Source of the DNA: Elsinoe ampelina
Lineage: Eukaryota
Assembly: GCA_010093995.1 (NCBI GenBank)
Contig: ML992502.1
Location: 1,458,635 to 1,522,634, forward strand
Length of the DNA: 64,000 nt
Direction: 5' to 3'
Positions within the stretch are counted from its first letter, which is position 1, and each line of letters starts with the position of its first letter. Below are positions 1-64,000 of the stretch, one piece after another. The translations under genes were made by a program, and so were the position numbers. The notes beneath the pieces were generated by a model. That model made no database searches and was not told where the DNA came from. It worked only from the letters and a program-made list of their open reading frames with translations.

Positions 1-8
1 TATTCTAG

Positions 9-491
9 AAAAGGGACAAATTTGAACTTTTGTTTGTTAAGAAATTCAGACTCGATTTTGCCAAGGAAATCCCAGCCCTTTTGCAACAGAGAATATCGGC
101 GAAACCCGAATGGCCTTCTCCAGCTCGAGCTGTATGGCAACCATGGAAACCATACGATTGGACCCATCGACTGCCAACGCAATGGGAGGGGTACAAGAAC
201 AGGCATGACGGTAGTCTGATCTTCCTGGATCGTGGACGAGGGGTCATGAGACATACGCACCCGGTACATGGCTTCTATACCGAAGGACTTCCACCGCAGT
301 GGGAGGCTCTTCTAGACGCGAACAAAGTCGTGTACTACCAGAACCACGAGACAAAGACGACCTCGAGTGCCATGCCGCATGGATTCAAGTGGCATCCTGA
401 CATTGGGTTCATCCCACTTGACCCAAATAGCAGGAGAGATATGAAGTGTGACAGGAAAATGGTAGAGACCGTCTTTCATCCTAAGCTGTGA
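9..491 (+). CDS. 3' exon of a protein with two WW-like domains (5' part outside window)
   Basis: LPTQWEGYKNRHDGSLIFLD...HTHP and LPPQWEALLDANKVVYYQNHETKTTSSAMP resemble WW repeats; probable acceptor TTCTAG at 3-8; stop TGA 489-491. Confidence 0.6.
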   Translation, partial: KRDKFELLFVKKFRLDFAKEIPALLQQRISAKPEWPSPARAVWQPWKPYDWTHRLPTQWEGYKNRHDGSLIFLDRGRGVMRHTHPVHGFYTEGLPPQWEALLDANKVVYYQNHETKTTSSAMPHGFKWHPDIGFIPLDPNSRRDMKCDRKMVETVFHPKL

Positions 492-864
492 GTAAAGAAG
501 AGCAAGGCAAGGGTCCTTACGGAACATCTCACAGCCGGCATCCGACGACGGCTGTGGGTGCCGAAATATCCGTGATAGAGAAGACCCACCACTCAGGGGC
601 CTCAACTCTTGTTGCATTTCTGCCTGGTCGATTCCCATTTGCCTATGCCAGCAGTCTTATAGACGGGAGATGGGAGAATAAGCACTAAGACAAGACGATC
701 TTAAGCTTAGCCCAGTCGGGCAGTCGTAATAGCTTCAGCTTCATGGTCTACTATAGAAGTTTAAGCTGTATCCATAATTTAATCGATGAAGATTATTAAG
801 ACGGTGAACAGCCATACGTGCTTGCACAATCCAAACTTGAAGTTGTGTCAAATCCACTACGACC

Positions 865-2700
865 ATGCCAGGCCGGACATCTTCCATCGAAGCCGAGGAG
901 TACGACTTCATCATTGTCGGAGCGGGCTCGGCTGCATGCTTGATCACATCACGGCTCTCGCAGCGGCTGCCTGATCACCGCATCTTGGTAGTCGAAGCCG
1001 GCGAGCATATCCAGAATGACCCAAACATCCAAACACCCGGTCTCTTCTCGACCTTGTATGCGAATCCTGCTTATGACTGGGACTATTCTTCAGCATCTGA
1101 GCCAGGGCTGAATGGCAGAAAACTGAAGCATCCACGAGGAAGGCTAGTGGGAGGGACCAGTGCGATTAACAGCCACAGCGTTTGCTTCCCAAATACGGAG
1201 TGGCAAGATCGTGTAGCGGAACTGCTGCCAGAGTCTGGAAGGGCGGAATGGAGCTCGCAAGGCATGAAGGACTGCTATAGCAGGTGGCAGAGCATCAGCT
1301 CTGGATTGACAGGGATTGGATCTGATGGAGATTCGGACCGTGTACGAACGTCCTATCCTCGATCCATGGACTTTCTTCAGAAGCGGTGGGTCAAGATCTT
1401 TGAGAATATGGGCCATGCCGCATGTGCTCAAGGTTTTGCCGAAAGCTCTGCGGGAGCATTGACAATCACCAATGCGGTCGACTCATCGATAGGCGAACGC
1501 AGCCACGCGGCTACAGCATTTATGGAGCCTGCGTTGAAGCGAGGCAATGTGATATTGAAGACTGGCGTGAAGGTCAACAAGATTTTGTTTGAGGAGACGC
1601 CGACTAGTGAGGGCAAGCTGGTCGCCAGCGGAGTCCACTATACCTACCAGGACGCGGAGCACCATGTCAAAGCTAAGCAGGTCATCATCTGCACGGGTGT
1701 CTTTGAATCTCCTGCAATCCTGGAGAGATCAGGTATCGGATCCAAGGACGTTCTCACGGCTGCAGGGATACCACTGCGGTACGAGCTGCCTGGAGTTGGC
1801 GAGAATCTGCAAGATCACCTGAATTGCGGTCTGTCACGCGAAGTGCTTGACGATGTTCCTACCCATGATAATGCGCTGCTGAACGATGCAATCAAGAACG
1901 CCGAGAAGCTGGAGTACGAACTGAGTCGCACTGGTGTGCTGTCGGAAGGTGCAGCCTACAGCTTCGCCTTTACGCCACTTCAAATGCTGGAGACTGAACA
2001 GGAGACGCAGGAGCTACTTGCCGTGGTCGATGACAGCTTGAAGAAAGAGCAGGATTCGAAGTTGCAGACTCAGTATTCCGTCATCCGAAAGGCGCTCGAG
2101 AGCCCTCAAGAAGCAACATCTACCACGATCATGGTCCGTAACCAGCGTCATCGAGACCTGGAAGCGCTTCCCAAAGGCACACCAAGACTCGTCGATGCCA
2201 ATTTCGTGACGGTCGTTGCCATGTTGGCTCATCCATTCTCGCGCGGGAGCAGCCACATATGTCCAGACTCACCACACCAATCCGACATAAAGTTCAACTA
2301 CCTCTCCCATCCTCTTGACACAGAGGTCTTTGCCCGCCATATGCGGTGGATTGAGAGGCTGTTTGACCAGCCCTCCTTCGCTGCCTTGTTGAAGCCAAAC
2401 GGCAAGCGATTGCCACGGAGCTATCCTCACCCCATCACAACGCTCGAGGACGCGAGGAAACTACTCCCGGTCAGCGCAGCCACAAACTACCACCCGTGCG
2501 GCACGTGTTCAATGATGAGGGAGGACTTGGGAGGCGTGGTTGATGAACAGTTGAGAGTGTACGGTACCGAGAACGTGCGGGTCTGCGATGCCAGTGTCTT
2601 GCCAATCATCCCACGGGGCAATATTTTGACCGCGGTCTACGCTTACGCCGAAAAAGCGGCCAAGCTGGTCTGCAGAGAAACTAGCCTCTCGAGGAGTTAG
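865..2700 (+). CDS. GMC oxidoreductase (AA3-like FAD-dependent alcohol oxidase/dehydrogenase)
   Basis: 611 aa ORF; YDFIIVGAGSAA FAD motif, RGRLVGGTSAIN, GVGENLQDH, NYHPCGTCSM, VVDEQLRVYGTENVRVCDAS. Confidence 0.95.
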   Translation: MPGRTSSIEAEEYDFIIVGAGSAACLITSRLSQRLPDHRILVVEAGEHIQNDPNIQTPGLFSTLYANPAYDWDYSSASEPGLNGRKLKHPRGRLVGGTSAINSHSVCFPNTEWQDRVAELLPESGRAEWSSQGMKDCYSRWQSISSGLTGIGSDGDSDRVRTSYPRSMDFLQKRWVKIFENMGHAACAQGFAESSAGALTITNAVDSSIGERSHAATAFMEPALKRGNVILKTGVKVNKILFEETPTSEGKLVASGVHYTYQDAEHHVKAKQVIICTGVFESPAILERSGIGSKDVLTAAGIPLRYELPGVGENLQDHLNCGLSREVLDDVPTHDNALLNDAIKNAEKLEYELSRTGVLSEGAAYSFAFTPLQMLETEQETQELLAVVDDSLKKEQDSKLQTQYSVIRKALESPQEATSTTIMVRNQRHRDLEALPKGTPRLVDANFVTVVAMLAHPFSRGSSHICPDSPHQSDIKFNYLSHPLDTEVFARHMRWIERLFDQPSFAALLKPNGKRLPRSYPHPITTLEDARKLLPVSAATNYHPCGTCSMMREDLGGVVDEQLRVYGTENVRVCDASVLPIIPRGNILTAVYAYAEKAAKLVCRETSLSRS

Positions 2701-3992
2701 GGCCATATCGAGATGTGAGACATGCTTGTTGAGTTCCAGAACTGCCGTAGATACTTGTCAGCAGGATTCATTACTGATTGACCCGCGGCTTGATGAGTTG
2801 AGGTGTTTTGTCGTCGTGCTTGTCGTTCTTTCCGCCGTCGCCGTCGCCGTCGGATCCCACACAGGCCGGCACAAAGTGCCAGAAAACAGGGGGTGACGCG
2901 CGCGTTGTGATGATGACTTGGTTAATGCCTGTCTGTCTCCCTGCGTGCTGCAGTAAAGGCGGTATGCCGGCAGCTTTTGGGACTTGCAGCGAGCTAAGTT
3001 TGGCCACATGAGTACAGTAAAATAGTGCATCGGGGGCAGACACGTTTGCCGATCTTCCAGTCTCATGGGCTCAACAATCGCATGCACCCCAAGCTCAGAC
3101 CCCGGAGATGCGCTTGCGTGGCAAAGCAACCGGCGAGAACATGTGTGGAGAGCTTAATTTGGATTTTGGTTGACGAGACAGAAAATTTTTTGTGCGGTAC
3201 ATAACGGAAGTCAGGCCGGCTACTGCAGCTAGTCCCTTAGTCATGCGGCTAATATAACTCTGCATCCCTGGCGTGGCCAAGTCTTCGTGCCTCGGATCTT
3301 TCTGCTTCTGACCATTGTATTCTCCATCCAAGCAACGCGTCTTCATCGAGCCCAAAGCCTTTACGGTATAGGGAGTGAGTCTTGCTTTAGAAAGAGCAGT
3401 ACCTGACCTCGCAGCATATACGCAACAATGCTTGCCGCCGCAGGGTGTCGTTGACAGCAGAGGTGCCTGCACCCGCTATGACCTGGTATGGCCGATCACG
3501 GACGATCCTTCAGCTCGCAACTACCCAAGGAATAAGCCACAATATTGAGCCTCGCAGGGCGGTTGGACCACAGCACTCCAACCACGACTTCCAGAAGTGA
3601 TGGTCGTCGATTCTTTTAGACTTCTGGGTCATCCGTATTAGGACGCGACCTGGTCACAAACAGGCAAGTCCCATTCACTTTCAGAACCTCGAAGCCCCTT
3701 TCCACGTTGTGCGATCCCCACAAGATCACCAAGGTTCACACTAAGACTGATCCACTGCGACCCCGACCGCCGCGACACATGCGTAAAACGATCTGTTATG
3801 AGCTGCAGCCCGTCACTGTCCCTACAGCCTGTGCCTTTGGCTTTGGGGAGGTTTCGGGCATGGCGAAGCCCATAAGCCACTGCCCGAGGACGGGGGATAT
3901 AAGGCGAGGCCTTCTCGCCGCAAGGTTGTTGTTCTGGTAGGCAAAAGACAATCTCTTCTTCCCTGAAGCCTTTCAATCGTATTCTGCCCATC

Positions 3993-5558
3993 ATGCAGCT
4001 CGTCAACTTCCTTATCACTTTACCCCTAGTCTCCGCAGCCATCCTCGACGCGAGGCAAGCCCCATCATGCGGTGTCGCCGGCTACGACAGGAACACAAAG
4101 GCCTACTTCTACCAGAAGAGCGCCAGTCTCGCCACTGTTTCCGCGTGCGGCGCCAAATGCATCTCTGAGAAGACATGCAACAGCTTTGCTGTCGGTGATG
4201 GCGCTTGCTTGCTCTACAACGTCGCTGTGTAAGTCACATCAAAGAGATTCGGCTTCTCAGGACACTAACGAAGCTTCAGATCGGGAAATGTCAGATCCGA
4301 CAGCACAAGTCCCTTCCGCTTCTACGACAGGTCATGTGCTCAGCCTGCCACAACGACTACTCGCTCTACGACCCCTGCCACAACTCCGTCAACCACCCCT
4401 GCTACAACTCCATCAACAACCCCGTCGACCACACCGTCAACTACACCATCTACCACACCTGCTACAACCCCCTCTACGACCCCTTCTGCAATCACCACTA
4501 CTCCTGCTGTAATCACCACTACTCCTTCAACGACACCATCCACGACGGCATCCACTACCGCTTCAACTACTCCTGCAACTACGCCTTCAACAACGCCCTC
4601 TACCACCGCCTCTGCCGCACCTTCCTGCGGCCTGGTCGGTTACGACAGGAACCGACCGAATGCGTACGGAGTAAATAACAAGAACATCGGGCTTGCTGCA
4701 TGCTCTGCTCTGTGTGATCAGGCCACAACTTGCAGGACCTTTGCATACGGCCAGAGGACCTGTTTCCTATACACTTCGACACTGCCTGCTAACTTCCGTG
4801 CGGATCCCACCTCACCTTACAAGTTCTACTCGAAGGGCTGCCCGGTAGCCCCAACGACTACTCCAGCCACCACTCCTTCGACTACTCCAGCCACCACGCC
4901 ATCGACCACGCCCTCCACAACACCATCGACCACCCCCTCCACTACACCGTCGACCACCCCTTCCACTACACCTTCGACCACTCCTTCGACCACACCTTCC
5001 ACTACTCCTTCGACCACTCCTTCGACCACTCCCTCAACCACGACCACCACAACCACAACCACAACCACGACGACGACTACTACCACAACTACTACCACCA
5101 CAACTACCACAACTACCACAACCACGTCTTCTGCACCGACCCCCGTAGTCACACAGTGTACTTCCGCCCAATACACCTACTGCAACAGCAACCTCGGCAG
5201 CGGCGTAGGAGGCTGCTTTTGCAGTCCCGACGTCGAGTCTGGCCGCGCAATCTGTGGAAGCGCCGCTACTTGCACTAATCCTGGCCAACCTGCCATCTGC
5301 CAGACAGATGCAGACTGCGTAAACGGTAACCACGGACAGAGATGCACGTATGACGGAGAACAACTCGGCTGCAGTGAGAACAGGGTTTGTTTGGAAACCA
5401 GTGGTTGCCAACAGGATCCTCCGCAGAGAAGGGCGAGGAGGGAGATTGAGGCCGTCTTTGAGAAGCGCGAGATGCGAAAGTTGACGGCTCGGGCGCACAG
5501 GGAAGTGACGGTCGAGATTGTCGGTGACAAGAAGGTGTTCAGGCCTAGTACCGAGTGA
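3993..5558 (+). CDS. Secreted protein: two PAN/apple-like Cys domains, Thr/Pro/Ser mucin-like linkers, C-terminal Cys-rich domain
   Basis: Signal peptide MQLVNFLITLPLVSA; intron 4229-4279 (GTAAGT..CTAAC..CAG) opens a frame running to TGA 5556-5558; repeated unit SCG[VL][AV]GYDRN...C...C...C..FA.G...C.LY...SP[FY].FY...C; TTPS/TTPA repeats. Confidence 0.85.
4340..5125 (+). repeat. Coding low-complexity repeats (TTPS/TTPA 12-bp units, poly-Thr ACC/ACT), at about 4345-4615 and 4850-5125
   Basis: Tandem ACCACNCCNTCN units within the secreted protein gene. Confidence 0.85.
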
Positions 5559-6039
5559 GTGGATGTGTGGCAGGGTATGGTTGTTTCGTGAGATGCATGA
5601 GAATGATTATCCGGGATAATGGTCTTCTGTTGAGCAAAACACCTCTATAGTCACAACAACATGAACAAAAGTAATCACAAAGAACTTCCATGTTACTCTC
5701 GACCATATTCCCCTATAATACATGGCGTCTTTTGCGCGTGCCACAACCATTACATCCAGCTCGCACAAACAGCCCTGAAGGGTCTGCCATTCCGACTAAC
5801 ACGACCAAAACGAATTCTCGAATGTACAGGAATATGATTGATTATTCATTCTACAATTACACTGACAACCAGGTTTCCTCTTGCCCCAAAATCCCCGATG
5901 CACTAATTACGCTGACTCACTGGCCCCTCCCACGCCCTTCCTCTCCCCCCATCTCCGACCCCCGAAACCCTCACAACCACCCCCTAAACCAAACGCCCCA
6001 CATTCCCCCAAAGACAATACTCTCAATCAGCAGCGGCCG

Positions 6040-8472
6040 TCATGGTCTCCCGTCATCTAGAATATTTCCAAAGATTCCCAACCGATCCGCAGACCAGTCA
6101 AAGCAAGTTTTGTTCATTAGTTTGCAATCAGCAAAGACACAATCTCGGACGATATCCTCATTGATGTGTGTAGAACCCGTGCACTTGGATGGGAGAGAAA
6201 GGCCGAGAGAAGGGGGGAGTGGAGGGGATTATATACTGCATTTGGTAGGATGGGAGGATATTAGCAGGGGAGGGATGGGGCGGAACAAGGATGAGGGGGT
6301 GAGTCATTAGGCCGGCCATGTGTGCATGAGATGGACGTGGAGTCATAGAGTGAGTATCTGGGTGACTTTGATTGATTGATGCTGTGGAAGACAGGAGACT
6401 AGACTTCGACGCATTGGTAGACTTTCTTGCCGACTGTGATGGTCGTCTTACCGCCGGCTGGGGAGGTGTCCTTGGTGTCTGATCCAGGAGTGGTGCCTGC
6501 GCCGGACGCCGAGCCTGAGCTTGTATCTGTGTTCGCTGAATCGCTGCCGTCCGATTCACTCCCAGAACCGGATGAGGAGTCGGACGAGGAGTCGGATGAG
6601 GAGTCTGAAGAGGAGTCACCTGTGCCGGTGCTACCTCCGGAACCAGTGCTGCCAGTACCGGAGCCACCAGTGCCTGAGCCTGAGCCGCTGTCGCTGGTGC
6701 TGCCGGTATCGGTGCTTCCTGTACCGGCGCTGCCTGTGTCGGTGCTTCCACTACCAGAGCTTCCACTACCAGAACTTCCACTGCTTCCACTCCCAGAGCT
6801 GCCACTCCCAGAGCCCGCACTTCCCCCAGCACCACCACTCGCCGTCCCATTCCCCTTCGGCTTCGGCTCCGCGGTATCAAAACTCTGATAATCCACCGCC
6901 CAATCCGTAGTGCCCCCAAAGTTCAACCCCCTCCACTTCTCCGTCCTGCTATTCTTGACCCCCGTATCCATGTACCCCAACCACCAATTCCCAATCACCG
7001 CAATCTTGGTGTCGCTCTGCGCATCATACAGCCTCCTCGTCCTCGTCCCATTGGCTTCGGCGGCCGCGAACTCCCTCTCCAACTCTGCCTCGGCGATAAC
7101 GCCGCGTTCTTGTGTGCACTGCCCGATAGGTTGCGTGGCGTTGATGGTGTACCTACAGCTCGGACCGGTGCAGGTGGGATCGATCATGCTGAACCCTCTG
7201 GCGTAGGACGTGACGCCGACAATGACCTTGTTGCTCTGCGCGCCGGCCTTGGTGACCAGAGCAAGAGACTCGAGCGTCTCGGTCATGTTGATCATGCTGC
7301 GGAGACAGTCGCCGTTGGGGCAGCCGGCTTGAGACCACTTGCTTCCGTAATCGAAGAGACCATGGTAGTCGTAGGTCATGAAGACGATGTAGTCTACCAC
7401 TTCGGAAATGGGACCGACGGGGAAGCTTTGCAGGTAATGGTAGCCGGCGGGCATGGCGACGGACACGGACTTGGTGGAGAGTTTGGATTTGAGAAGCTTG
7501 AGGAAGGCGAGATAGTTGGTGCCTTCGTCTGCGCCGCCAGGGGGGATGTTGGGCATGTCGGGGGCGCCGGGATATTCCCAGTCGATGTCGACGCCGTCGA
7601 GACCGTGGAGGTTGATGAAGTCGGCGATTTTGCTGGCGGCTGTTTCGCGGTTCTCGGGCTTGACCATGTCGCGGAAGATTTGGTAGGTGGCGGGCTCGGT
7701 GGAGAAGGTCCAGCCTCCGAAGGTGAGGATGCGCTTGTGCTTCTTCATGCCCTTGAAGCGCTCAAATTGTGAAGTGATGGCGGAGATATTGACCTCGAAG
7801 GAAGGAGTGAGAAGGGCAAAGGAGTAGTGAATGTGGTTGTATCGGACTTGAGAGATTTCAGTCACGTCCATGTTCAAGCAAGGACGTTTGGCATTGTCGC
7901 CCTGGAAGTATGCGATTTTCCTGAATGATGCAGGAGCTACATTGTTGTTGGTGATGTTGGTACCGCAGTTGGAAATGCATCCGCTGGTTCCAGGTGCAGC
8001 GCCCGCTGGTGGCAAGGTGCAGTGCTCCGGTGTGATTCCGCAGTATCCAAAAGCACTGCAGCAAGCGTTCAGTGGGCATGGGTTGAGATCCTCGAGCTTC
8101 TGACCAGGCTTGAGTACTGAACCCGCCATGAGCGGACCGCATACAGTGCCAGGTACAGAAGCTGGTAGTGGTGGCTGACCCGGACTGACACACATGTTGA
8201 TGCCAGCCTGGAGGCCACTACATCCGAGCCATCTACCAAATGTGAGAATGTGATCCCTCAAAGTTCCACAACTGTACTTACCCCCATGTGTCCTTGTTGT
8301 ACGTCTCCAGTTGAGCTACGGTCACATTGGACCTCCCAGAGATTGCTCCGCAAGAGTCACCTGGTACGACCTTGTAGACACTGCATGCGGTGCTATTGAC
8401 CTGTCGAGGGTACAACGTGGTCGCTGTAGCAGATGTAGCTAGCACCGCTAGGGATGCCAGAGAGATGAGCAT
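6040..8472 (-). CDS. GH18 chitinase with LysM and CBM18 (hevein) domains (subgroup C, killer-toxin-alpha-like), with Gly/Ser-rich tail
   Basis: Signal peptide from ATG 8472; intron 8233-8281; LysM YKVVPGDSCGAISGRSNVTVAQLETYN; CBM18 CPLNACCSAFGYCGITPEHC; catalytic DGVDIDWEYPG. The 3' end is either stop 6399 or, via an unconfirmed intron, a Cys-containing exon ending 6040. Confidence 0.92.
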
Positions 8473-9375
8473 AACTAATTAAATGAATGACTATGACATT
8501 AATTGAAATGATGACTGTAGGCAAGACAAGGTAAATGGAGACTACGTTGCCACATAAGTAGCGAAAGGCTCTAGATATAGAGGTAGAGCACCTCGAGAAC
8601 AGGCTATGAATACGACTTGCAATCTCAGTAGAGTTCAAGGAAATACTGACACAGATCCATGCTGAGTCCTAGGAAGCAGGAGTCCAAACGTGGGGCTCCA
8701 ATACAGGGCTAGTCGCGTTTGACTGGTAGGGTCCTCAAAGCAAGCAGACAGAAGTAGCAGAGTTTTGGCTGGGTACGTTGCGACCCTGGTCAATATAGTT
8801 AGGGCTTGTCTGTTGTGCCTGAAGGTGAAGCAAGGAGGTTTTGTCGACTGGTTGAACATTCGGGAGTGTTTACAAAATGACAACCACGGCGAAATCAGGA
8901 TCTAAGAAAAGATCAGATGTTACAGCGAAGAGACATACTTATGTCAGTCCTACCACAGTCTATCAAGGTGATAGGACCTTGATAATTGTAGCAGACGTGG
9001 TGGATAGGAGAAGCTCACGAGACGGACTCAGTCTGAATCCACCAAGCGGAATCGACCTGACCGACTCCGACATGCGAACCCTGATCGGTGACGAAGTTTA
9101 GGCAAATGAATACATCAGAGCTTGAGACAGACCAGGAGCGGGCTTGACCTCAATCTATTTAGGGTACAGACTCGAGACTGGAGAAGGAAGTGGAGAGAAT
9201 CCAAAGAGGACATCCTAAGAACACCTCACCGCCGCAACCACCTCGGCCCGACTCTCCGCTCCACCTCCGCCACGATCCACCGCGGACAGGTTCCGTTCCC
9301 TGCGAATTTTCGACAACCAACATCCATCTCGGTCAACTCTCCGACTCCAGCAATGAGGGACCACCCTCCCACACC

Positions 9376-10428
9376 ATGCCAGGACTAGAGCTTTCCAGCA
9401 ACTGGAAAAAGCTCCAATCCAGCATCACAAGCAATGACACCAAAACCCCCACCACCACCACCACCACGACCAGCCTCAAACGCAAACGTCCCTCCCACCC
9501 CAAACCCTCCTCTCTCCCCTCGAAACGCCCAAAAATGACCAACCCCCCACCACCTGACCCAGCCCTCACCTCCCCAATCCTAGACATCACCTCCCCTCCC
9601 CCTCCCTCCAGCCTCAACTGCGGCCCCACCCCCTCCCCGGCAGGCCGCTACCTCGCCCTCGACTGCGAAATGGTCTCCACCCGTCTCCACAGCCACTCCC
9701 TCGCCCGGGTCTCCGTCACCAACTACCACCACGCGATCCTCTACGACAGCTTCGTCCTCCCGCTCGCCTCGGATCCCGTGACCGACTACCGCACCCACGT
9801 CTCCGGCGTGACCGAGTGGCATCTCCGCAAGGGGTACGCGAGGCCGTTGGACGAGGTGCGCGCTGCGGTGGCGGGGCTGATGCGGGGTCGGGTGCTGGTG
9901 GGCCATGCGTTGGGGAATGATCTCAAGGTGCTTGGGCTGGATCATCCCGGGTATGCGGTTAGGGATACGGCGAGGTATAAGGGGTATAAGGTGTATGCTG
10001 GGGGGAGGACGCCGGGGTTGAAGACGTTGGCGAGGGAGGTGTTGGGGGTGAGGGTGCAGGAGGGGAGACATGATAGTGTGGTTGATGCGAGGGTGGCGAT
10101 GGAGTTGTTTAGGAGGGAGAAGGGGGGGATGGAGGGGGAGGTGAGGAGGAGGTTTGGGGGGTTGGTGGAGAGGGTGGGGAGGGAGGTCGTGAAGGGGAAG
10201 GTGGGGCGGGGGGAGAAGGTCAAGGAGAGTCGGGCGAAAGAGGAGGAGGATGGGGAGGACAGTGATGTGGAAGGGTCGCAGTTGTTGGATGGGGAGAGTG
10301 AAGACGGCGAAGACGGCGAAGGGGGAGGAGGGGAGGACGGGCAGGACAAGACGGAGGAGCTAGAGGCCGTGAAGAAGAAACGGAAGAAGAGAAAGAGGGG
10401 CCACAAGAGCCGGACGACACGAGCATGA
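9376..10428 (+). CDS. REX4: RNA exonuclease 4 (DEDDh 3'-5' exonuclease)
   Basis: LSSNWKKLQ N-terminus, YLALDCEMV, LARVS, LVGHALGNDLKVL, RDTA, HDSVVDARVAMELF, basic tail; likely start ATG 9376. Confidence 0.92.
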   Translation: MPGLELSSNWKKLQSSITSNDTKTPTTTTTTTSLKRKRPSHPKPSSLPSKRPKMTNPPPPDPALTSPILDITSPPPPSSLNCGPTPSPAGRYLALDCEMVSTRLHSHSLARVSVTNYHHAILYDSFVLPLASDPVTDYRTHVSGVTEWHLRKGYARPLDEVRAAVAGLMRGRVLVGHALGNDLKVLGLDHPGYAVRDTARYKGYKVYAGGRTPGLKTLAREVLGVRVQEGRHDSVVDARVAMELFRREKGGMEGEVRRRFGGLVERVGREVVKGKVGRGEKVKESRAKEEEDGEDSDVEGSQLLDGESEDGEDGEGGGGEDGQDKTEELEAVKKKRKKRKRGHKSRTTRA

Positions 10429-10671
10429 TGCTGGACACGCACATATCTGCATATCTGGTGTGGTGATTGATTGATCGATTTGAGATACCATCTGCGCCTT
10501 ATGACAGCGATCTGCAAAGGTAGAGGAACAACCGCTATCGAGTTGCAGACACCCTATACGGGTCCACCTAGTCTAGAAGGGTATAAAACCTCAGGTAAAC
10601 GCTTCAAGCAAATTCATGAAATATACTCGCTTGCTTTCATGTGTAGTCCTTCCATCACGGCTCTTCCGAGC

Positions 10672-12161
10672 TCATAGCGGTACATCCTCCATTACTTCCA
10701 ACGCTCCTTCTCTTGCAAATGTGATGATCACATCTCCCAGCGACTTTTGGAGGAATCCAGCCTCGCAGTAAGTGAAGTAGTATTCCCACTTTCTCTTGAA
10801 CAATTGTACGTCGTTCTCACTCATTCCTCGGTGTTCCCGTAGAAGAGCAGGCTTAATGTCCGAATCAAAGTTCTCGAAGAACTTTTCTTTCCATAGTCTG
10901 AGCGTCTTTGCGTAGTGAGGGCCGATGTTCTCGACTCCATCGGGGATGAGGGTTGCGTTTGAGCCCTCTTTCGCAGCATTCAGTAATTGCGTCACTGTCG
11001 GCAAGTGACCACCAGGGAAGATGTAGCGCCGGATAAAGTCGTCCGATTTGCTGTATGCATCGTATCGCTAGTGACCGTCAGTCCTGTCTAAGTTTTGGCT
11101 TCACTTTGGTCTTACATTCTCGGGCATAGTGATGCATTGAAACACCGCGATACCTCCATCCTTCTTGAGCAGCTTGTCGATGCATTCAAAGTATGTGCTC
11201 AGGAACTCTTTGCCTACCGCCTCCAGCATCTCGATGCTTACCACCTTGTCGTACTTGCCAGTATCTTTCGGAATCGGCAAAGCGCGGTAGTCGCAGAGCA
11301 GCACCTCGATGTTGTCCGTGAACCCAGCCTCTGCGATTCGCTCCTCGGCCAGCACTTTCTGCTCTTGCGACAGTGTCAAGCTTGTGACCCTGCATCCTGT
11401 CTTTCGCACGGCGGTAATGGCGAAGCTTCCCCAGCCAGTCCCGATCTCCAATACATGGTCGGTCGATTTTATTTTCGCGTTCTCCACGAATCGCATGAGC
11501 TTCCTCTCTTGCGCCTCTTCGTGTGTTTCCGTAGCACTTCTCGGGTCCGACTTTGGTGACCAGACTGGACACGAGTAGGTCATATCCTTGGACAGGAAGG
11601 CTTCAAACATGGCATTGGAGATGTCGTAGTGCGCCGCAATGTTTAAGCGCGCTGTGTGAAGCGTGTTTGTTCGCCGTAGGAAGCCAGCCAGCTTGTTGGC
11701 CAGGAGAGAGGTTGCAGTAGAGCCGTTTGAGAGGCTCTCGCGGTTGACGATGAAGAGCTGGAAGAACGAGGTCAGGTCGGGACAGGAAACCTCCCCGAGC
11801 ATGTAGCTCTCGGCGAAACCCTAGATCTGTCAGTTGCGCTCTCTGGTAGAATCTGAACTGCGCTCACCATGTCTGCGAAGAGCAAGAGCCTCGCCCAGAA
11901 GACATCTTTGTTCACTACGAGCTCAGTCACCGGGACCGAGTAGACCGTTCGTTGCGATTGCGGTATGGGCTTGAGCTTGTCCTGTCCGCATACAGTGATG
12001 GTACCGTCTACATCTGTGATTTTGAGCTGGCCAGTGGTGATCCTTTGCAGCAATGACAGTATCGTCGCCCGCGACAATGACAGAAAGCCCGGCCAGGCAA
12101 AGGAAGCTCCATAGCCAGCCAATGCCTGGATCGGCGCGGTCAGCGGGGTGGTGAGGCCCAT
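10672..12161 (-). CDS. Cyclopropane-fatty-acyl-phospholipid synthase-like SAM methyltransferase
   Basis: NIAAHYDISN, MTYSC, VLEIGTGWG, VSIEMLEAVG, YIFPGG, HYAKTLRLW, WEYYFTYCEAGF; introns 11821-11867 and 11068-11115. Confidence 0.92.
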
Positions 12162-13370
12162 GGATTGCGGTATCGGAGAGGTGACCAGAGATGGTGTCCA
12201 AGCGATCCAAACCAGTACGATTGAGTTATCTACGCATCAATAGGGAGGAGGAGGAAGCAATTGACACGAACGAGGCGAGCAGCAGGCCCGAGGAGGAAGA
12301 TGTTGAGGCAACGTGAATGTGGAGACACAACAAAAATCGACACTTCTCGACGTCAAGACAATTCGAGGGCAAGCAACCGGATGAGCCCGGTGGCCGACGG
12401 CAGATGCATGGTCCGACTCGAGAGCCAATTCTGCCATCTGTCAGGTACAGAGGTGAGACTCGGGGGATTACTATGGAGTTGCGGCCGGAACTAAAGACAA
12501 ATTGCTTACCGCCTGGATGAAGCGAAGCTCGGAGAGAGTTGAAACTTTGCCTCTTCCAGCAGGTCAATGACGAATGCGCAACGAAACATGCGGTCAGGCA
12601 TTTTTTAGCCTCGAGGGCTGGTTTGTGATTGGATTCTCGAGGGGATTCCATCAATTCGAAACGCTTGTTCGTGAACATGTCTGTTTGATGTCTCTTTCCC
12701 ATGACAGACCAAGGGGACACAGAAAGGGACTTTCTGATGCCCTGGTGGTCAAAAGAAAAATGTCCAGGGGACCGAGGGGCAACGGACAGCTGCGAGCTTC
12801 CTACCCCACCATCGACAACCGAGATCGACGACGTGCATCTGCTCACCATTCTGGCGCTGAAGGGTCGCATTCTCTGCATTTCTGTCTGTGCACTGGAATT
12901 CAGTCGATCACTCACCTCTACAGCAGAGTTAGCATCACAATAATCCCCTCCGTCAAGCGCCAGATGGCCTGAAAGGCACCGGCGACACTCCAGTGACCCA
13001 TATCTAGATCTAAGTAGATTTCGAACCTTGTTTGCGATCCCCGAAGCCCCACTTTCGCTTCCAATCACCAAGAGATAAGATGTAGAGAAGTCGACAACAA
13101 TTGCTGCATGACACGTGGGATTGATTAATATACGGCGCAGTATCCTTGATCACCATACGCTGCTCCATGAACATGCATGTAGCTCTATCAGCAATCCTCG
13201 CTGCGTTGGCGTATGTACAGCAGTACAGCTCAAGCTCGCCAAATAAGGTTGAAAGAAGCTTTGATCACAAAACGCGAATCGTGTCGCGCCTCGCGTTTCC
13301 CATGTCGGCTTCTGTTCCCCGACATCGATGCCTCTACCAATTTGCATAAGTTACTGCCCTGGACAACACC

Positions 13371-13913
13371 ATGTCGAATACACTTGTCGTCGACTCTGCT
13401 AAAGCTCAGCAGAAGGTGCAGCCAAACCTGCTGCCGTGCAAAATCTCATACAATGGCCCAGTAAATGTCAGCTCCAGGTACTGGAATTCTGAGGTTGAGA
13501 CCGACGGGTCAAAGACGGCCTACTTCAGAGGTCGAAAACTGCAAGGTCGAGATGTAGTACTGCCTGATGGCTACTCTGGTAAGTCGTGACAGGACAGACC
13601 CTCTCTCAAAACTGACTCCATCCAGGTGCTGTCTTGCACAAGACAGATCGGACTATCGTGGAGGCATCACAGCCAACGGACCGTGATGAGGACATGTCAG
13701 AGCAAGAAGAAGCCCCTCAGCAATTGAAAGTTGTCGAACAGGTCGGCAGTTTCGATGCCATCACTGTTTGGGATCATGAAGCGCTTCCTGAAAGTGCCCA
13801 GAACCCTTATTTGAAGGGTGTGGAGGAATGGATCAAGCTGAGCCAAGCTGTAAGTGGCCCAAGTGTCCTGTGGATGGTCGTGTGCTGACGACGTTTAGAT
13901 CCATGGTCAATGA
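13371..13913 (+). CDS. RNH203: Ribonuclease H2 non-catalytic subunit C
   Basis: LLPCKISYNGP..AYFRGRKLQG..LPDGYSG, FDAITVWDHE..P...EWIKLSQAIH; introns 13579-13625 and 13850-13898; stop TGA 13911-13913. Confidence 0.85.
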
Positions 13914-14019
13914 AAGGCAGCATGCCGTACCAACCAGACTTATTCGTAGCATAGCGCAGGCGTATTGCATCTTTTGGACTTTGCATACCCACGTGCAGGC
14001 TGAGGCAAACTTCAACCAA

Positions 14020-14571
14020 TCAATCGGCTTTTTGAGCTTTCTTCCACTCTTTTTGCTCAGCTTGAAACTTCTCCTTGAGGGCGATATATGTCTCGTCTTC
14101 CTTGCAACTCTGCCACACTTCCTTGAAGATTCGACTTGCTTCCTCCTTCTCCTCCTTGTCCTTGTGGCCATCACTCTTTGGCAGCTGTTTCCGTTTACCG
14201 TCCTCGCCCACCGTCGCCTCATACTTCCTACCACCCTTGTGATTCGCATACCGCTTGGCCCTGGTCATGCCCATCTGGATGAACTTCCGCGCCATGTCCA
14301 TGCCCACGAAGTCGCCTTTGGCGCCATACTGCTGAAATTTCCCCCACAAATCCTGAGATGACCTTCGAGCAATATCTGGGGTCTTGAAGCGCCAGTATGG
14401 AAGCAGAATAGATTTGTATGGCTCAAATGTGAGGACACCCATCTCGCCACGTGCGATTTGATATGACATGCGTAGCTCCGTCGACTCCAGAGCCGGCGTC
14501 TCTATGTCGCTATCATGATCGGATGCCTGCGGGGTGGAGTTACGCTTTGACTTGGACTTCTTTGGTGCCAT
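14020..14571 (-). CDS. DUF4385 family protein
   Basis: YQIARGEMGVLTFEPYKSILLPYWRFKTP...DFVGMDMARKFIQMGMTRAKRYANHKGGRKY; ATG 14571. Confidence 0.8.
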   Translation of the reverse strand: MAPKKSKSKRNSTPQASDHDSDIETPALESTELRMSYQIARGEMGVLTFEPYKSILLPYWRFKTPDIARRSSQDLWGKFQQYGAKGDFVGMDMARKFIQMGMTRAKRYANHKGGRKYEATVGEDGKRKQLPKSDGHKDKEEKEEASRIFKEVWQSCKEDETYIALKEKFQAEQKEWKKAQKAD

Positions 14572-14947
14572 CGATGTGTGATCACGCTGCACTTCTGATG
14601 TTGCGGAGGGTCGCAGAGGCAAAGACGCACTGATCGTACATCTAACACCTAGCCGGGAAGAAATAATAGCAAGAATTGTTACATGGTTTCAAACGATCTT
14701 GGCAATGCTTCACAACAACGCTACCAATCTGATTGTTCGCAACGCGAGTCGTGAGTGATGAAAGTCGTGACCTGCAAGAACCGTCACGATTCAAGTGGGT
14801 CTGTGCGCGATTGATATCTTTCGCCTCATCGTGACAAAGATTTGCTCAGACACCAACAACACCTTGCACTGCCATACTCCAAGCCTCGACTGAGCAATTC
14901 GATTCAGCTCGGTCTCGAAACTCATAAGCCTTTAGAAGACGCGTTAT

Positions 14948-17900
14948 ATGCAATCTGCACAACCCGCACATCAACAAACAAGCACTCAGACCCAAGACAC
15001 ATCTTCCGCTCCCCCTCTCACCCGCCAATATGGACACGACGAACGCGATCTGCGTCCCTCATCACCTCCAAAACGAGGCTCAGATGATGGCGCAGCTTTC
15101 GAGTCGCCTCGAGTCGACTCCACGACACTCGATAGCGCAGATACTGTGTCTGCGCAAGGACTCGCCGAGCTGAATGTCCGCAACACCCCTTCGCCTTCCA
15201 ATCGCAACCGTATAGCCGAGTATGAAAGTACTCCTCTAGCCCAAGTCAAAAGACGGCCACAAGGTCCAGCGTTTGATGTAATCAAGAAGAGTCGTGCGCC
15301 AGACGATACATCATGTCCGATCGCGGAGCTCCCTAATGGTGCGCTTCATACTCAATCTCAATGGGCATATGGAAGACTGACATCATGCAGAGGTGCTAAC
15401 TCACGCACTCGCAAACCTGTCGCCCACAGATCTTGCTTCCGTTTCTCTGGTCTCCAAAAGATTCCATGAACTTGTCACGACACAACATGCATGGAGAGCA
15501 GCATTTTCACGCTTTTTCCCAGGCCCTGAGGCTCTTCGGTCTCGATTCCTCGATGAGGATTACGATGACGAGCAGGAAACACTGATCACGCCTAAGAGGG
15601 AATTTGCAAGATTGACCGCATTGGCTTCATGGAGAAGTGAGTACATCTTGCGGACAAGGCTCTTGCGTTCCCTTGCACGCGGCAAGCCGGTACAGCCAGC
15701 AGGCCCTCCATCCGCCATTCGCTCAGGCCAGAGTCATACTGCTTCTGCTACAGTCATGTACAATTCTCAGATGTTCACGACTGTCAATCATCTCCATGTG
15801 AGCTTTGGCTCCGGTCTGAACAAGCGTATACCTCACTTCATTCATGGTGCGGACGATGTTGGTACTGCTTCATCGAGTGACCCCACGACTGGCAAGGTGC
15901 AAGGATGGGGTTTGGCAGATCCCTCGACCTTCATCCAATTCTCGGACAGGTTTCAAGGAGACGCGCAGTATGGTCTCGGTCCTGGTCAGATTGTGGGTGT
16001 CCCCAATACCATGGATGTCAGCGAGCCATATGGCATGGTCTATGCCGAAGGCTTGCCTGATGGAATGGTCTACTTCCGCTTTGTGGAGGAGATGCGAGGG
16101 CGCTTTCTCGCCGCTTCGTCTGGTCTGTCAGCACCAGAGCTCGGCATACCCAAGGTTCTCTCGACTCGGGAATCGCAAACAAGTGTCTGGATCGCCAAGT
16201 CATTGTCCATTCCATCTCTAACGGACGGTATGATTGGCATCCTCTCTGCCTCATCTCTGGGTGTGCTCACCGCGTACTCCCTGGGTCCACTTGCGGCTCG
16301 AGATCAGAGACACCCTCGCGGCGAGATGACTGCTCGCTGGGTTCTTTGCCCTGGTGTTCCTATCGTCGCAATTCGGGTCGATGAGGACTATTCGTTCGCA
16401 AGACAAGGACAAAACCGAATTTGGGCAGCTGCCCTCAATGCTCTTGGTGAGGTTTTCTACATCACAAAGTTTCCGAAGCGAGCCGTGGTCAAACCTGCGA
16501 ACAATAGATTCGACGATGAAGCACGCGAAAAGCAAGCATGGCTATCTGGACGATCCATTTGCTGGAACTTGATTGAGCCCACTCGAAGGACTGCGAGACC
16601 TGATCCGTACGGTGACAATACCATTGATGGGAGCTACACCCCGCAGAGCTCCTGGAACGGAATGTGCTTGTCCCCCGAGCAGATCAAAGCCGAGACTCGC
16701 GAAATCGAAGCTTATCTTGCGAAGAAGCCAGCTGATGTGCAAGCATGTTGCTTAGGCTGGGACATGCGGAGGAAGCTGGAGGTTGACTTTGGTGGTGACG
16801 ACAGCAACAATGCAGGAGAATCTGTCCTGGTCATTGAGCCAGGACTCGACGAAGACACGACACCACTGGTGACTCGCTTCACGCGTGTGCGAAGTCAAGC
16901 ATTTCTCGAGCTGAACGAAGGCTCGGCCGCACCGTCATTGACCGAAGCGAGCACGGCCACGTCTACCCAGACTTCGATGTTTGGCGGATCATCAACCTCG
17001 TTCGATCCCGGAGACACCGAAGCGTCCTCAGTCTCGGGTTATGACGACCTGTCGACGCCGACTATCGCCAGCGAGGAATGGCGATCCACGTCTCTCTCCT
17101 TCGGCGGGTTGAAAGGCGTCCAGGTGACGGCTTCGGCTCTTGACCTGTCCACTTTTGCAACTACCACGACGCAGGAAGACCCGATCTTGAACTTTTCCGG
17201 AGCCTCTGTCACGTCTTCACCCTCTCTGACACCAATGTCAGCAACCGGAACTTCCCTGGACTCGTCCGACATTCCTGGTCAACGTAGCCGGCTTCTTGCC
17301 CTTGGCACGTCCATGGGTACTATCCTTCTCTACAATCTCCGCGCCAATATCCCACCGACCAGTCTGCCAACAATACTGTCTCCTCTCCGCATGATCCATA
17401 CTTCCTCCCCGTCCATTTCCACTTTGGCTCTGTCGTCCCTGTACCTGGTTCATGGCGGTACCGACGGCCTCGTCCAAGCATGGGATCCGCTCGCATCCTC
17501 CTTGAACCCAATTCGCACTCTTCACTCTCGCTTTTCCTCCCGCGCCCGCCGCAGACTCGCCCAAGCCGCAGCCTCCCCTGCCGGTGTCGGCATCAACCTC
17601 TTTGCAGCAGGCGCCATCTGTTTGGACCCTGACCCCACCGTCCTCCGCGGCGTCGTCAGCCTCGGCACGCACCTCTTCTACTGGCACTTTTCCTCCTCAG
17701 CGGCCGACGCCTACAGATCCCACAAGCGGCGCCTTCGCCGCTCAGAGCGGATGAGCAATTCCGGCGGCGAGAAGTTCGTGCCCACACCTCGACAAGGCGG
17801 GACGCGACGCTTCATCGAGAACGAGAAGTGGGAGTTGGAAAGGGAAGAAGAGCGCGAACGACGCGAGAAGGAACGTGTCGGAAGACGCTTCGGTACGGAT

Positions 17901-18446
17901 CTGCTCGGGGAGAGCGCCACGGAAGAGGAAATGTTGGCTTATGCCGCGCTTCTCAGCCAGGAGGCGTTCGTAGAGGAAAGCGGAAGGAGGGGGAACGAGA
18001 CGCCCAGCGAGCCCAAGTCATCGAGCCAGAGACAGGAGAGCGAGGATCAAGGACAAATGGAAGAGGACGAAGCGCTAGCCGAGGCGATCCGTCTGAGTCT
18101 CGCTTCCGCAGAGGCCGTGCCCGAGACTCCCTCCTCCTCCACGTCTCCCTTTGTCTCAGAGGGAGACAAGTTTAGCATTCCCTTCCGCTATGCAAAAGGC
18201 AAGAAGCGCACGCCCAGGAGTAGTCCTCGTTTTGGCGCCACGGCAGGCGCGAGCGACGCGAAGGAGAAGGATGAGCTGGAGTTTGCGCTGGAGATCAGTA
18301 TGGCTGAGGAGAGGAGTAGGAGGGAAGCGGAGGAGGTGGGTGGGGATTGGGAGCATGTTGGTGGGGAGGGGGAGGAGTTTCCTGGTTTGCCTGGTGGAGG
18401 GCCGATGGGGAAGGGAAAAGGGAAGGGGAAGGGGAGGGCTGGGTAG
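14948..18446 (+). CDS. F-box/WD-like protein with C-terminal UIM-like motifs (Pof10-like)
   Basis: F-box LPNE|VLTHALANLSPTDLASVSLVSKRF across intron 15339-15390; WD-like LVHGGTDGLVQAWD; UIM-like EDEALAEAIRLSL and DELEFALEISMAE. Confidence 0.85.
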
Positions 18447-18609
18447 ACGGCTTATCCGACGGGGACTTGGTCTCGCGAGGTAGAATAGATTTTGGAATAT
18501 GAATTTGGGTGTGACTGAAGTAGGCTGGAACAGTGAATTGTGTCTTTTTTGATGTGGTGTAAAATCAGACGCTACAAGAAAGTGAATAGAGCTTTGCGCA
18601 AATCTGACT

Positions 18610-19672
18610 CTACTTCCTCGCGGCAGCCACCTCCTCGTCCAACGGCAGGATATTCGGCAGCGGCCCCAGAGGCGTAATACTATGCGGATTAATCTGCCTG
18701 TGACTCTTGGTATAATGATTCCTGATGTGCTCAAACTCGGTCGTCTCCCCAAACGCCTTGTGATTCCAGTACAGATTCCGCACCCACTTGTGCAAATTCG
18801 GGTACCCGCTCCTGATATCCCTGATGTTGCACTTGAAGTGCTGCACGTACACGGGGTCGAAGCGGACGATGGTCGTGTACAACCTGACATCGGCTTCGGT
18901 GATGCGGTCGCCGAAGTAGAATGGTCCCTTGGAGGCGGCCAGGTCGGCCTCGGCGCGGTCGAGGGAGGCGAAGAGGGTGGTGACGTTTTTCTTGTAGGCT
19001 TCTTCCGTGGTGGCGAAGCCGGATTTGTAGACGCCGTTGTTGATGTCGTTGTAGGTCCAGTCGTTTGTGGAGTTGATTTGGGATTCGAGGTCCGAGGGGA
19101 GGAGGTCGAGGGATTTGTAGGGTTCTGGGAGCAGGGGGTCGAAGGCGTGGTAGAACATGCGGATGATTTCGCTGGATTCGTTGTTGACGATGCGTTTTTG
19201 TTTCTTGTCGTAGAGGGTGGGGACGGTGAAGCGGCCTTCGTAGTCGGGGTTGTTTTCGAAGTAGATATGGCGGAGGTGGGTGTAGTCGGGGTGGAGGGGG
19301 TCGGGGCCGGTGTTTTCACCTGGGAGCTTCTCGTCGGGGGTGGCGAAGCGCCAGCCCTTGTCGAGCATGTGCCAGTGGACGGAGGTGAAGGTGATGATGT
19401 TTTCAAGACCTTTGAGCTTTCGGACGATCAATGCACGGTGGGCCCAGGGGCAGGCGTAGGAGACGTAGAGATGGTAGCGGTCTTTCTCGGCCGGGAATTT
19501 GGCGCCGGGCTCGCTTGAGATCCAGTCGCGGAATGTAGACTGCTGGCGCTTGAACTCGCCATCTTTTCCTGCCCAGTTGAGGATGGAGGAACCTTTGTCG
19601 CTATTGCTCTGGCGTGGTGTCAGCGCTGTTCTGTACCACAGCTTCTGCGCGGGGCATGTCACTCACGGCCAT
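18610..19672 (-). CDS. ECM4: Glutathionyl-hydroquinone reductase / omega-class glutathione transferase
   Basis: GEFKRQQSTFRDWI, RYHLYVSYACPWAHR, FTVPTLYDKK, IVNNESSEIIRMF, INNGVYKSGFA, RFDPVY; ATG GCC then intron 19609-19666. Confidence 0.93.
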
Positions 19673-20326
19673 GTTTCGAGTCTGCAAGTTAGATTTGATA
19701 TGTGAAGCTATCTGTCCGAGTCGCAGTCTTGCTGAAAGCATAGGAAATCGAAGAGATCAGGAGATGCTACTTGTGGTAGATGTAAATATATGACGATACA
19801 TTACCAACGCATTAGAAAGCCCGCCCTCGCCTTGAACCCGCGCCGTGCTCTGTCAACGATGACGTGCAGTTTGTCAGGGAGGGACAGCTCTTCAAAGAGC
19901 AGGCGGTGAGCTGCTGTCGATCTGCCCGGCTTTTGTCGGTTGATTTTGCTAGACCAGCTCCGCCCACTCACAGCAATCAAGCAAACTGTGAGCCTACTAG
20001 GCAGTCTTGTGATTTGTTTTCCGAACTTTTTTCCGGCCGGAAAAAAAGTCATGGATTTCTGCTCGCGCTCCACTATTGCAGAGCATCATTATTGAGTCGA
20101 GGTATAAGCGCGATCAATTAGTGCGGTGCCGAATGATGATAGGGTTAGGGTTATTTATGGGTCTTTTTCACCCGCAGCCCCTCGACGTGTGGGGTTTTGC
20201 AGCTGCTCGGGTCAGTCAAAAAATTGTAGCTCAGGGACCATTTTTGTTATCCCCCCTGACGCGTTTTTTCTCGAATGCGAATGCATCTTCCCTCCCATCC
20301 ATAATCAACGGACGAATTGACCAGCC

Positions 20327-23300
20327 ATGGCTGACGAGACGATCGATAAGCTCATCGCCCTCGAGGTCAAGGATGGGAACAATGTCGTCCGACTTTGCGA
20401 GGGGAAGAGCTTTGGTGCTCAAAGGAGCGTTGCTGGAGAGCTCGTCTTCTCTACGGGCATGGTGGGTTATGAGGAGTCCATCACAGACCCTTCATATCGC
20501 GGGCAGATCCTGGTTATGACCTATCCCCTCATTGGCAACTATGGAGTACCAGACAGAGATGAGAAAGACCCTCTGCTCAAGGATCTCCCCGCCCACTTCG
20601 AGGCCAGTCAGATCCACGCAGCTGGACTGATCGTGGCTTCCTATGCCGGCGAGAACTACTCACACCACTTGGCCACCTCTTCTCTGGGAAAATGGCTCAA
20701 GGAGCAGAACATTCCCGCCATCTGCGGTGTCGATACTCGAGCTCTGACCAAGAAGATCCGAGTCAAGGGCAGCATGCTTGGCCGACTCCGACTGCAAATT
20801 CCAGACACACCGAACGGAATCCCAGCCATCACTAAACCCCTCCAGAACCTGGTAGCTGGGCTCGCCAATGGCATCAACGGAGGGTCAGGTTACAATACAC
20901 CAGTCTCGAGAAATGAGTTCGAGGAAATCGCTTGGTCGGATCCCAACATCGAGAACCTTGTCGCCGATGGTTAGCATTGCCCATTCGTCGGGTCTACATT
21001 TTACTAACAGACGTCAGTCTCTATCAAAGAACCAAAAGTCTACAAACCCGATCCCTCGACCGCACTCAAGCACCCATCTGGCCGACCAGTCAAGGTCGTC
21101 TGCGTCGACGTTGGTCTCAAATACAACCAGCTGAGATGCCTCGTTTCTCGTGGAGTCGAAGTTGAGGTCGTTCCTTGGGACTATGACTTCCCTCGTCTGG
21201 CAGGGAAAGAGTACGATGGTCTGTTCATCTCCAATGGTCCAGGAGATCCTGCAAAGATGGAGACAACAGTCGGCTACATTCGAAAGGCACTCGAGGAAGC
21301 ACGTATGCCAATCTTTGGTATCTGCTTGGGACACCAACTTCTCGCCCGCGCAGCAGGAGCAGAGACAGTCAAGATGAAGTACGGCAATCGTGGACACAAC
21401 ATTCCTTGCACAAATCTCCTCTCTGGCAGGTGCTACATCACCTCTCAGAACCACGGGTTCGCGGTCAACGCTGAAACCCTGCCCGAGGAATGGAGTGAGC
21501 TCTTCGTCAACGCAAACGACGGCAGCAACGAAGGTATTCGACATGTCACGCGACCATACTTCAGTGTGCAGTTCCATCCCGAAAGCGCACCCGGTCCTCA
21601 TGACACTGAATTCCTGTTCGACGTCTTCATGGATACAATCAAGAACTGCATGAACGATCCAAGGATGATGCAGCAAGCAGTGAAGTTCCCTGGTGGCGAC
21701 GTAGTCGAGAACGAGAAGCTTCACCCCCGAGTCAACGTGAAGAAGTGCCTTGTGCTTGGAAGTGGCGGTCTCAGTATTGGACAGGCCGGCGAATTCGACT
21801 ACTCCGGCTCACAAGCCATCAAGGCTCTCAAAGAGGAAGGCATCTACACGATTCTGATCAATCCCAACATTGCCACTATCCAAACCTCGAAGGGACTTGC
21901 AGACAAGGTCTACTTCTTGCCAGTCAACGCTGATTTCGTCCGCAAGGTCATCAAATCAGAGCGTCCGGATGCCATCTACTGTACATTCGGTGGGCAGACT
22001 GCCCTCTCTGTCGGTATCCAGCTTAAGGATGAATTTGAGGAACTCGGTGTCAAGGTTCTCGGCACACCGATTGACACAATCATCACCACGGAGGATCGAG
22101 AGCTATTTGCCCGCAGCATGGAATCTATCGGCGAGAAGTGCGCAAAGTCCGCGTCGGCCACCACCATGGAAGAAGCCATGGCTGCTGGCCAATCCATCGG
22201 CTTCCCACTGATCGTCCGCGCGGCTTATGCTCTTGGTGGACTCGGAAGTGGTTTTGCTGAGGACGAGACCCAACTCAAAGAGCTGTGCGAGAAGGCCTTT
22301 GCAGCAAGCCCCCAAGTTCTCATTGAACGCAGCATGAAGGGATGGAAGGAGATTGAGTACGAAGTCGTACGTGATTGCAGGGACAATTGTATCACCGTGT
22401 GCAACATGGAGAACTTCGATCCCCTGGGAATACACACTGGGGATTCGATCGTTGTGGCACCTTCACAGACTCTATCCGACGAAGACTTTATGATGCTTCG
22501 CTCCACAGCTGTGAACGTCATCCGGCATCTTGGAGTGGTTGGAGAGTGCAACATCCAATATGCTCTCAACCCTGACAGCAGAGAATACTGCATTATCGAG
22601 GTCAATGCTAGGTTGTCAAGATCTTCAGCTCTGGCATCCAAGGCCACCGGCTACCCTCTGGCTTTCGTCGCTGCCAAACTCGGTCTCAACATTCCTCTCA
22701 ACGAGATTAAAAACTCTGTCACAAAGAAGACTTGCGCCTGCTTTGAACCGTCGCTCGACTATGTTGTTGTCAAGATCCCCAGATGGGACCTGAAGAAGTT
22801 CACTAGGGTCTCCACTCTCCTCGGATCATCCATGAAGAGTGTGGGTGAAGTCATGAGTATTGGCCGCACTTTTGAAGAGGCTATTCAAAAAGCGATTCGA
22901 TCCGTCGATGTCAGCAATCTCGGCTTTGGACCTACGAATGACGCCCTGATGTCTATCGATAGCGAGTTACAGACCCCTTCAGATCAGCGCATGTTCGCCA
23001 TTGCCAATGCTATGCACAGCGGCTACACTGTCGACAAGATCTGGGAGCTGACTAAGATTGATAAGTGGTTCCTCAGTCGTCTCAAGGGGCTCAGCGACTT
23101 CATTCTCCAGCAGAATGGTCTGAAGGTTGATAGAATCCCGTTCCATGACTTCCGCAGGGCGAAGGAGCTGGGTTTCTCGGACAAGCAGTTGTCAATGTTC
23201 TGGTCGACAAATGAACAGACAGTTCGCAAAGCAAGACTTGATCTCGGCATCTCTCCTGTGGTCAAACAGATTGACACTGTCGCGGCAGAGTTTGACGCCT

Positions 23301-26028
23301 TCACCAATTACCTATACCTGACATATAATGGCACAGAAAGCGACATCAAGTTTAATGACCAGGGAATCATGGTGCTCGGATCAGGAGTTTACCGTATCGG
23401 ATCATCTGTTGAATTCGATTGGTGTTCAGTCACTACTGTGCGAACGCTGCGCGAGAGTGGCTACAAGACGGTCATGGTCAATGTAAGTTCTGGTTAGCAT
23501 GGTTTTGACCCAGCAACAGTCGACTAACGTGATTGCTCAGTACAACCCAGAGACAGTGTCTACTGACTACGACGAAGCCGACCGCCTTTACTTTGAGAAC
23601 ATCACGCTCGAGACCGTCATGGACATCTACGAACTCGAGCACTCCAGTGGTGTCATCTTGTCGATGGGTGGTCAGACTCCCAACAACATCTCACTCCCAC
23701 TCCACCGCCTGCATGTCAAGATTCTCGGCACATCGCCAGAGATGATTGACACCGCAGAGAACAGATACAAGTTCTCCCGCATGCTTGACCGCATTGGTGT
23801 AGATCAGCCGCAATGGAAGGAACTCAGCAATATCGACGAAGCGAAAAAGTTCTGCAACGATGTCAAGTACCCTGTGCTTGTCCGACCTTCTTACGTCTTG
23901 TCCGGTGCAGCCATGAACACAGTCTACTCCGAGCACGACCTTGCTAATTACCTCAATCAAGCCGCCGAAGTCTCACAGGACCACCCAGTCGTAATCACCA
24001 AGTACATTGAGGGAGCAAAGGAGATTGAGATGGATGCTGTGGCTCAGAATGGTCAAATGATTGGCCACTTCGTCTCCGAGCATGTCGAAAACGCAGGTGT
24101 GCACTCTGGAGATGCCACCTTGATCCAGCCACCGCAGGACTTGGACCCCGAGACTGTCCGCCGCATTGAGGATGCGACAAGGAAGATTGGCAATGCTCTC
24201 AACGTTACCGGGCCATACAACATTCAGTTCATCGCCAAGGACAACGAGATCAAGGTCATCGAGTGCAACGTCCGCGCTTCGAGGTCGTTCCCGTTCGTCT
24301 CCAAGGTCACTGGACTGAACCTGATTGACATGGCCACCAAGGCTATTGTTGGGCTGCCTGTCATGGCGTACCCTCCCGTCAACATTCCTGCAGACTATGT
24401 GGGAGTCAAGGTCCCTCAGTTCTCCTTCTCACGTCTCTCTGGCGCTGACCCAGTTATGGGCGTAGAAATGGCGTCCACCGGTGAGGTTGCTTGCTTTGGT
24501 CGCACCAAGTATGAGGCGTATCTCAAGGGTCTCATCTCGACTGGGTTCAAGCTGCCAAAGAAGAACATTTTGCTCTCCATCGGATCCTTCAAGGACAAGA
24601 GCGAGATGTTGCCGTCGATTCAGAAGCTGGCCAAGCTCGGGTACACACTTTTCGCGACCGCCGGTACTGCCGACTTCCTCGAAGAGCATGGCGTCCCTGT
24701 CAAGTTCCTGGAAGCCTTGCAAGATGATCAACAGAGAGCTGAGTACTCACTCACTCATGCTCTTGCCAACAATCTCATCGATCTGTATATCAATTTGCCC
24801 TCGGCGAACAGATTCCGCAGACCTGCGAACTACATGAGTAAAGGGTACCGGACTCGTAGGATGGCTGTCGACTACCAGACCCCTCTGGTGACGAATGTCA
24901 AAAACGCAAAGATCTTGATCGAAGCCATTGCCCGGAACTACGACCTTGCCGTCAGCCGCGTGGACTTTCAGACCTTTGCCGAAATGCCCTCCGCGCCCCT
25001 CGCTGAGGTGCCACAGAAAGAGAAACGCTCGCTGAAAGACATGCTGCGCAATTCGCCATTCACTGGTCGAGACATTCTCTCCGTGTCCGAGATCAGCAAG
25101 TCTGAGCTCCATCTGCTCATGACCATTACTTCGGAGATGGCACTTGGGGTGGAGCGCCAGGGCAGTCTCGACATCCTCAAGGGCAAGCTTCTTTGCTTGA
25201 TGTTCTACGAGCCTTCGACTAGGACTTCGTCGTCCTTTGATGCTGCCATGAAGCGTCTCGGTGGGCAGACAATGATGATCAATGAATCTGTTTCCTCGAC
25301 CAAGAAGGGAGAAACCTTGGAGGATACTATTCGCACTCTTGACCAATACGGAGACGCTATTGTCCTTCGTCACCCATCGGACGATAGTGCCGAGATAGCC
25401 GCAAAGGCAGCTGACAATCCGATCATCAACGCTGGTAACGGATCTAGGGAGCACCCCACCCAGGCATTCCTTGATCTGTACACGATGCGCCAGGAACTGG
25501 GTACCGTGAACGGGCTGACGATCACTTTCGTGGGCGACTTGAAGTATGGCCGCACGGTCCACAGCTTGTGCGAACTCCTCAAGCACTACAAAGTTCACAT
25601 CCAGCTCGTATCTCCGTCGGCTCTCGCTATCCCACCCAAAGTCCGCAAGGCACTGGATAGACGAGGACAGTTGGAATTGGAGACTGAAAAGTTGACGTCC
25701 GAGATTGTCGCCAAGTCTGATGTTCTGTACATCACTAGAATCCAGAAGGAGAGATTCGAGGACGCAAGCCTATACGAGAAGGTGAAGGGTGAATTGGTCG
25801 TCAGTGCGGAGACATTGAGGTCGGCGAAGCAGAACATGATCGTGATGCATCCTTTGCCAAGGAACGAAGAGCTGAGCAGGGAAGTCGATGACGATCCCAG
25901 AGCGGCATACTTCAGACAGGTGAGTAGTCGGTTCATTATCGTGAGTTTGACAGTGCTGATATTCCCCGCAGATGAAGTACGGCATGTACGTACGCATGGC
26001 TTTACTGGCGTTGGTCATGGGGAGTTGA
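20327..26028 (+). CDS. URA2: Pyrimidine-specific glutaminase-carbamoyl-phosphate synthetase-aspartate transcarbamylase (URA2/pyrABCN), about 1847 aa
   Basis: GATase [10 protein letters not shown] and FSVQFHPE; CPSase [30 protein letters not shown]; ATCase [26 protein letters not shown]; introns 20970-21017, 23483-23540, 25920-25971. Confidence 0.97.
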
Positions 26029-27060
26029 TAAGGATAACAACCAAAAAAGTAGTTTGCTTTTGATAAAAGCAACGGTTACAAGGAGATGGTTCGGCACAGA
26101 TAGATGTCACCTTTACTGTTTCTCACGAGCGATGATTGATGTGCTCTGATGATATATCATGACTTGTAAAAAAAACCCCGACAGATGTTGATACCGTTCA
26201 GTGGTATTTACATTCGGACCATGCGTACGTTTGTACGCTATTATGTACAGATTACCCTATAGATTTATCGTTTCTCTTGCACGTGCGGATCTGTTTCGTG
26301 TGGAGTCTAAACTAGTGCGTGACCCCTATCCACTGTTTGAGGGCGCTCTTGGCCGCAATCTAAAAACAGAGATCCCGGCTCCAACCGACGACAATCGATG
26401 ACTGCAAAATTGTGGGGAAAGGGAACGAACCCGGTGGCGGCGGGCTTTGGTGCGAGCTCAAAGTTTTCATCGACGACGATTGCGTTATCTCGCTGCAGAA
26501 GCACGCCTATCAACGGCATTCCTCTACTTTAACCCTGTCTCTACCACTATCATACATCCTCCCGGCATTGTCAAGCGTGATCAGCTCTGCTGACGGGACT
26601 GATACCTCTCTGGAACCCCCCCCCCTCATTTCCAAACGACTGGGAGTAAGACCGACCGATAGGAGATAGGCCCACCACGCCAGCCCTGCACTCGAACCCC
26701 CTCTTTTTGGCCTCTCGCGTACTCGCACCCTCGATGCACGGCGCCGCGGGCCACGGCTATCATCGAATCACACTCGCTGCTGGCCAGCAAGCCCAGCATG
26801 TGCGGACAAGTCTGCAACGACTGGCGGGGGCCCAGCAGCCCAACGCGGTGGTAGTATCAGTAGTGCTACCATCAGGAGCTCGAGCTCCAGCTCGAGCTGC
26901 AGCGACCTCTTCGAGACATGTCCATCCAACGGATCATGCATCAGCCACTAAGCCCACTCCTCCTGCGGGACGGTTCAGGCACACGCACACGCCTACGACG
27001 TCGCCGTCCAGCGGACGCAGGTCCCCTTGGTCGCCGACCCCATCTAATTCTCCCTTGGGC

Positions 27061-28535
27061 ATGCAGCGTTTGTTGTCGCCGACGCACGGCCATCCGTCGT
27101 CGTCGTCTGTCCCGGTCCGTCACATGCGCGGTTTTGCTACGAGTGTGAAGACTACTTGTACACAACGGTTCCTCGCCGGTGGTACTGGTGTTTGTTCACT
27201 GTCACGGCCGACAAAAGGATTCTCGAACCGATCTGCTTCTTCAGTGTTATCTGCATATTCTTATCCTGGTACTAGGAGATTCTTGGCTACCATCTCGGAC
27301 GACATGTCGGTTCATCGTAGCAAGTACGCCGCTGTGGTAGTGGGCGCTGGTCCCGCCGGAATCTGCGCGGTAGGGAATATGCTGGAGCGAAAGGTTGGCC
27401 CGATTCTTTGGGTCGATGATGAGTTTAATGCTGGGAGGATTAATCGTAATTATCGTGAGGTGCCTAGGTATGTGGTCTGCTTATGGAAGACATACATGGT
27501 ACTGACTTGACTAGCAACACCAAGACGAAGCTTTTCATCGACTTTGCCGAGGCCCTGACGCCGTTCAAGCAGGTCCTGGATAAGACGCCGTCTCCCAATG
27601 CTATCGACCACTTGCGAGGGCTCAATCAGGAAAAGGGAACTTGTCTTGGTGATGCAGCTGATATGCTGTTGATGCTTACCCGTGGGCTGATGCAGACGCC
27701 TGGTGTCGAGGTCCGTAAAGGACGAGTCACTTCTGCTTCTGTCGATTCGCATAAGGGCTGGACCGTCCAGGTCTCCCTCGCTGGTCACGACTCGCCAACT
27801 CAGTCGCAGCCGAGCACGGTCATTGCTGATCGTGTCATTCTATGCACTGGCTCCTCCCCCACTGAGGGCGAGCTGCCGGTCAGCGTGCCAGGCATGTCGA
27901 ACATCAACCTCGACACTGCACTGTCGCCTTCCACCATTTCCCAGTTCATCCCCAAGGACAAGCCAGTCACCATTGCCGTGATTGGCGCTTCTCATTCCGC
28001 CATTCTCGTCCTTTGGAACCTCGCCAACCTGGCTCTCTCCTCCCACCCAAAGCTCCACATCAAGTGGTTCACCCGCCACTCGCTCCGCTACGCCGAATTC
28101 ATGGACGGTTGGATCCTCCGCGACAACACCGGCCTCAAAGGCGACGCCGCCGTCTGGGCCAAGGAGAACCTCGAACCCGAAGTCTTCCCCTCCTCGCCCG
28201 TGGCCAAATGTATCACCCCCATCTCGTACCAGAAAGACCACGAGCTGGACGCTTACAAGGAGCATCTGCCCGGCACAGACTACTGTATCCAGGCGATTGG
28301 CTACACTCGCGACCCAATCCCAGATCTCAAGCGCGGCGTCGGCACGCTCGAGGCGAAATACAACCACCGCACTGGTGGATTCGAGGACGGGAAAGGTGAG
28401 AAGGTCCCGGGACTCTATGGTGCGGGGATTGCGTGGCCGGAAAGGGTCACGGATCCGCATGGGAATGTTGAGTATGCGGTTGGATTTTTCAAGTTTATGA
28501 AATATATGAAGAGGGTTACCTGCGACTGGAACTAG
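27061..28535 (+). CDS. FAD-dependent pyridine nucleotide-disulfide oxidoreductase-family protein
   Basis: [10 protein letters not shown], second Rossmann motif [15 protein letters not shown]; intron 27468-27514. Start uncertain (27061, 27124 or 27304); the N-terminal extension looks like a mitochondrial presequence. Confidence 0.8.
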
Positions 28536-28981
28536 CATAGTTTCGGTTTGGGAACGGCCGTTGCAGCGGCCGATTCTCGCATGAAGTGTGGTTGTTTCTA
28601 TAGAATACAGCAATAGACTTCAGCATTGAAACTTTTTTATTCCTTCGCCGTGTCTTCTAGCCGACCAGAAACATTGTAAACAATCCTTGACTCGAGCATG
28701 GCTTCTTCCCCCTAGAGCGACCCCCGATATAGCCAGCCCAGGCGTGGTTGGCGGAGGATCGTCCCGCTATATCGAGCCACTTGACTCGCTCGCCGCGGGC
28801 ACCAAAATGTCTGACCTCATGGTTGTGCCTTTCTCGCGTCGCACTCGCTCACACCCTTGTTTCTGTTTCACCCGACACGCTCCTGTTCTTCTCGTCAGGA
28901 AGCGACAAAACCTCGTCCACGCCCTCGCGCTCGGCATGACCTAGCAACTCGATCGTCGCGCATCTCGCGCAGTCACTAATC

Positions 28982-30849
28982 ATGCCTCCCCACGACGACG
29001 ACCCCGCACTTCCGAGTATGCCACTGCTTGAGAGAAACGAAGATGCGCTGGGGTTAGGAAGCTACACACCGGGTAGCAAAGAGCAGGCAACACCCTCTCC
29101 ACCTCTCACGCCCCCGGACACAGCCACGGACATGCACCTGGACACGGGCAGGAAAGACTCGTACCTCTCGCCGAGCACCACCACCTCCACCCCCTCCTCC
29201 AAACACTCCCTCTCCCTCTCGCCTCTCCCCTCCCCTCCCCTCTCCAGCCCCTCCCGCCTCTCCCCCGCCCTCCGCTCCCCCCTCTCCCCCCGCCCCTCCC
29301 TATCCCCAGCCGGCACCAGAAGAAAAGTCTCTTTCCACCTCTTCTCGCCCGCCGAAGCCCTCTGCGTCCGACGGAAACTCGACCTCCACCTCCTCCCGCT
29401 GCTGTTCGCGCTGTACTTCCTCTCGTTCCTCGACAGGTCCAATATCGGGAACGCACAGCTCGGTGGTCTGGGACGGGACTTGGGGCTCGGCGACGGGGAG
29501 TTTACGTGGTTGTTGCGGGGGTTTTACGTTACGTACGTGGTGTTTGAGTGGATGGCCCTGCTGTACAAGGTTGTGCCGGCGCATGTGTACGTCGCCGTGT
29601 GCGTGGCGGGGTGGGGGACGGTGGCGAGTGGGCAGGCTCTCGCGACGGGGTTCGGTGGGATGCTGGTGTGTAGACTGCTGCTGGGGATGGCGGAGGCGGC
29701 GTTTGGTCCTGGGGTGCCGTACTATTTGTCGTTTTTCTACAGGAGGGAGGAGTTGGCGTATCGCGTCGGGTGGTTCGTGAGCGCGGCACCGTTGGCGAGT
29801 TGTGTCGCGGGGGGTTTGGCGTGGGGGATTTTGAAGGCCGGGGAGGGCGCGGCGATGCAGGGGTGGAGGTTGTTGTTTTTGGTGGAGGGGTTCCCGAGTG
29901 TGCTGGTGGCGGTTTGGTGTTGGTATTGGGTGCCTGATGGGCCGGGGAGGGTGAGGTGGTTGGGGAAGAGGGAGAGGAGGGTTGCGGTGTGGAGGTTGGA
30001 GAGGGATGTGGAGGGGGATGCGAAGGAGTATTATCTGAAGACGGTCGAGGGGAAGAAGGCTGCGAGGGTGAGGGGGAAGGGGTTGGATTGGAAGGCGGTG
30101 AGGGCGACGTTGGTGGATCCCAGGAGCTACCTTACCGCTGGCATGTTCTTTAGCTGCAATGTGGCTTTCAGTAGCATGCCGGTGTTTGAGCCTACGATTG
30201 TCAAGTCGTGAGTAGTGTTGATTGAGAGAGGGGAAATGGACGCTGACAGCTTGACAGTATGGGTTTTGGGTCTGTCGCTGCACAAGGATTGTCGGCTCTG
30301 CCTCACTTCACGGCCTTTTTGGTGGTGCTTCTGGTCTCGCATCTCTCGGACAAGCACCGCTCAAGGTCACCCTACATTATGCTCGTAGCAGCACTCAGCA
30401 TGCTCGGCTACATCGTGCTCGCTACATCCTCATCACTCGGACTGCCACCTCTGCTCAGTTATCTTTGTCTCTTCCCAATCACTGCAGGCTTCTTCTCCGC
30501 TGTCACGCTCACTATCGTCTGGACGCTGGACAACCAGAATAGTGACTCTGCAAAGGGGACAGGGGTGGTTCTAATCAATCTTATTGGGCAGATGGGGCCT
30601 ATGCTCGGTACTGGATTGTACCCCGAGACCGATCGACCTGGGTTCACCAAAGGTCATGCCATCTGTGCTGGCTTCATGGGACTGGTCATTGTTCTTTCCT
30701 TTGTGTTGAGGAGAGTGCTGCAGACGAAGAATAGTGCTGATCAACATAGTTATGATCTGGTACAGGAGATGAAGGAATGTGATGAGGACGACAGGGAGAG
30801 TCTGGATACCAGGACAGACACCAAGGAGAGATTCGTGTACATACTCTAA
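28982..30849 (+). CDS. MFS transporter, anion:cation symporter family (Tna1/Dal5-like)
   Basis: RRKLDLHLLPLL..FLSFLDRSNIGNA, RLLLGMAEAAFGPG..YYLSFFYRREELAYR, GWRLLFLVEG; intron 30208-30257. Confidence 0.92.
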
Positions 30850-31366
30850 TCGCATAATGATAATTCACAAGTCCCGATGTAGGGGTCAGCAAGGTGTCGC
30901 GATCCGGTATAAGTATGATGGCAGTTGTGTCAGTGGGTGTATCAGGTGGTGGATTGATGATCTTGGAGGATCATGTCAGATCTGATTCCGCGATGTTGCC
31001 GCCTGGAGTGTGCAGGAGATGAGCACTGGTAGACGCTTTGACCTTGACGTGCAACCCCTGAGTCTCGGAGTTAAGCTTTGTAATAAATCGCGGGTGTTCG
31101 GCCTGGTCGCTCAGCCAAAAGCGATCCATGCAAAACGCGAAAGAGCGAGATGCCGAGCTGGTCATGATGATCTTATTTCTTGATTTAGATCCATCTTCAT
31201 CGGACGTTCAACTCTATAGGCATTATCTTGCTCGTTCGAGTGCGCTCCTGCAGTCCATCGACAGGTTGTACAGTACCTTCCTCTAGGTCATCCTCGATTG
31301 CCACGTCCACCACGTCATCGAGCAGCAGCAAAACAAAGCGGCAATCGCCAGATCATCACCATAACC

Positions 31367-33139
31367 ATGGCAGACCCAGAGAAGCAGCTGCGAGACGATA
31401 CATCAGCTTCAGATAATGAGCTTCCCAAACCAGAATCAACGATAGATTCGACGAGAGCTGCACACAGAAATGGCGAAGGAAATGCCCCGGATGCGGCTCA
31501 GCAATTACCGAACCCAAAAACAAGCCCCGAAGTCGACGGCGTGACAAGTGGTCCGGCCAAGAAAGTCCCCACCGCCAACGACGCTGGTAGTATTCCCGAC
31601 GGCGGACTTCAAGCATGGCTGCAGGTCGCAGGAGGGTTTTCTCTTTTCTTCAATACATGGTGAGTCGCATCAACCCCTCGATCCTCCATACACAGACAAG
31701 CTTTAGCCAAGCTCCATTCCCCACTTTAGGGACGGACACAGCTCGAGCTCATCCCCGTTGCGTGATCAACATTTTTGGCTGACAACGATACTACAGGGGC
31801 AACTTAAATACCTTTGGAGGTACGTTGATACACACTGCCATTCCCTTTCATTCTTTCCCGTCTTTTGTTTCCTGTCCACCATGGCTCAAACTGGCCCAAT
31901 CTCAATCGATACCTCCACCCTCTCCTCCCCTCCTCCCAGCCCCAGCTCCCCCCGTCATCATCTCCGCTCTTCTCCAGAACGCATCAAAACAATCTTCTGC
32001 GACAAGACTGACCCACACCAGTCTTCCAAACCTACTACGAATCAGGACAACTCTTCCAAGAATCCTCAAGCAACATAGCATGGATCGGCGCCATCCAATC
32101 CTTCCTCGTCCTGGCCGTCAGCGTCCTCGCCGGCCCTCTCTTCGACAGGGGCTACCTCCGCCTCCTCCTCGTCACCGGCTCCTTCCTCGTCGTCTTTGGC
32201 TACATGATGCTGAGCCTCTGCACTGAATTCTGGCAATGCCTTCTCGCCCAGGGCTTCTGCGTCGGCTTGGGCGGCGGCATGCTCTTCGTCCCCGCCGTCG
32301 CCATCCTTCCGACCTACTTCAAACGCCGCCTCGGTCTCGCCGTCGGCCTCGCCGCCTCCGGCAGCAGCATGGGCGGCGTCATCTACCCCATCGTATTCTA
32401 CCGTCTTGTCAACCAAATCGGGTACGGCTGGGCCACGCGCGTCCTCGGCTTCATCGCCCTCGCCACCCTCCTCGTCCCGTGCACGGTGATGAAACTCCGC
32501 GTCCGACCAGGCCGCGTGCGCTCTCTCATCGACACCACCGCCTTCACAGACTGGCCTTACGTCCTCTTCGTCCTCGGCACGTTCGTAGGCTACTGCGGCC
32601 TCTACGTCGTCTTCTTCTACATCAGCTTCTACAGCCAAGCCCGAGCCATCACTGACACGGACCTCTCGTTCTACCTCGTGCCTATCCTCAACGCAGGCAG
32701 CACTTTGGGAAGAACAGTCCCCAACGCCCTATCCGACAAGACCGGGGCGCTGAATATCCTCTTCCCCGGCGCGCTGGTCTGCGGGGCCCTCATCTTCGGC
32801 CTCGTCGGCGTCAACTCCGTCGGCGGGATAGTGGCCATCGCTGTGCTGTTCGGCTTCTTTTCCGGTGTCTTCATCGCTTTACCGCCCGTGTGCATCGCCA
32901 TTCTCACGCAGGATAAATCCCGCATTGGGACCCGGATCGGTATGGCGTTTGGTGTGCTGGCTCTGGCGGTGTTGATCGGTGGGCCGGGAGGGGGTGGGAT
33001 CTTGGGGAATGGGGACCCGATGGATCTCAATTTCAGGGGACTGTGGATCTTTGGTGGCGTGGTGGCTACGGCTTCGGCGTGTGTGATTGCGGGTTTGAGG
33101 GTGCAGAAGGCGGGGTTCAAGGTGAAGGTCAAGGTGTAG
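31367..33139 (+). CDS. MFS monocarboxylate-permease family transporter (Mch-like)
   Basis: IPDGGLQAWLQVAGGF..FNTWGNLNTFGVFQTYY, GLAVGLAASGSSMGGVIYPI; introns 31660-31796 and 31820-32021. Confidence 0.92.
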
Positions 33140-33246
33140 GTCTAGATGGAGCGTGGCCAGAAGGTTTAGAGCTTCTCGTGTAATACTAATAATGTCATGG
33201 ATAACCCCACGCTGCTCATGAAGCTGAGGCCGTGGCTTGCCATCGA

Positions 33247-34872
33247 CCGAGGGTGGGGTAAATAATTCATTGCACACCAAATCTCCGAAGAACAGCCGTC
33301 CACCAAAACTTGGTGGTAGAGCATTCTGCATCGATTGCGTGCACAAGCAGCTCTTTCACCACGAATTGCTCGATTATCGCTTGAAAGATGAAGCTGAAAA
33401 AAGGTGTAACGATTTGCTAAGCCTTTAATAAGGCGTGTAAAGGCCTCCTCGTTTAGCTAGCACCTTTACGCGTGTAGGCATCTCTTCTACTAGCTTATTA
33501 ATCTTGTCCTGTGTAATGCAATCCTACTCTTCTTCTATATAGCGCCGTAATTGCTCGTCTAAAGTTGGTTTCTGTCGCTTGACACGCTACTTAAGCTTAC
33601 GCTAGAGATTCTCGATAATTAACATATCTAGTAACTAAGGGGAGTTATAATAGTAACTAAAGCTAGAGAGTAACTACTTATATTAGTAAACTAGATTGTC
33701 TCTCGATTGTGTACTATAGGAGTTATTATTATCTTCTTTAAGGATAAATCCTTTACTAGCTAGTTGTACTTTATACTAGGCCTTCTTAATATAAGGCTTA
33801 AAGATAACCTTAAGATATTTGCCTTATTTAAGATTACTACTAAGTATATAGCTAACCTTTATCTTATAGCACTTATGCTTATAGGCCTCCTTATTATAAC
33901 ACTTGTAGCTATAGGTTACTTCTCTAAGAAGGCGTTATTTCTTACGCTTATTACCTTCTATATTAGCTAGCTTAATCTTACTATACTACTCTAATGTCTC
34001 GAGAGCGTAATTAGTATCTCTAGCTAGTATATCGCTATAGAAGATAAGCTTAGACTTATAGTTCTAGCCGACTATAGCCTAGTAGTAGAAGATAGCTTTA
34101 CTACTACGCTTCTTAAACTAGATACACTTCTTATAGTACTACTCCTCCTTAGTATAATAGTAGATTAGCTACTCGTAGCTATATAAGTCCTTCTAGAAGT
34201 ATACCTCGTTAGTAAATCGTATAGTCTTCTACTTATAGATTAGCTAGTTCTTAGTAATATAAGTAAACTTAAGGCGCTCTATAACGTTGTTATCCCTAAG
34301 ATAAGGCTTTTAATAGGCCTAGTACTAAAAGTATCTAGCCGCGTTTATATAGTTCTTAATAGTTATTAGTATATAATCGAGCTTAAAGTAATTCCTTAGC
34401 TACTTCTATAACTACGTACGGTGCTAATAGGACTTCTAGATATGCCTTATTATCTTCTTTACTATTTGCTTAGAGATAGCTTAGAGAGCGCTAGGTCGAT
34501 TTATACTAGGTCTCTAGTTACTAGACTTAAGAATATTATAGCTAGTCCTTCGTATAACACTATAATACTTAAATATATTAGTTTTATACGGTTTACTAGG
34601 CTAGCTAGAGTTCTAATGTTTAAGGAAACTAATAGTACTATTAACTCTTATATACGTTTTAGTAGAGATTTCTTAGTAGCGACTATTATCCCTAGGAGGC
34701 TTATTTTCTTTATTTAAAGAGTTAGTATAATATATTTCTATAATTCTAAATCGATTAGGAAAAGAATTAGCTTAATTAGAATAAAATTAGTAGAGTTATA
34801 AAGCTATAAAGTTATAGTGTTAAGTAAGCTTAGAGAGCTTAGTATATAATAAATAAAAAAACCTACTCTCGG
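33247..34872 (-). mobile_element. RIP-degraded Tc1/mariner-type DNA transposon
   Basis: Minus-strand relic SP*LLDMLIIENL* (= SPQSPDMSIIENLW) and ITQDKINKLVEEMPTRVKVLAKRGGLYTPY* ending 33425; imperfect inverted termini CCGAGGGTGGGG..ATTCATTGCACACC (33247) versus RIPed copy ending 34872. Confidence 0.75.
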
Positions 34873-36069
34873 ACCTAATTTATAAAATGCTAAGCTTATG
34901 TAATCTCGTAGCATTTCGGATAGTGCTACGTAATATTAATACGTACTAGATTATTACTAATAAGTGTTAATATCTTTATAGTATAAGATAGTTAGTTATA
35001 ATAAGTTACTTTATACACTTATAGATTTAGCTTATATATAGCTAAATCTATAAACACATGTAATAAGAATAGTAGGCGTAACTCGCGCACCTAGTTTTAT
35101 AGGGCTTTTTAGTTTAAACGAGCTACCTAGTCTTAGTATAGAACTAAAAAAAAGATCTTATAACTTTTTATAGAGGTAGAGAAGAATTTACTACCTAATT
35201 TTATATTAGTAATAGCACGCTAAATAGGCACTAGATATAGAAGATTAATATATTATTATAACTGTCTAAAAGAGCTCTATCTAGTAATATAAGATTTATA
35301 GTAAGAAACACTAGATCTAGCCTAGTAGGCTTACTAGTAAAACTCTATTATTCTCCCTAGACCTCTACCTAGCTCTTTACTTACTATATAGAGGCTTATA
35401 GTATATATAGCCTATATAGGAGGCTAGTTTAGAAGCTACTCTTAGAGTATATACTAGCTATATAGCCTAATATAGCTTCTAGAAGGCGCTATAAGTAGTT
35501 ATTAAAGCCTTATATTAAAGCTATATATATCGTGATATAGAGAATACCTATCTAACTAAATAGTCTATTAGTAGTAGAACTGATTACTATTAAGCCCTAG
35601 GCATAAGCGCTACGTAGAATATTTAAGTATATTATATAAGTAGGACTAGCCGCTACTAAGTGCTACTCTAATACTAAGCTCTTATAATTGCCTCCTTCTC
35701 TAGGAGAGCTATTCTTAGCTCTCGACCGGAAGTGTATAATATATAGTATTATTCGGAAGTAACATAAGTATAAGGTAGTTAAGGCATTTTTATAAAGGCC
35801 TTATATATGTCTTATATAATGTCTAGTAGTAGTAGTCCTAGGAATCTAGTTCCTAGAGAGGCGTTTATTTAGTCGCTATAGCGCTAAAGCTAATTAGTAG
35901 TAACAATATTACTTTTCTTAGAATTCCTAGTAGTATCGTAGGAGATATACGCCTTACGCTAGTAGCTATAACAAAGATATAGTGTACTAGAGGTTAGTCT
36001 ATATAATCTTATTATTCCCTCTTATATTTTTCTTTTCTACCTAAAACACATCTATATTTTATTAACCTC

Positions 36070-36896
36070 TTACTATATAAGCGTACTATCTACAACTATT
36101 ATATTATTTAACTCTAGCTCCCCCGCGGCTAATACTTATAGTATAAGGTCTACTAGCGCCTAGGGAGCTATTACTACTAGCGCTAACTCTATAACTCCCT
36201 TACTTCCTAAAGAGGAGACTAACACCTATACTAGGTACGCTAATAGCATTACTAAGGGTAAGCTAATAGAGCTCTTATAAGGGACATAACTAATTCGTAG
36301 TAGGTTATATCTATACTAAAGGTAACTTTAGTATCTTCTTCTATTATAAGTATAAATACTACGCCTATAGTAAGTATATATACGAGCTGCTCCTATCTAT
36401 TCTATATAATATATATGTTAACGCCTTTAACGTAGTTACTAAGCTTAAGGCCCCCGACTAGGCTAGTATTACTATAGCTAAGAAGTATATATATACTATA
36501 GCTTATAAGAACATCCCCGAGGTTAAGAAGTTTAAGACTATACTTAAGACATACTATACTAATAAGAATAAGATCGTCGGTAAGGTCTCGACTCCTTATA
36601 TAAGGCCTATAGGTAGCTCGCTTGGTAGTATTACGCTTAAGTATAAGAAGGTTAAGAAGCTATAGAAGATTAAGCGTAGCCTTTATAGCTTAATTACTAT
36701 CGGTAAGGAGGTAAGTTAAACTACACTCCTTATGCGTTATAAACATAGCTAACAGGTTTAGATAGTGTATAACTCTAGTAGTTCTACTACTAAAATCGAC
36801 TATGTTATAGCTAGTAGGTAGCTTATAGCCTCTATAGCACCTATAGAGGAGAATCTTAGTATAGAGGTAGACGAGGATAGTAATAAGAACAAGTAG
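36070..36896 (+). pseudogene. RIPed intron-containing gene lying antisense inside Gypsy A
   Basis: Introns 36258-36300 (GTAAGC..CTAAT..TAG) and 36711-36755 (GTAAGT..GCTAACAG) keep a long frame; 5' boundary approximate. Confidence 0.55.
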
Positions 36897-39800
36897 ACAT
36901 ATACGAGCTAGGTATGTATCTCTAGCGCTATACCTATAATAAGGCCTTATATAGAACATAATAGAGTATAGAGTTTAGGTTAATACCTGTAATAGTAGCG
37001 TAAGCGTAGCGCTTTATTAAAATATATTTCCCTAGATAAGAAGTCTACTCTTTACTCTATTTATATATTTATATAATCTATTTACTTATATGCTCTATAA
37101 TCCGCGCCTTTAGCGACCTTTCTTAGCTACTCTTAGCTACGACTCGTATATAGTAATTAGCTCTCTTATATTTATATAATTCTCTTTAGATTCCTAGCTA
37201 TTAAACTTAATAGACTAGTCCTTCTACTTTACTAAGTAGAATACCTTACTCTTTATAGTTCTTCTACCTATAATCTTCTCTACTATCTACTTATCTACTT
37301 CGTTAGTAAGAGGTATACTCTCTTCTAGCTTCTTACTAGCTCTACCTATCTATAGTTCGAGAAGAGATATATAAAAGACATTATAGATATAATACTAACT
37401 CGGTAAAGCTAGGCGATACACCTACGATCTAATTATGTTAAGTATACGAAATAGGCTAAGGAATTATAGTTCTATCTTCTTCTTTAGTATAGGTAGCTAT
37501 AAGTTCTTAGCCGAGAGTAGTACTAAGTTACCTACGCTATATACTCTTAGCGTATACTTCCTATTATAGTACTTAGCCTAGTAGGCGGAAGTCTCTTTCT
37601 ATTACTCTACTAGCTTCGTATATATGTCTCGTAAGTGTTATACTAACTCTACTACTACTAGTACTCTTCCCTTTAAAGTCTTATTCTAAGACTTAATAGC
37701 TATTACCTCTAACTCTAGATAGTAGTTATATATTATTTAGAAGAGGCTTATACGTAGCGTAGTATAAACGCTATTATTACTTATAAATTCCACTTGTAAT
37801 AGATGTTTAGCCTAGTTATTCTATAGCTCTATATAGTAGCACCTTAGGTACTATTCTAATATTTAGTTTTACTACTTAGTTTAGCTGTCTATCTACAGGT
37901 AAAAGGCTATACTAAGCCTACGCTTTACACGCGTTTTGTAATAGAATTTACTCTAGAACTAGCTAGTAAAGACCGATCCTTAATCGCTTACTATTCCCCT
38001 TAGGACACTATAATAGTAAATAACGTAGTTACGTAGAATCTCTACTAGCTCTATAGATATACACTTCTTAGTAGTAGAGACATATAGTGACATCTTAGTA
38101 TAATAGTCTATAATTACTAGTACTATATTATAGATACTACTACCTCGCTTACTTAGTAGTAGGTTAGTAATAAAATCTATTATAATTTCTTACTATAGAT
38201 AGTCTAGTATCGGTAGCGTATATAGCTTACTATAGAGGCAATAGTAGCGCGCCTTATATTTCTAGTATACTTAGTATAACTATATATAGTTATTAATATC
38301 TTTCCTTATAGTTGCCTAGAAGTACTTCTATAAGAGAAGTTTAAGTATCTTATCCTTACTAAAGTAACTAGCCTATTTACTATTATAGTATATACGTAGC
38401 ACCTACGCCTTAAGTACGCTATTATTCGGAATAACTAGTAACTCTTTATAGAAGAGAAGATTATCTTATATATTCTATAGCGCTCTACTCTTATCTCTAC
38501 TACTTCTCGCTTATAAACGTAGCTTTATAATCTTAGAGTCTTATCTCTATAGTAGCTCTACTACTAATATTAGGTTAGTAGATAGATCTTTAAGGAGATT
38601 CTCCCTTATAGTTGCTATAACTATAACTTACTAGGTCGTTATAAGTCTCTAGGAGTTCTTAGAAGAGAAGTCGCTACTATATAGTATATAGGCGGCCTAG
38701 GCCTATCCTAGAGTAGTCTCGTATATAGCGTAGATACGTCTAATAAGTAGAGTAGCTTCCTTAACGTCGGTAGTCTAGTCCTATATATAAAGCTTATTCT
38801 AAAGAGTAGAAAGGAGGTATAATACCTCTTACTTTTCTACTATATAGTTAGAGCACCTTAAAGGCGTATTAGCTAGGTTTCTCGTACCTACCTAATACTC
38901 TATTATAAAGTTAAAAGCAGTAAGGAAGGTAGCTTAGTAAGCTTATTGGCTATTTAGCTACTTTAGCTTTATAAATCCTTAGAGGTTATTATAGTTAGTA
39001 AGTACTTAAATCGTATATACGGCACCTTCGAGGTAGTATTACTATTACTTAAATATATATACGATTACTAATAACTCTTAGTTATACGTCTCGTAGTTAT
39101 ACTCTACTAGGATAAGCTTCCTCGACTAAAAGGCTATAGAGTACTAAGCACTATTAAATAGTTAGGATAGAATCGCTACTACTATAAACTTTAATATATT
39201 ACTTTTAATATATAGAGGTAGCGTAGGATTATAGTAGTAGAGGATAGAGGCACGCGTAAATGTATCTCTAATGTTCTTAAATATCTACTATTTACTTATA
39301 CTCTACACAAAAGAGCTATACTTATAACCTTTAATCGAGCCTTTAAGGAGGCTAGAGAGAGAGGTAATAATCTTAGAGTAGTACTATATAAAGCAATAAT
39401 AGAAGTTCGTAAAGCTAGTAAACTACTAGACCTTATAATAACTCTTCGGCCTTAGCTAATTCTTAATTATAGTTACTCTACTAGGATCTATCGAGACGCC
39501 TATAGTAGAGATAATATAGCTAAGAAATTCTACCTCCTTAGTAAAGAATTTATATTTCTTAAGGTTAGTATATAAAGTAAACTTCTATAGCCTTACTAGA
39601 ATCTTATAAATATAACACATATAGTTCTCCCTTAAATTGCTATAGATAAGAATATTATTAAGGTAAATAATATAGATAGTATTAACTAGCTTACCTAGCG
39701 CCTTATTAATATACGCTTAGAAGGTAGCTAGAGCGTTAGTTAATCTAAAAGGTATAACTAAGTACTTAAAATAGCTATAGTACATATAGAACATAGTCTT

Positions 39801-41885
39801 CTACTTGTTGCTACGCTTAATAGAGATCCTATAGTAAGTATCCTTTAGATCTAACTTTAAAAACTACTAGGCTTGCCTAAGCTAATTAAGCATCTTACTA
39901 ATAAGTAGAAGTAGGTAGCGATTCTTAATAGTTACCTTGTTTAAGCCCTAATAATCTATATATAAGCGTAGACTACTATCTTTCTTAGGTATAAATAGGA
40001 TAGAAGTACCTGCCTTGCTTATAGAGTGCCTAATTTACCTATTTAATTAAGTAGTCTCGAGATAGTTCTTAAGCACTTTAAGCTCCTTAACCGAGAGATT
40101 ATACAAGGGCTAGAATAGAGGCCTTTTACCTAGTTCTAGCTTAATTACATACTCGGCGCCTAGTAGGCGTAGTAGATTTATAATATTCTTATAGATAAAG
40201 ATATTAAAGAACTCTACGAACTCTAATAATAGAGCTAGGTCGCCTATAGCACAAGTGTAGTCCTTAGATAGAGTCTATACTATAGTATATACTTTTAGCT
40301 TGTTCCGGAGGTCCTTTATAAAGTCTTCTAGTTTATATAGGCAAACCGTGCGTAAGAAGTAGCTATATAACTAGTTATCTATAGCGCTATCTATAATTAC
40401 GTATTGTCTTCTCTACTATAGGCGCTCTAAAATAACTAGAGGGCCTAGTTCTAAGTCTATAGCGTAGAAGAGGCTAATTGTCTCCCTAAGGTTACTATAG
40501 AAGTCTACTAGACGTATATAAAGATAGTATATACTATAGTAGAATCTAGCTTACTCTATAAAGAAAGATATACTTAAATACTAAGTATACTTAACTCTCG
40601 GCAGATTATAACGAAGAGTAAATATCTAAGACATAAGATTAACTTTTATATAATTGTCTATAAGGAATATATAGTCTTCGCGCCCTATAGGCGCTATAAT
40701 AGCGCCGTAATAGAGTAGCGATAAATAAGCGTTAATTAGGAGAGAAGAAAGGCTTAGTTACGCTCTTTAGCTAAGCTCTTAGAGTTTACTAACTTAGAGT
40801 TATTAACCTTGTCTACGGTAGTAACCTTATATACCGCCTACGACTTATAGTCTTTCTATAAGTGCTTCGATCTATACTCTAGCTTAATTTAACTAGTTTT
40901 GCTATAACTATAGTACTTAGTGTCTCTCTTCTACTTGTTAGAGAAACCTCTCTACCTACTAAACTATTTAGTAGATAAGTTAGTAGCTTTATACTTGTAG
41001 TAAGCTTAAGAGCTACTACTAGACTAGTAGTAGTATTCTTCTCGAGGGCTACTATAACTACTATACTTACGCGGGTAGTTACTTTTATCTTCCTATATAG
41101 CGCGCTTACTACTAGTATAGTCTATAGACTTAATATATAAGCCTAAAGAGACTAACTTCTAGCGTATAGCTAGGATAGTATAGTGTTTAATAATAGTAGT
41201 ACGTAGTGTAGACTATAGCTTAGTAAGGAGGTAGTATACTCTCTACTCCTTAGAATAGAGAGCTAGTTACTTCTCGAGGGTAGTAAGCTCTAAGGCGAAG
41301 GCCTAGATAGATTAGCCCTTATATTATTAGGCTCCCTCGTATATAAGAGTTATATACACTCTATAATTAATAGAGTTATTAACTACGTTCTATACGAACT
41401 AGCGGAATTACTCCTACGTATAGTCTTCTAGGCTATCTACGTAATAGCGATAGTACTATATCTTATCTAGCTTACCTACGAGAAATATAACTCTATATAG
41501 TACCTTCTACTAGTTAGTAGAGTAAGCTTTAGAGACTAGAGTAAAGATAACCTCGAGATTCTTTAGAAAGGATCTTACTTCTTTTAGAGTCTTACTCTAA
41601 TAGGAATAAGGTTCTCTTAGTTAAGGTTATCTAGAGAACAGCCTTATAAATAGTCTACTACTACTATATATACTCTATATACTAGCGTTACTTACCGTAG
41701 GCTTAGTAGAAGTATACGAGCTATAGTTAAAGCCTCTTTAGTAGTATCCTATATTACATATATAGTATATTTACTTAATCTCTTCCTCGAGGCTCTAAGC
41801 CTTAAGCTCTAGCTCTAAATACTTACGCTCGGCGCGTAGGTGTAGTAGCTACTCTATAAGAGTTTCTTCTTCCTAGTGTAACTAT

Positions 41886-44800
41886 TAGGGCGGGGTTAGA
41901 GCGGCTAAAGGCCGACCTCAGTGCTAGTATAGAGCTATTCTTAGTAGGTTAGTACCTAGTACTAAACTAAATAGTACTAGCTCTATACCCTACTATATTA
42001 GCACTAGTACTAGTACTACGCCGAGCTATACTAGTACTAGCACTATACTATAGTTAAGCAAGAATAGTACTGCACTATAATAGCGCTATACTACACTATA
42101 ATAGTACTATACTAAATTAGTACCGGAGTTAAATTCTAGTATTATACTACGTTATAGTACTATACCTTAGTTAGGCTTTAAGGTAACTATAGCTACTATA
42201 CTATACTTTAGTATTATAATAAGTCTATAGAAAGGAAATTTAATAGTCTAGTCTATATAAAAATAAACCTACCTATTTCTTATAGTCTATTCTTATAGCA
42301 TTATAGAGGAGAGATCTTACTAATTAGAGAAAGTAAGTAGGTAGTACTTATTATAATATTTCCTAGTAAGCTAAGAGTCTTTCTATATAATAGTATAACG
42401 CTTAGCATAGATAGCGTTAAGATTATAGTCTACTATAGTTATTAGTATAAAGTATTATATATTCTAAATATATAGTTAATATACCTTCGAAATATTCTAC
42501 TAGTATTGCCTTACTTACTTCCTAGAGACACTTAATAGTATCTAGCGTAAAGCGTAAATCTCTACTTATAAGTGTTAACTTAATATCTTATATAATATTA
42601 CAAATAATGTAGAAGAAGAGAAGCTTATACATAAGAAGTTTAGTTATCTTCTAGTAGTAATAAATCTCTTAGAGAGTAATAGCTATACTATATTAGATAT
42701 AAGACTATAAGAATTTACTATAAGAAACTAACTGCCTAGCTTAAACCTATAGCTCTTTACCTAGCGAATTTGTCTAGTTAATACTAGTCTAAATTTTGTT
42801 ACGTAACTACCTATAGTAGGCTTTTTAGTAGCGGTTTTCTTAGCGCCTTACTTTCTTAGCTTTGCCCTTTTTAGAGGTGTTACTTGCTTCTTATAAGCTA
42901 TAGCTACGTAAATTTGTTAAATTAATTATTAAAATTTGTTTATAAAGGTAGAGAAGAGTAAGGCGAAAATACTAAGAGTAAGATATTAAGCCTTATTAAG
43001 GAATTTATAATAGCATATAGAATGTAATTTTTGTATTATTATTCTCTACTATAATAACTTTATATTAACAATATTAACAACTTTATATTAGTATAATAAT
43101 AGAATTAATACCTATTATTACTTATATTTCTAGCTACTCTATTTACTATATATATAAGAAATACTAAATCCTTCTCTCTTTATCTTCTCCTTATAAAACT
43201 TATATCTTATATCTTACTCCTTATTATACTTAATATTCTACTTTCTCTTATAAATTACTACTAATTCTTGATCTATAATATCTACTAATCCTATAGATTA
43301 GTAAACCTTTAGTAAAGAGAAAGAGATAACCGATACTCTAGTAATTAAGACTAAAGAAATAACTAAGAAAGAGAAAGTAATCCTTACTATAATAGGAGTA
43401 ATTCTTATAGATACTTCTTATAGTTAAATACTAACTAGACTATAAGGTTTTAATTCCGAGGCTAATAAGATTAAATACTAGATTAAAAATCGCTCTTAGA
43501 ATACTAGAACTCCTTACTATAGCTACTCCCTTAGAATTCTATAGTAGAAAGTATAGCTTAGTAATACTTAGCGAGCTATTTAGTAAAGAGATTATACTAT
43601 ATAAGCTAGTATAGAGGAGAAAGCCCTTACTACTACTAGTAATACTAATTACTCTATAAAACATATACTTAAGGCAAAACTTAAGAACTCTAAGAAATTC
43701 TAAGTAATATCTAATAAGGAGAAAGAAGCTACCTTTAATATAGCATATAAGAAGATAGTAGAGACTTACTATTATACCTAGTAGAGTAGTATATTTCTTA
43801 TAGTATATTCTTATAGTATATCTACTAATTCTATATAGGGGAATAGTTAAAGGACAAGTTTATATCTATCTACTAAAAATAGAGTAGTATCTATAAAGCT
43901 AATACTCTTCTTTACTATAAGTAACTCCTTACTAATTATATAAAGAAGGCGCTCTATAACAAGATAAATATATTTCCGAATTACTAAGTAAAATGTCTTC
44001 TTAGTACTAGCAAAATTCTTAAGAAATAGACCTATAAGATCTACTATAATAGTGTTAACTCGCTATATAATACTAGTAACTATAACGATAGTAACTAAGC
44101 TAAGTTTAAGAAGTTTATTAAGAATATAACACCTACTAAACTCTAAGTAGTATAGGTAGATAATTAGGTATATATTATTTCTTATAGTTGTTTCTTATAG
44201 TTATATACTAATCTATCGAAGTAAATACGAACCTACCTCTAAACTAGAATTTAAGTATAAGAATAATAATATTTTACTTAAATCTAATAATTACTATATT
44301 AAGTATAGTAATAATAAGGTTAAAGAAAAAGTTAAGAACGACTCTAAGATTAAGAACCTTCTTAATAAGGAACCTAACAAGTATAAGACTAAGGAAGTAG
44401 CTAAAATATACTATAAAGTAGTTACTACTAGGGACTTTAACAATTCTAATAAAGAGAATTAGAATAAAGATAATAATAAGGTAATAGATAAGAGTAATAA
44501 TAATAATAAGGAGAGTAAGAGTAAGAATAATATAGATAAGAATAAATAGATTAACCTTAAGTTAGGAAAATTAGACTATAGTTTTAGTAGCTTTCTAGTT
44601 CTATACTATTAAAAATTTTTTAATCCATAAATTAAGAGTAGCTGACAGATTCTTATAGAGTATTCTTATAGTCTTCTACTCCTTATTATATAGCTAGTAA
44701 TATTCTATATTTCTACTCTTAAAATGTTAGTGTTTAATAAAGACTTAGTCGATTCTTAACTATAGATGCTCTTAGAAGTTGTCGCGCTACTACTACCTCT

Positions 44801-47800
44801 CCCCTACGAGCTTAAAGAGTTTTATGTTAATTGCTAGAATAATCTATCCTTTACTTAATTCTATAAAACTATTAAAATTATTAGCTATCTACTCTACTAA
44901 CTAGATATACTACTTAAAGAATAGCTAGCTATATAAGTCTAGAAAATATAGTAGCCTATAACATTAATAGGTAGCGAATTAAGAGTTAGCGGAATACGAA
45001 ACCTACTAAACTAGAATTCTATAACCTACTATAGAGTTATTTAGGCCGACTTTAATAAAGGTGCTAAGCTTACTAATAGAACACCTCTTATGTATTGTCT
45101 CTACTATAGTAGAGCTTTATAACACCTAATAACAAACTCGATTAGTATTAAACACCTAATAAAACATCTTAGATGCTAAAGCTACTAGAATATAAAATCT
45201 CCTAGCTATAAACGATTAGTAGCTTAGATAGCTCTAACATAATTAAAAGTAAACGCTACTAGTACTATATCCTATATACTATAATTCTCCCTAGAACAAT
45301 TTAAAAAAGAGCTTATTAAGGTCCTTATTAATTATAATTAGTTATTCTAAATAGTCGACAATTTCTCCTTTCTTTAATTTATATATTTCCTCTAGCTATA
45401 TACTAATATTCTAGGTCGGACGCGGGCCTTAGGGCTATTAAAAGAGTACTATAAGGACATTTAGTCTAATCTTCTTACTAATCTTAGTAGTTAGACAAAA
45501 GTTTTAATTATGCTAGATAGCTAGTCTATAAATAACTATCTAAGTTTTGTAGCTATAAAGGTATACTATATTAACGATAACTAGTAAGTATATAAGTGCC
45601 TACTAGATTTTATACTAATTAGTAGATAGTATACTAGAGTTACGCTCGGCATAGAACTACTAAGGGTTCTAAATGAAAAAAAGATTAATATATACCTTCT
45701 TACTATTATAGTAGACAATGTAAGTAATAATAATACTCTATAATCTAAAGTATAATAAGGTCTTAAGAAGAAGAGTATATACTAGTCCTCTATTAAGAAT
45801 GTAATTCTATATCTAGCCTATATAATTAATCTTATTATATAAGATATTATTTAAGCCCTATAGCTAGAAACTACTAAGGATAATAAGAAAGCTAATAAGC
45901 TTAAGAAGTAGCATCTCTATAATATTTAAATAACTCTATTAGTTCTAAATTTCCTCTATAAAGTAAGTTATATTTCTTATAGTTCTTTCTTATAGTTTTT
46001 TAACTAATTTTAAAGCTCTATATAATTTGTATTATAATTAACTAATCCCCTTAACGCTACTAACACTTTAAATCTCTTTAAGTGTATCTACCTCCTTGTA
46101 AATAACTCTTAGTTATTTAAGATATTTATACCTATTAGAACTCGATATATAATATATATAAGTAAGCTATTAAACTTTAACTAATTATTAATAAATAGCT
46201 TAACGCGGAGATTATAATTGTATATAAGCCTTAAACTAATAAAGCGCTAGCTAATTAAGACATAGCATCTATTAATTACATAGATATAAAACGCCTTTGC
46301 CTTAGCTATACCGAATAGGTATATCTAAAGATTGTTATCTAAATACTAAAGAATTTTAAGAATATAACTAACTAGCTAAGTTAGTCTTATACGCTATTAG
46401 TACAATATATATAGCTTATATATAATACTCTTTTCGACTTCCTTAATGTAGTTAAGTCTACTTAGGAAGAGAATAATAACTTAGACTAGCTATTAGTCGT
46501 GCAAAATATAGCGAAAGCTAGTCGTACTAAGCTTTCTAAGTATTATAAGCGAACAAGTAGAGGTTAAGGTTTCCTGTTTAATTATAGTATAATCTTAGAT
46601 CTAACTTAGAAACTTAGTACGTACAAGTATACTTTATAGGAACTATATTTTAAATCGCTTTACTATAAATAGTTCCTTAACTACCTTAATTACTATAATA
46701 ATAACTACTCTTCTTAAACTACTCTCCTATCTCCTCTACTAGCCTTGTCTATTACTTACTAGTTTAAGAAGCCTTCCTTATTAAATACAAGGAGTAGCTT
46801 TATAATTCTAACTAGTAAGACAAGAGGTTAATTACGTCTATTTATTAAGATATTAAGACTTAGAAGAAGAAGAAGAAAAGCTAGTATATAAAGCATATAT
46901 AATATCGAGAGCGGAGCAGCCGGAAGTCTAGGCCGTAATACTAAGATTACATAACTAATCTAAACTAGATCCTAACTGAATCTAGTTCGTATCTATCTTA
47001 TATTACTACCTTCTCTCTTAAGCGCGTTTACTCTTAAACGCTATTATATATTATTTATTAATCTATTTTAGCCTTAGCTTATCTATATAAGAGTCTAAAT
47101 AGTTACGTAGCACGTTAGCTACTCCTTTAAGATTGTTAATTAGCCACTAGGTAAGATCCTCTAGATAGTCTTTCTAGCTTATATAAGTAACTAGCTTTCC
47201 TCGTAGTAAGCGTATATTAATTATATTGTCTACCTTATACTTCTCTTTACTATTAACCTCTATCGGAGGTAGTTCTTTAAAGGCTTAGCCTAGTAAGGGG
47301 TTGTTCGAGTGTTTAGTAAGTAGGTTAGTGTAAAATACTAAGTAAATCCTTTATAGAGAGGCTAGTAAATTAAGCTTATATACTAGTAGTAATTGTTTCT
47401 TAAGAATCTTATAGGGACCGACATGCTTTAGTAGTAGCTTTAGATTGCCTTATAGCTAGAGGTTCTTCGTTAATAGCTAAACTAAATTGCTAGCCTTAAA
47501 CTCTATCGGCTAGTAGTGCTTATTAGCTTATTCTACTATCCGTAACTATATAATAGCGAGGTTAGCCTTAGTAATAGCTAGTGCCTCTTCTAGTTACTTA
47601 GCAAGTGTGTAGATATCGACCTTATTTAGCTTAGCTCTTATTAACAGTACGTTAGAAGGGGGCTAGAAGCTTAGCCTTAGCTTATACTCTCTAGTAACCT
47701 CGAATAGCGATAACTTAGTACTCTCTAATAGATTAATATTAGTAGAGAATTCTACGACTAGTAGAACAAGTGTCTAATTACTAAAGCATATAGTATATAA

Positions 47801-50800
47801 ATAGATAACTCGCTTAAACTTGCAATTTATAACCTCTAATTAGCTATCTGTTTATAGATGCCCTATAGTAGATAGTTTAGTAGTAATCTTTAAGATTTAG
47901 TAGAGCCTCTTCTATACGTCGCTAACGAACTAAGGGCTATAATCTAAGGTAATACTATCTAGTAGACTATATAGTTTCTACACGTAGAAGAACAATAGCT
48001 TAGTAGTCTCGAATACTAAAGTACTACCTTCTCTAGAGAAGTATAGGATTAAGTGCTATTCCTTAGATAGGTAGTCGACGACATAGAGCACTACGTTACA
48101 ACTATCTACTAAGGGTAGACTAGTAACGAAGTCTATAGTAATATATTACTATAGTCTTACTAGAATAGGTAATAGAGAGAGGAGACTAGCTAGTAGGCTA
48201 TAGCGAGCCTTTAACTGTTTATAGTTATAGTAGTTAGTAATAAACCTCTTTACGTTACTATCGCATCTAGAAATATAGAAGGTAGTTTTAATTATAGTAA
48301 ACATCTTAGTAGCTTCCCTGTGTGCGTAGTCTTTTAATATATAAACCCCTTAGATAACTTTTACAGCTATAGAGAAAGGCATAATTAATCGGCCGTTAGC
48401 CTATAGTATCTCCTTCTCGATTATAATATTAGTCGACGGCAGCTATTTCCTCTTTAGGAAGGCCTCTATTATACAGTAGATGCCGCGAACTGTTTTAAAG
48501 TTAGAGTCTCGTAAGTTAGCTTTAGCTACTTTATTAAACAATAGTAAAGTTTGCTCTCTTAAGGTCGAAATAGGTGCTATATAGGTGCCTAGCTTACGAG
48601 CCGAAATAGGCGGCAAACTAGTTCCTAAACTAGGTCCTAGTTTAGAAGCTAAACTAGATAGTAGTATAGGTAGTAAACTAGACAACGAACCGGTTCTTAG
48701 TTTAGCTTAAGTTGCGAATCTAGTTCAAATGCGGCCTAGATTTAGTTCGTTAATAATACGCTAATTAAGCACTTTATGTAGTAATAGCGTCTAGCGCAAG
48801 TTAGAGTTCTCCTTCGAGCGTAGTATATCTCTATTCCTTATTATAAGGGCGTCGGCTTTGCCGTTAGCTACGCTAGGCCTATATATAATTTTAAAGTTAA
48901 ACTACGTAAGGTAGAGGGCCTAGTATACTTAGCGGCGTAATAGCTTCTAAGTCTTTATAAAGTGTATTAAGGATTAGTAGTTAGTAAGAACGTAGATAGC
49001 CTTATTAGATTAAGTACTTATAAGCTTAGAGGCCTACTCTTCGAAGGCTTAGACGATAGCTAGTAGCTCCTTGTCGTAGATAGTATAGTTACGCTCGGCT
49101 TCGTTTATAGACTTACTAAAAAAGGTAATAGGCTAGAGGACGTTAGACTTATTATATTATAATAGAATCTCTATAGTAGTAGTGTTAGAAGCGTTAGTCT
49201 CAAGGACTATCTACTTTAAGCAATCGAAATACACAAGGATAGACATACTTATAATAGTGTACTTTATATAGTTAAAGGCAGTAGTACATTTGTCGTTCTA
49301 TAGCGTAGTATCCTTCTTAAGTAGGTCGTTTAATAGCTTAGCGATAGTGCTAAATCCCTTAATAAAGCGGCGATAGTAGCTATAGAAACTAATAAAGCTT
49401 CTTACCTAAGTAGTATTACTAGGAGCTAGCTATTTCTAGGCTTATATAGCTTCTATCTTCTTTAGATCCATTTTAACTCTATCTTAGCTAATAATAATAC
49501 CGAGATACTTTACCTCTATTAGGTAGAACTTGCTCTTCTTAATGTTAGTATTTAGGCCTAATCTATAGAGCCTCTAGAGCACTAGCTTAATATACTCGGC
49601 GTACTCTCGGTAGGAGCTATTTATATAGATAAGAATATTATCTAGGTAGATCGACACGAAGCGCTCTAGTATATTAACAAAGTTATAATTTATAAACCTC
49701 TACTAGACTATAGAGGCATTAGTAAGGCCGAATAGTATTACTAGCTACTTAAAGTTACCTATATGTATAGAGAACATAGTAAGATCTTTACTATTAATAG
49801 AGTTATAGAGATAGTAGAAGGCTTAACAAATGTTAATCTTACTAAACTATTTAGCCTTACTTACGCACGTAAGTGTTTCTTCGATAAGAGGTAGAGAATA
49901 GACATCTCGCTTAGTTACCTTATTAAGGCTATAGTAGTTAACGTAGAGACAAAGTCCTCTATCTAGCTTATAAATAAAGAGAATAGGTAAGAAATAGCTA
50001 GCGGAACTTAGTGTAATAAAGCCTTTATTAAGATGTTCTTAGATAAATTATTCTACTATATTAAGTTCTTCTAGCGATAGGTAGTATAAAGGCTCTATAC
50101 GTAGTAGCTTAGTACTATCTTTAAGTATAATATAGTTGTTAAAATCCGGCTAATACTAAGGGAGCGTATTAGATTATTCTTTAGAGAAGATATTAGTAAA
50201 CTCCTATAACTCCTCTAGGAGAACTACTATAGAATCTAGTTCTAGCTCGGAGGCTATCTAGTAGTAGTCTTTAATATTCTTTACCGAGATTATAAACATC
50301 TCGTTCTCTTAGTATTTAGCTACTAATATAAAGGTAGCTACGCTAATAAAGGTAATAGTTAGCTCTTCTTATTTAGTGTTACTTACATAGGTAGGTATGT
50401 AGAAGAACTTATATATTAACTAAGTACTATAGGAGATTAGCTTAAACTCTCTCTAATTTAGCTTAAAGTTTAACCTAAGAGCTAGTAGCCGATATAGTCT
50501 AGTTTGTCCTAACTTAGTAGCTAAGCTAGAATCTAGTTAGCGAGCTAAACTAGAACCGAACTAGTTCTAAACTAGAATAGAGATTTTACTAAGCTAGATT
50601 CCTAAATCTAAGCTAGGCTTAGATCTAGATTCTAGTCTTTTAATTAGCTACGGTAGCTCTTACTTAATAACGACTAGTAAAAACTCTTCTTTATATATAA
50701 CTTAGCTATACTTATAGTCGATAGTAGCCCTATTAGCCTTAAGCTAGCTAAGGCTAAGAATAATGTTAAATCGGCTAATATCTATAATACGAAAGGTAGT

Positions 50801-53800
50801 AAGGTTATTTAGCTTACTAGAAACGGTAGTAGTAAGGGGAACGCTATATATAACTTACTCTATTAGAACACCGTTATAGGCTTAAAGCTAAATAGAGCTA
50901 GCTAGTACTACGGGGTAGCCGAAGCTCTTTAGCTTATTAAGAATATTATAATTAACTACGGCGCTAATAAGCGTACTAGTGTTAATAAAGGCTTAAAGTG
51001 TAATAGTGTAAGAGTAGTTATAAGGGTCGTAAATAGTAATAGGAGTTATAATAGCGGGAATGTAGTAGCTAATAACGCTATTTAGTAACTATATACCTCC
51101 GGATCTATCTCGAATTACTCTTATTTCGCTAGAGAATAGAACTTATCCTCTAGCTACTTATTTCTCTAGCTAGAGTAGCTAGTAGACTTATAGTCTATTT
51201 CGGGGTTAAACTAAGGCTAAACTAGATCTAGTTTATAGGCCGAACTAGTATCGACCTAGTTACTTAATTTAGCTAAGCGATTCTAAAGCTACTATATCTC
51301 CTCTATAGCGCTAATACGTACGGGGTATATAGCGGCGTAAGTAGCCTTCTCTAAGGCGCTAGCTATACACTTAGTAGAGATATATCTAGGCTTACTATAT
51401 GTGTAATAGGTAAGTACTAGAGCTAGACGAAAAAGCTACGGAGTACCTCTAGTAATAGAGTAGAAGGTAGGTAGAGCTATAGGCGTAGAGGTAGAATAAG
51501 GTACGTAAGTAGGTATAATAGTAGTATAGCTTATAGCTAGTATAGAACGTAAAGCCTAAGTACGCTTAGTAATAAGGTTATTCTATTAGATATTATAGTT
51601 AGTAGTATAGGCCTTAGTAATAAAAGTAGTAAGGTTATTAGTATCGTAGTTAACTAGAGCATTATATAGCTTATTAGATATCTTCTAACGGATCTAGTAT
51701 AGCTACTTCTCTTTAGCGATCTTAGCGTAAAGAGCATACTTATTAAACTCACTAACAAAGGAGTTAAATATACTATTACGCTAGAAGAGGTTAGTAAACT
51801 AAGTACGTATAGTAGCCCTATAGTTAGAATCCTTAAAGCGCTAGGCTAGGAGAGTAAGAACCTCTTTAACGCTAATAACGTTATTACTAGCTAAGTCTAT
51901 AATAAGGGTATAGGCTTCTCTAGAGAGGCGTAAGTATAGATAGGTAAACTAGGTATCTCTCGTAGAGAAATAATCTATATTAGCGCGTATCTTATTCCTT
52001 ATCTAGTGCTTAAAGACCTTAAACTACTCTAGTGTACCTATACTAAAGATAGTAAGGTCTAGTATCTTTTCTAATAAGGTAGAGCTACGTATAGAAAGAG
52101 CTAGTATACTACGCTCTATTTCGTTTTTTAGTCGGTTTACCTTAGCCTTAAGCTTTTAGATTTTGTCTAGGTAGTAAGTAGCTTAGGTAGTAACGCCGTC
52201 GGCATAGGACTAAGATATGTCTAGTTCGAATTAGAGGTTACTAAGCTAGGCCTAAGTAGTATCTAACTTATAGTAATAGTAGAGAGCGTTAGTATAAGTG
52301 CCTTTTACCTACGCGGTCTACTTATTATAGAAGGACTTAATATAGTTAAATACGTCTCTTAGTGCCTATATACTATACTCTTTCTATAGCTTCTTAAGGA
52401 GTATAGCGTTAGAGAGAGCAAAAAGATTATAGTAGAGAGAGTAGATAGAAGTGTTATTATTGTTAGGGATAGATTAAGGTAGCTTACTTTAGTAGCGCTC
52501 TTTGTCGCTATAGTTAGATCGAGCTATACTTAGTATAGTTAGTTATAAATAAAACAGTGTAAAACGTTAATACGTAATAAAGAGAATATTAAAATTTTTA
52601 GCTAGTAGTCTACTTCCTTTAAGAGTCGTCTATAACTCGACTTATTACCTTCTTCTTATATCTTTAAGGTTTATAGTATTAACCTATATAGTAGTAGTAA
52701 GGATCTATTATAGTGTGCGCGGGAACTACAGTTATAATAGCTTCTTCTTTAATTCTTTAATTCTTTATAAGTGGTAGTTATTAGTAGTTATATAAGTAGT
52801 AGAATAACTAGATAATTTAATAGCTCTATCGCTTAGTTACGGTCGTTACGAAGTCTCGATATAGTAATTCTAACTAGTAAGATAAGAGGTTAATTGCGTC
52901 TATTTATTAAGATATCGAGACTTAGAAGAAGAAGAAGAAAAGCTAGTATATAAAGCATATATAATATTAAGAGCAAAGTAGCTAGAAGCCTAGGCTATAA
53001 TACTGAGATTACATAACTAATCTAAACTAGATCCTAACTAAATCTAGTTCGTATCTATCTTGTATTACTTTATATCTCTAGTATCTAGCTAAGATAATAT
53101 ACTTTCGTAAGAGTAGAGCGACGTCTATATAATAAGAATAGAAGAGAAGAATTACCTTAGAACTCTACCTATATAGGAAACATTAGAATTTAATATTCTT
53201 TCTTAGTAGAAAGAAAATAAGCACTTATTCCTACGACTAGCTCGTGTTACTTATAATGTTCTTATAATACTAATCGCTAGCGTAGGTATTAAATGTGTTT
53301 TTAATATAGCGAAGAATGTTATTAGCGATTAAAGGCATAAACTACTTCTGTAGATAATCTAATAAATTATAGTCTCTAAGCTAGTAAAAAACAATCTTTA
53401 AAACATTTAATTAGCTAAGATAGACAATTTTACTACTGCTAACAATAATGTTAATAGCGGGATAGACAGTATAAGCGACAACTTTAGAGATATTACTACC
53501 TATAGTTTAAGTAATAAAGAGATTAACGAGGAAGAAGAGCATAATAAGGACAAAGATCTACTATATAACATTACTAAAGTTAGAGGCTAGTATTCTAAGC
53601 GTATCTAGTTAATAGCCTCTAAGTAATAACGCTCTTATAGTATCTATACTAATATCTACTCTAAAGCACTTCTACGCGTACCTTCCCTATTACTATATAT
53701 AATTCTACCTACTAATACTAATAGTCTCTCTTTGTTAGCTACCCTAAGGAAGCTTATTCCCTTGCCCGCTAGTATCTTTAATATAACTATATTTATATCT

Positions 53801-55980
53801 ACGTTAGTTATACTAGATTCGCTTATAAAAACGTTAACGAGGAAATCGTATAGATCGACTATAATATAAAGGCTAAAGCTATAACTAATCTCCGCGCTAC
53901 TTCTCTTATTATTAACCTCGATAACTACCTCCGCTATAGCACCTATAACCTTAGCTAACTTATTACTAACGCTACTCTCTACGCTATTACTAATATTTAC
54001 CTTATTATACTTCTAACTTCCTTACTAGGTTTAAGCCTAATAATAGTTAGGTTACTTTCTAGAATAACACTAATAGTAAAGAGAACAACGAGGGAGATGC
54101 TTCTATCGCTAGTACTAATAGTGCTACCTAGAGTAGTAATATAACTACTAGTGTAGCTAGAGATAATATAAACACTTCTACTTTAAGAGCTTATATGCGC
54201 CGTCGTTATAGTTAATTTTAGTCACTTATAAGAAGAGGTAATATAATTAAGTCTTTATAAAGTATAAGTCTATATTATTAATAACTATCTAAAGCTATTA
54301 GCCCGCTAACGCTTTAACTACGCTACCTTAATTAGATTAGTTATTAGAAGAAACACTATTGTTACTATCGTCGATATAATCTAACTTCTCTTACTTACGT
54401 TTAATATTATAGCGTATAGTAAAGAGTAAGAGTAGATCTACTCTTCTATCAAGAATAAGACGATTAATAGTGCACTATATGTCGATTAGGTCGAAGATGT
54501 CGTTAGTCTATAAGATATTATACTAATATTCGTTAGATTATAGAGAAAGATTAGATTAGAAACACCTATAAAGTTATAAGGGGTATCGTAAGTATAGTAG
54601 GCTTTATAGCGAAGTACTAAACCTCTATAGTTATTATAGATATATTTAGCTTAGATTTTGTAGTTGTTATTAAAGTTAAGATATATAAGAGTTATATAGT
54701 AGATATAGGCTTTATACTAACGTAGGTATAAGAGCCTAGCGTAGTTACTAGGAGTTATCTTATAAGGCTAAAAGAGAATTAGATCTACTAGGTCGAGGTA
54801 GAGTTAAGCGTAAGAAGAAGACATTATAGAAGAAAGTATCGAACGATAAGAAAGAGAGGTTTAAGAGAAAGAAGAAGAAATAGTAACTAAAAGGTATATA
54901 TATCTAGCGTTACCTATTATAAGAACGACAATATAGATAATAGCTATTATCTATTATAAAAAAACGACAATACTAACAATAGCTATTATCGAATAATAGC
55001 TATTATTATACTAAGGGATATAAGTAGATTATTAGCTAAGTTACTTCTTTCTCTCCTTAGAAACATTTAAATAACTATCTAGTATGCCTTTACGTTACTA
55101 TAGTATAACTTATACTAATAGTTGCTAGAATTTAAGCAAATCTACTACTATGTCTACTACTCGCCTTTCTATTATTTATTAGGCTAATATTACTTACTAT
55201 AAATTTATTAACAACCTTTAGGTAGAGATTAAGGCCCTAGATAGCCTTATACTTACTATTAACTAGTAATCTAATAGTATTAAGGCAATCCGTAACTATA
55301 CTATAAGTTAGTAGAAAGGCTAAACTACCTAGAACTAATTGTTCTAGTCTTAGACTCTACCTAATAGCTTTAGTACTCCGGTTTACTAGTTAAGAGTTAT
55401 AATTTATATAAGGGTAAACTTACTAAGGATAGAATGTCCTCCGGATAAAGTAGATAATAAGATAATAAGGTATTAGTTCTAGGTAGTATATAGCTTGCTA
55501 GCTAAGTATATAAAATAGACTTGTAGGAGTTATATAGATAATGTTAATTAGGTTAATCTTCTATAAATTACTATTAGGTCGTAATTGTATATAAGGGTTA
55601 ATAATTAATAACTTTTACTTCTCTCTAGTATCCTTTACCTACTATAACTTTAAGTGTTTAGAGCGGAAAAGTAATAAGAGTTATAGGATATAGCAGTTAC
55701 TATAAGAATTTACTATAAGAATAGCAACCCTAGTATAGTGCTAGTAAGAGTACGCTAAGGACTTAATAGCACTATACTACTTATCTACTAACTTAACCTA
55801 GTACTATACTATGTCTAGAATATATATAACCTAACCTATATCTAGTACTAGTATAGTGCTATTATAGCTATAGTATAGAGCTAGTGCTAGTGCTACTAAG
55901 CCCTTAGTAGCACTACGCTAGCTAGAGGCCGACCTAAACCCTAGTATAGTACTAAACCTAAAGGGGCTAACTCTGCCCTA
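41886..55980 (+). mobile_element. hAT DNA transposon (about 7.8 kb without insert), transposase split by Gypsy B
   Basis: TIRs TAGGGCGGGGTTAG (41886) and CTAACTCTGCCCTA (55980); 8-bp flanks GTAACTAT/ATAGTTAT differ only by transitions; BED-like region near 45090, LDS*S (DxW) near 45515, YLAYIINL (CxAH) near 45810, dimerisation domain ILS**KENKHLF...IASVGIKCVFNIA at 53190-53310. Confidence 0.88.
46803..53067 (-). mobile_element. Gypsy B: full-length RIPed LTR retrotransposon
   Basis: 203-bp LTRs 46803-47005 and 52865-53067 (TA..TA = RIPed TG..CA); TSD CTTTA (46798-46802, 53068-53072); PPT 47006-47019; RT VSIYLDNILIY near 49625-49657; RNase H TIYDKELLAIV near 49055-49087. Confidence 0.93.
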
Positions 55981-56794
55981 ATAGTTATACTACTTCTTTC
56001 TCTAGAGAAGTCTACTTAATAGAGTCTATCTCTATAATATTGTTTATACGAGGTATAGGCGCCTCGCTAATAGAGTTCTAGTTGTCTATAGGGTCTAATA
56101 GATTACAACTATAGGGAGTAATTAGAACTATTAAAGCCTTATATTAAAGCTATATATATTATAATATAGAGAATGCCTATCTAACTAAATAGTCTATTAG
56201 TAGTAGAACTAATTACTGTTAAGCTCTAGGCGCAAGCGCTACGTAGAATATTTAAGTACGTTACGTAAGCGGGACTAGCCGCTACTAAGTGCCGCTCTAA
56301 TACTAAGCCCTTATAGTAGTAGAGAAAGTATTTTTAGAATTTACTTCTCTTAAGCTAGTATAGAAGCTATAGAGTAGCTAGAGATATATAGAATATATAT
56401 ATAGGTAGCTAATTAGTAGTACTAGAAGTACGTAAGTATAAAACTATATTATAAGCTTAGTTTAAATACTTCTAAAAATATAGAATTTACTAGTTAAATA
56501 GACTATTCTAAAAGAGCTTTTACTAAGCTATAGCCTACATACGCTTCTAGTACTACTTTAAAATTAAGTGGCAAATTCTCCCCTACCCCCGTAAAAAGTC
56601 GTAAGACCTTTTTTTGGTTCCGCGCCAAGACTGGGTGGCTCGTTTGAACTGAAAAGCCCTGTACCTTCCACCGCGAAGCCCCCTGATCTATAACACCACT
56701 GTCATCGCGGAACACCTCTGCTCGAGGCGTTGTCACCTCTTCACGACTGTCACCCTCATGACTAGGTGGAGGCATCTGCTCGCGTGTAATTTCG

Positions 56795-59445
56795 ATGGAA
56801 GGCGCCGAGATGGGAGATTCGGAGATGTCGGGACTGAGGTCTTCCGTCTCAAAGGTCGCGTCAGAACTTGAAAGCGATGTGACTCTGGACAGCGATGATG
56901 AGATGGAACAGGATTCGTTAGCTGCGATGGACATCATGTTTGACACGTCGCACCCGGTGTTATACGACCGCAAGAATCACCAAGAGATGACTCGGCAGCA
57001 TGAACAATGGTCGCGGTATGCATGAAACACAAGTGGAGGAAGATAGCACTAATGGCAGCATAGATTCGCACAGGCTCACCTCAAAGAACATCTTCGCCAG
57101 CTTGAACCGTTTTCATTCCTACCATCTTTCAAAACCTTGCAGGCGTGGATTCTATGGCAGATCAAAACCAGGAGGGGCAGATTCGAGAGAAAATTAGGAA
57201 GCGTACTGTCAGCAAGATTTGGCATTGTACACAAAGGAACATTCTCAAAGGCTGCCGGCAGCAGCTGACTGAGGCAGAGCGGAAGGTCATGTCGGACGTA
57301 AGTCATACGACTCCGCTACATGGTTCCGCGAGCTGATGAACAAGTGGATTATGAAGGTCCTCCCGCGCAGGAAAATGTGTAGTACGAAAAGACTAGCAAA
57401 GGCTGTGGCAGGCCCCGAGACTGCAGCGGATCTCGTCGTATACCTTTGGGCGCATGATGAAGACGAGATGCATCCAAGGATGAGGCTGCAGCTGTCTCTT
57501 CTACTGCTCATTCTACTATACAATGGATTGCGCCCAGGCGAATTCATGGAATCAGTCCACTACCCGGATTCTAATGAAGGACTTTTGTACGGCGACTTTG
57601 TCTTGATCTTGGTCCGGAATGCTCATCGAGACGATCTACGTTGGCTGCTAGAGGTCCGGCTGCGCAACAGGAAGTGGAGACGACACGACGAAGGCCTCAA
57701 GTCAGTCTGCCAAGAAGTTTCCGCATCCGTGGATTTGCTGACATACGTAGCGAATGGCACCTTCTAAAAATGGATAGTAGGAGGCCTCACCTATGCCCCG
57801 TCAGCCATTACATTGGGTTGGCTCTGGCCGACAATGCACTTGAAGGCATCTCGTCTGTCAGTGAGTTGGAGCGCGTGAGGTTGTCCGATACTGCCGTGAG
57901 CACCAGAATCAGCTGCAAGCCAGAGATGGAGCGCATTCCCGTCATCCGCCGCATGACAGAAGAGACGCGGAGACAAGTCTCGGCAGACAAAATTATTCGA
58001 TATGACGCTTTTAAAGACATGCTACGCAGACTTGGTGCACGCGCGGGCTACACCATCCGATTGACACCATATCAATTCAGACGAGGACATGCAAACATTC
58101 TAGACTCTGCTGTAACGCCTGCAGAACGTCGGCAAAGAATGGGTCACGTAGACGACACTGCGTTGAACGCTTACATCTCTCAGATCTCCGGCGTCGACAC
58201 GCAAGCCATCATTCATGGTGAGGCTCAAGAGCAGGATCTGTTTCACAAAGCCCGCAGTATATCCTCCTGGCAAGATTTCGGTAGTTCTTCGTCGTCAACA
58301 TGGCAAGCGGGGCTGGAAAGGAAAGTCAAGCCAAGGAGAGATGCGTTGAAGCAGTTTCGGGAGGAGTCAGCATCACGACAGACGCATACGATTATCCCTC
58401 TTGACGATGTCAATGAGGAGGGATTGCCTCCTGGCAGCGATGGCCTGATCGTGCCCTTTGAACGACCAGCGCCATCTGTTTACATGCGTGCAATTCTTGA
58501 AGCGGAATCAGATAGGAAGCAAATTGTGGGCTTCATGGATGCCCAACCGAGCAGTCTAGAGGCCCGGATCTCACCCTTTGTCAGCCTGTCATCGACCTTC
58601 CACAATGAAACCTACTATCCTCGCACTAGACCTGATCGCAATGGAGGTTGTCCTCATTGCATGTACAAAGGACCACCAAGGTAACATCGTTCACTCCATA
58701 TCCACCATAAGCTAATTGTGGCAGTTCCAAGCCAAAGAGCTCGGCTGTTACTGCTTTCAAATTGCATCTGCTGCAGTGTCGATTGAAGGCTGACGCAAAG
58801 CTTCTTGATAGCTCGACAAATAATGTTGGACAACCACAGCGATGTGCATGGCAATGTTGTGGATATTTATTCACATTCCAGAAAGGTCCAGAGCATAAGA
58901 AGTTCGACATGGACCATCTCAAACGCCACATCCAGCGCGCTTGTTCGCAAGCCGATGGCCGCATGGCTTGTCTATGGACCGACTGCAAAGAATCCGTCCC
59001 AGACAAGTCAAGGCTCGAGAGCCATCTGGCTGAGGTACATTGCGGCACCTCTAGAGAGCACACCGCCAAAATAGAGTACTGCTTCCAGCACCGGGAGTAC
59101 TACTCATCAAAGGCAGCCTGGTCAGCACACTGCACCCAGCACTTGAAGGATATGGGAGACAAAGACTTATTCTGCGGAATTTTCACTCGGAGGGAGATCG
59201 TCATATGCGCCGGTATCTGTATCTTCTGTATTGGGGATCAGAGCCTGAGCGCAACTCAGCGATTCAGACAATTCTCCGCCTGGGACGACCTGAAGCTGCA
59301 CGTGGAGCAGCACATGCAAAATTTTGCGTCAAGGATTTGCCCGCATCCGCGCTGCACTACCAACCTGAGTACCAAGGGGGACGCGCAAGATCATTTCTGG
59401 AACGTGCACGGGATGCGAGCCTCCAAGACTCAATTGAACAAGTAG
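56795..59445 (+). CDS. DUF3435 tyrosine recombinase (Starship captain-like) with C-terminal Cys/His zinc fingers; apparent -1 frameshift near 57175
   Basis: YNGLRPGEF, LLYGDF, RNRK, HLCPVSHYIGLALADNA, LRRLGARAGY..LTPYQFRRG, RQRMGH...AYISQISGVDTQ; C2H2-like CLWTDC..HLAEVH and CPHPRC..HFWNVH; introns 57016-57063, 57298-57343, 57701-57750, 58681-58724. Confidence 0.88.
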
Positions 59446-59601
59446 CTGAGAGCATGTAGACCATCCTCATGCAACCGTGGCATCACGATTTCAGAGTCTA
59501 ACTGTGTGATTGGACCAATGCCCCAGATAAATAAATGATAAGGGCTACACCCCTATTCTTGCATCGCAGTGTAAGCGGGGTGATTGCTTATTGCTTTAGA
59601 A

Positions 59602-59607
59602 TATATA
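59602..59607 (+). promoter_or_regulatory. TATA-like element about 32 nt upstream of the tRNA 5' exon
   Basis: TATATA at 59602-59607; position only, function untested. Confidence 0.4.
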
Positions 59608-59638
59608 CAACTTTAATCACCCAGTTTCACATAACACC

Positions 59639-59829
59639 GGTTGTAAGTCTCGATCCAGGTGTACCTCCAAATTACGCTATCTGACTTAAGTAAGGCGTGG
59701 TGTAGGGGGTAAGTCTCTTGGCAGAAGAGGTTGCCGCATGACTGACCCCTTCAAAGTAGCATGCGACGTTGTGGAAACCTTGAGTTCAACAACCCCGTCT
59801 CGACCCCGGTTCGATTCCGGGCGCAGCCA
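59639..59829 (+). tRNA. tRNA-His(GUG) with two spliceosomal-type introns (59643-59694, 59709-59756) and one canonical intron (59775-59794)
   Basis: Joined exons give 71 nt: GGTTGCG/CGCAGCC acceptor stem, GTGT/GCAT D-stem, CGACG/CGTCT anticodon stem with loop TTGTGGC, CCCGG-TTCGATT-CCGGG T-arm, discriminator A; A-box TGGTGTAGGGG and B-box GGTTCGATTCC present. Confidence 0.85.
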
Positions 59830-59863
59830 GCTATTAGGCTCCTTCTGAGAAAGAAGGGACAGC

Positions 59864-59869
59864 TTTTTT
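59864..59869 (+). terminator. Putative Pol III terminator (T6) for the tRNA
   Basis: TTTTTT 35 nt downstream of the discriminator, after a short hairpin CCTTCT-GAGAA-AGAAGG. Confidence 0.6.
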
Positions 59870-60033
59870 AAGGGGCCGTCTCCTTCGATCTTGGTGTTTT
59901 GGTGGAGTTGGTCTTTTTTGGCGTAATTAGCGTAAAAAGTGTAAAATTGGCGGCGGCCGAGGCCGAGAGACAGGGCTAAGACACTCTCACGGCTAAGGAA
60001 GGCGGTAAGAAGTCGCGCAAGTGTCGCGTTTAG

Positions 60034-63000
60034 TGTTACTATAGAACGTAAGGTTATAGTACTCTATACCAATAAGATTAGCACACTAAATTAAGTAGTT
60101 ATAGATAATTAATCGCGTATGCTCCTTACTAGTCTCCTCTCTAGTGCTTTACTTACGTAGTTAAAGGATATATACGAGCCTCTAGAGATTACTAGTGACT
60201 ATCGGCTTAATACTCGAGGCTTTAGCCTTAACTAGATTAACTAGAGTATTAAGGTTAATAAGGACTATAAGCGATATATGTAGTGTATAGTAGCCTTCTT
60301 CTACTATCTCTATAAGCGCTTAATAATAACAACTCTAGCTCTTAATAACAGCTATAAGTTACTTACTTACTATAAGCTCTTTATTACTCTCTATATTCTT
60401 GCTACTAGCGCTAGCTATCGGCACATTACTACTAAGGTTAGTATAGTTATCTAATTAGTTAGCTAATTCTATAATGGGAACTATAAACTTATAGCTAGTA
60501 GATAGATGTTAGAGATATATTGTTCTAGCTATAATTCTACATAGTATATATAGTAGTAGTTTCTAACTCTCTATAGAGAGGTTAGAAATTTATTGTTATA
60601 TTTATATAGTATATACTTCTCCTCTATTACTTCTCTATCTTAGAGACATTATACCTACCTTATCTAGATACTCTATTACAATTTAAATTCCTCTTTAAAC
60701 TATAGTTAAGATAGCCTAGGTTAATAGTCTTAATATAGTTAGCTTAATAAAGGACTAACGGATTATCTACTATAGATACTATATCTACTAGCTTAGTAGA
60801 AGCTACCTAATTAGAACCTATTCTCTCTAATGTATCTAAGGAGAAGCTACGTACTACCTAAGAAGAGCTAGCTTAACTCCGCTAGAATAGAGAGTATATA
60901 GAGATCTAGAGAGCTCTTATAATTAAGTATAAAGGACCCCTTTAGAAGAGAACTTATATTAATATATAGGAATAGTAAGAGAAGTCTAATAATAATAATT
61001 AGTTATACTAAGATAGTATCTCTCGAGGAACTCCTAATCTAGATATCTCTCTAGAGATACTTTCTCTTTAGATTAACCTTAAGAAAGTATAAAAGCTAGA
61101 GGTACTAGAGAAACTAAAGAGATATATATACCTTACTAACGTAAAGGTATTTATCTAATTATACTACGCTATCTTTAGAGTCTATAAGTATATCTATCTT
61201 ACTAGTAGAGATTAAGCCTAGTTTATAGCTAGCTATCTAAATAGATTCCTCGCTATAATATAAGAGAGCTATATTAATAATATAAAACCTTAGGCTAAGA
61301 ACTAGAGCTACTTTTAAGAATAGATTAAAGATTGTATTATAGATAAGAGTAACTAAGCTCTAAAATATATCTAACTATTCTATAATAGTGCTTAGAGGTC
61401 GAACTAATTAGTTGCTAAGTTTGCCTAATACCTCGAAAAGTACGCTAAGAAAATTAGTAATACTACTATAGATAAGGCTTAGTTTATAAGCTGCCTCGTT
61501 AACGGCGTAAAGCCTATATATTAATAGAGCTATATAGCGCTCTAAGACTCTCTAAGGGGTAAAGACAAGGCTATCTCCTACTTTACTTATATTAAGAGTG
61601 TATTTAGAAGCTAAGCTATCTCCGAGATAATATATATCTCTTACTACTTTATAGATAAGCTAAAGAGAGGCAACTAGAAATTCTAGAATAACAAAAATAA
61701 GAAAAAAAGAAGGTTTAAAGACTCTACGTCCGGGGTTAATATAACTTCGATACTTTGTTGCCTTAACCTCTTAGAGGTAAAGTGCTATAGGTGTAAGTAA
61801 CTTAGCTATATCTGCCCTAACTACCCTTATAATAAGATAAAAAACTAAATACTCTAGCTATAGACCTCGCCTCTATATAGCTAGGAGTATCTAAAGGAGG
61901 TCCGCTACTAAGCTAACTAAGGATAGATATTTACCTTAGTTAGAAAGGTAAGGCTCTATCTACTAATTACGTAGCTATATCTCTTATAGATTTAGGAGCT
62001 AACATTTGTTTTATTAACTACTATTACGTAAAGGAGAAAGAAGTTCACCTATATACTAATAGCGTAATAAGAGTAAAGTCCCTTAACTAGTATAAGATAC
62101 ACTTATATAGATACTACTATCTTATAGTAGAAGCTACTAACTACTATAGCGTTATAAAGAAGATTCGCTAGTACTTCGAGTTAGTAGAGATAAAGAGATA
62201 TAACTTAGTACTAGGCTAGATATAGCTCTTTAGTATTAACCTAGATATCGATTAGTAAAGCTAGAGGTAGAGACATTACTCTACTAGCGTTAATATAACG
62301 CTCCTAATAGCGGAAGAATTTGCTAAGGAAATGTTAGAGTAGCTATAGTACTATATAGTTTTCTTAAATATAATCTATAAAGATAACACTTTAACGTTAT
62401 AGAGTAGACTTCTAAGCTAGCTCTATAACTTCTTAGATGTATTTAACAATAAGAAAGCTATTACTATACCTCCTCCGGCGCTATATAACTACTTAATCGA
62501 ACTTATTAAAGGGAAGTAACCTCTATAGAAATCTATTTACGCCCTCGTAGAGACAGAGCTAAGTACTCTTAGAGAGTACCTAGCTAAGAATTTAAAGCTA
62601 GGCCGTATTTGCTACTCTACTAGCTCTATAGAGGCTTCTATTCTCTTTATACCTAAGGCTAATAAGTCGCTACGTCTCTATATCGACTACTAAGGTCTTA
62701 ATAACGTCTTAGTAAAGAACTACTATTCTTTGCCCCTTATTACTAAGATACTCGATAGAATCTAGAGGGCTAAGGTATACTTAAAAATAGATCTTAGAGA
62801 TATATACTACTATATCTAGATTAAGGGAGGCAACGAATAAAAGATAGTATTCTAATATAGATATAGATATTTTAAATATATAGTTATACCTTTTAGCCTC
62901 GTAAACGCTTCTACTACCTTCTAGTTATATATTAGCTAATACCTCGATAGCTTAGTTAATTACTACTATATTATCTATATAGACAATATTCTTATCTACT

Positions 63001-63430
63001 TCTAAGATTCGTTATAGTACCGTAGGTATATTAAAGAAGTTCTAGTATAACTTAGGAAGTATCTTCTTTTTATAAAGGCTTCTAAGTACGCCTTTAAAGT
63101 TAAGGAAGTATAGTTTCTAGAATATATTCTAGGCCTCGAGAGTATCTCGATAGAGCTCTAGAGAGTTTAAGCTATTATAGACTAGCTAGAACCTACTTCT
63201 CTAAAAGAACTCTAGATCTTTCTTAGATTTATAAACTTTTACTAATAGTTTATTAATAGCTATATAGAAATAATAAGACCTATAATATAACTACTTATAG
63301 AGAGCAAAAATAGAAAATAGGTAGGTCCTTTCTACTTTACTAATAGTGCTAGGCAATTATTCTAACATCTTAAAGACTACTTTATAACTACTTCTCTTCT
63401 ATAGTTTTTTAACAAAAGTAAGAATATAAG
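60034..63430 (+). mobile_element. Gypsy C: RIPed LTR retrotransposon (5' LTR, gag, protease, RT), interrupted near 63430
   Basis: AT-rich from TGTTAC at 60034; gag knuckle KCYRCK*LSYICPNYP near 61780; protease LIDLGANICFI near 61982; RT LRLYIDY*GLN, IPFSLVNA, YIDNILIY near 62975-63000. Confidence 0.88.
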
Positions 63431-63432
63431 AA

Positions 63433-64000
63433 TTAGAGTAGTTAGTAGGTAGTAGGTATTCTACTACGGGTAGGGTAAGGTATTATTTCTTAGCACAGTA
63501 GGTATAGGTTAAGTAGAGTATTCTTAGTAGTAGGTATAGTAGAGGTTAGGTAGTAGGTATTTCGCGTGCCTAAATACTCTACCTACTATAACCTACGCCT
63601 ATACGTAGGTAGGTATTACGTAAGTAATAGAAGCTTCTCTTAATTCTCTAATATAAGACATTATATAGAATTTAAAATCAGGAAGAATAGTAATAATTAT
63701 AGTCTCTAATTATAGCATCTTATACGCTTAGTTATCGTATTTATAAATAGTTCTATCCTATGCCCTTATAGACAATCTTATACGCTTTACTAGAGGCTTA
63801 TTATTATTAATATTATTGTCCTTCTCGTAATTACTTAGAACAAAGTTACTCTCTTAAGAAGGTAGCTTAAGTAAGTTATCTACCTCGTCTATAGTAGTAT
63901 CTTTATAACTACTATTAATAGTATCTTAATAACTACTAGTAATAACATTGCTACTTAACAAAGAGGGACTTATTATAAGCTTTATAATAATAAGCTACTA
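63433..64000. mobile_element. Probable further RIPed element inserted into Gypsy C (runs off window)
   Basis: Pol similarity stops before RNase H; clustered GTAGG (RIPed GCGGG) short repeats resemble DNA-transposon subterminal motifs. Confidence 0.4.

Follow-up and report, generated by a model that had tools for sequence, protein, structure and literature searches.

Toward the right-hand end of the window, that is, the whole 64-kb stretch of Elsinoe ampelina DNA analysed here and to which all coordinates refer, lies an intron-bearing gene which had been proposed, in a sequence-only reading, to encode the captain recombinase of a Starship transposon, placed in an island free of RIP and 194 bp upstream of an intron-split tRNA. 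Two options had been offered: either a captain-only or derelict element landed just upstream of a host tRNA, or the unusual tRNA is the first cargo of a Starship extending beyond the window. The question raised by this locus is which of these options, if either, describes it, and in what state the captain is found. The coordinates of the features discussed below are collected in Table 1; two Starship papers (PMC9156397 and PMC11162782) are drawn upon for comparison.

Table 1. Features of the recombinase locus, in coordinates of the 64-kb window.
Feature	Coordinates	Strand	Remarks
Upstream RIPed AT-rich repeat block	33500..56569		faint retrotransposon integrase trace at 48152-48349 (-)
Un-RIPed island, GC about 0.51	56570..60035		unique core about 56665-59870; from composition and RIP indices
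GC-normal stretch, also elsewhere in the genome	56633..56664		32 nt, the sole part common to other contigs; ends in GCCCTGTAC
Transcript	56709..59461	+	seen in runs X3, X6 and X7, from three studies, as spliced contigs 2556-2564 nt long
Upstream ORF	56795..57268	+	141 codons once intron 57016-57063 is spliced out; the recombinase's ancestral N-terminal part, left stranded
Intron 1	57016..57063	+	48 nt, GT..AG; within the stranded N-terminal part
Annotated CDS, 716 aa	57154-57297, 57345-57700, 57751-58680, 58725-59445	+	DUF3435 domain, then Cys/His module
Frame break, A run	57190..57193	+	homology of relatives resumes one base out of frame
Intron 2	57298..57344	+	47 nt
Catalytic residues	57531..58174	+	codon places from sequence and exon map
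R111	57531-33	+
K158	57672-74	+
Y274/R277	58070-81	+
H299	58145-47	+
Y308	58172-74	+
Intron 3	57701..57750	+	50 nt
C-terminal Cys/His module	58649..59442	+	residues about 467-716; CxxC, several C2H2-type fingers, terminal CPHPxC..H..H motif
Intron 4	58681..58724	+	44 nt
tRNA-like stretch, not callable	59691..59829	+	A-box-like run near 59698-59708; 48-nt GT..AG insertion at 59709-59756
T arm	59805-59821	+	acceptor-like 3' stretch 59822-59828; T run 59864-59869
GC-normal stretch, also elsewhere	59871..59968		right edge of the unique core
Downstream RIPed AT-rich repeat block	60036..64000		extends to the end of the window

The Recombinase and Its Family

As judged from its sequence and from a structural model, the gene at 57154-59445 is that of a DUF3435 tyrosine recombinase, with the catalytic residues and a predicted fold of the Xer/Cre type. 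The Pfam profile search suggested in the sequence-only reading, which had described a DUF3435-like gene, returned PF11917 (DUF3435) on the + strand, with E=2.8e-26 and a score of 92.8 bits on exon 57752-58681, the cut-off being 25.8, together with a second match on exon 57345-57698 (E=6e-4). The R, K, YxxR, MGH and Y motifs named in that reading are all present, as R111 within LRPGE, K158, Y274-x-x-R277, M-G-H299 and Y308, with Y274 taking the place in the YxxR box where His is usual; the columns of R111, K158 and R277 do not vary among 28 aligned relatives, at least 90% of which have Y308, and H299 and Y308 are invariant in an alignment of four sequences. Invariant in the same alignment are the Cys/His columns of the C-terminal module, and the zinc fingers proposed there find their counterpart in the matches of this module to solved C2H2 fingers (GLI at E=1e-10, AEBP2, ZNF410, KLF4 and, weakly, TFIIIA). 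The best Foldseek matches in the PDB to the AF2 model of the 716-aa protein (pLDDT 83.5, pTM 0.77) are XerH, XerA, Cre and Flp, with a probability of 1.00 and a best E of 4.9e-4; by sequence profile the match to XerA is weak (E=0.084). The 716-aa protein is 100% identical to a hypothetical protein of Elsinoe ampelina, and translation of the spliced RNA reproduces the annotated protein (P0001) exactly.

The recombinase gene is already known, as an entry in the published starfish catalogue: it is listed in the supplement as elsamp1_256687, a "tyr" of family 10, and family 10 is Voyager in Table 1 of the same paper (PMC11162782). It is on this published table that the placement in family 10 rests, and with it the designation of the gene as a Starship-captain-type tyrosine recombinase is confirmed. 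The catalogue contains 559 elements with boundaries and 10,212 "solo" YRs, many of which its authors expect to be pseudogenes (PMC11162782); among the Starship papers listed, none mentions Elsinoe in its main text.

Enzymes of the Voyager-captain kind recombine DNA at short target repeats, which they cut and rejoin by means of an R-K-(H/Y)-R-H-Y active site, the C2H2 finger array probably reading the target, and close members of the family insert into 5S rDNA. A search for related loci seeded by the four-sequence alignment gave three loci, two of which are one and the same (L001 and L002, on two metagenome contigs) and one of which is too short; L001/L002 is alone among the relatives in having sufficient flanking sequence, and in it a recombinase 38% identical to that of E. 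ampelina is separated by about 0.5 kb from a truncated 5S rDNA gene, which is upstream of it, so that the association of DUF3435 recombinases with Pol III genes put forward earlier holds for relatives. The nearest relative, from the sister species E. batatas, is 53-56% identical and itself truncated (415 aa), and Elsinoe species each carry several divergent paralogues.

The Island and Its Surroundings

The contrast between the island and its flanks is sharp in GC content, which is 0.50-0.51 at 57-60 kb versus 0.24-0.36 on both sides, as well as in both RIP indices, TpA/ApT being 0.55-0.60 in the island versus 2.0 and 1.94 in the flanks and (CpA+TpG)/(ApC+GpT) 1.37-1.43 versus 0.18 and 0.17; the description of a RIP-free island between two heavily RIPed blocks is therefore accurate. 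No second copy of the island occurs within the 64-kb window and, in the DNA run X1, the contig covering 56635-59899 has a depth of 130, versus a summed depth in the thousands for the flank contigs, which supports the single copy that had been suspected; this single-copy state would have spared the gene from RIP. At the right edge, a contig of X7 ends loosely before 59871, and X1 shows an increased summed depth over 59871..59968; the gene is present in every run containing the stretch. The surrounding DNA is RIP-degraded repeat, which may represent the remains of the element, transposons that inserted later, or a landing site that was AT-rich. One of the 41 flank ORFs gives a match of transposable-element type (Integrase_H2C2, E=0.0034, under the Pfam cut-off, at the integrase trace of Table 1), and the minus-strand ORF at 56506-56976 has no Pfam match.

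No boundaries of an element were found: a repeat search combined with a shuffle test, for which 4.5 kb downstream of the gene lie within the window, gave only chance-level pairs of terminal repeats, in line with the earlier failure to recognise convincing ones. A Starship-type cargo family was matched by 0 of the 41 flank ORFs (Pfam, sub-threshold hits only), and 0 of the 9 ORFs of at least 45 aa in 59880-64000 match cargo-type Pfam families, this region being RIPed and its decayed genes easily missed. At the gathering threshold Rfam detected no 5S rDNA anywhere in the window, and a relaxed cut-off of E<=10, applied around both edges, brought none to light; the left flank has no similarity to the 5S of the relative (blastn-short and local alignment) and is no more 5S-like than 473 of 500 shuffles.

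Transcription, Splicing, and the Frame Break

The four GT..AG joints of the transcript are found in all of X3, X6 and X7 and are absent from the DNA-like run X1, the depth of the transcript contig reaching 222 in X6; that runs X3-X7 are RNA is a guess, no RNA label being on record, and the splicing itself is read from the contig joints. RNA contigs do not extend over 59474-59640 or the flanks. In tblastn, the four relatives analysed in detail (P0006, P0010, P0016 and P0083) all match first the frame of the ATG at 56795 and then the annotated frame; their alignment in the upstream frame reaches about 57196-57199, and the two frames overlap at 57163-57199. Since homology runs from the ATG at 56795 and jumps frame at the A run, the annotated ORF starts behind 13 upstream ATGs of the spliced RNA and without the ancestral N-terminus. 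At the A run, which lies some 120 codons from the start of the ancestral ORF, the frame slips by one base; the first ATGs of the mRNA therefore open a dead-end ORF of 141 codons, the 716-aa catalytic ORF starts internally, and the missing N-terminal segment is that of the core-binding side. No indel is present at 57190-57193 in any of the four runs (X1, X3, X6, X7), the break being common to all, and, since X3 and X7 differ by a SNP (G>C) at 57197, the same break occurs in at least two sequence variants.

We infer that the captain is most likely inactive, or nearly so, though transcribed and correctly spliced. The 716-codon ORF is nevertheless open, its catalytic residues are intact and the depth of the transcript is not low, for which reasons the break may have arisen only recently, or some function may persist, either in the truncated product or through rare slippage of the frame on the A run.

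The Downstream tRNA-Like Stretch

The stretch at 59691-59829 is a degenerate tRNA-derived fragment rather than a working tRNA, and only its T arm and B box are clear. ARAGORN calls no tRNA in the window at default settings, with introns up to 300 nt, or after in-silico removal of the candidate insertions, and a poor "Val(aac)" with a mismatched anticodon stem appears only at 80% of its threshold; with Rfam, the gathering threshold yields no tRNA anywhere in the window and E<=10 none in 59400-60100, and the fold z-score of the stretch is -0.14. The B box GGTTCGATTCC at 59808-59818 lies in the 5-bp stem of a perfect T-arm hairpin, and the B-box motif occurs once in the window, versus 0.06 expected. 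The 48-nt "intron" is of the spliceosomal type and is not due to tRNA splicing: it bears GTAAGT..CTGAC..AG signals and is removed in one contig, the joint at 59709-59756 being found in X3 only, at a depth of 2.8, in a contig ending at 59866. By eye, a cloverleaf can be drawn with a His-like GUG loop, a 20-nt insertion at 37/38 and 3 of 7 acceptor pairs, which is recorded as a lead only.

The idea of an intron-split tRNA, from which the original interest in the locus arose, thus fails, and with it the proposal of an unusual tRNA as first Starship cargo, as the downstream sequence is not a functional tRNA. The spacing of 194 bp could not be reproduced: the stop codon ends at 59445, whereas the tRNA-like stretch starts near 59691 and its T arm at 59805. 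A tRNA is likewise absent from all three related loci, and no report of tRNA targeting was found in the literature surveyed, as far as its text was available, on Starships, tRNA genes and insertion sites.

Explanations of the Locus

On balance, the locus is probably a solitary, single-copy and likely derelict captain of the Voyager family, frame-broken yet transcribed, among RIPed repeats. Of the two options originally offered, that of a captain-only or derelict element fits better, because the frame is broken, no boundaries can be recognised and no recognisable cargo is left in the RIPed flanks; that of the tRNA as first cargo has to be abandoned.

A rather unlikely alternative sees in the gene the captain at the 5' end of a large Starship, whether intact or degraded; the body of the element would then run rightward past 64000, with a 5' boundary near 56.6 kb and the repeats at 60-64 kb nested in its cargo. 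Captains occupy the 5' end of the element (PMC9156397), and Starships often reside in AT-rich or TE-rich regions, where boundary calling fails for many of them (PMC11162782); moreover, GCCCTGTAC, at the end of 56633..56664, resembles the published Voyager target GCCCTGTATTCT (PMC9156397) and is found 45 nt before the transcript start, where the similarity between loci stops. This motif match, however, covers 8-9 nt and is post hoc, its 8-mer being present once per strand in 64 kb; no cargo-type gene is found within 4.5 kb downstream, the 5S remnant usual for the Voyager family is absent, and the frame of the captain is broken.

The open 716-aa ORF with intact catalytic residues, spliced in runs of three studies and sharing its break between at least two variants (SNP 57197), could also be taken as the sign of a host-domesticated gene, from which an N-terminally shortened recombinase/zinc-finger protein with a cellular role would be expressed from an internal start. 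Such a start would, however, be hard to reach behind 13 upstream ATGs; the closest relative, the truncated E. batatas protein, is only 53-56% identical, the several divergent paralogues per Elsinoe species are the pattern of a mobile family, and the surroundings are RIPed repeats rather than host genes, all of which makes domestication improbable.

TGTACCT occurs at 56660-56666 and at 59660-59666, exactly 3000 bp apart, and might delimit a captain-only mini-element of 3.0 kb (about 56667-59666) upstream of the tRNA-like gene, in which case a 5S-targeting family would have switched to a target of the tRNA type, consistent with the tRNA-like T arm/B box and T run downstream and with the small contig ending at the T run. 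As terminal repeats this pair was rejected, since the two end regions can be expected to share a 7-mer by chance alone, as they did in 1800 of 2000 shuffles; in addition, the tRNA is called by no detector and its acceptor stem, read by eye, pairs at 3 of 7 positions, the L001/L002 relative has its 5S gene upstream and a tRNA is found at none of the three related loci, and the smallest Starship reported measures 15,020 bp (PMC11162782), so that we regard the mini-element as very improbable. Very improbable, too, is its extension, a Voyager-family captain-only unit of about 3 kb landed beside a tRNA-His-like Pol III template whose 5' end it disrupted; if true, the C2H2 array, multi-finger as in TFIIIA, would be the module by which these eukaryotic recombinases are guided to genes of the Pol III class, a parallel to the tRNA-targeting integrative elements of bacteria.

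Comparison with Known Systems

For the solitary, probably derelict captain preferred here, the closest model is Voyager of Macrophomina phaseolina (family 10, clade 3; PMC9156397, PMC11162782), with which it has in common the DUF3435 domain, the catalytic residues and the YR fold; the 38%-identical relative shares the finger module and adjoins a reverse-oriented truncated 5S, as described for Voyager (PMC9156397). Unlike Voyager, the E. ampelina copy has no 5S remnant, no direct or inverted terminal repeats and no recognisable cargo, its reading frame is broken near the N-terminus, and its nearest named relative is only 53-56% identical. Disabled captains have been described before, namely the captain of Wallaby and the LTR-disrupted Voyager captain of Botryosphaeria dothidea (PMC9156397, PMC11162782). 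The present gene is like these in having no assignable element, a disabling mutation and a TE-rich setting, and differs from them in that a single slip affects an otherwise open ORF with spliced transcripts, instead of many stops or a transposon insertion.

Cryptons are short DNA transposons with a tyrosine recombinase, a few kb in length. The locus is unlike them in its DUF3435 match, in its assignment by starfish to the Starship superfamily, from which Cryptons are set apart by the authors as a separate superfamily (PMC11162782), and in having no multiple copies in the window or in run X1. It is nonetheless Crypton-sized, with a unique island of about 3.2-3.5 kb holding just the intron-bearing recombinase gene.

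Bacterial integrative elements target tRNA genes and leave a partial copy of the tRNA at one end. They are resembled here in that a tyrosine recombinase gene and a 5'-defective tRNA-like fragment lie no more than a few hundred bp apart. The locus is set apart from them by its eukaryotic, intron-bearing gene, with no intact tRNA partner and no matching repeat at the far end, and by a fragment that is not callable as tRNA. Such tRNA-targeting elements are mentioned in the Voyager paper (PMC9156397).

Implications

As one among more than 10,000 "solo" Starship recombinases catalogued, the gene by itself adds nothing to the catalogue. It does illustrate, on a single case, how solo captains may come to be inactive, the annotation hiding a single frame slip by means of an internal Met start, and it indicates that strong transcription and correct splicing can persist in a broken captain. 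The conservation of the multi-C2H2 module in the clade, together with the Voyager-style 5S insertion of a relative, makes the fingers a testable candidate for the choice of target in this family.

The recombinase gene and its protein

The DNA is fungal and carries a U4 snRNA gene and spliceosomal introns. The four annotated exons encode P0001, a protein of 716 aa with 100% identity to a database entry named hypothetical protein of Elsinoe ampelina, in which the HMM search with PF11917 proposed by the sequence-only reading finds DUF3435 on the largest exon (E=2.8e-26) and on the preceding one (E=6e-4). Across 28 aligned relatives R111, K158 and R277 never vary and Y308 hardly does, and in four closer relatives H299, Y308 and a long run of Cys/His columns are invariant. 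Among solved structures, the AlphaFold2 model of the recombinase (pLDDT 83.5, pTM 0.77) is matched best by XerH, XerA, Cre and Flp (probability 1.00). The C-terminal third of the family profile matches C2H2 finger proteins (GLI at 1e-10, then AEBP2, ZNF410 and KLF4) and also, weakly, TFIIIA. Given the Pfam match, the conserved catalytic columns and the fold and finger matches, the gene, motifs and zinc fingers described from the sequence alone are real.

The captain-type identity of the gene is already in print, because elsamp1_256687 (elsamp1_scaffold2, 1515788-1518076, '+') is listed as 'tyr' in the supplement of Gluck-Thaler and Vogan 2024 (PMC11162782) and as 'fam10' in a second supplement table; 256687 is also the number in the P0001 locus tag, and the catalogue entry has the length of the present CDS without its stop codon. 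The family placement is likewise that of the published catalogue, family 10 being Voyager, in clade 3 (Table 1, PMC11162782). In the part of the supplement searched, no element row was found for the Elsinoe ampelina genome; the same paper counts 559 bounded elements versus 10,212 'solo' YRs, many of which its authors expect to be pseudogenes.

Coordinates of features in the window (X3, X6 and X7 are sequencing runs with contigs over the island)
Feature	Position	Strand	Basis or remark
Coding exons	57154-57297, 57345-57700, 57751-58680, 58725-59445	+	joined translation is exactly P0001
GT..AG joints in X3, X6, X7	57016-57063, 57298-57344, 57701-57750, 58681-58724	+	contig alignment
Integrase_H2C2 trace	48152-48349	-	Pfam, E=0.0034, below cut-off
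Direct repeat, 187 bp	56129-56315 and 35500-35686		90% identity, 20.6 kb apart, near both ends of the upstream RIPed block
U4 spliceosomal snRNA gene	6054-6190	-	81.1 bits, full length; sole Rfam family above gathering threshold in the window

A frame break near the N-terminus

Relatives were placed on 56300-57800 by tblastn, four of them in detail: one from E. batatas (P0006), and P0010, P0016 and P0083. Each of these first matches the frame of the ATG at 56795, across intron 1 (48 nt, frame-keeping), to ~57196-57199, and then goes on in the annotated frame from ~57163-57200 with no residues lost; the switch of frame amounts to one base, at the A run 57190-57193. Since no indel is present at this run in any of the four sequencing runs whose contigs cover the island (X1, X3, X6 and X7), the break lies in the DNA, is not an assembly error, and is common to both variants of the locus; that at least two sequence variants exist follows from a G>C at 57197, four bases past the A run, seen in X3 and X7 but absent from X1 and X6.

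In the spliced transcript, the reading frame opened at 56795 runs for 141 codons to a stop at 57268, 13 ATGs lie upstream of the annotated start at 57154, and the annotated 716-aa product is without the N-terminal segment conserved in relatives. Arithmetic from the coordinates gives an ancestral protein of roughly 820 residues; predicted captains have a median of 812 (PMC11162782). A family-wide programmed frameshift at the A run is unlikely, because the relatives read straight through this site. The frame-broken gene would be expected, to judge from its reading frames, to yield little or no complete enzyme, although the long ORF has no interruption and keeps its catalytic residues, which counts against this expectation.

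Contigs of X3, X6 and X7, which come from three studies and are presumed to be RNA, cover 56709-59461 and carry the four GT..AG joints, none of which is found in the contigs of the DNA-like X1; a spliced mRNA of ~2.56 kb is the simplest reading. Three long spliced contigs end at 59454-59461, 9-16 nt beyond the stop codon, which points either to a very short 3' UTR or to truncated contigs.

The island and its flanks

That a RIP-free island lies between RIPed blocks, as had been described, is borne out by composition: GC is 0.50-0.51 over 57-60 kb, versus 0.24-0.36 at ~33.5-56.5 kb and beyond 60 kb up to the window end; TpA/ApT is 2.0 and 1.94 in the two RIPed flanks, 0.55-0.60 in the island and 0.58 in the gene-rich first 33 kb, the corresponding values of (CpA+TpG)/(ApC+GpT) being 0.18 and 0.17, 1.37-1.43, and 1.22. 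No second copy of the island occurs within the 64-kb window, and in X1 positions 56635-59899 stand in one contig at depth 130, as opposed to flanks whose depth, summed over all contigs, is in the thousands; both observations support a single copy. In the part of the PMC11162782 supplement searched, the catalogue tables give just two 'tyr' genes for this genome, of different families.

A repeat search found no direct or inverted repeats bounding the island above chance. A TGTACCT pair at 56660 and 59660, exactly 3000 bp apart, was rejected as the element ends, a shared 7-mer or longer being found in 1800 of 2000 shuffles of the end regions. Immediately left of the unique core stands GCCCTGTAC (56656-56664), the 8-mer of which occurs once per strand in 64 kb; the likeness of the left flank to other genome loci ends at 56664. 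The resemblance of the 56656-56664 sequence to the published Voyager target, GCCCTGTATTCT (PMC9156397), is suggestive, was noticed post hoc and is unproven. No 5S was found in the left flank by Rfam at E<=10, and the alignment score observed was reached by 473 of 500 shuffles.

Both edges of the island hold short GC-normal pieces. The 32 nt at 56633-56664, open on both strands and with raised X1 depth, also lie within other contigs that are longer (1866 nt in X3, 793 nt in X7) and in which the sequence to left and right is unrelated; the stretch 59871-59968, bordering the unique core on its right, also occurs elsewhere (an X7 contig with another left neighbour; raised X1 depth) and is too short for RIP.

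Among 41 ORFs of the RIPed flanks compared with Pfam, the sole trace is that of Integrase_H2C2, probably a decayed LTR retrotransposon; none of the 41 resembles Starship cargo, and decayed genes would be masked by RIP. The 187-bp repeat pair could represent LTR-type pieces of one old element. Downstream of the gene the window holds only 4.5 kb of sequence, and an element may extend past 64000.

The tRNA-like stretch

The 'intron-split tRNA' reported directly downstream of the gene did not hold up: ARAGORN calls no tRNA in the window by default, with introns of up to 300 nt, or after removal of one or two insertions in silico, and when its threshold is lowered to 80% it returns no more than a poor 'Val(aac)', whose anticodon stem is mismatched. 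Nor does Rfam report a tRNA, whether at its gathering threshold or with the limit relaxed to E<=10, its sole pick-up there being the T-arm hairpin 59805-59821, via tmRNA models. One B-box motif is present in the window against an expectation of 0.06, so the B-box/T-arm piece is likely of tRNA origin. By eye the stretch can be drawn with a D arm, a T arm and an anticodon arm (GUG loop, 20-nt insertion), but with only three of seven acceptor-stem pairs; its predicted folding does not surpass that of shuffled sequences (z = -0.14).

A 48-nt insertion (59709-59756) carries GTAAGT, CTGAC and AG signals, and is missing from one low-depth contig, found in X3 only (59666-59866, +, depth 2.8), whose 3' end coincides with a T run; removal of the insertion is spliceosome-type splicing. 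Oddly, Pol II-type splicing occurs here together with a B box and terminator that are Pol III-like. We call the stretch a degenerate tRNA-derived fragment in a weakly transcribed region, rather than a tRNA gene or demonstrable Starship cargo. Between the two options of the sequence-only reading, a derelict or captain-only element fits better than a Starship with the tRNA as first cargo.

Relatives and 5S rDNA

Closest to the protein are relatives from Dothideomycetes, several of them labelled 'C2H2-type domain-containing'. Among them are E. batatas KAG8625277.1 (truncated, 415 aa; 53-56% identity), two more E. batatas proteins and one of E. fawcettii, and others from Zopfia, Recurvomyces, Acrodontium, Aureobasidium and Cercospora. 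Because there are several divergent copies per species, the pattern would suit a mobile family better than a single conserved orthologue.

A metagenome scan for relatives yielded three loci: L001 and L002 represent one and the same place, and L003 is too short. The captain relative of L001/L002 has 38% identity to the present recombinase; a 5S rRNA match (L002 4612-4733, -, 39.7 bits versus a gathering score of 38; same place in L001) lies on the opposite strand, ~0.5 kb ahead of its start codon. The first ~27 positions of this copy are off the model and helix I is unpaired, which resembles the truncated 5S reported at Voyager insertions (PMC9156397). Upstream of the 5S are host-type genes (FtsJ methyltransferase, epimerase, tautomerase) and downstream are other genes, including DUF6914; the locus is likely a Voyager-family 5' boundary in an uncultured fungus. 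No tRNA was found in any of the three loci. The family habit of 5S rDNA targeting, seen in this relative, is however absent at the Elsinoe ampelina copy.

Conclusions

Of what was first observed, the gene and the island stand and the tRNA does not. The gene, a Voyager-family captain already in the catalogue, has a broken frame yet is transcribed, and lies stranded among RIPed repeats; as such it is ordinary for the Starship field. Its remaining interest lies in a Pol III-linked landing site, an unproven possibility; in a frame break concealed by the annotation; and in the conserved finger array, a candidate target reader.

Follow-up and report, generated by a model that had tools for sequence, protein, structure and literature searches.

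In a 64-kb window of the Elsinoe ampelina genome (64,000 nucleotides, the whole stretch of DNA analysed here, with positions counted from its first letter), the forward strand carries a tRNA-His(GUG) gene at 59639-59829 whose cloverleaf emerges only once two short inserts have been removed. Upstream of it on the same strand, and ending 194 nt before it, lies a DUF3435 gene (56795-59445, +) that is expressed, possesses four RNA-verified introns and matches the Pfam family DUF3435 with an additional weak C2H2 zinc-finger region. Both this recombinase gene and the tRNA gene sit in a 4-kb island of normal GC content flanked by AT-rich blocks at 34001-56000 and 60001-64000 (26-35% GC, about 30%), a pattern typical of RIP-degraded repeats, and a segment of 187 nt at 56129-56315 is 90% identical to 35500-35686. 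According to excerpts from PMC11162782, Starship tyrosine recombinases are an innovation of the Pezizomycotina, which suits a filamentous ascomycete as the probable source of this DNA, and 5S rDNA, another Pol III gene, is reported as a Starship target; partial tRNA copies that might mark integration sites were looked for in the 64-kb window and none was present.

The far side of the tRNA gene is also occupied, since a repeat (59871-60036) begins at 59871, immediately past a T-run. The X6 and X7 RNA contigs match this repeat from 59871 on, with 11 of 166 and 3 of 98 letters differing, and their sequence 5' of that point is unrelated to the window, so the tRNA transcription unit abuts a transcribed repeat family. 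Elsewhere, the window, eukaryotic nuclear DNA whose genes have short GT-AG introns, contains a U4 snRNA gene (6054-6190, -), a full-length Rfam match without an intron that lies just downstream of a GH18 chitinase-like ORF, and a CPSase-ATCase gene of pyrimidine synthesis, similar to URA2 (21008-26060, +), in the form of two long ORFs whose overlap near 23490 points to an intron or a shift of frame. No U6 was found by Rfam in the 64-kb window.

Anatomy of the tRNA-His gene

Exon 1 (59639-59642, +) consists of GGTT, tRNA positions 1-4 on the 5' strand of the acceptor stem as drawn by ARAGORN; by pairing with AGCC at 59825-59828 it supplies the first four of the stem's 7 bp. Intron 1 (59643-59694, +), 52 nt long and of spliceosomal type by its sequence, interrupts the acceptor stem between tRNA positions 4 and 5 and is followed by exon 2 (59695-59708, +), a 14-nt micro-exon that spans positions 5-19, holds the A box and lies within an RNA contig from run X3 described below. 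Intron 2 (59709-59756, +), 48 nt long and likewise of spliceosomal type, judged from its sequence and from an RNA joint, splits the D-loop after G19. Exon 3a (59757-59774, +), called by ARAGORN and also within the RNA contig, continues with positions 20-37 and the anticodon GTG at 59771-59773, and is separated by a third intron of 20 nt (59775-59794, +; ARAGORN) at position 37/38 of the anticodon loop, canonical for tRNAs and expected to be a substrate of the tRNA splicing endonuclease, from exon 3b (59795-59829, +), which supplies positions 38-73, the B box and the discriminator A at 59829. The remainder of the unit is a 3' trailer with a T6 run (59830-59869, +).

The spliced sequence has all of U8, A14, G18, G19, A21, U33, G53-T-T-C-R-A58 and C61, a D stem of 4 bp with two G-U pairs, G18 and G19 in the D-loop, a perfect T arm, and an anticodon stem of 5 bp with a single C27-U43 mismatch. 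The cloverleaf has a predicted energy of -24.3 kcal/mol versus -29.8 for the predicted minimum-energy fold; it is common for a tRNA cloverleaf not to be the minimum-energy fold. The discriminator is A73 and the letter at 59638 (-1) is C, so G-1 is not encoded; a GUG anticodon, A73 and an unencoded G-1 are in keeping with tRNA-His identity. Compared by eye over its 7 nt, the anticodon loop TTGTGGC is identical to the one in the yeast tRNA-His gene given in a passage of PMC11724288.

Gene finders do not see this gene in its genomic form. ARAGORN, run on the whole unedited 64-kb window on both strands, with or without anticodon introns allowed, called 0 tRNA genes, and Rfam applied to the unspliced DNA recovered the T arm alone (59805-59821) as weak tmRNA matches with E about 3-4. 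When both inserts are cut out by their coordinates, ARAGORN calls tRNA-His(gtg) with 71 bases and the 20-nt intron in the anticodon loop; removing insert 2 alone gives no ARAGORN call, and removing insert 1 alone gives a tRNA-Ala(ggc) of 90 bases with a 49-nt "intron", which I regard as spurious. In a scan of the insert boundaries, 113 of 132 variants of insert 2 and 20 of 121 variants of insert 1 were still called, and since ARAGORN tolerates changes in D-loop length it does not fix where the inserts begin and end. Scans for related loci in metagenome collections, which may lack this fungus, returned 0 matches for a pattern of exon 2 followed by GT, a gap, AG and the start of exon 3, and likewise 0 matches for the 26-nt 3' end of the tRNA.

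Splicing signals and the RNA joint

As the preliminary description had pointed out, both inserts open with GTAAGTCTC (59643-59651 and 59709-59717), which contains the 5' splice site GTAAGT, in agreement with GTRNGT, at 59643 and 59709, and both contain CTGAC followed by 9 and 10 nt, respectively, that end in AAG (59692-59694 and 59754-59756). The CTGAC motifs (59681-59685 in intron 1 and 59742-59746 in intron 2) fit the branch site consensus CTRAY, and place the branch A 10 nt from the AG end in intron 1 (59684 to 59694) and 11 nt from it in intron 2 (59745 to 59756).

The DUF3435 gene next door provides a local standard of comparison in its four RNA-verified introns, all on the forward strand: 57016-57063 (48 nt, GTATGC..TAG), 57298-57344 (47 nt, GTAAGT..AAG), 57701-57750 (50 nt, GTCAGT..TAG) and 58681-58724 (44 nt, GTAACA..CAG). 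These have CTRAY branch sites, branch-to-AG distances of 8-11 nt and lengths of 44-50 nt, and the 52 and 48 nt of the two inserts match them in length, as far as four introns of one gene can serve as a yardstick. AAG had been called the rarer acceptor, which does not hold locally, where one of the four verified introns ends in it. The competing AGs that had been noticed in or beside each insert do exist, ending at 59690 and 59759, and the assertion that their use would break the cloverleaf applies to the first, which leaves no tRNA call, but not to the second, which ARAGORN still calls as tRNA-His. Intron 2 uses the first AG downstream of its branch site, and intron 1 would skip the AG at 59690, 6 nt from the branch A, in favour of 59694; the verified intron 57016-57063 does likewise, leaving unused an AG that lies 6 nt from its branch A and ending at the following AG, at 11 nt. 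The competing AGs and the AAG ends of the inserts thus follow local rules, because the verified introns of the neighbouring gene show the same.

One could argue instead that both inserts are non-canonical introns cut by the tRNA splicing endonuclease, like those of Cyanidioschyzon merolae, nucleomorphs and Archaea, and that their splice motifs are coincidental, particularly as endonuclease-type introns also occur at non-canonical sites, among them the D arm and 3/4 (parts of PMC4090602), and an RNA joint is silent on which machinery made the cut. Such introns were sought here as a bulge-helix-bulge, two 3-nt bulges containing the cut sites and set 4 bp apart, but the motif is absent at either insert: the best arrangement forms 3 of 4 central pairs and has flanking helices of 0-1 bp, whereas all 4 central pairs are formed in 630 of 3000 random pseudo-introns. 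Against coincidence stands also the double occurrence of GTAAGT, of CTGAC at the right distance and of a terminal AG, a combination that I roughly estimate would arise by chance about 3 times in 10 million per insert, and the size and signals of the inserts equal those of the verified mRNA introns of the neighbouring gene. The endonuclease explanation of both inserts was therefore rejected for want of the motif and is, in my judgement, highly improbable; it is well supported that the two inserts are spliceosomal-type (U2-type GT-AG) introns in a tRNA gene.

The direct evidence comes from the contigs of four runs aligned to 57000-60200, runs that can be taken as RNA because all of them carry spliced joints of the neighbouring gene. 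One contig, from run X3 (153 nt, depth 2.8), covers 59666-59707 and 59756-59866 with a skip of 48 nt; its joint, 59707/59756 or equally 59708/59757 on account of one ambiguous G, corresponds exactly to 59709-59756 with GT..AG ends, and uses the AG at 59756, not that at 59759. Intron 2 is removed from RNA exactly at its GT..AG boundaries, which are the ones predicted from the cloverleaf beforehand. The same contig keeps the anticodon intron (59775-59794) while intron 2 is gone, starts at 59666 inside intron 1, of which it retains the last 29 nt, and breaks off at 59866, on the third T in the T6 run, so that the RNA 3' end falls inside the T-run. No contig of the four runs covers the exon 1/exon 2 joint, and removal of intron 1 is a prediction.

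The joint is supported by this single contig from one of the four runs, the other three runs having no contig on the tRNA gene, and it is fair to ask whether there is a tRNA gene here at all or a chance resemblance joined to a spurious joint in a low-depth contig, all the more since ARAGORN with introns allowed is so permissive on the D-loop (the 113 of 132 variants above). Chance resemblance or artefact would nevertheless have to produce a joint exactly at boundaries predicted beforehand from sequence alone, in a 64-kb window on whose two strands the same program makes 0 calls; and the joint has flanks of 42 and 111 nt in the contig and shares 1 letter, which makes it unlikely that k-mer assembly or a template switch between repeats created it. 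I consider this explanation scarcely credible. In principle the contig could also stem from an expressed paralogue without the D-loop intron.

The preliminary description had further proposed that the two introns share a common origin or spread locally, and this has found no support: 1064 of 2000 shuffles reach the alignment score observed between the intron interiors, and beyond the consensus signals the introns have in common CTC alone, at a chance of about 1 in 64. GTAAGT occurs 10 times in the GC-normal parts, and only in these two cases is it followed by CTC. GTAAGTCTC is found 3 times in the window versus 0.91 expected, a number reached by 9 of 100 shuffles, and as a sign of something beyond chance this excess is weak; the RNA joint exactly on the predicted boundaries of intron 2 is the stronger sign. 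Propagated introns, either introner-like or duplicated within the gene, were set aside as unsupported, given the lack of likeness along their length, the shuffles that do equally well and the lack of any further copy of either intron within the 64-kb window.

Promoter geometry, termination and the precursor

All three elements of a type 2 Pol III gene, an A box at tRNA positions 8-19, a B box at 52-62 and a T-run, are present. The T6 run that had been mentioned after the gene exists at 59864-59869, 34 nt past the gene end, and this makes for a trailer that is long for a tRNA gene. A few nt before the run, the trailer can form a 6-bp hairpin (59841-59857, CCTTCT/AGAAGG) that resembles a bacterial-style terminator. 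T6 is likely the Pol III terminator, and the X3 contig, in ending inside it, favours Pol III over Pol II.

The A box TGGTGTAGGGG is intact in exon 2 (59698-59708) and, in line with the preliminary description, displaced by 52 nt from the mature 5' end, so that 59 bp separate it from nucleotide 1 of the mature tRNA versus the usual 7 bp (a start at tRNA position 8). The B box GGTTCGATTCC is at 59808-59818, which leaves an A-B gap of 99 bp, just outside the 31-93 bp of yeast quoted in sections of PMC11724288. With the 9-12 nt given in a portion of PMC3082873, taken here as the leader length, a start set by the A box is predicted at about 59679-59682, within intron 1. A TATATA, also recorded earlier, is located at 59602-59607, -37 to -32 from 59639, and represents a candidate TFIIIB/TBP site; extracts of PMC3082873 place the TATA-like elements of tRNA genes at nearly the same distance from the mature 5' end, -34 to -29, and also describe yeast TFIIIB as recruitable directly to a TATA box. 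The idea of a TATA-directed start fits the fact that TATATA tracks exon 1, not the A box, and a Pol III with a start set in this manner is plausible, to which the RNA 3' end lends weak support. The AGGTGTA singled out within intron 1 is indeed there (59657-59663), but this 7-mer is unsupported as an A-box-like element.

The displaced A box also invites a less generous explanation, namely that this is a decaying, redundant copy of a tRNA-His gene, in which intron 2 is spliced and TFIIIC on the A and B boxes makes Pol III start inside intron 1, with exon 1 left out of the RNA, no working tRNA as the outcome and normal genes elsewhere sufficing for the cell. The only RNA contig begins at 59666, within intron 1, whose 3' end it retains, and the predicted A-box-set start at about 59679-59682 also lies in this intron; RNA depth is low, the anticodon stem has its C27-U43 mismatch, and the setting is transposon-ridden and AT-rich beside the recombinase gene of a mobile element, where decaying copies are common. 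However, the contig extends 13-16 nt further 5' than a start set by the A box, and since it is short (153 nt) and anchored at the RNA 3' end in the T-run, its 5' end may only reflect read length. Decay would moreover leave to chance that GGTT immediately precedes a perfect 5' splice site and that an AG immediately precedes position 5, a placement that I estimate at about 1/128 x 1/16 with the branch site not counted, and would have to accommodate invariant tRNA nucleotides that are all intact and a TATATA at a normal distance from exon 1. I hold this explanation to be unlikely, if by no means far-fetched.

It is also conceivable that the tRNA resides in a Pol II transcript, either a non-coding host of its own or read-through from the DUF3435 gene, that is spliced co-transcriptionally and from which RNase P and RNase Z excise the tRNA. 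Pol II transcripts typically carry spliceosomal introns (as stated in part of PMC12530127), TATATA could serve Pol II as well, and the DUF3435 gene upstream shares the strand and is expressed, at a depth of 11-222 across the four runs. Yet the mRNA contigs of that gene stop at 59454-59488 in all four runs and none covers 59489-59665, the tRNA contig ends inside the T6 run and does not run on, and the A and B boxes are intact; a Pol II host seems improbable to me.

The best explanation, which I would give a probability of roughly 0.6, is that this is a nuclear tRNA-His(GUG) gene of a filamentous ascomycete-like fungus, in four pieces, with two U2-type spliceosomal introns and one endonuclease-type intron at 37/38; it would be transcribed by Pol III from a TATA-set start and may yield a working tRNA. 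TFIIIB on TATATA (-37 to -32), and not the displaced A box, would set the start a few nt upstream of exon 1, and a precursor of about 230 nt would end in the T6 run in the manner of Pol III. The spliceosome would then remove intron 2, probably first, and intron 1 after it, each intron being recognised as a unit across the 14-nt micro-exon, and the acceptor and D arms could form only after both spliceosomal introns are gone. RNase P, RNase Z, the tRNA endonuclease and ligase, CCA addition and Thg1, which would add G-1 opposite A73, would complete the maturation. The more specific proposition, of a working nuclear tRNA whose maturation takes two rounds of splicing by the spliceosome and one by the tRNA splicing endonuclease, and for which Pol III relies on a TATA-set start because an intron pushed the A box out of place, I advance tentatively and rate somewhat short of an even chance.

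Meaning and known systems

Reviews state as a rule that tRNA introns are removed by endonuclease and ligase and not by the spliceosome (in the relevant parts of PMC10275265, PMC13149111 and PMC12530127), whereas intron 2 is spliced in RNA here exactly at GT..AG. Should this more specific proposition be true, the supposed strict division of the two nuclear splicing systems according to RNA class would break down, and standard finders would overlook a whole class of tRNA genes in fungi and possibly in other organisms; if the gene works, the finders are blind to such genes, as ARAGORN and the Rfam models both missed this tRNA-His gene. A working gene would also place tRNA next to U6 among the few Pol III genes with spliceosomal introns, would imply that the spliceosome copes with a 14-nt internal exon and a coding first exon of 4 nt in a small RNA, and would offer a natural test of how TFIIIC, TFIIIB and TATA choose the start when the A box is displaced. 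It would, in addition, bear on how new introns arise, because a tRNA has neither a reading frame nor exon-junction surveillance to constrain where introns land.

In a literature search that mostly covered sources outside subscription journals, no report of spliceosomal introns in tRNA genes was found. The canonical eukaryotic 37/38 intron, as described in passages of PMC10275265 and PMC13149111, is of the same kind as the third intron (59775-59794) of this gene, and the other two are not. Non-canonical tRNA introns of the endonuclease type have been described for Cyanidioschyzon merolae, for cryptophyte and chlorarachniophyte nucleomorphs and for Archaea (sections of PMC4090602 and PMC3978253), at positions which include the D arm and, in Thermoproteales, 3/4 (PMC4090602, same sections). 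Those tRNAs resemble the present gene in having up to three introns, some of them in the D arm or close to the 5' end, and a cloverleaf that forms only after their removal. Their introns depend on a bulge-helix-bulge and have no splice-site consensus, however, and for the tRNA-His inserts it is the reverse.

The closest precedent is provided by the introns of fungal U6 genes. Introns of the mRNA type occur in U6 of Schizosaccharomyces pombe and other fungi and in U1, U2 and U5 of Rhodotorula hasegawae, and the S. pombe U6 gene, which is transcribed by Pol III, carries an intron that holds its B block (both in extracts of PMC5855946). Like fungal U6, the tRNA-His gene combines short GT-AG introns with a small structured non-coding RNA, a tRNA-like internal promoter and an upstream TATA; as in S. 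pombe U6, an intron alters the normal spacing of promoter elements, there through the B block; and in both the spliceosome acts on a transcript of Pol III, which is known for U6 and plausible, or probable, for the gene described here. The introns of U6 and other snRNAs were reportedly described by Tani and Ohshima in 1989 and 1991 and by Takahashi and colleagues in 1993 and 1996. Unlike U6, the host is a tRNA and not a component of the spliceosome, so the origin story told for U6, reverse splicing into an snRNA at the catalytic centre, is not directly applicable to the tRNA-His gene; and unlike U6, this gene has two introns of the spliceosomal type together with a third of another class, and an A box displaced from its 5' end.

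Follow-up and report, generated by a model that had tools for sequence, protein, structure and literature searches.

Results

The window, by which we mean the whole 64,000-nt stretch of Elsinoe ampelina DNA that was analysed, was confirmed to contain an interrupted tRNA-His(GUG) gene, which lay 180 nt downstream of an expressed gene encoding a Starship captain-type recombinase. The coordinates of both genes and of the elements around them are given in Table 1. The coding sequence of the recombinase (57154-59445) encoded 716 aa and had a C-terminal C2H2-like region. All four introns of this gene were skipped in each of the three RNA-type sequencing runs that were aligned to the locus (X3, X6 and X7). 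Its mRNA contigs, obtained from three runs belonging to three studies, stopped at 59454-59461, and the contig from the DNA run (X1) continued. Within the tRNA gene, four exons were separated by two long inserts and a 20-nt intron. Each of these segments was found, from the sequence and from exons joined by coordinates, to lie exactly where the preliminary description of this DNA had placed it.

Table 1. Features of the tRNA-His locus and the adjoining recombinase gene. X3 is an RNA-type sequencing run and record 11 is its contig at the tRNA gene.
Feature	Positions	Strand	Description	Evidence
DUF3435 'captain'-type tyrosine recombinase gene	56709..59461	+	spliced mRNA	Pfam PF11917, E 3.6e-26; RNA contigs
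Recombinase gene GT-AG introns	57016-57063, 57298-57344, 57701-57750, 58681-58724	+		RNA contigs
TATATA box	59602..59607	+	tRNA position 1 is 37 nt downstream of its first T	sole TATAWA in 59560-59700
Exon 1	59639..59642	+	GGTT, tRNA positions 1-4, acceptor stem 5' strand	sequence, ARAGORN
Insert 1 (spliceosomal-type intron 1)	59643..59694	+	52 nt, GTAAGTCTC...CTGAC...AAG	splice signals
Exon 2	59695..59708	+	14 nt, tRNA positions 5-18, A-box-like element inside	sequence, ARAGORN; in X3 record 11
A-box-like element	59698-59708	+	TGGTGTAGGGG, undivided within exon 2
Insert 2 (spliceosomal-type intron 2)	59709..59756	+	48 nt, GTAAGTCTC...CTGAC...AAG	splice signals and X3 RNA joint
Exon 3	59757..59774	+	18 nt, remaining D arm, anticodon-stem 5' strand, GTG and G37	ARAGORN
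Anticodon GTG	59771-59773	+	within exon 3
Canonical tRNA intron	59775..59794	+	20 nt, at 37/38	ARAGORN -i, bulge-helix-bulge test
Exon 4	59795..59829	+	35 nt, carries positions 38-73 with the B box, the acceptor-stem 3' strand and the A73 discriminator	ARAGORN, B-box search
B box	59808-59818	+	GGTTCGATTCC, in exon 4, perfect
3' trailer	59830..59863	+	34 nt; possible 7-bp hairpin 59840-59858, read by eye	in X3 record 11
T6 run	59864..59869	+	candidate Pol III terminator	only run of at least 4 T within 59611-59880

When the exons were joined in a script by their coordinates, after 52, 48 and 20 nt had been cut out, the resultant 71-nt sequence was identified by ARAGORN as tRNA-His(GTG). The same call, with a 20-nt intron, was returned for the 91-nt form in which that intron had been kept and the intron option was turned on. 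Without this option the 91-nt form was read as Pro(tgg), a reading that was rejected since it required a long variable arm and ignored the helix between anticodon and intron. These were two of four forms tested, and the other two, the 191-nt genomic sequence and a 451-nt flanked sequence, were missed. ARAGORN reported no tRNA across the whole 64,000-nt window and, in the genomic form, a tRNA was absent from the Rfam results at the gathering score; at E≤10, the region 59300-60200 gave two weak tmRNA-like matches on the T arm and nothing else. The expectation that the spliced form would be recognised as tRNA-His was therefore borne out with ARAGORN, and the expectation that the genomic form would escape detection was borne out with both programs.

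The structure that ARAGORN recovered from the 71-nt form was the cloverleaf proposed in the preliminary description, including its C27-U43 mismatch. Its acceptor stem was 7 bp long and included a single U-G pair (U3-G70), its 4-bp D stem was made up of two Watson-Crick and two G-U pairs, the D loop had a normal 7 nt, the variable loop had 4 nt and the T arm was perfect. The set of invariant positions was complete (U8, A14, G18G19, A21, G15/C48, U33, G37, G53-C61 and T54-Psi55-C56). Eukaryotic tRNA-His is characterised by an A73 discriminator and by a G-1 residue that is added by Thg1 and is absent from the gene. The identity set found here was of this type, with A at 59829 (A73) and C at 59638 (position -1); because position -1 is C, G-1 is not encoded. 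The minimum-free-energy fold of the joined exons was different from the cloverleaf (-29.8 versus -24.3 kcal/mol for the cloverleaf). This result was given no weight, since such folds are common with unmodified tRNA sequences.

The 20-nt intron was located after G37 by ARAGORN with its intron option, and its ACAA paired with U32-U35. The central helix had four of four possible pairs and the anticodon-stem side three of three; position 32 (T) paired with intron nucleotide -3 (A), and the 3' splice site fell in a 3-nt bulge. Judged from this pairing, the geometry of the intron is what SEN, the tRNA splicing endonuclease, would be expected to require of a substrate, in agreement with the original description of this intron as a canonical tRNA intron following position 37.

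Both long inserts had the features of U2-type GT-AG introns (donor GTRNGT, branch site CTRAY near the 3' end, terminal AG and a size that is usual in the genome). Each carried the donor GTAAGT, the branch sequence CTGAC and the acceptor AAG, with the branch A at 59684 in insert 1 (10 nt from the end) and at 59745 in insert 2 (11 nt from the end). Their likeness to mRNA introns, which had been noted at the outset, was upheld by the four RNA-verified introns of the adjoining gene, which were similar in size (44-50 nt) and in signals, their branch A lying 8-11 nt before the end. A strict search pattern (GTAAGT donor, 40-70 nt, a terminal AG, and CTRAY whose A is 7-14 nt away from that AG) was then applied to the 37,540 nt of window sequence with normal GC content. 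Eight matches were found on the forward strand and none on the reverse strand, and three of the eight were the two inserts, insert 2 having two possible ends. The chance frequency of the pattern was 3.4e-6 per start/end pair, and the two matching segments occupied precisely both gaps in the cloverleaf.

The 9-mer GTAAGTCTC that is common to both inserts occurred three times in the window, a count matched by 9 of 100 shuffles. The similarity score between the two inserts was 27, compared with 25.9 ± 4.9 for shuffled sequences, 43% of which scored as high. Introner-like elements were rejected as an explanation, as the inserts were mutually dissimilar and no further copy was present within the window.

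Four sequencing runs were aligned to the locus, one DNA run (X1) and three RNA-type runs (X3, X6 and X7). No run is listed as RNA on its record and the RNA nature of several is a guess; X3 was taken to be cDNA because its contig of the adjoining gene was completely spliced. At the tRNA gene, record 11 of X3, a 153-nt contig with a depth of 2.8, mapped to 59666-59707 and 59756-59866, so that 48 nt with GT..AG ends were skipped at the joint 59707 to 59756 (cut +1; side 42). This joint (59707/8 to 59756/7) was the AGGGG/TAGCAT junction that had been predicted from the genomic sequence. It was found in a single low-depth contig with one differing letter, from one of the four aligned runs, and it was absent from DNA run X1, in which one gapless contig (56635-59899) was identical to the window. 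From the X3 contig with this joint it follows that the locus is transcribed and that insert 2 is spliced out in RNA.

The same contig retained 59666-59694, the last 29 nt of insert 1, and did not contain the GGTT/GCGTGG junction. The 20-nt intron and the 3' trailer were also retained, as expected of a nuclear precursor. Among the aligned runs, this partly processed precursor contig was the only RNA from the tRNA-His locus. It had been proposed that this tRNA needs both the spliceosome and SEN to mature; the insert 2 joint and the geometry of the 20-nt intron agreed with that proposal, and for insert 1 part of the insert was still retained in the X3 contig. There were gaps in cover at 59525-59766 in X6 and X7, and at 59525-59645 and beyond 59887 in X3, which have no bearing on expression, on RNA ends or on DNA contamination. 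Similarly, the ends of record 11 (59666, and 59866 in the T run) are contig ends and have no bearing on the start of transcription or on Pol III termination.

The TATATA sequence upstream of the tRNA gene is a candidate TBP/TFIIIB site that would set the start of transcription a few nucleotides before exon 1, and its spacing suited exon 1, not exon 2. The element TGGTGTAGGGG in exon 2, which we take to be the A box from its consensus, was 110 bp from the B box, a longer distance than usual. By itself the B-box motif was no rarer than chance (one match in the window versus 1.26 expected). With A and B boxes and a downstream T run the locus had the layout of a Pol III gene, and use of this polymerase is predicted. 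If the A box directed a Pol III start at the usual distance upstream of it, this start would lie inside intron 1, and exon 1 would be lost. On balance, Pol III was somewhat favoured over Pol II.

Discussion

The locus is probably a real, transcribed nuclear tRNA-His(GUG) gene that has two U2-type GT-AG introns, after positions 4 and 18, in addition to a tRNA intron at 37/38. Transcription would start a few nucleotides 5' of exon 1, as set by the TATATA sequence at 59602, with exons 2 and 4 supplying the A and B boxes, respectively, as internal elements, and would stop at the T6 run (59864-59869). The spliceosome would cut out intron 2, which is the step seen in RNA, and would next remove intron 1; removal would probably be sequential, since exon 2 is 14 nt long and offers hardly any room for two spliceosomes. 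The ends would then be trimmed by RNase P and RNase Z, the 20-nt intron would be removed by the SEN endonuclease, Trl1 ligase and Tpt1, CCA would be added and Thg1 would add G-1 opposite A73. End trimming, the SEN, Trl1 and Tpt1 steps, CCA addition and the Thg1 reaction belong to the established eukaryotic tRNA pathway. If this pathway operates as proposed, the tRNA-His would need two splicing machineries that are unrelated to each other in order to mature. That the product is a functional cytoplasmic tRNA-His, derived from a Pol III transcript that is processed twice by the spliceosome and then by the tRNA endonuclease and ligase, and that the gene travels with the recombinase or is targeted by it, is given slightly less than an even chance.

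Several observations weigh against this explanation. The joint comes from one low-depth contig in one of four aligned runs, and a 48-bp genomic deletion allele in the strain used for X3 would give the same contig joint. The last 29 nt of intron 1 are present in that contig, and removal of intron 1 is needed for the acceptor stem. A Pol III start directed by the A box would drop exon 1. The first exon core of 4 nt and the internal exon of 14 nt are extreme for the spliceosome, and both acceptors are AAG, where the preferred form is YAG. The joined exons also have the C27/U43 mismatch and the U3-G70 pair, and the cloverleaf is not their minimum-free-energy fold.

An alternative is that the locus is a dead-end relic, that is, a tRNA-His copy, perhaps carried or trapped beside the recombinase element, that gained two introns and is now transcribed and partly spliced but yields no working tRNA. 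Its transcripts would begin inside intron 1 or would retain intron 1, and would then be degraded. The sole RNA contig, which starts at 59666 and keeps the 3' 29 nt of intron 1, is consistent with such transcripts, although contigs cannot define RNA ends. By the usual spacing rules the A box would direct a Pol III start to the interior of intron 1; the spacing of the TATA box, however, fits exon 1 and not exon 2. A relic would also be in keeping with the repeat-rich, RIP-like region beside a mobile-element gene, with the C27/U43 mismatch and with the opportunistic action of the spliceosome on non-coding transcripts that is described in part of one account (PMC6726248). On the other hand, the locus has intact A and B boxes, an intact intron geometry of the SEN type and the full set of invariant tRNA positions, and the signals of both GT-AG introns are optimal and are placed with nucleotide precision, so that removal of these introns restores the cloverleaf. 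A relic is considered to be unlikely.

Slightly less likely again is a variant of the preferred explanation that differs from it in the polymerase only. A short TATA-started Pol II transcript, possibly that of the recombinase element, would be spliced co-transcriptionally like an mRNA, and a tRNA or tRNA-like module would be freed from it by RNase P and RNase Z, comparable to the release of mascRNA from MALAT1. Spliceosomal splicing usually accompanies transcription by Pol II, a TATA box is found at a distance of 37 nt upstream from position 1, and the RNA came from run X3, which also gives a spliced mRNA contig. In contrast, the A and B boxes, the T6 run and the absence of an internal run of at least 4 T are features of a Pol III unit, and the U6 RNA of fission yeast is a spliced Pol III transcript (PMC5855946). 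A tRNA that was simply part of the recombinase 3' UTR was not favoured, the ends of the recombinase mRNA contigs at 59454-59461 being a weak hint against it.

It is very improbable that the cloverleaf is coincidental or that the joint stems from an error of assembly or from the loss of 48 bp in the genome. The single contig at depth 2.8, with one differing letter, and the B-box motif that is no rarer than chance would allow for this. Nevertheless, an event with a frequency of about 3.4e-6 per boundary pair would be required twice, the DNA contig of X1 is gapless and identical to the window over 56635-59899, and the skipped segment has exact GT..AG ends, as do the four introns of the neighbouring gene in X3. 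Least probable of all is that the inserts are ectopic bulge-helix-bulge introns cut by the tRNA endonuclease, of the Cyanidioschyzon merolae, nucleomorph or archaeal type: tRNA introns in ectopic positions, and more than one in a gene, are known from these lineages according to the portions consulted of two papers (PMC4090602, PMC3728597), but in the bulge-helix-bulge test insert 1 formed none of the four central pairs and insert 2 formed three of four, with two of three on the exon side and none of three on the intron side (compared with four of four and three of three in the control 20-nt intron), and both inserts carry full GTAAGT, CTGAC and AG signals.

The literature searched, reviews included, contained no case of a spliceosomal intron in any tRNA, in agreement with the preliminary description, whose author knew of none. 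The closest known system is that of the fungal U6 snRNA genes with mRNA-type introns, which occur in Schizosaccharomyces pombe and, in some fungi, reach as many as four in a single gene (PMC5855946). As at the locus described here, the host gene encodes a short, structured RNA that is not translated, has Pol III promoter elements within it and can contain several introns; these show no conservation beyond the canonical sequences of donor, branch site and acceptor, and they are removed by the spliceosome (PMC5855946). The differences are that the host here is a tRNA, which has a SEN-type intron as well, so that two splicing systems would act on one RNA, and that the origin usually proposed for the U6 introns, reverse splicing into an RNA that lies in the spliceosome's catalytic centre, is inapplicable to a tRNA. 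The hosts of such introns listed in the review are U6, U2, U5, U1 and rRNA, and tRNA is not among them (PMC5855946). The nuclear rDNA of ascomycetes also has GT-AG introns in a structured RNA that is not made by Pol II (Bhattacharya et al. 2000, as far as it is reported in PMC5855946); there, however, the host is a Pol I rRNA, whereas here it is a 71-nt tRNA with exons of 4 and 14 nt.

Two or three introns in one tRNA gene, missed by standard finders, are described for C. merolae, for cryptophyte and chlorarachniophyte nucleomorphs and for archaea, and the ectopic sites include the D arm and, in some Thermoproteales, position 3/4, according to the sections consulted of one paper (PMC4090602). 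As described there, the tRNA endonuclease cuts those introns, which are short or bounded by bulge-helix-bulge motifs; the inserts found here lack that motif and carry spliceosomal signals. The 20-nt intron is an ordinary member of the canonical eukaryotic class at 37/38, and what is new is its coexistence with two GT-AG introns.

In the accounts that were consulted in part (PMC12530127, PMC10275265, PMC4090602), intron classes are kept separate, spliceosomal introns being assigned to Pol II transcripts and a few snRNAs and rRNAs, and tRNA introns to position 37/38 and to SEN. This partition is broken by a tRNA gene that has a pair of GT-AG introns, of which one is spliced in RNA. If the preferred explanation is correct, this would be the first tRNA known to have spliceosomal introns, and the substrate classes of the eukaryotic splicing systems would overlap on a single 71-nt RNA. 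It would also provide a second independent case, besides U6, of a gene with a Pol III-type promoter feeding the spliceosome. RNA abundance, RNA structure and proximity to the spliceosome active site are open alternatives for the entry of introns into non-coding RNA (PMC5855946), and a tRNA host would argue for abundance over active-site proximity.

Because both ARAGORN and Rfam miss this tRNA-His gene, counts of the tRNA complement in intron-rich fungi may be too low, and such loci may be dismissed as pseudogenes. Further hidden tRNA genes that are skipped by tRNA finders may then exist in fungi, if the explanation given here holds. It also raises the questions of how a first exon core of about 4 nt and an internal exon of 14 nt would be recognised, and of whether splicing could act as a gate on the supply of tRNA-His.

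The recombinase encoded by the adjoining gene is a DUF3435 protein of the Starship captain type. In the sections consulted of one study, 23% of curated Starship insertion sites were in 5S rDNA, a Pol III gene (PMC11162782); the expressed recombinase at this locus adjoins a tRNA gene and does not lie inside a 5S gene. In the portions of the Starship papers that were checked, tRNA genes were mentioned solely as bacterial targets or as the target of a scan. A metagenome scan with the largest exon of the recombinase gene yielded 125 pattern matches, none of which was confirmed as a relative, and no exact match was found in the scan for a 22-mer spanning the T arm and the 3' acceptor strand of the tRNA.

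Neither terminal direct nor terminal inverted repeats were found at the bounds of the island formed by 56635-59870, and no second copy of the island was found in the window, apart from a repeat at its left flank. This repeat (56547-56663) was 78% identical to 35098-35215. On the other side, a multi-copy repeat extends from 59871 onwards, as indicated by loose contig ends at 59871 and by a jump in the depth of X1. The tRNA gene is intact, though it lies between blocks of about 30% GC that resemble the products of repeat-induced point mutation (RIP).

Structure of the interrupted tRNA-His locus

The layout proposed in the preliminary description, in which a tRNA-His gene is split by two long GT-AG segments (inserts 1 and 2) and a separate 20-nt insert, matched the sequence exactly at all coordinates. 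The exons were joined by coordinates in a script and the product was analysed with ARAGORN, which identified the 71-nt molecule as tRNA-His(GTG). Its acceptor stem has 7 bp, one of them U-G; two of the four D-stem pairs are G-U, the D loop is 7 nt long, and there is a mismatch at C27/U43. When the 20-nt segment was kept and the intron option was on, His(GTG) with a 20-nt intron was again obtained; with this option off, the 91-nt form was mislabelled as Pro(tgg). Reading of the sequence together with the ARAGORN output revealed that the usual invariant positions were kept in the joined tRNA, namely U8, A14, G18G19, A21, G15/C48 and U33, as were G37, G53-C61 and the TTCGA T loop. The joined sequence also carries A73, with C at position -1, which is the pattern of eukaryotic histidine tRNAs.

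Features of the tRNA-His locus and the neighbouring gene (window positions)
Feature	Position	Strand	Basis or remark
Neighbouring gene, rest of island	mRNA 56709-59461; CDS 57154-59445	+	716 aa, four GT-AG introns; intact, expressed
TATATA	59602	+	sole TATAWA in 59560-59700; 37 nt before tRNA position 1
Exon 1, GGTT	59639-59642	+	sequence
Insert 1, 52 nt	59643-59694	+	sequence
Exon 2, 14 nt	59695-59708	+	sequence
A-box-like element	59698-59708	+	entirely inside exon 2
Insert 2, 48 nt	59709-59756	+	sequence
Exon 3, 18 nt, anticodon GTG and G37 at its end	59757-59774	+	sequence
Third insert (tRNA intron), 20 nt	59775-59794	+	sequence
Exon 4, 35 nt, perfect T arm, 3' acceptor strand and A73	59795-59829	+	sequence
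B box	59808-59818	+	in exon 4, 110 bp downstream of A-box-like element
T6	59864-59869	+	sole run of at least 4 T between 59611 and 59880

ARAGORN made no call on the 191-nt genomic form or on a 451-nt form with flanks (two of the four sequences were called overall), and it reported 0 tRNAs in the whole window. At the gathering score, Rfam matched only a U4 snRNA and no tRNA across the window; at E≤10 there were just two weak tmRNA-like matches to the locus, both on the T arm. The expectation that tRNA finders would overlook this gene was borne out for both programs. The U4 spliceosomal snRNA gene, located at 6054-6190 on the - strand, is full-length and intronless (RF00015, 81.1 bits, model positions 1-138).

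Properties of the inserts

Both long inserts open with GTAAGT and contain a CTGAC motif, with the branch A 10 or 11 nt away from the terminal AG. A strict intron pattern was scanned for on both strands of 37,540 nt of window sequence with normal GC. There were eight occurrences on the + strand and none on the - strand, a frequency of 3.4e-6 per possible start/end pair; three of these eight occurrences were the inserts themselves, insert 2 having two possible ends. It cannot be by chance that two such segments exactly fill both gaps in the cloverleaf. The B box by itself was not significant in the window (one match versus 1.26 expected). The four introns of the neighbouring gene are 44-50 nt in length, 8-11 nt separate their CTRAY branch sites from the end, and one of them ends in AAG, as do both tRNA inserts; the tRNA inserts are indistinguishable from these introns in size and signals.

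The inserts were also evaluated as ectopic tRNA introns of the bulge-helix-bulge type and were rejected. Insert 1 formed none of the four central pairs; insert 2 formed three of the four, yet none of the three intron-side pairs. The 20-nt intron, which served as the positive control, formed all four central pairs and all three pairs on the anticodon-stem side; its nucleotide -3 (A) lies opposite position 32 (T), and a 3-nt bulge contains its 3' splice site. By this pairing test the 20-nt intron, unlike either long insert, is therefore an ordinary substrate of the tRNA splicing endonuclease (SEN). Inserts 1 and 2 are not copies of one another (alignment score of 27 versus 25.9 ± 4.9 in shuffles) and no further copies of either were found within the window; therefore, nothing marks them as introner-like elements.

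Evidence from RNA

Public sequencing runs were searched with 56500-60100; of the 23 runs retrieved, 12 contained part of this stretch. X1, X3, X6 and X7 were compared with the locus as contigs. X1 yielded a single gapless contig over 56635-59899 that was identical to the window, and it behaves as DNA. The four GT..AG segments of the neighbouring gene were skipped in each of X3, X6 and X7 and none was skipped in X1; the former three runs are cDNA, since each has a neighbouring-gene contig that lacks all four introns.

One X3 contig (153 nt, depth of 2.8, one other letter) mapped to 59666-59707 joined to 59756-59866, omitting 48 nt that are bounded by GT..AG. Given a one-base ambiguity in where the cut falls, the omitted segment corresponds to 59709-59756, which is insert 2. 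The junction AGGGG/TAGCAT, which had been forecast from the genomic sequence, is present in this contig, and the support for it is this one low-depth contig in one of the four runs compared. The final 29 nt of insert 1 remain in the contig, as do the 3' trailer and the tRNA intron of 20 nt. The contig resembles a nuclear precursor at an intermediate stage of processing, from which intron 2 has been removed and in which intron 1 and the SEN intron are still present. Since contigs cannot define RNA ends, its start (59666) and its stop (inside the T run) are uninformative.

The original interpretation was thus upheld where it was testable, in that the joined exons were called as tRNA-His(GTG) and the insert 2 junction was found in RNA. 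The locus is probably a tRNA-His gene that is transcribed and contains, besides a canonical tRNA intron, two spliceosomal introns. The main rival explanation, which likewise accepts transcription and holds that the locus is a non-productive relic, appears rather unlikely.

In a literature search whose coverage largely excluded subscription journals, no report of spliceosomal introns in tRNA genes was found, an absence that is not proof. In the accessible portion of a 2014 review of tRNA introns, the string 'spliceosom' was absent and eukaryotic ectopic introns were of the endonuclease type only (PMC4090602); a 2023 tRNA review names the spliceosome once, as a contrast (PMC10275265). As non-coding hosts of spliceosomal introns, a review of U6 names U6 itself, whose genes can carry as many as four, together with U2, U5, U1 and rRNA (PMC5855946). 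The inserts resemble the mRNA-type introns of known non-coding RNA genes, but differ in their host class, tRNA, for which none was found reported.

Proposed transcription and maturation

Pol III genes in fission yeast and 5S genes in Neurospora use a TATA box near -30. The TATA box at this locus would place the start a few nt before exon 1, and a start set by the A box alone would land in insert 1, with the loss of exon 1; the distance of the TATA box from exon 1 gives modest support to exon 1 being part of the transcript. We infer, and favour, transcription by Pol III over Pol II starting at the same TATA box. The 3' trailer, which at 34 nt is unusually long, contains a possible 7-bp hairpin, read by eye (59840-59858, + strand), immediately before the T6 run.

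The primary transcript would extend from approximately 59632 to the T run, a putative terminator. Intron 2 would be taken out by the spliceosome, a step seen in RNA, and intron 1 presumably in the same manner. The two are probably removed one after the other, since an exon of 14 nt leaves no room for two spliceosomes to bind simultaneously; the X3 intermediate is compatible with intron 2 leaving before intron 1. The ends would then be trimmed by RNase P and RNase Z, the 20-nt intron would be removed by SEN, Trl1 ligase and Tpt1, and CCA and G-1 would then be added. End trimming, SEN/Trl1/Tpt1 splicing and the addition of CCA and G-1 would follow the established fungal tRNA pathway.

Genomic surroundings and the recombinase gene

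The tRNA locus lies within a 3.2-kb unique island (56635-59870) of approximately 46-50% GC, both flanks of which contain blocks of approximately 30% GC and multi-copy repeats whose variants are distinguished by G>A and C>T changes. The protein encoded by the neighbouring gene has a DUF3435 tyrosine-recombinase domain of the Starship 'captain' type (E 3.6e-26) and a C2H2-like region at its C-terminus. An identical hypothetical protein is assigned to Elsinoe ampelina at NCBI, and the closest relatives outside the species are just 31-34% identical. Contigs of the recombinase mRNA, from three runs and three studies, end at 59454-59461 while the DNA contig continues, which weakly suggests that the tRNA is transcribed separately from this mRNA. 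No element boundaries were found for the island, and the tRNA gene may be cargo, a target or a bystander. 5S rDNA, another Pol III gene, is described as a frequent Starship insertion site (PMC11162782); in the accessible parts of the Starship papers, tRNA genes are mentioned only as bacterial targets or as a scan target.

At 34000-56500 and 60040-64000 in the window, blocks of approximately 26-35% GC lie beside sequence of 51-60% GC, which is typical of repeat compartments altered by repeat-induced point mutation. A multi-copy repeat (59871-60068) starts one base past the T6 run plus A that ends the tRNA unit, and most differences among its variant copies in the DNA run X1 are G>A and C>T. RNA contigs from X6 (59871-60036) and X7 (59871-59968) cover this repeat with upstream sequence that is different in each, so another copy of the repeat is transcribed elsewhere. 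On the left side, the repeat at 56547-56663 has an inverted copy at 35098-35215 that is 78% identical, and a 32-nt stretch at the island edge (56633-56664) recurs exactly in unrelated RNA contigs from X3 (1866 nt) and X7 (793 nt).
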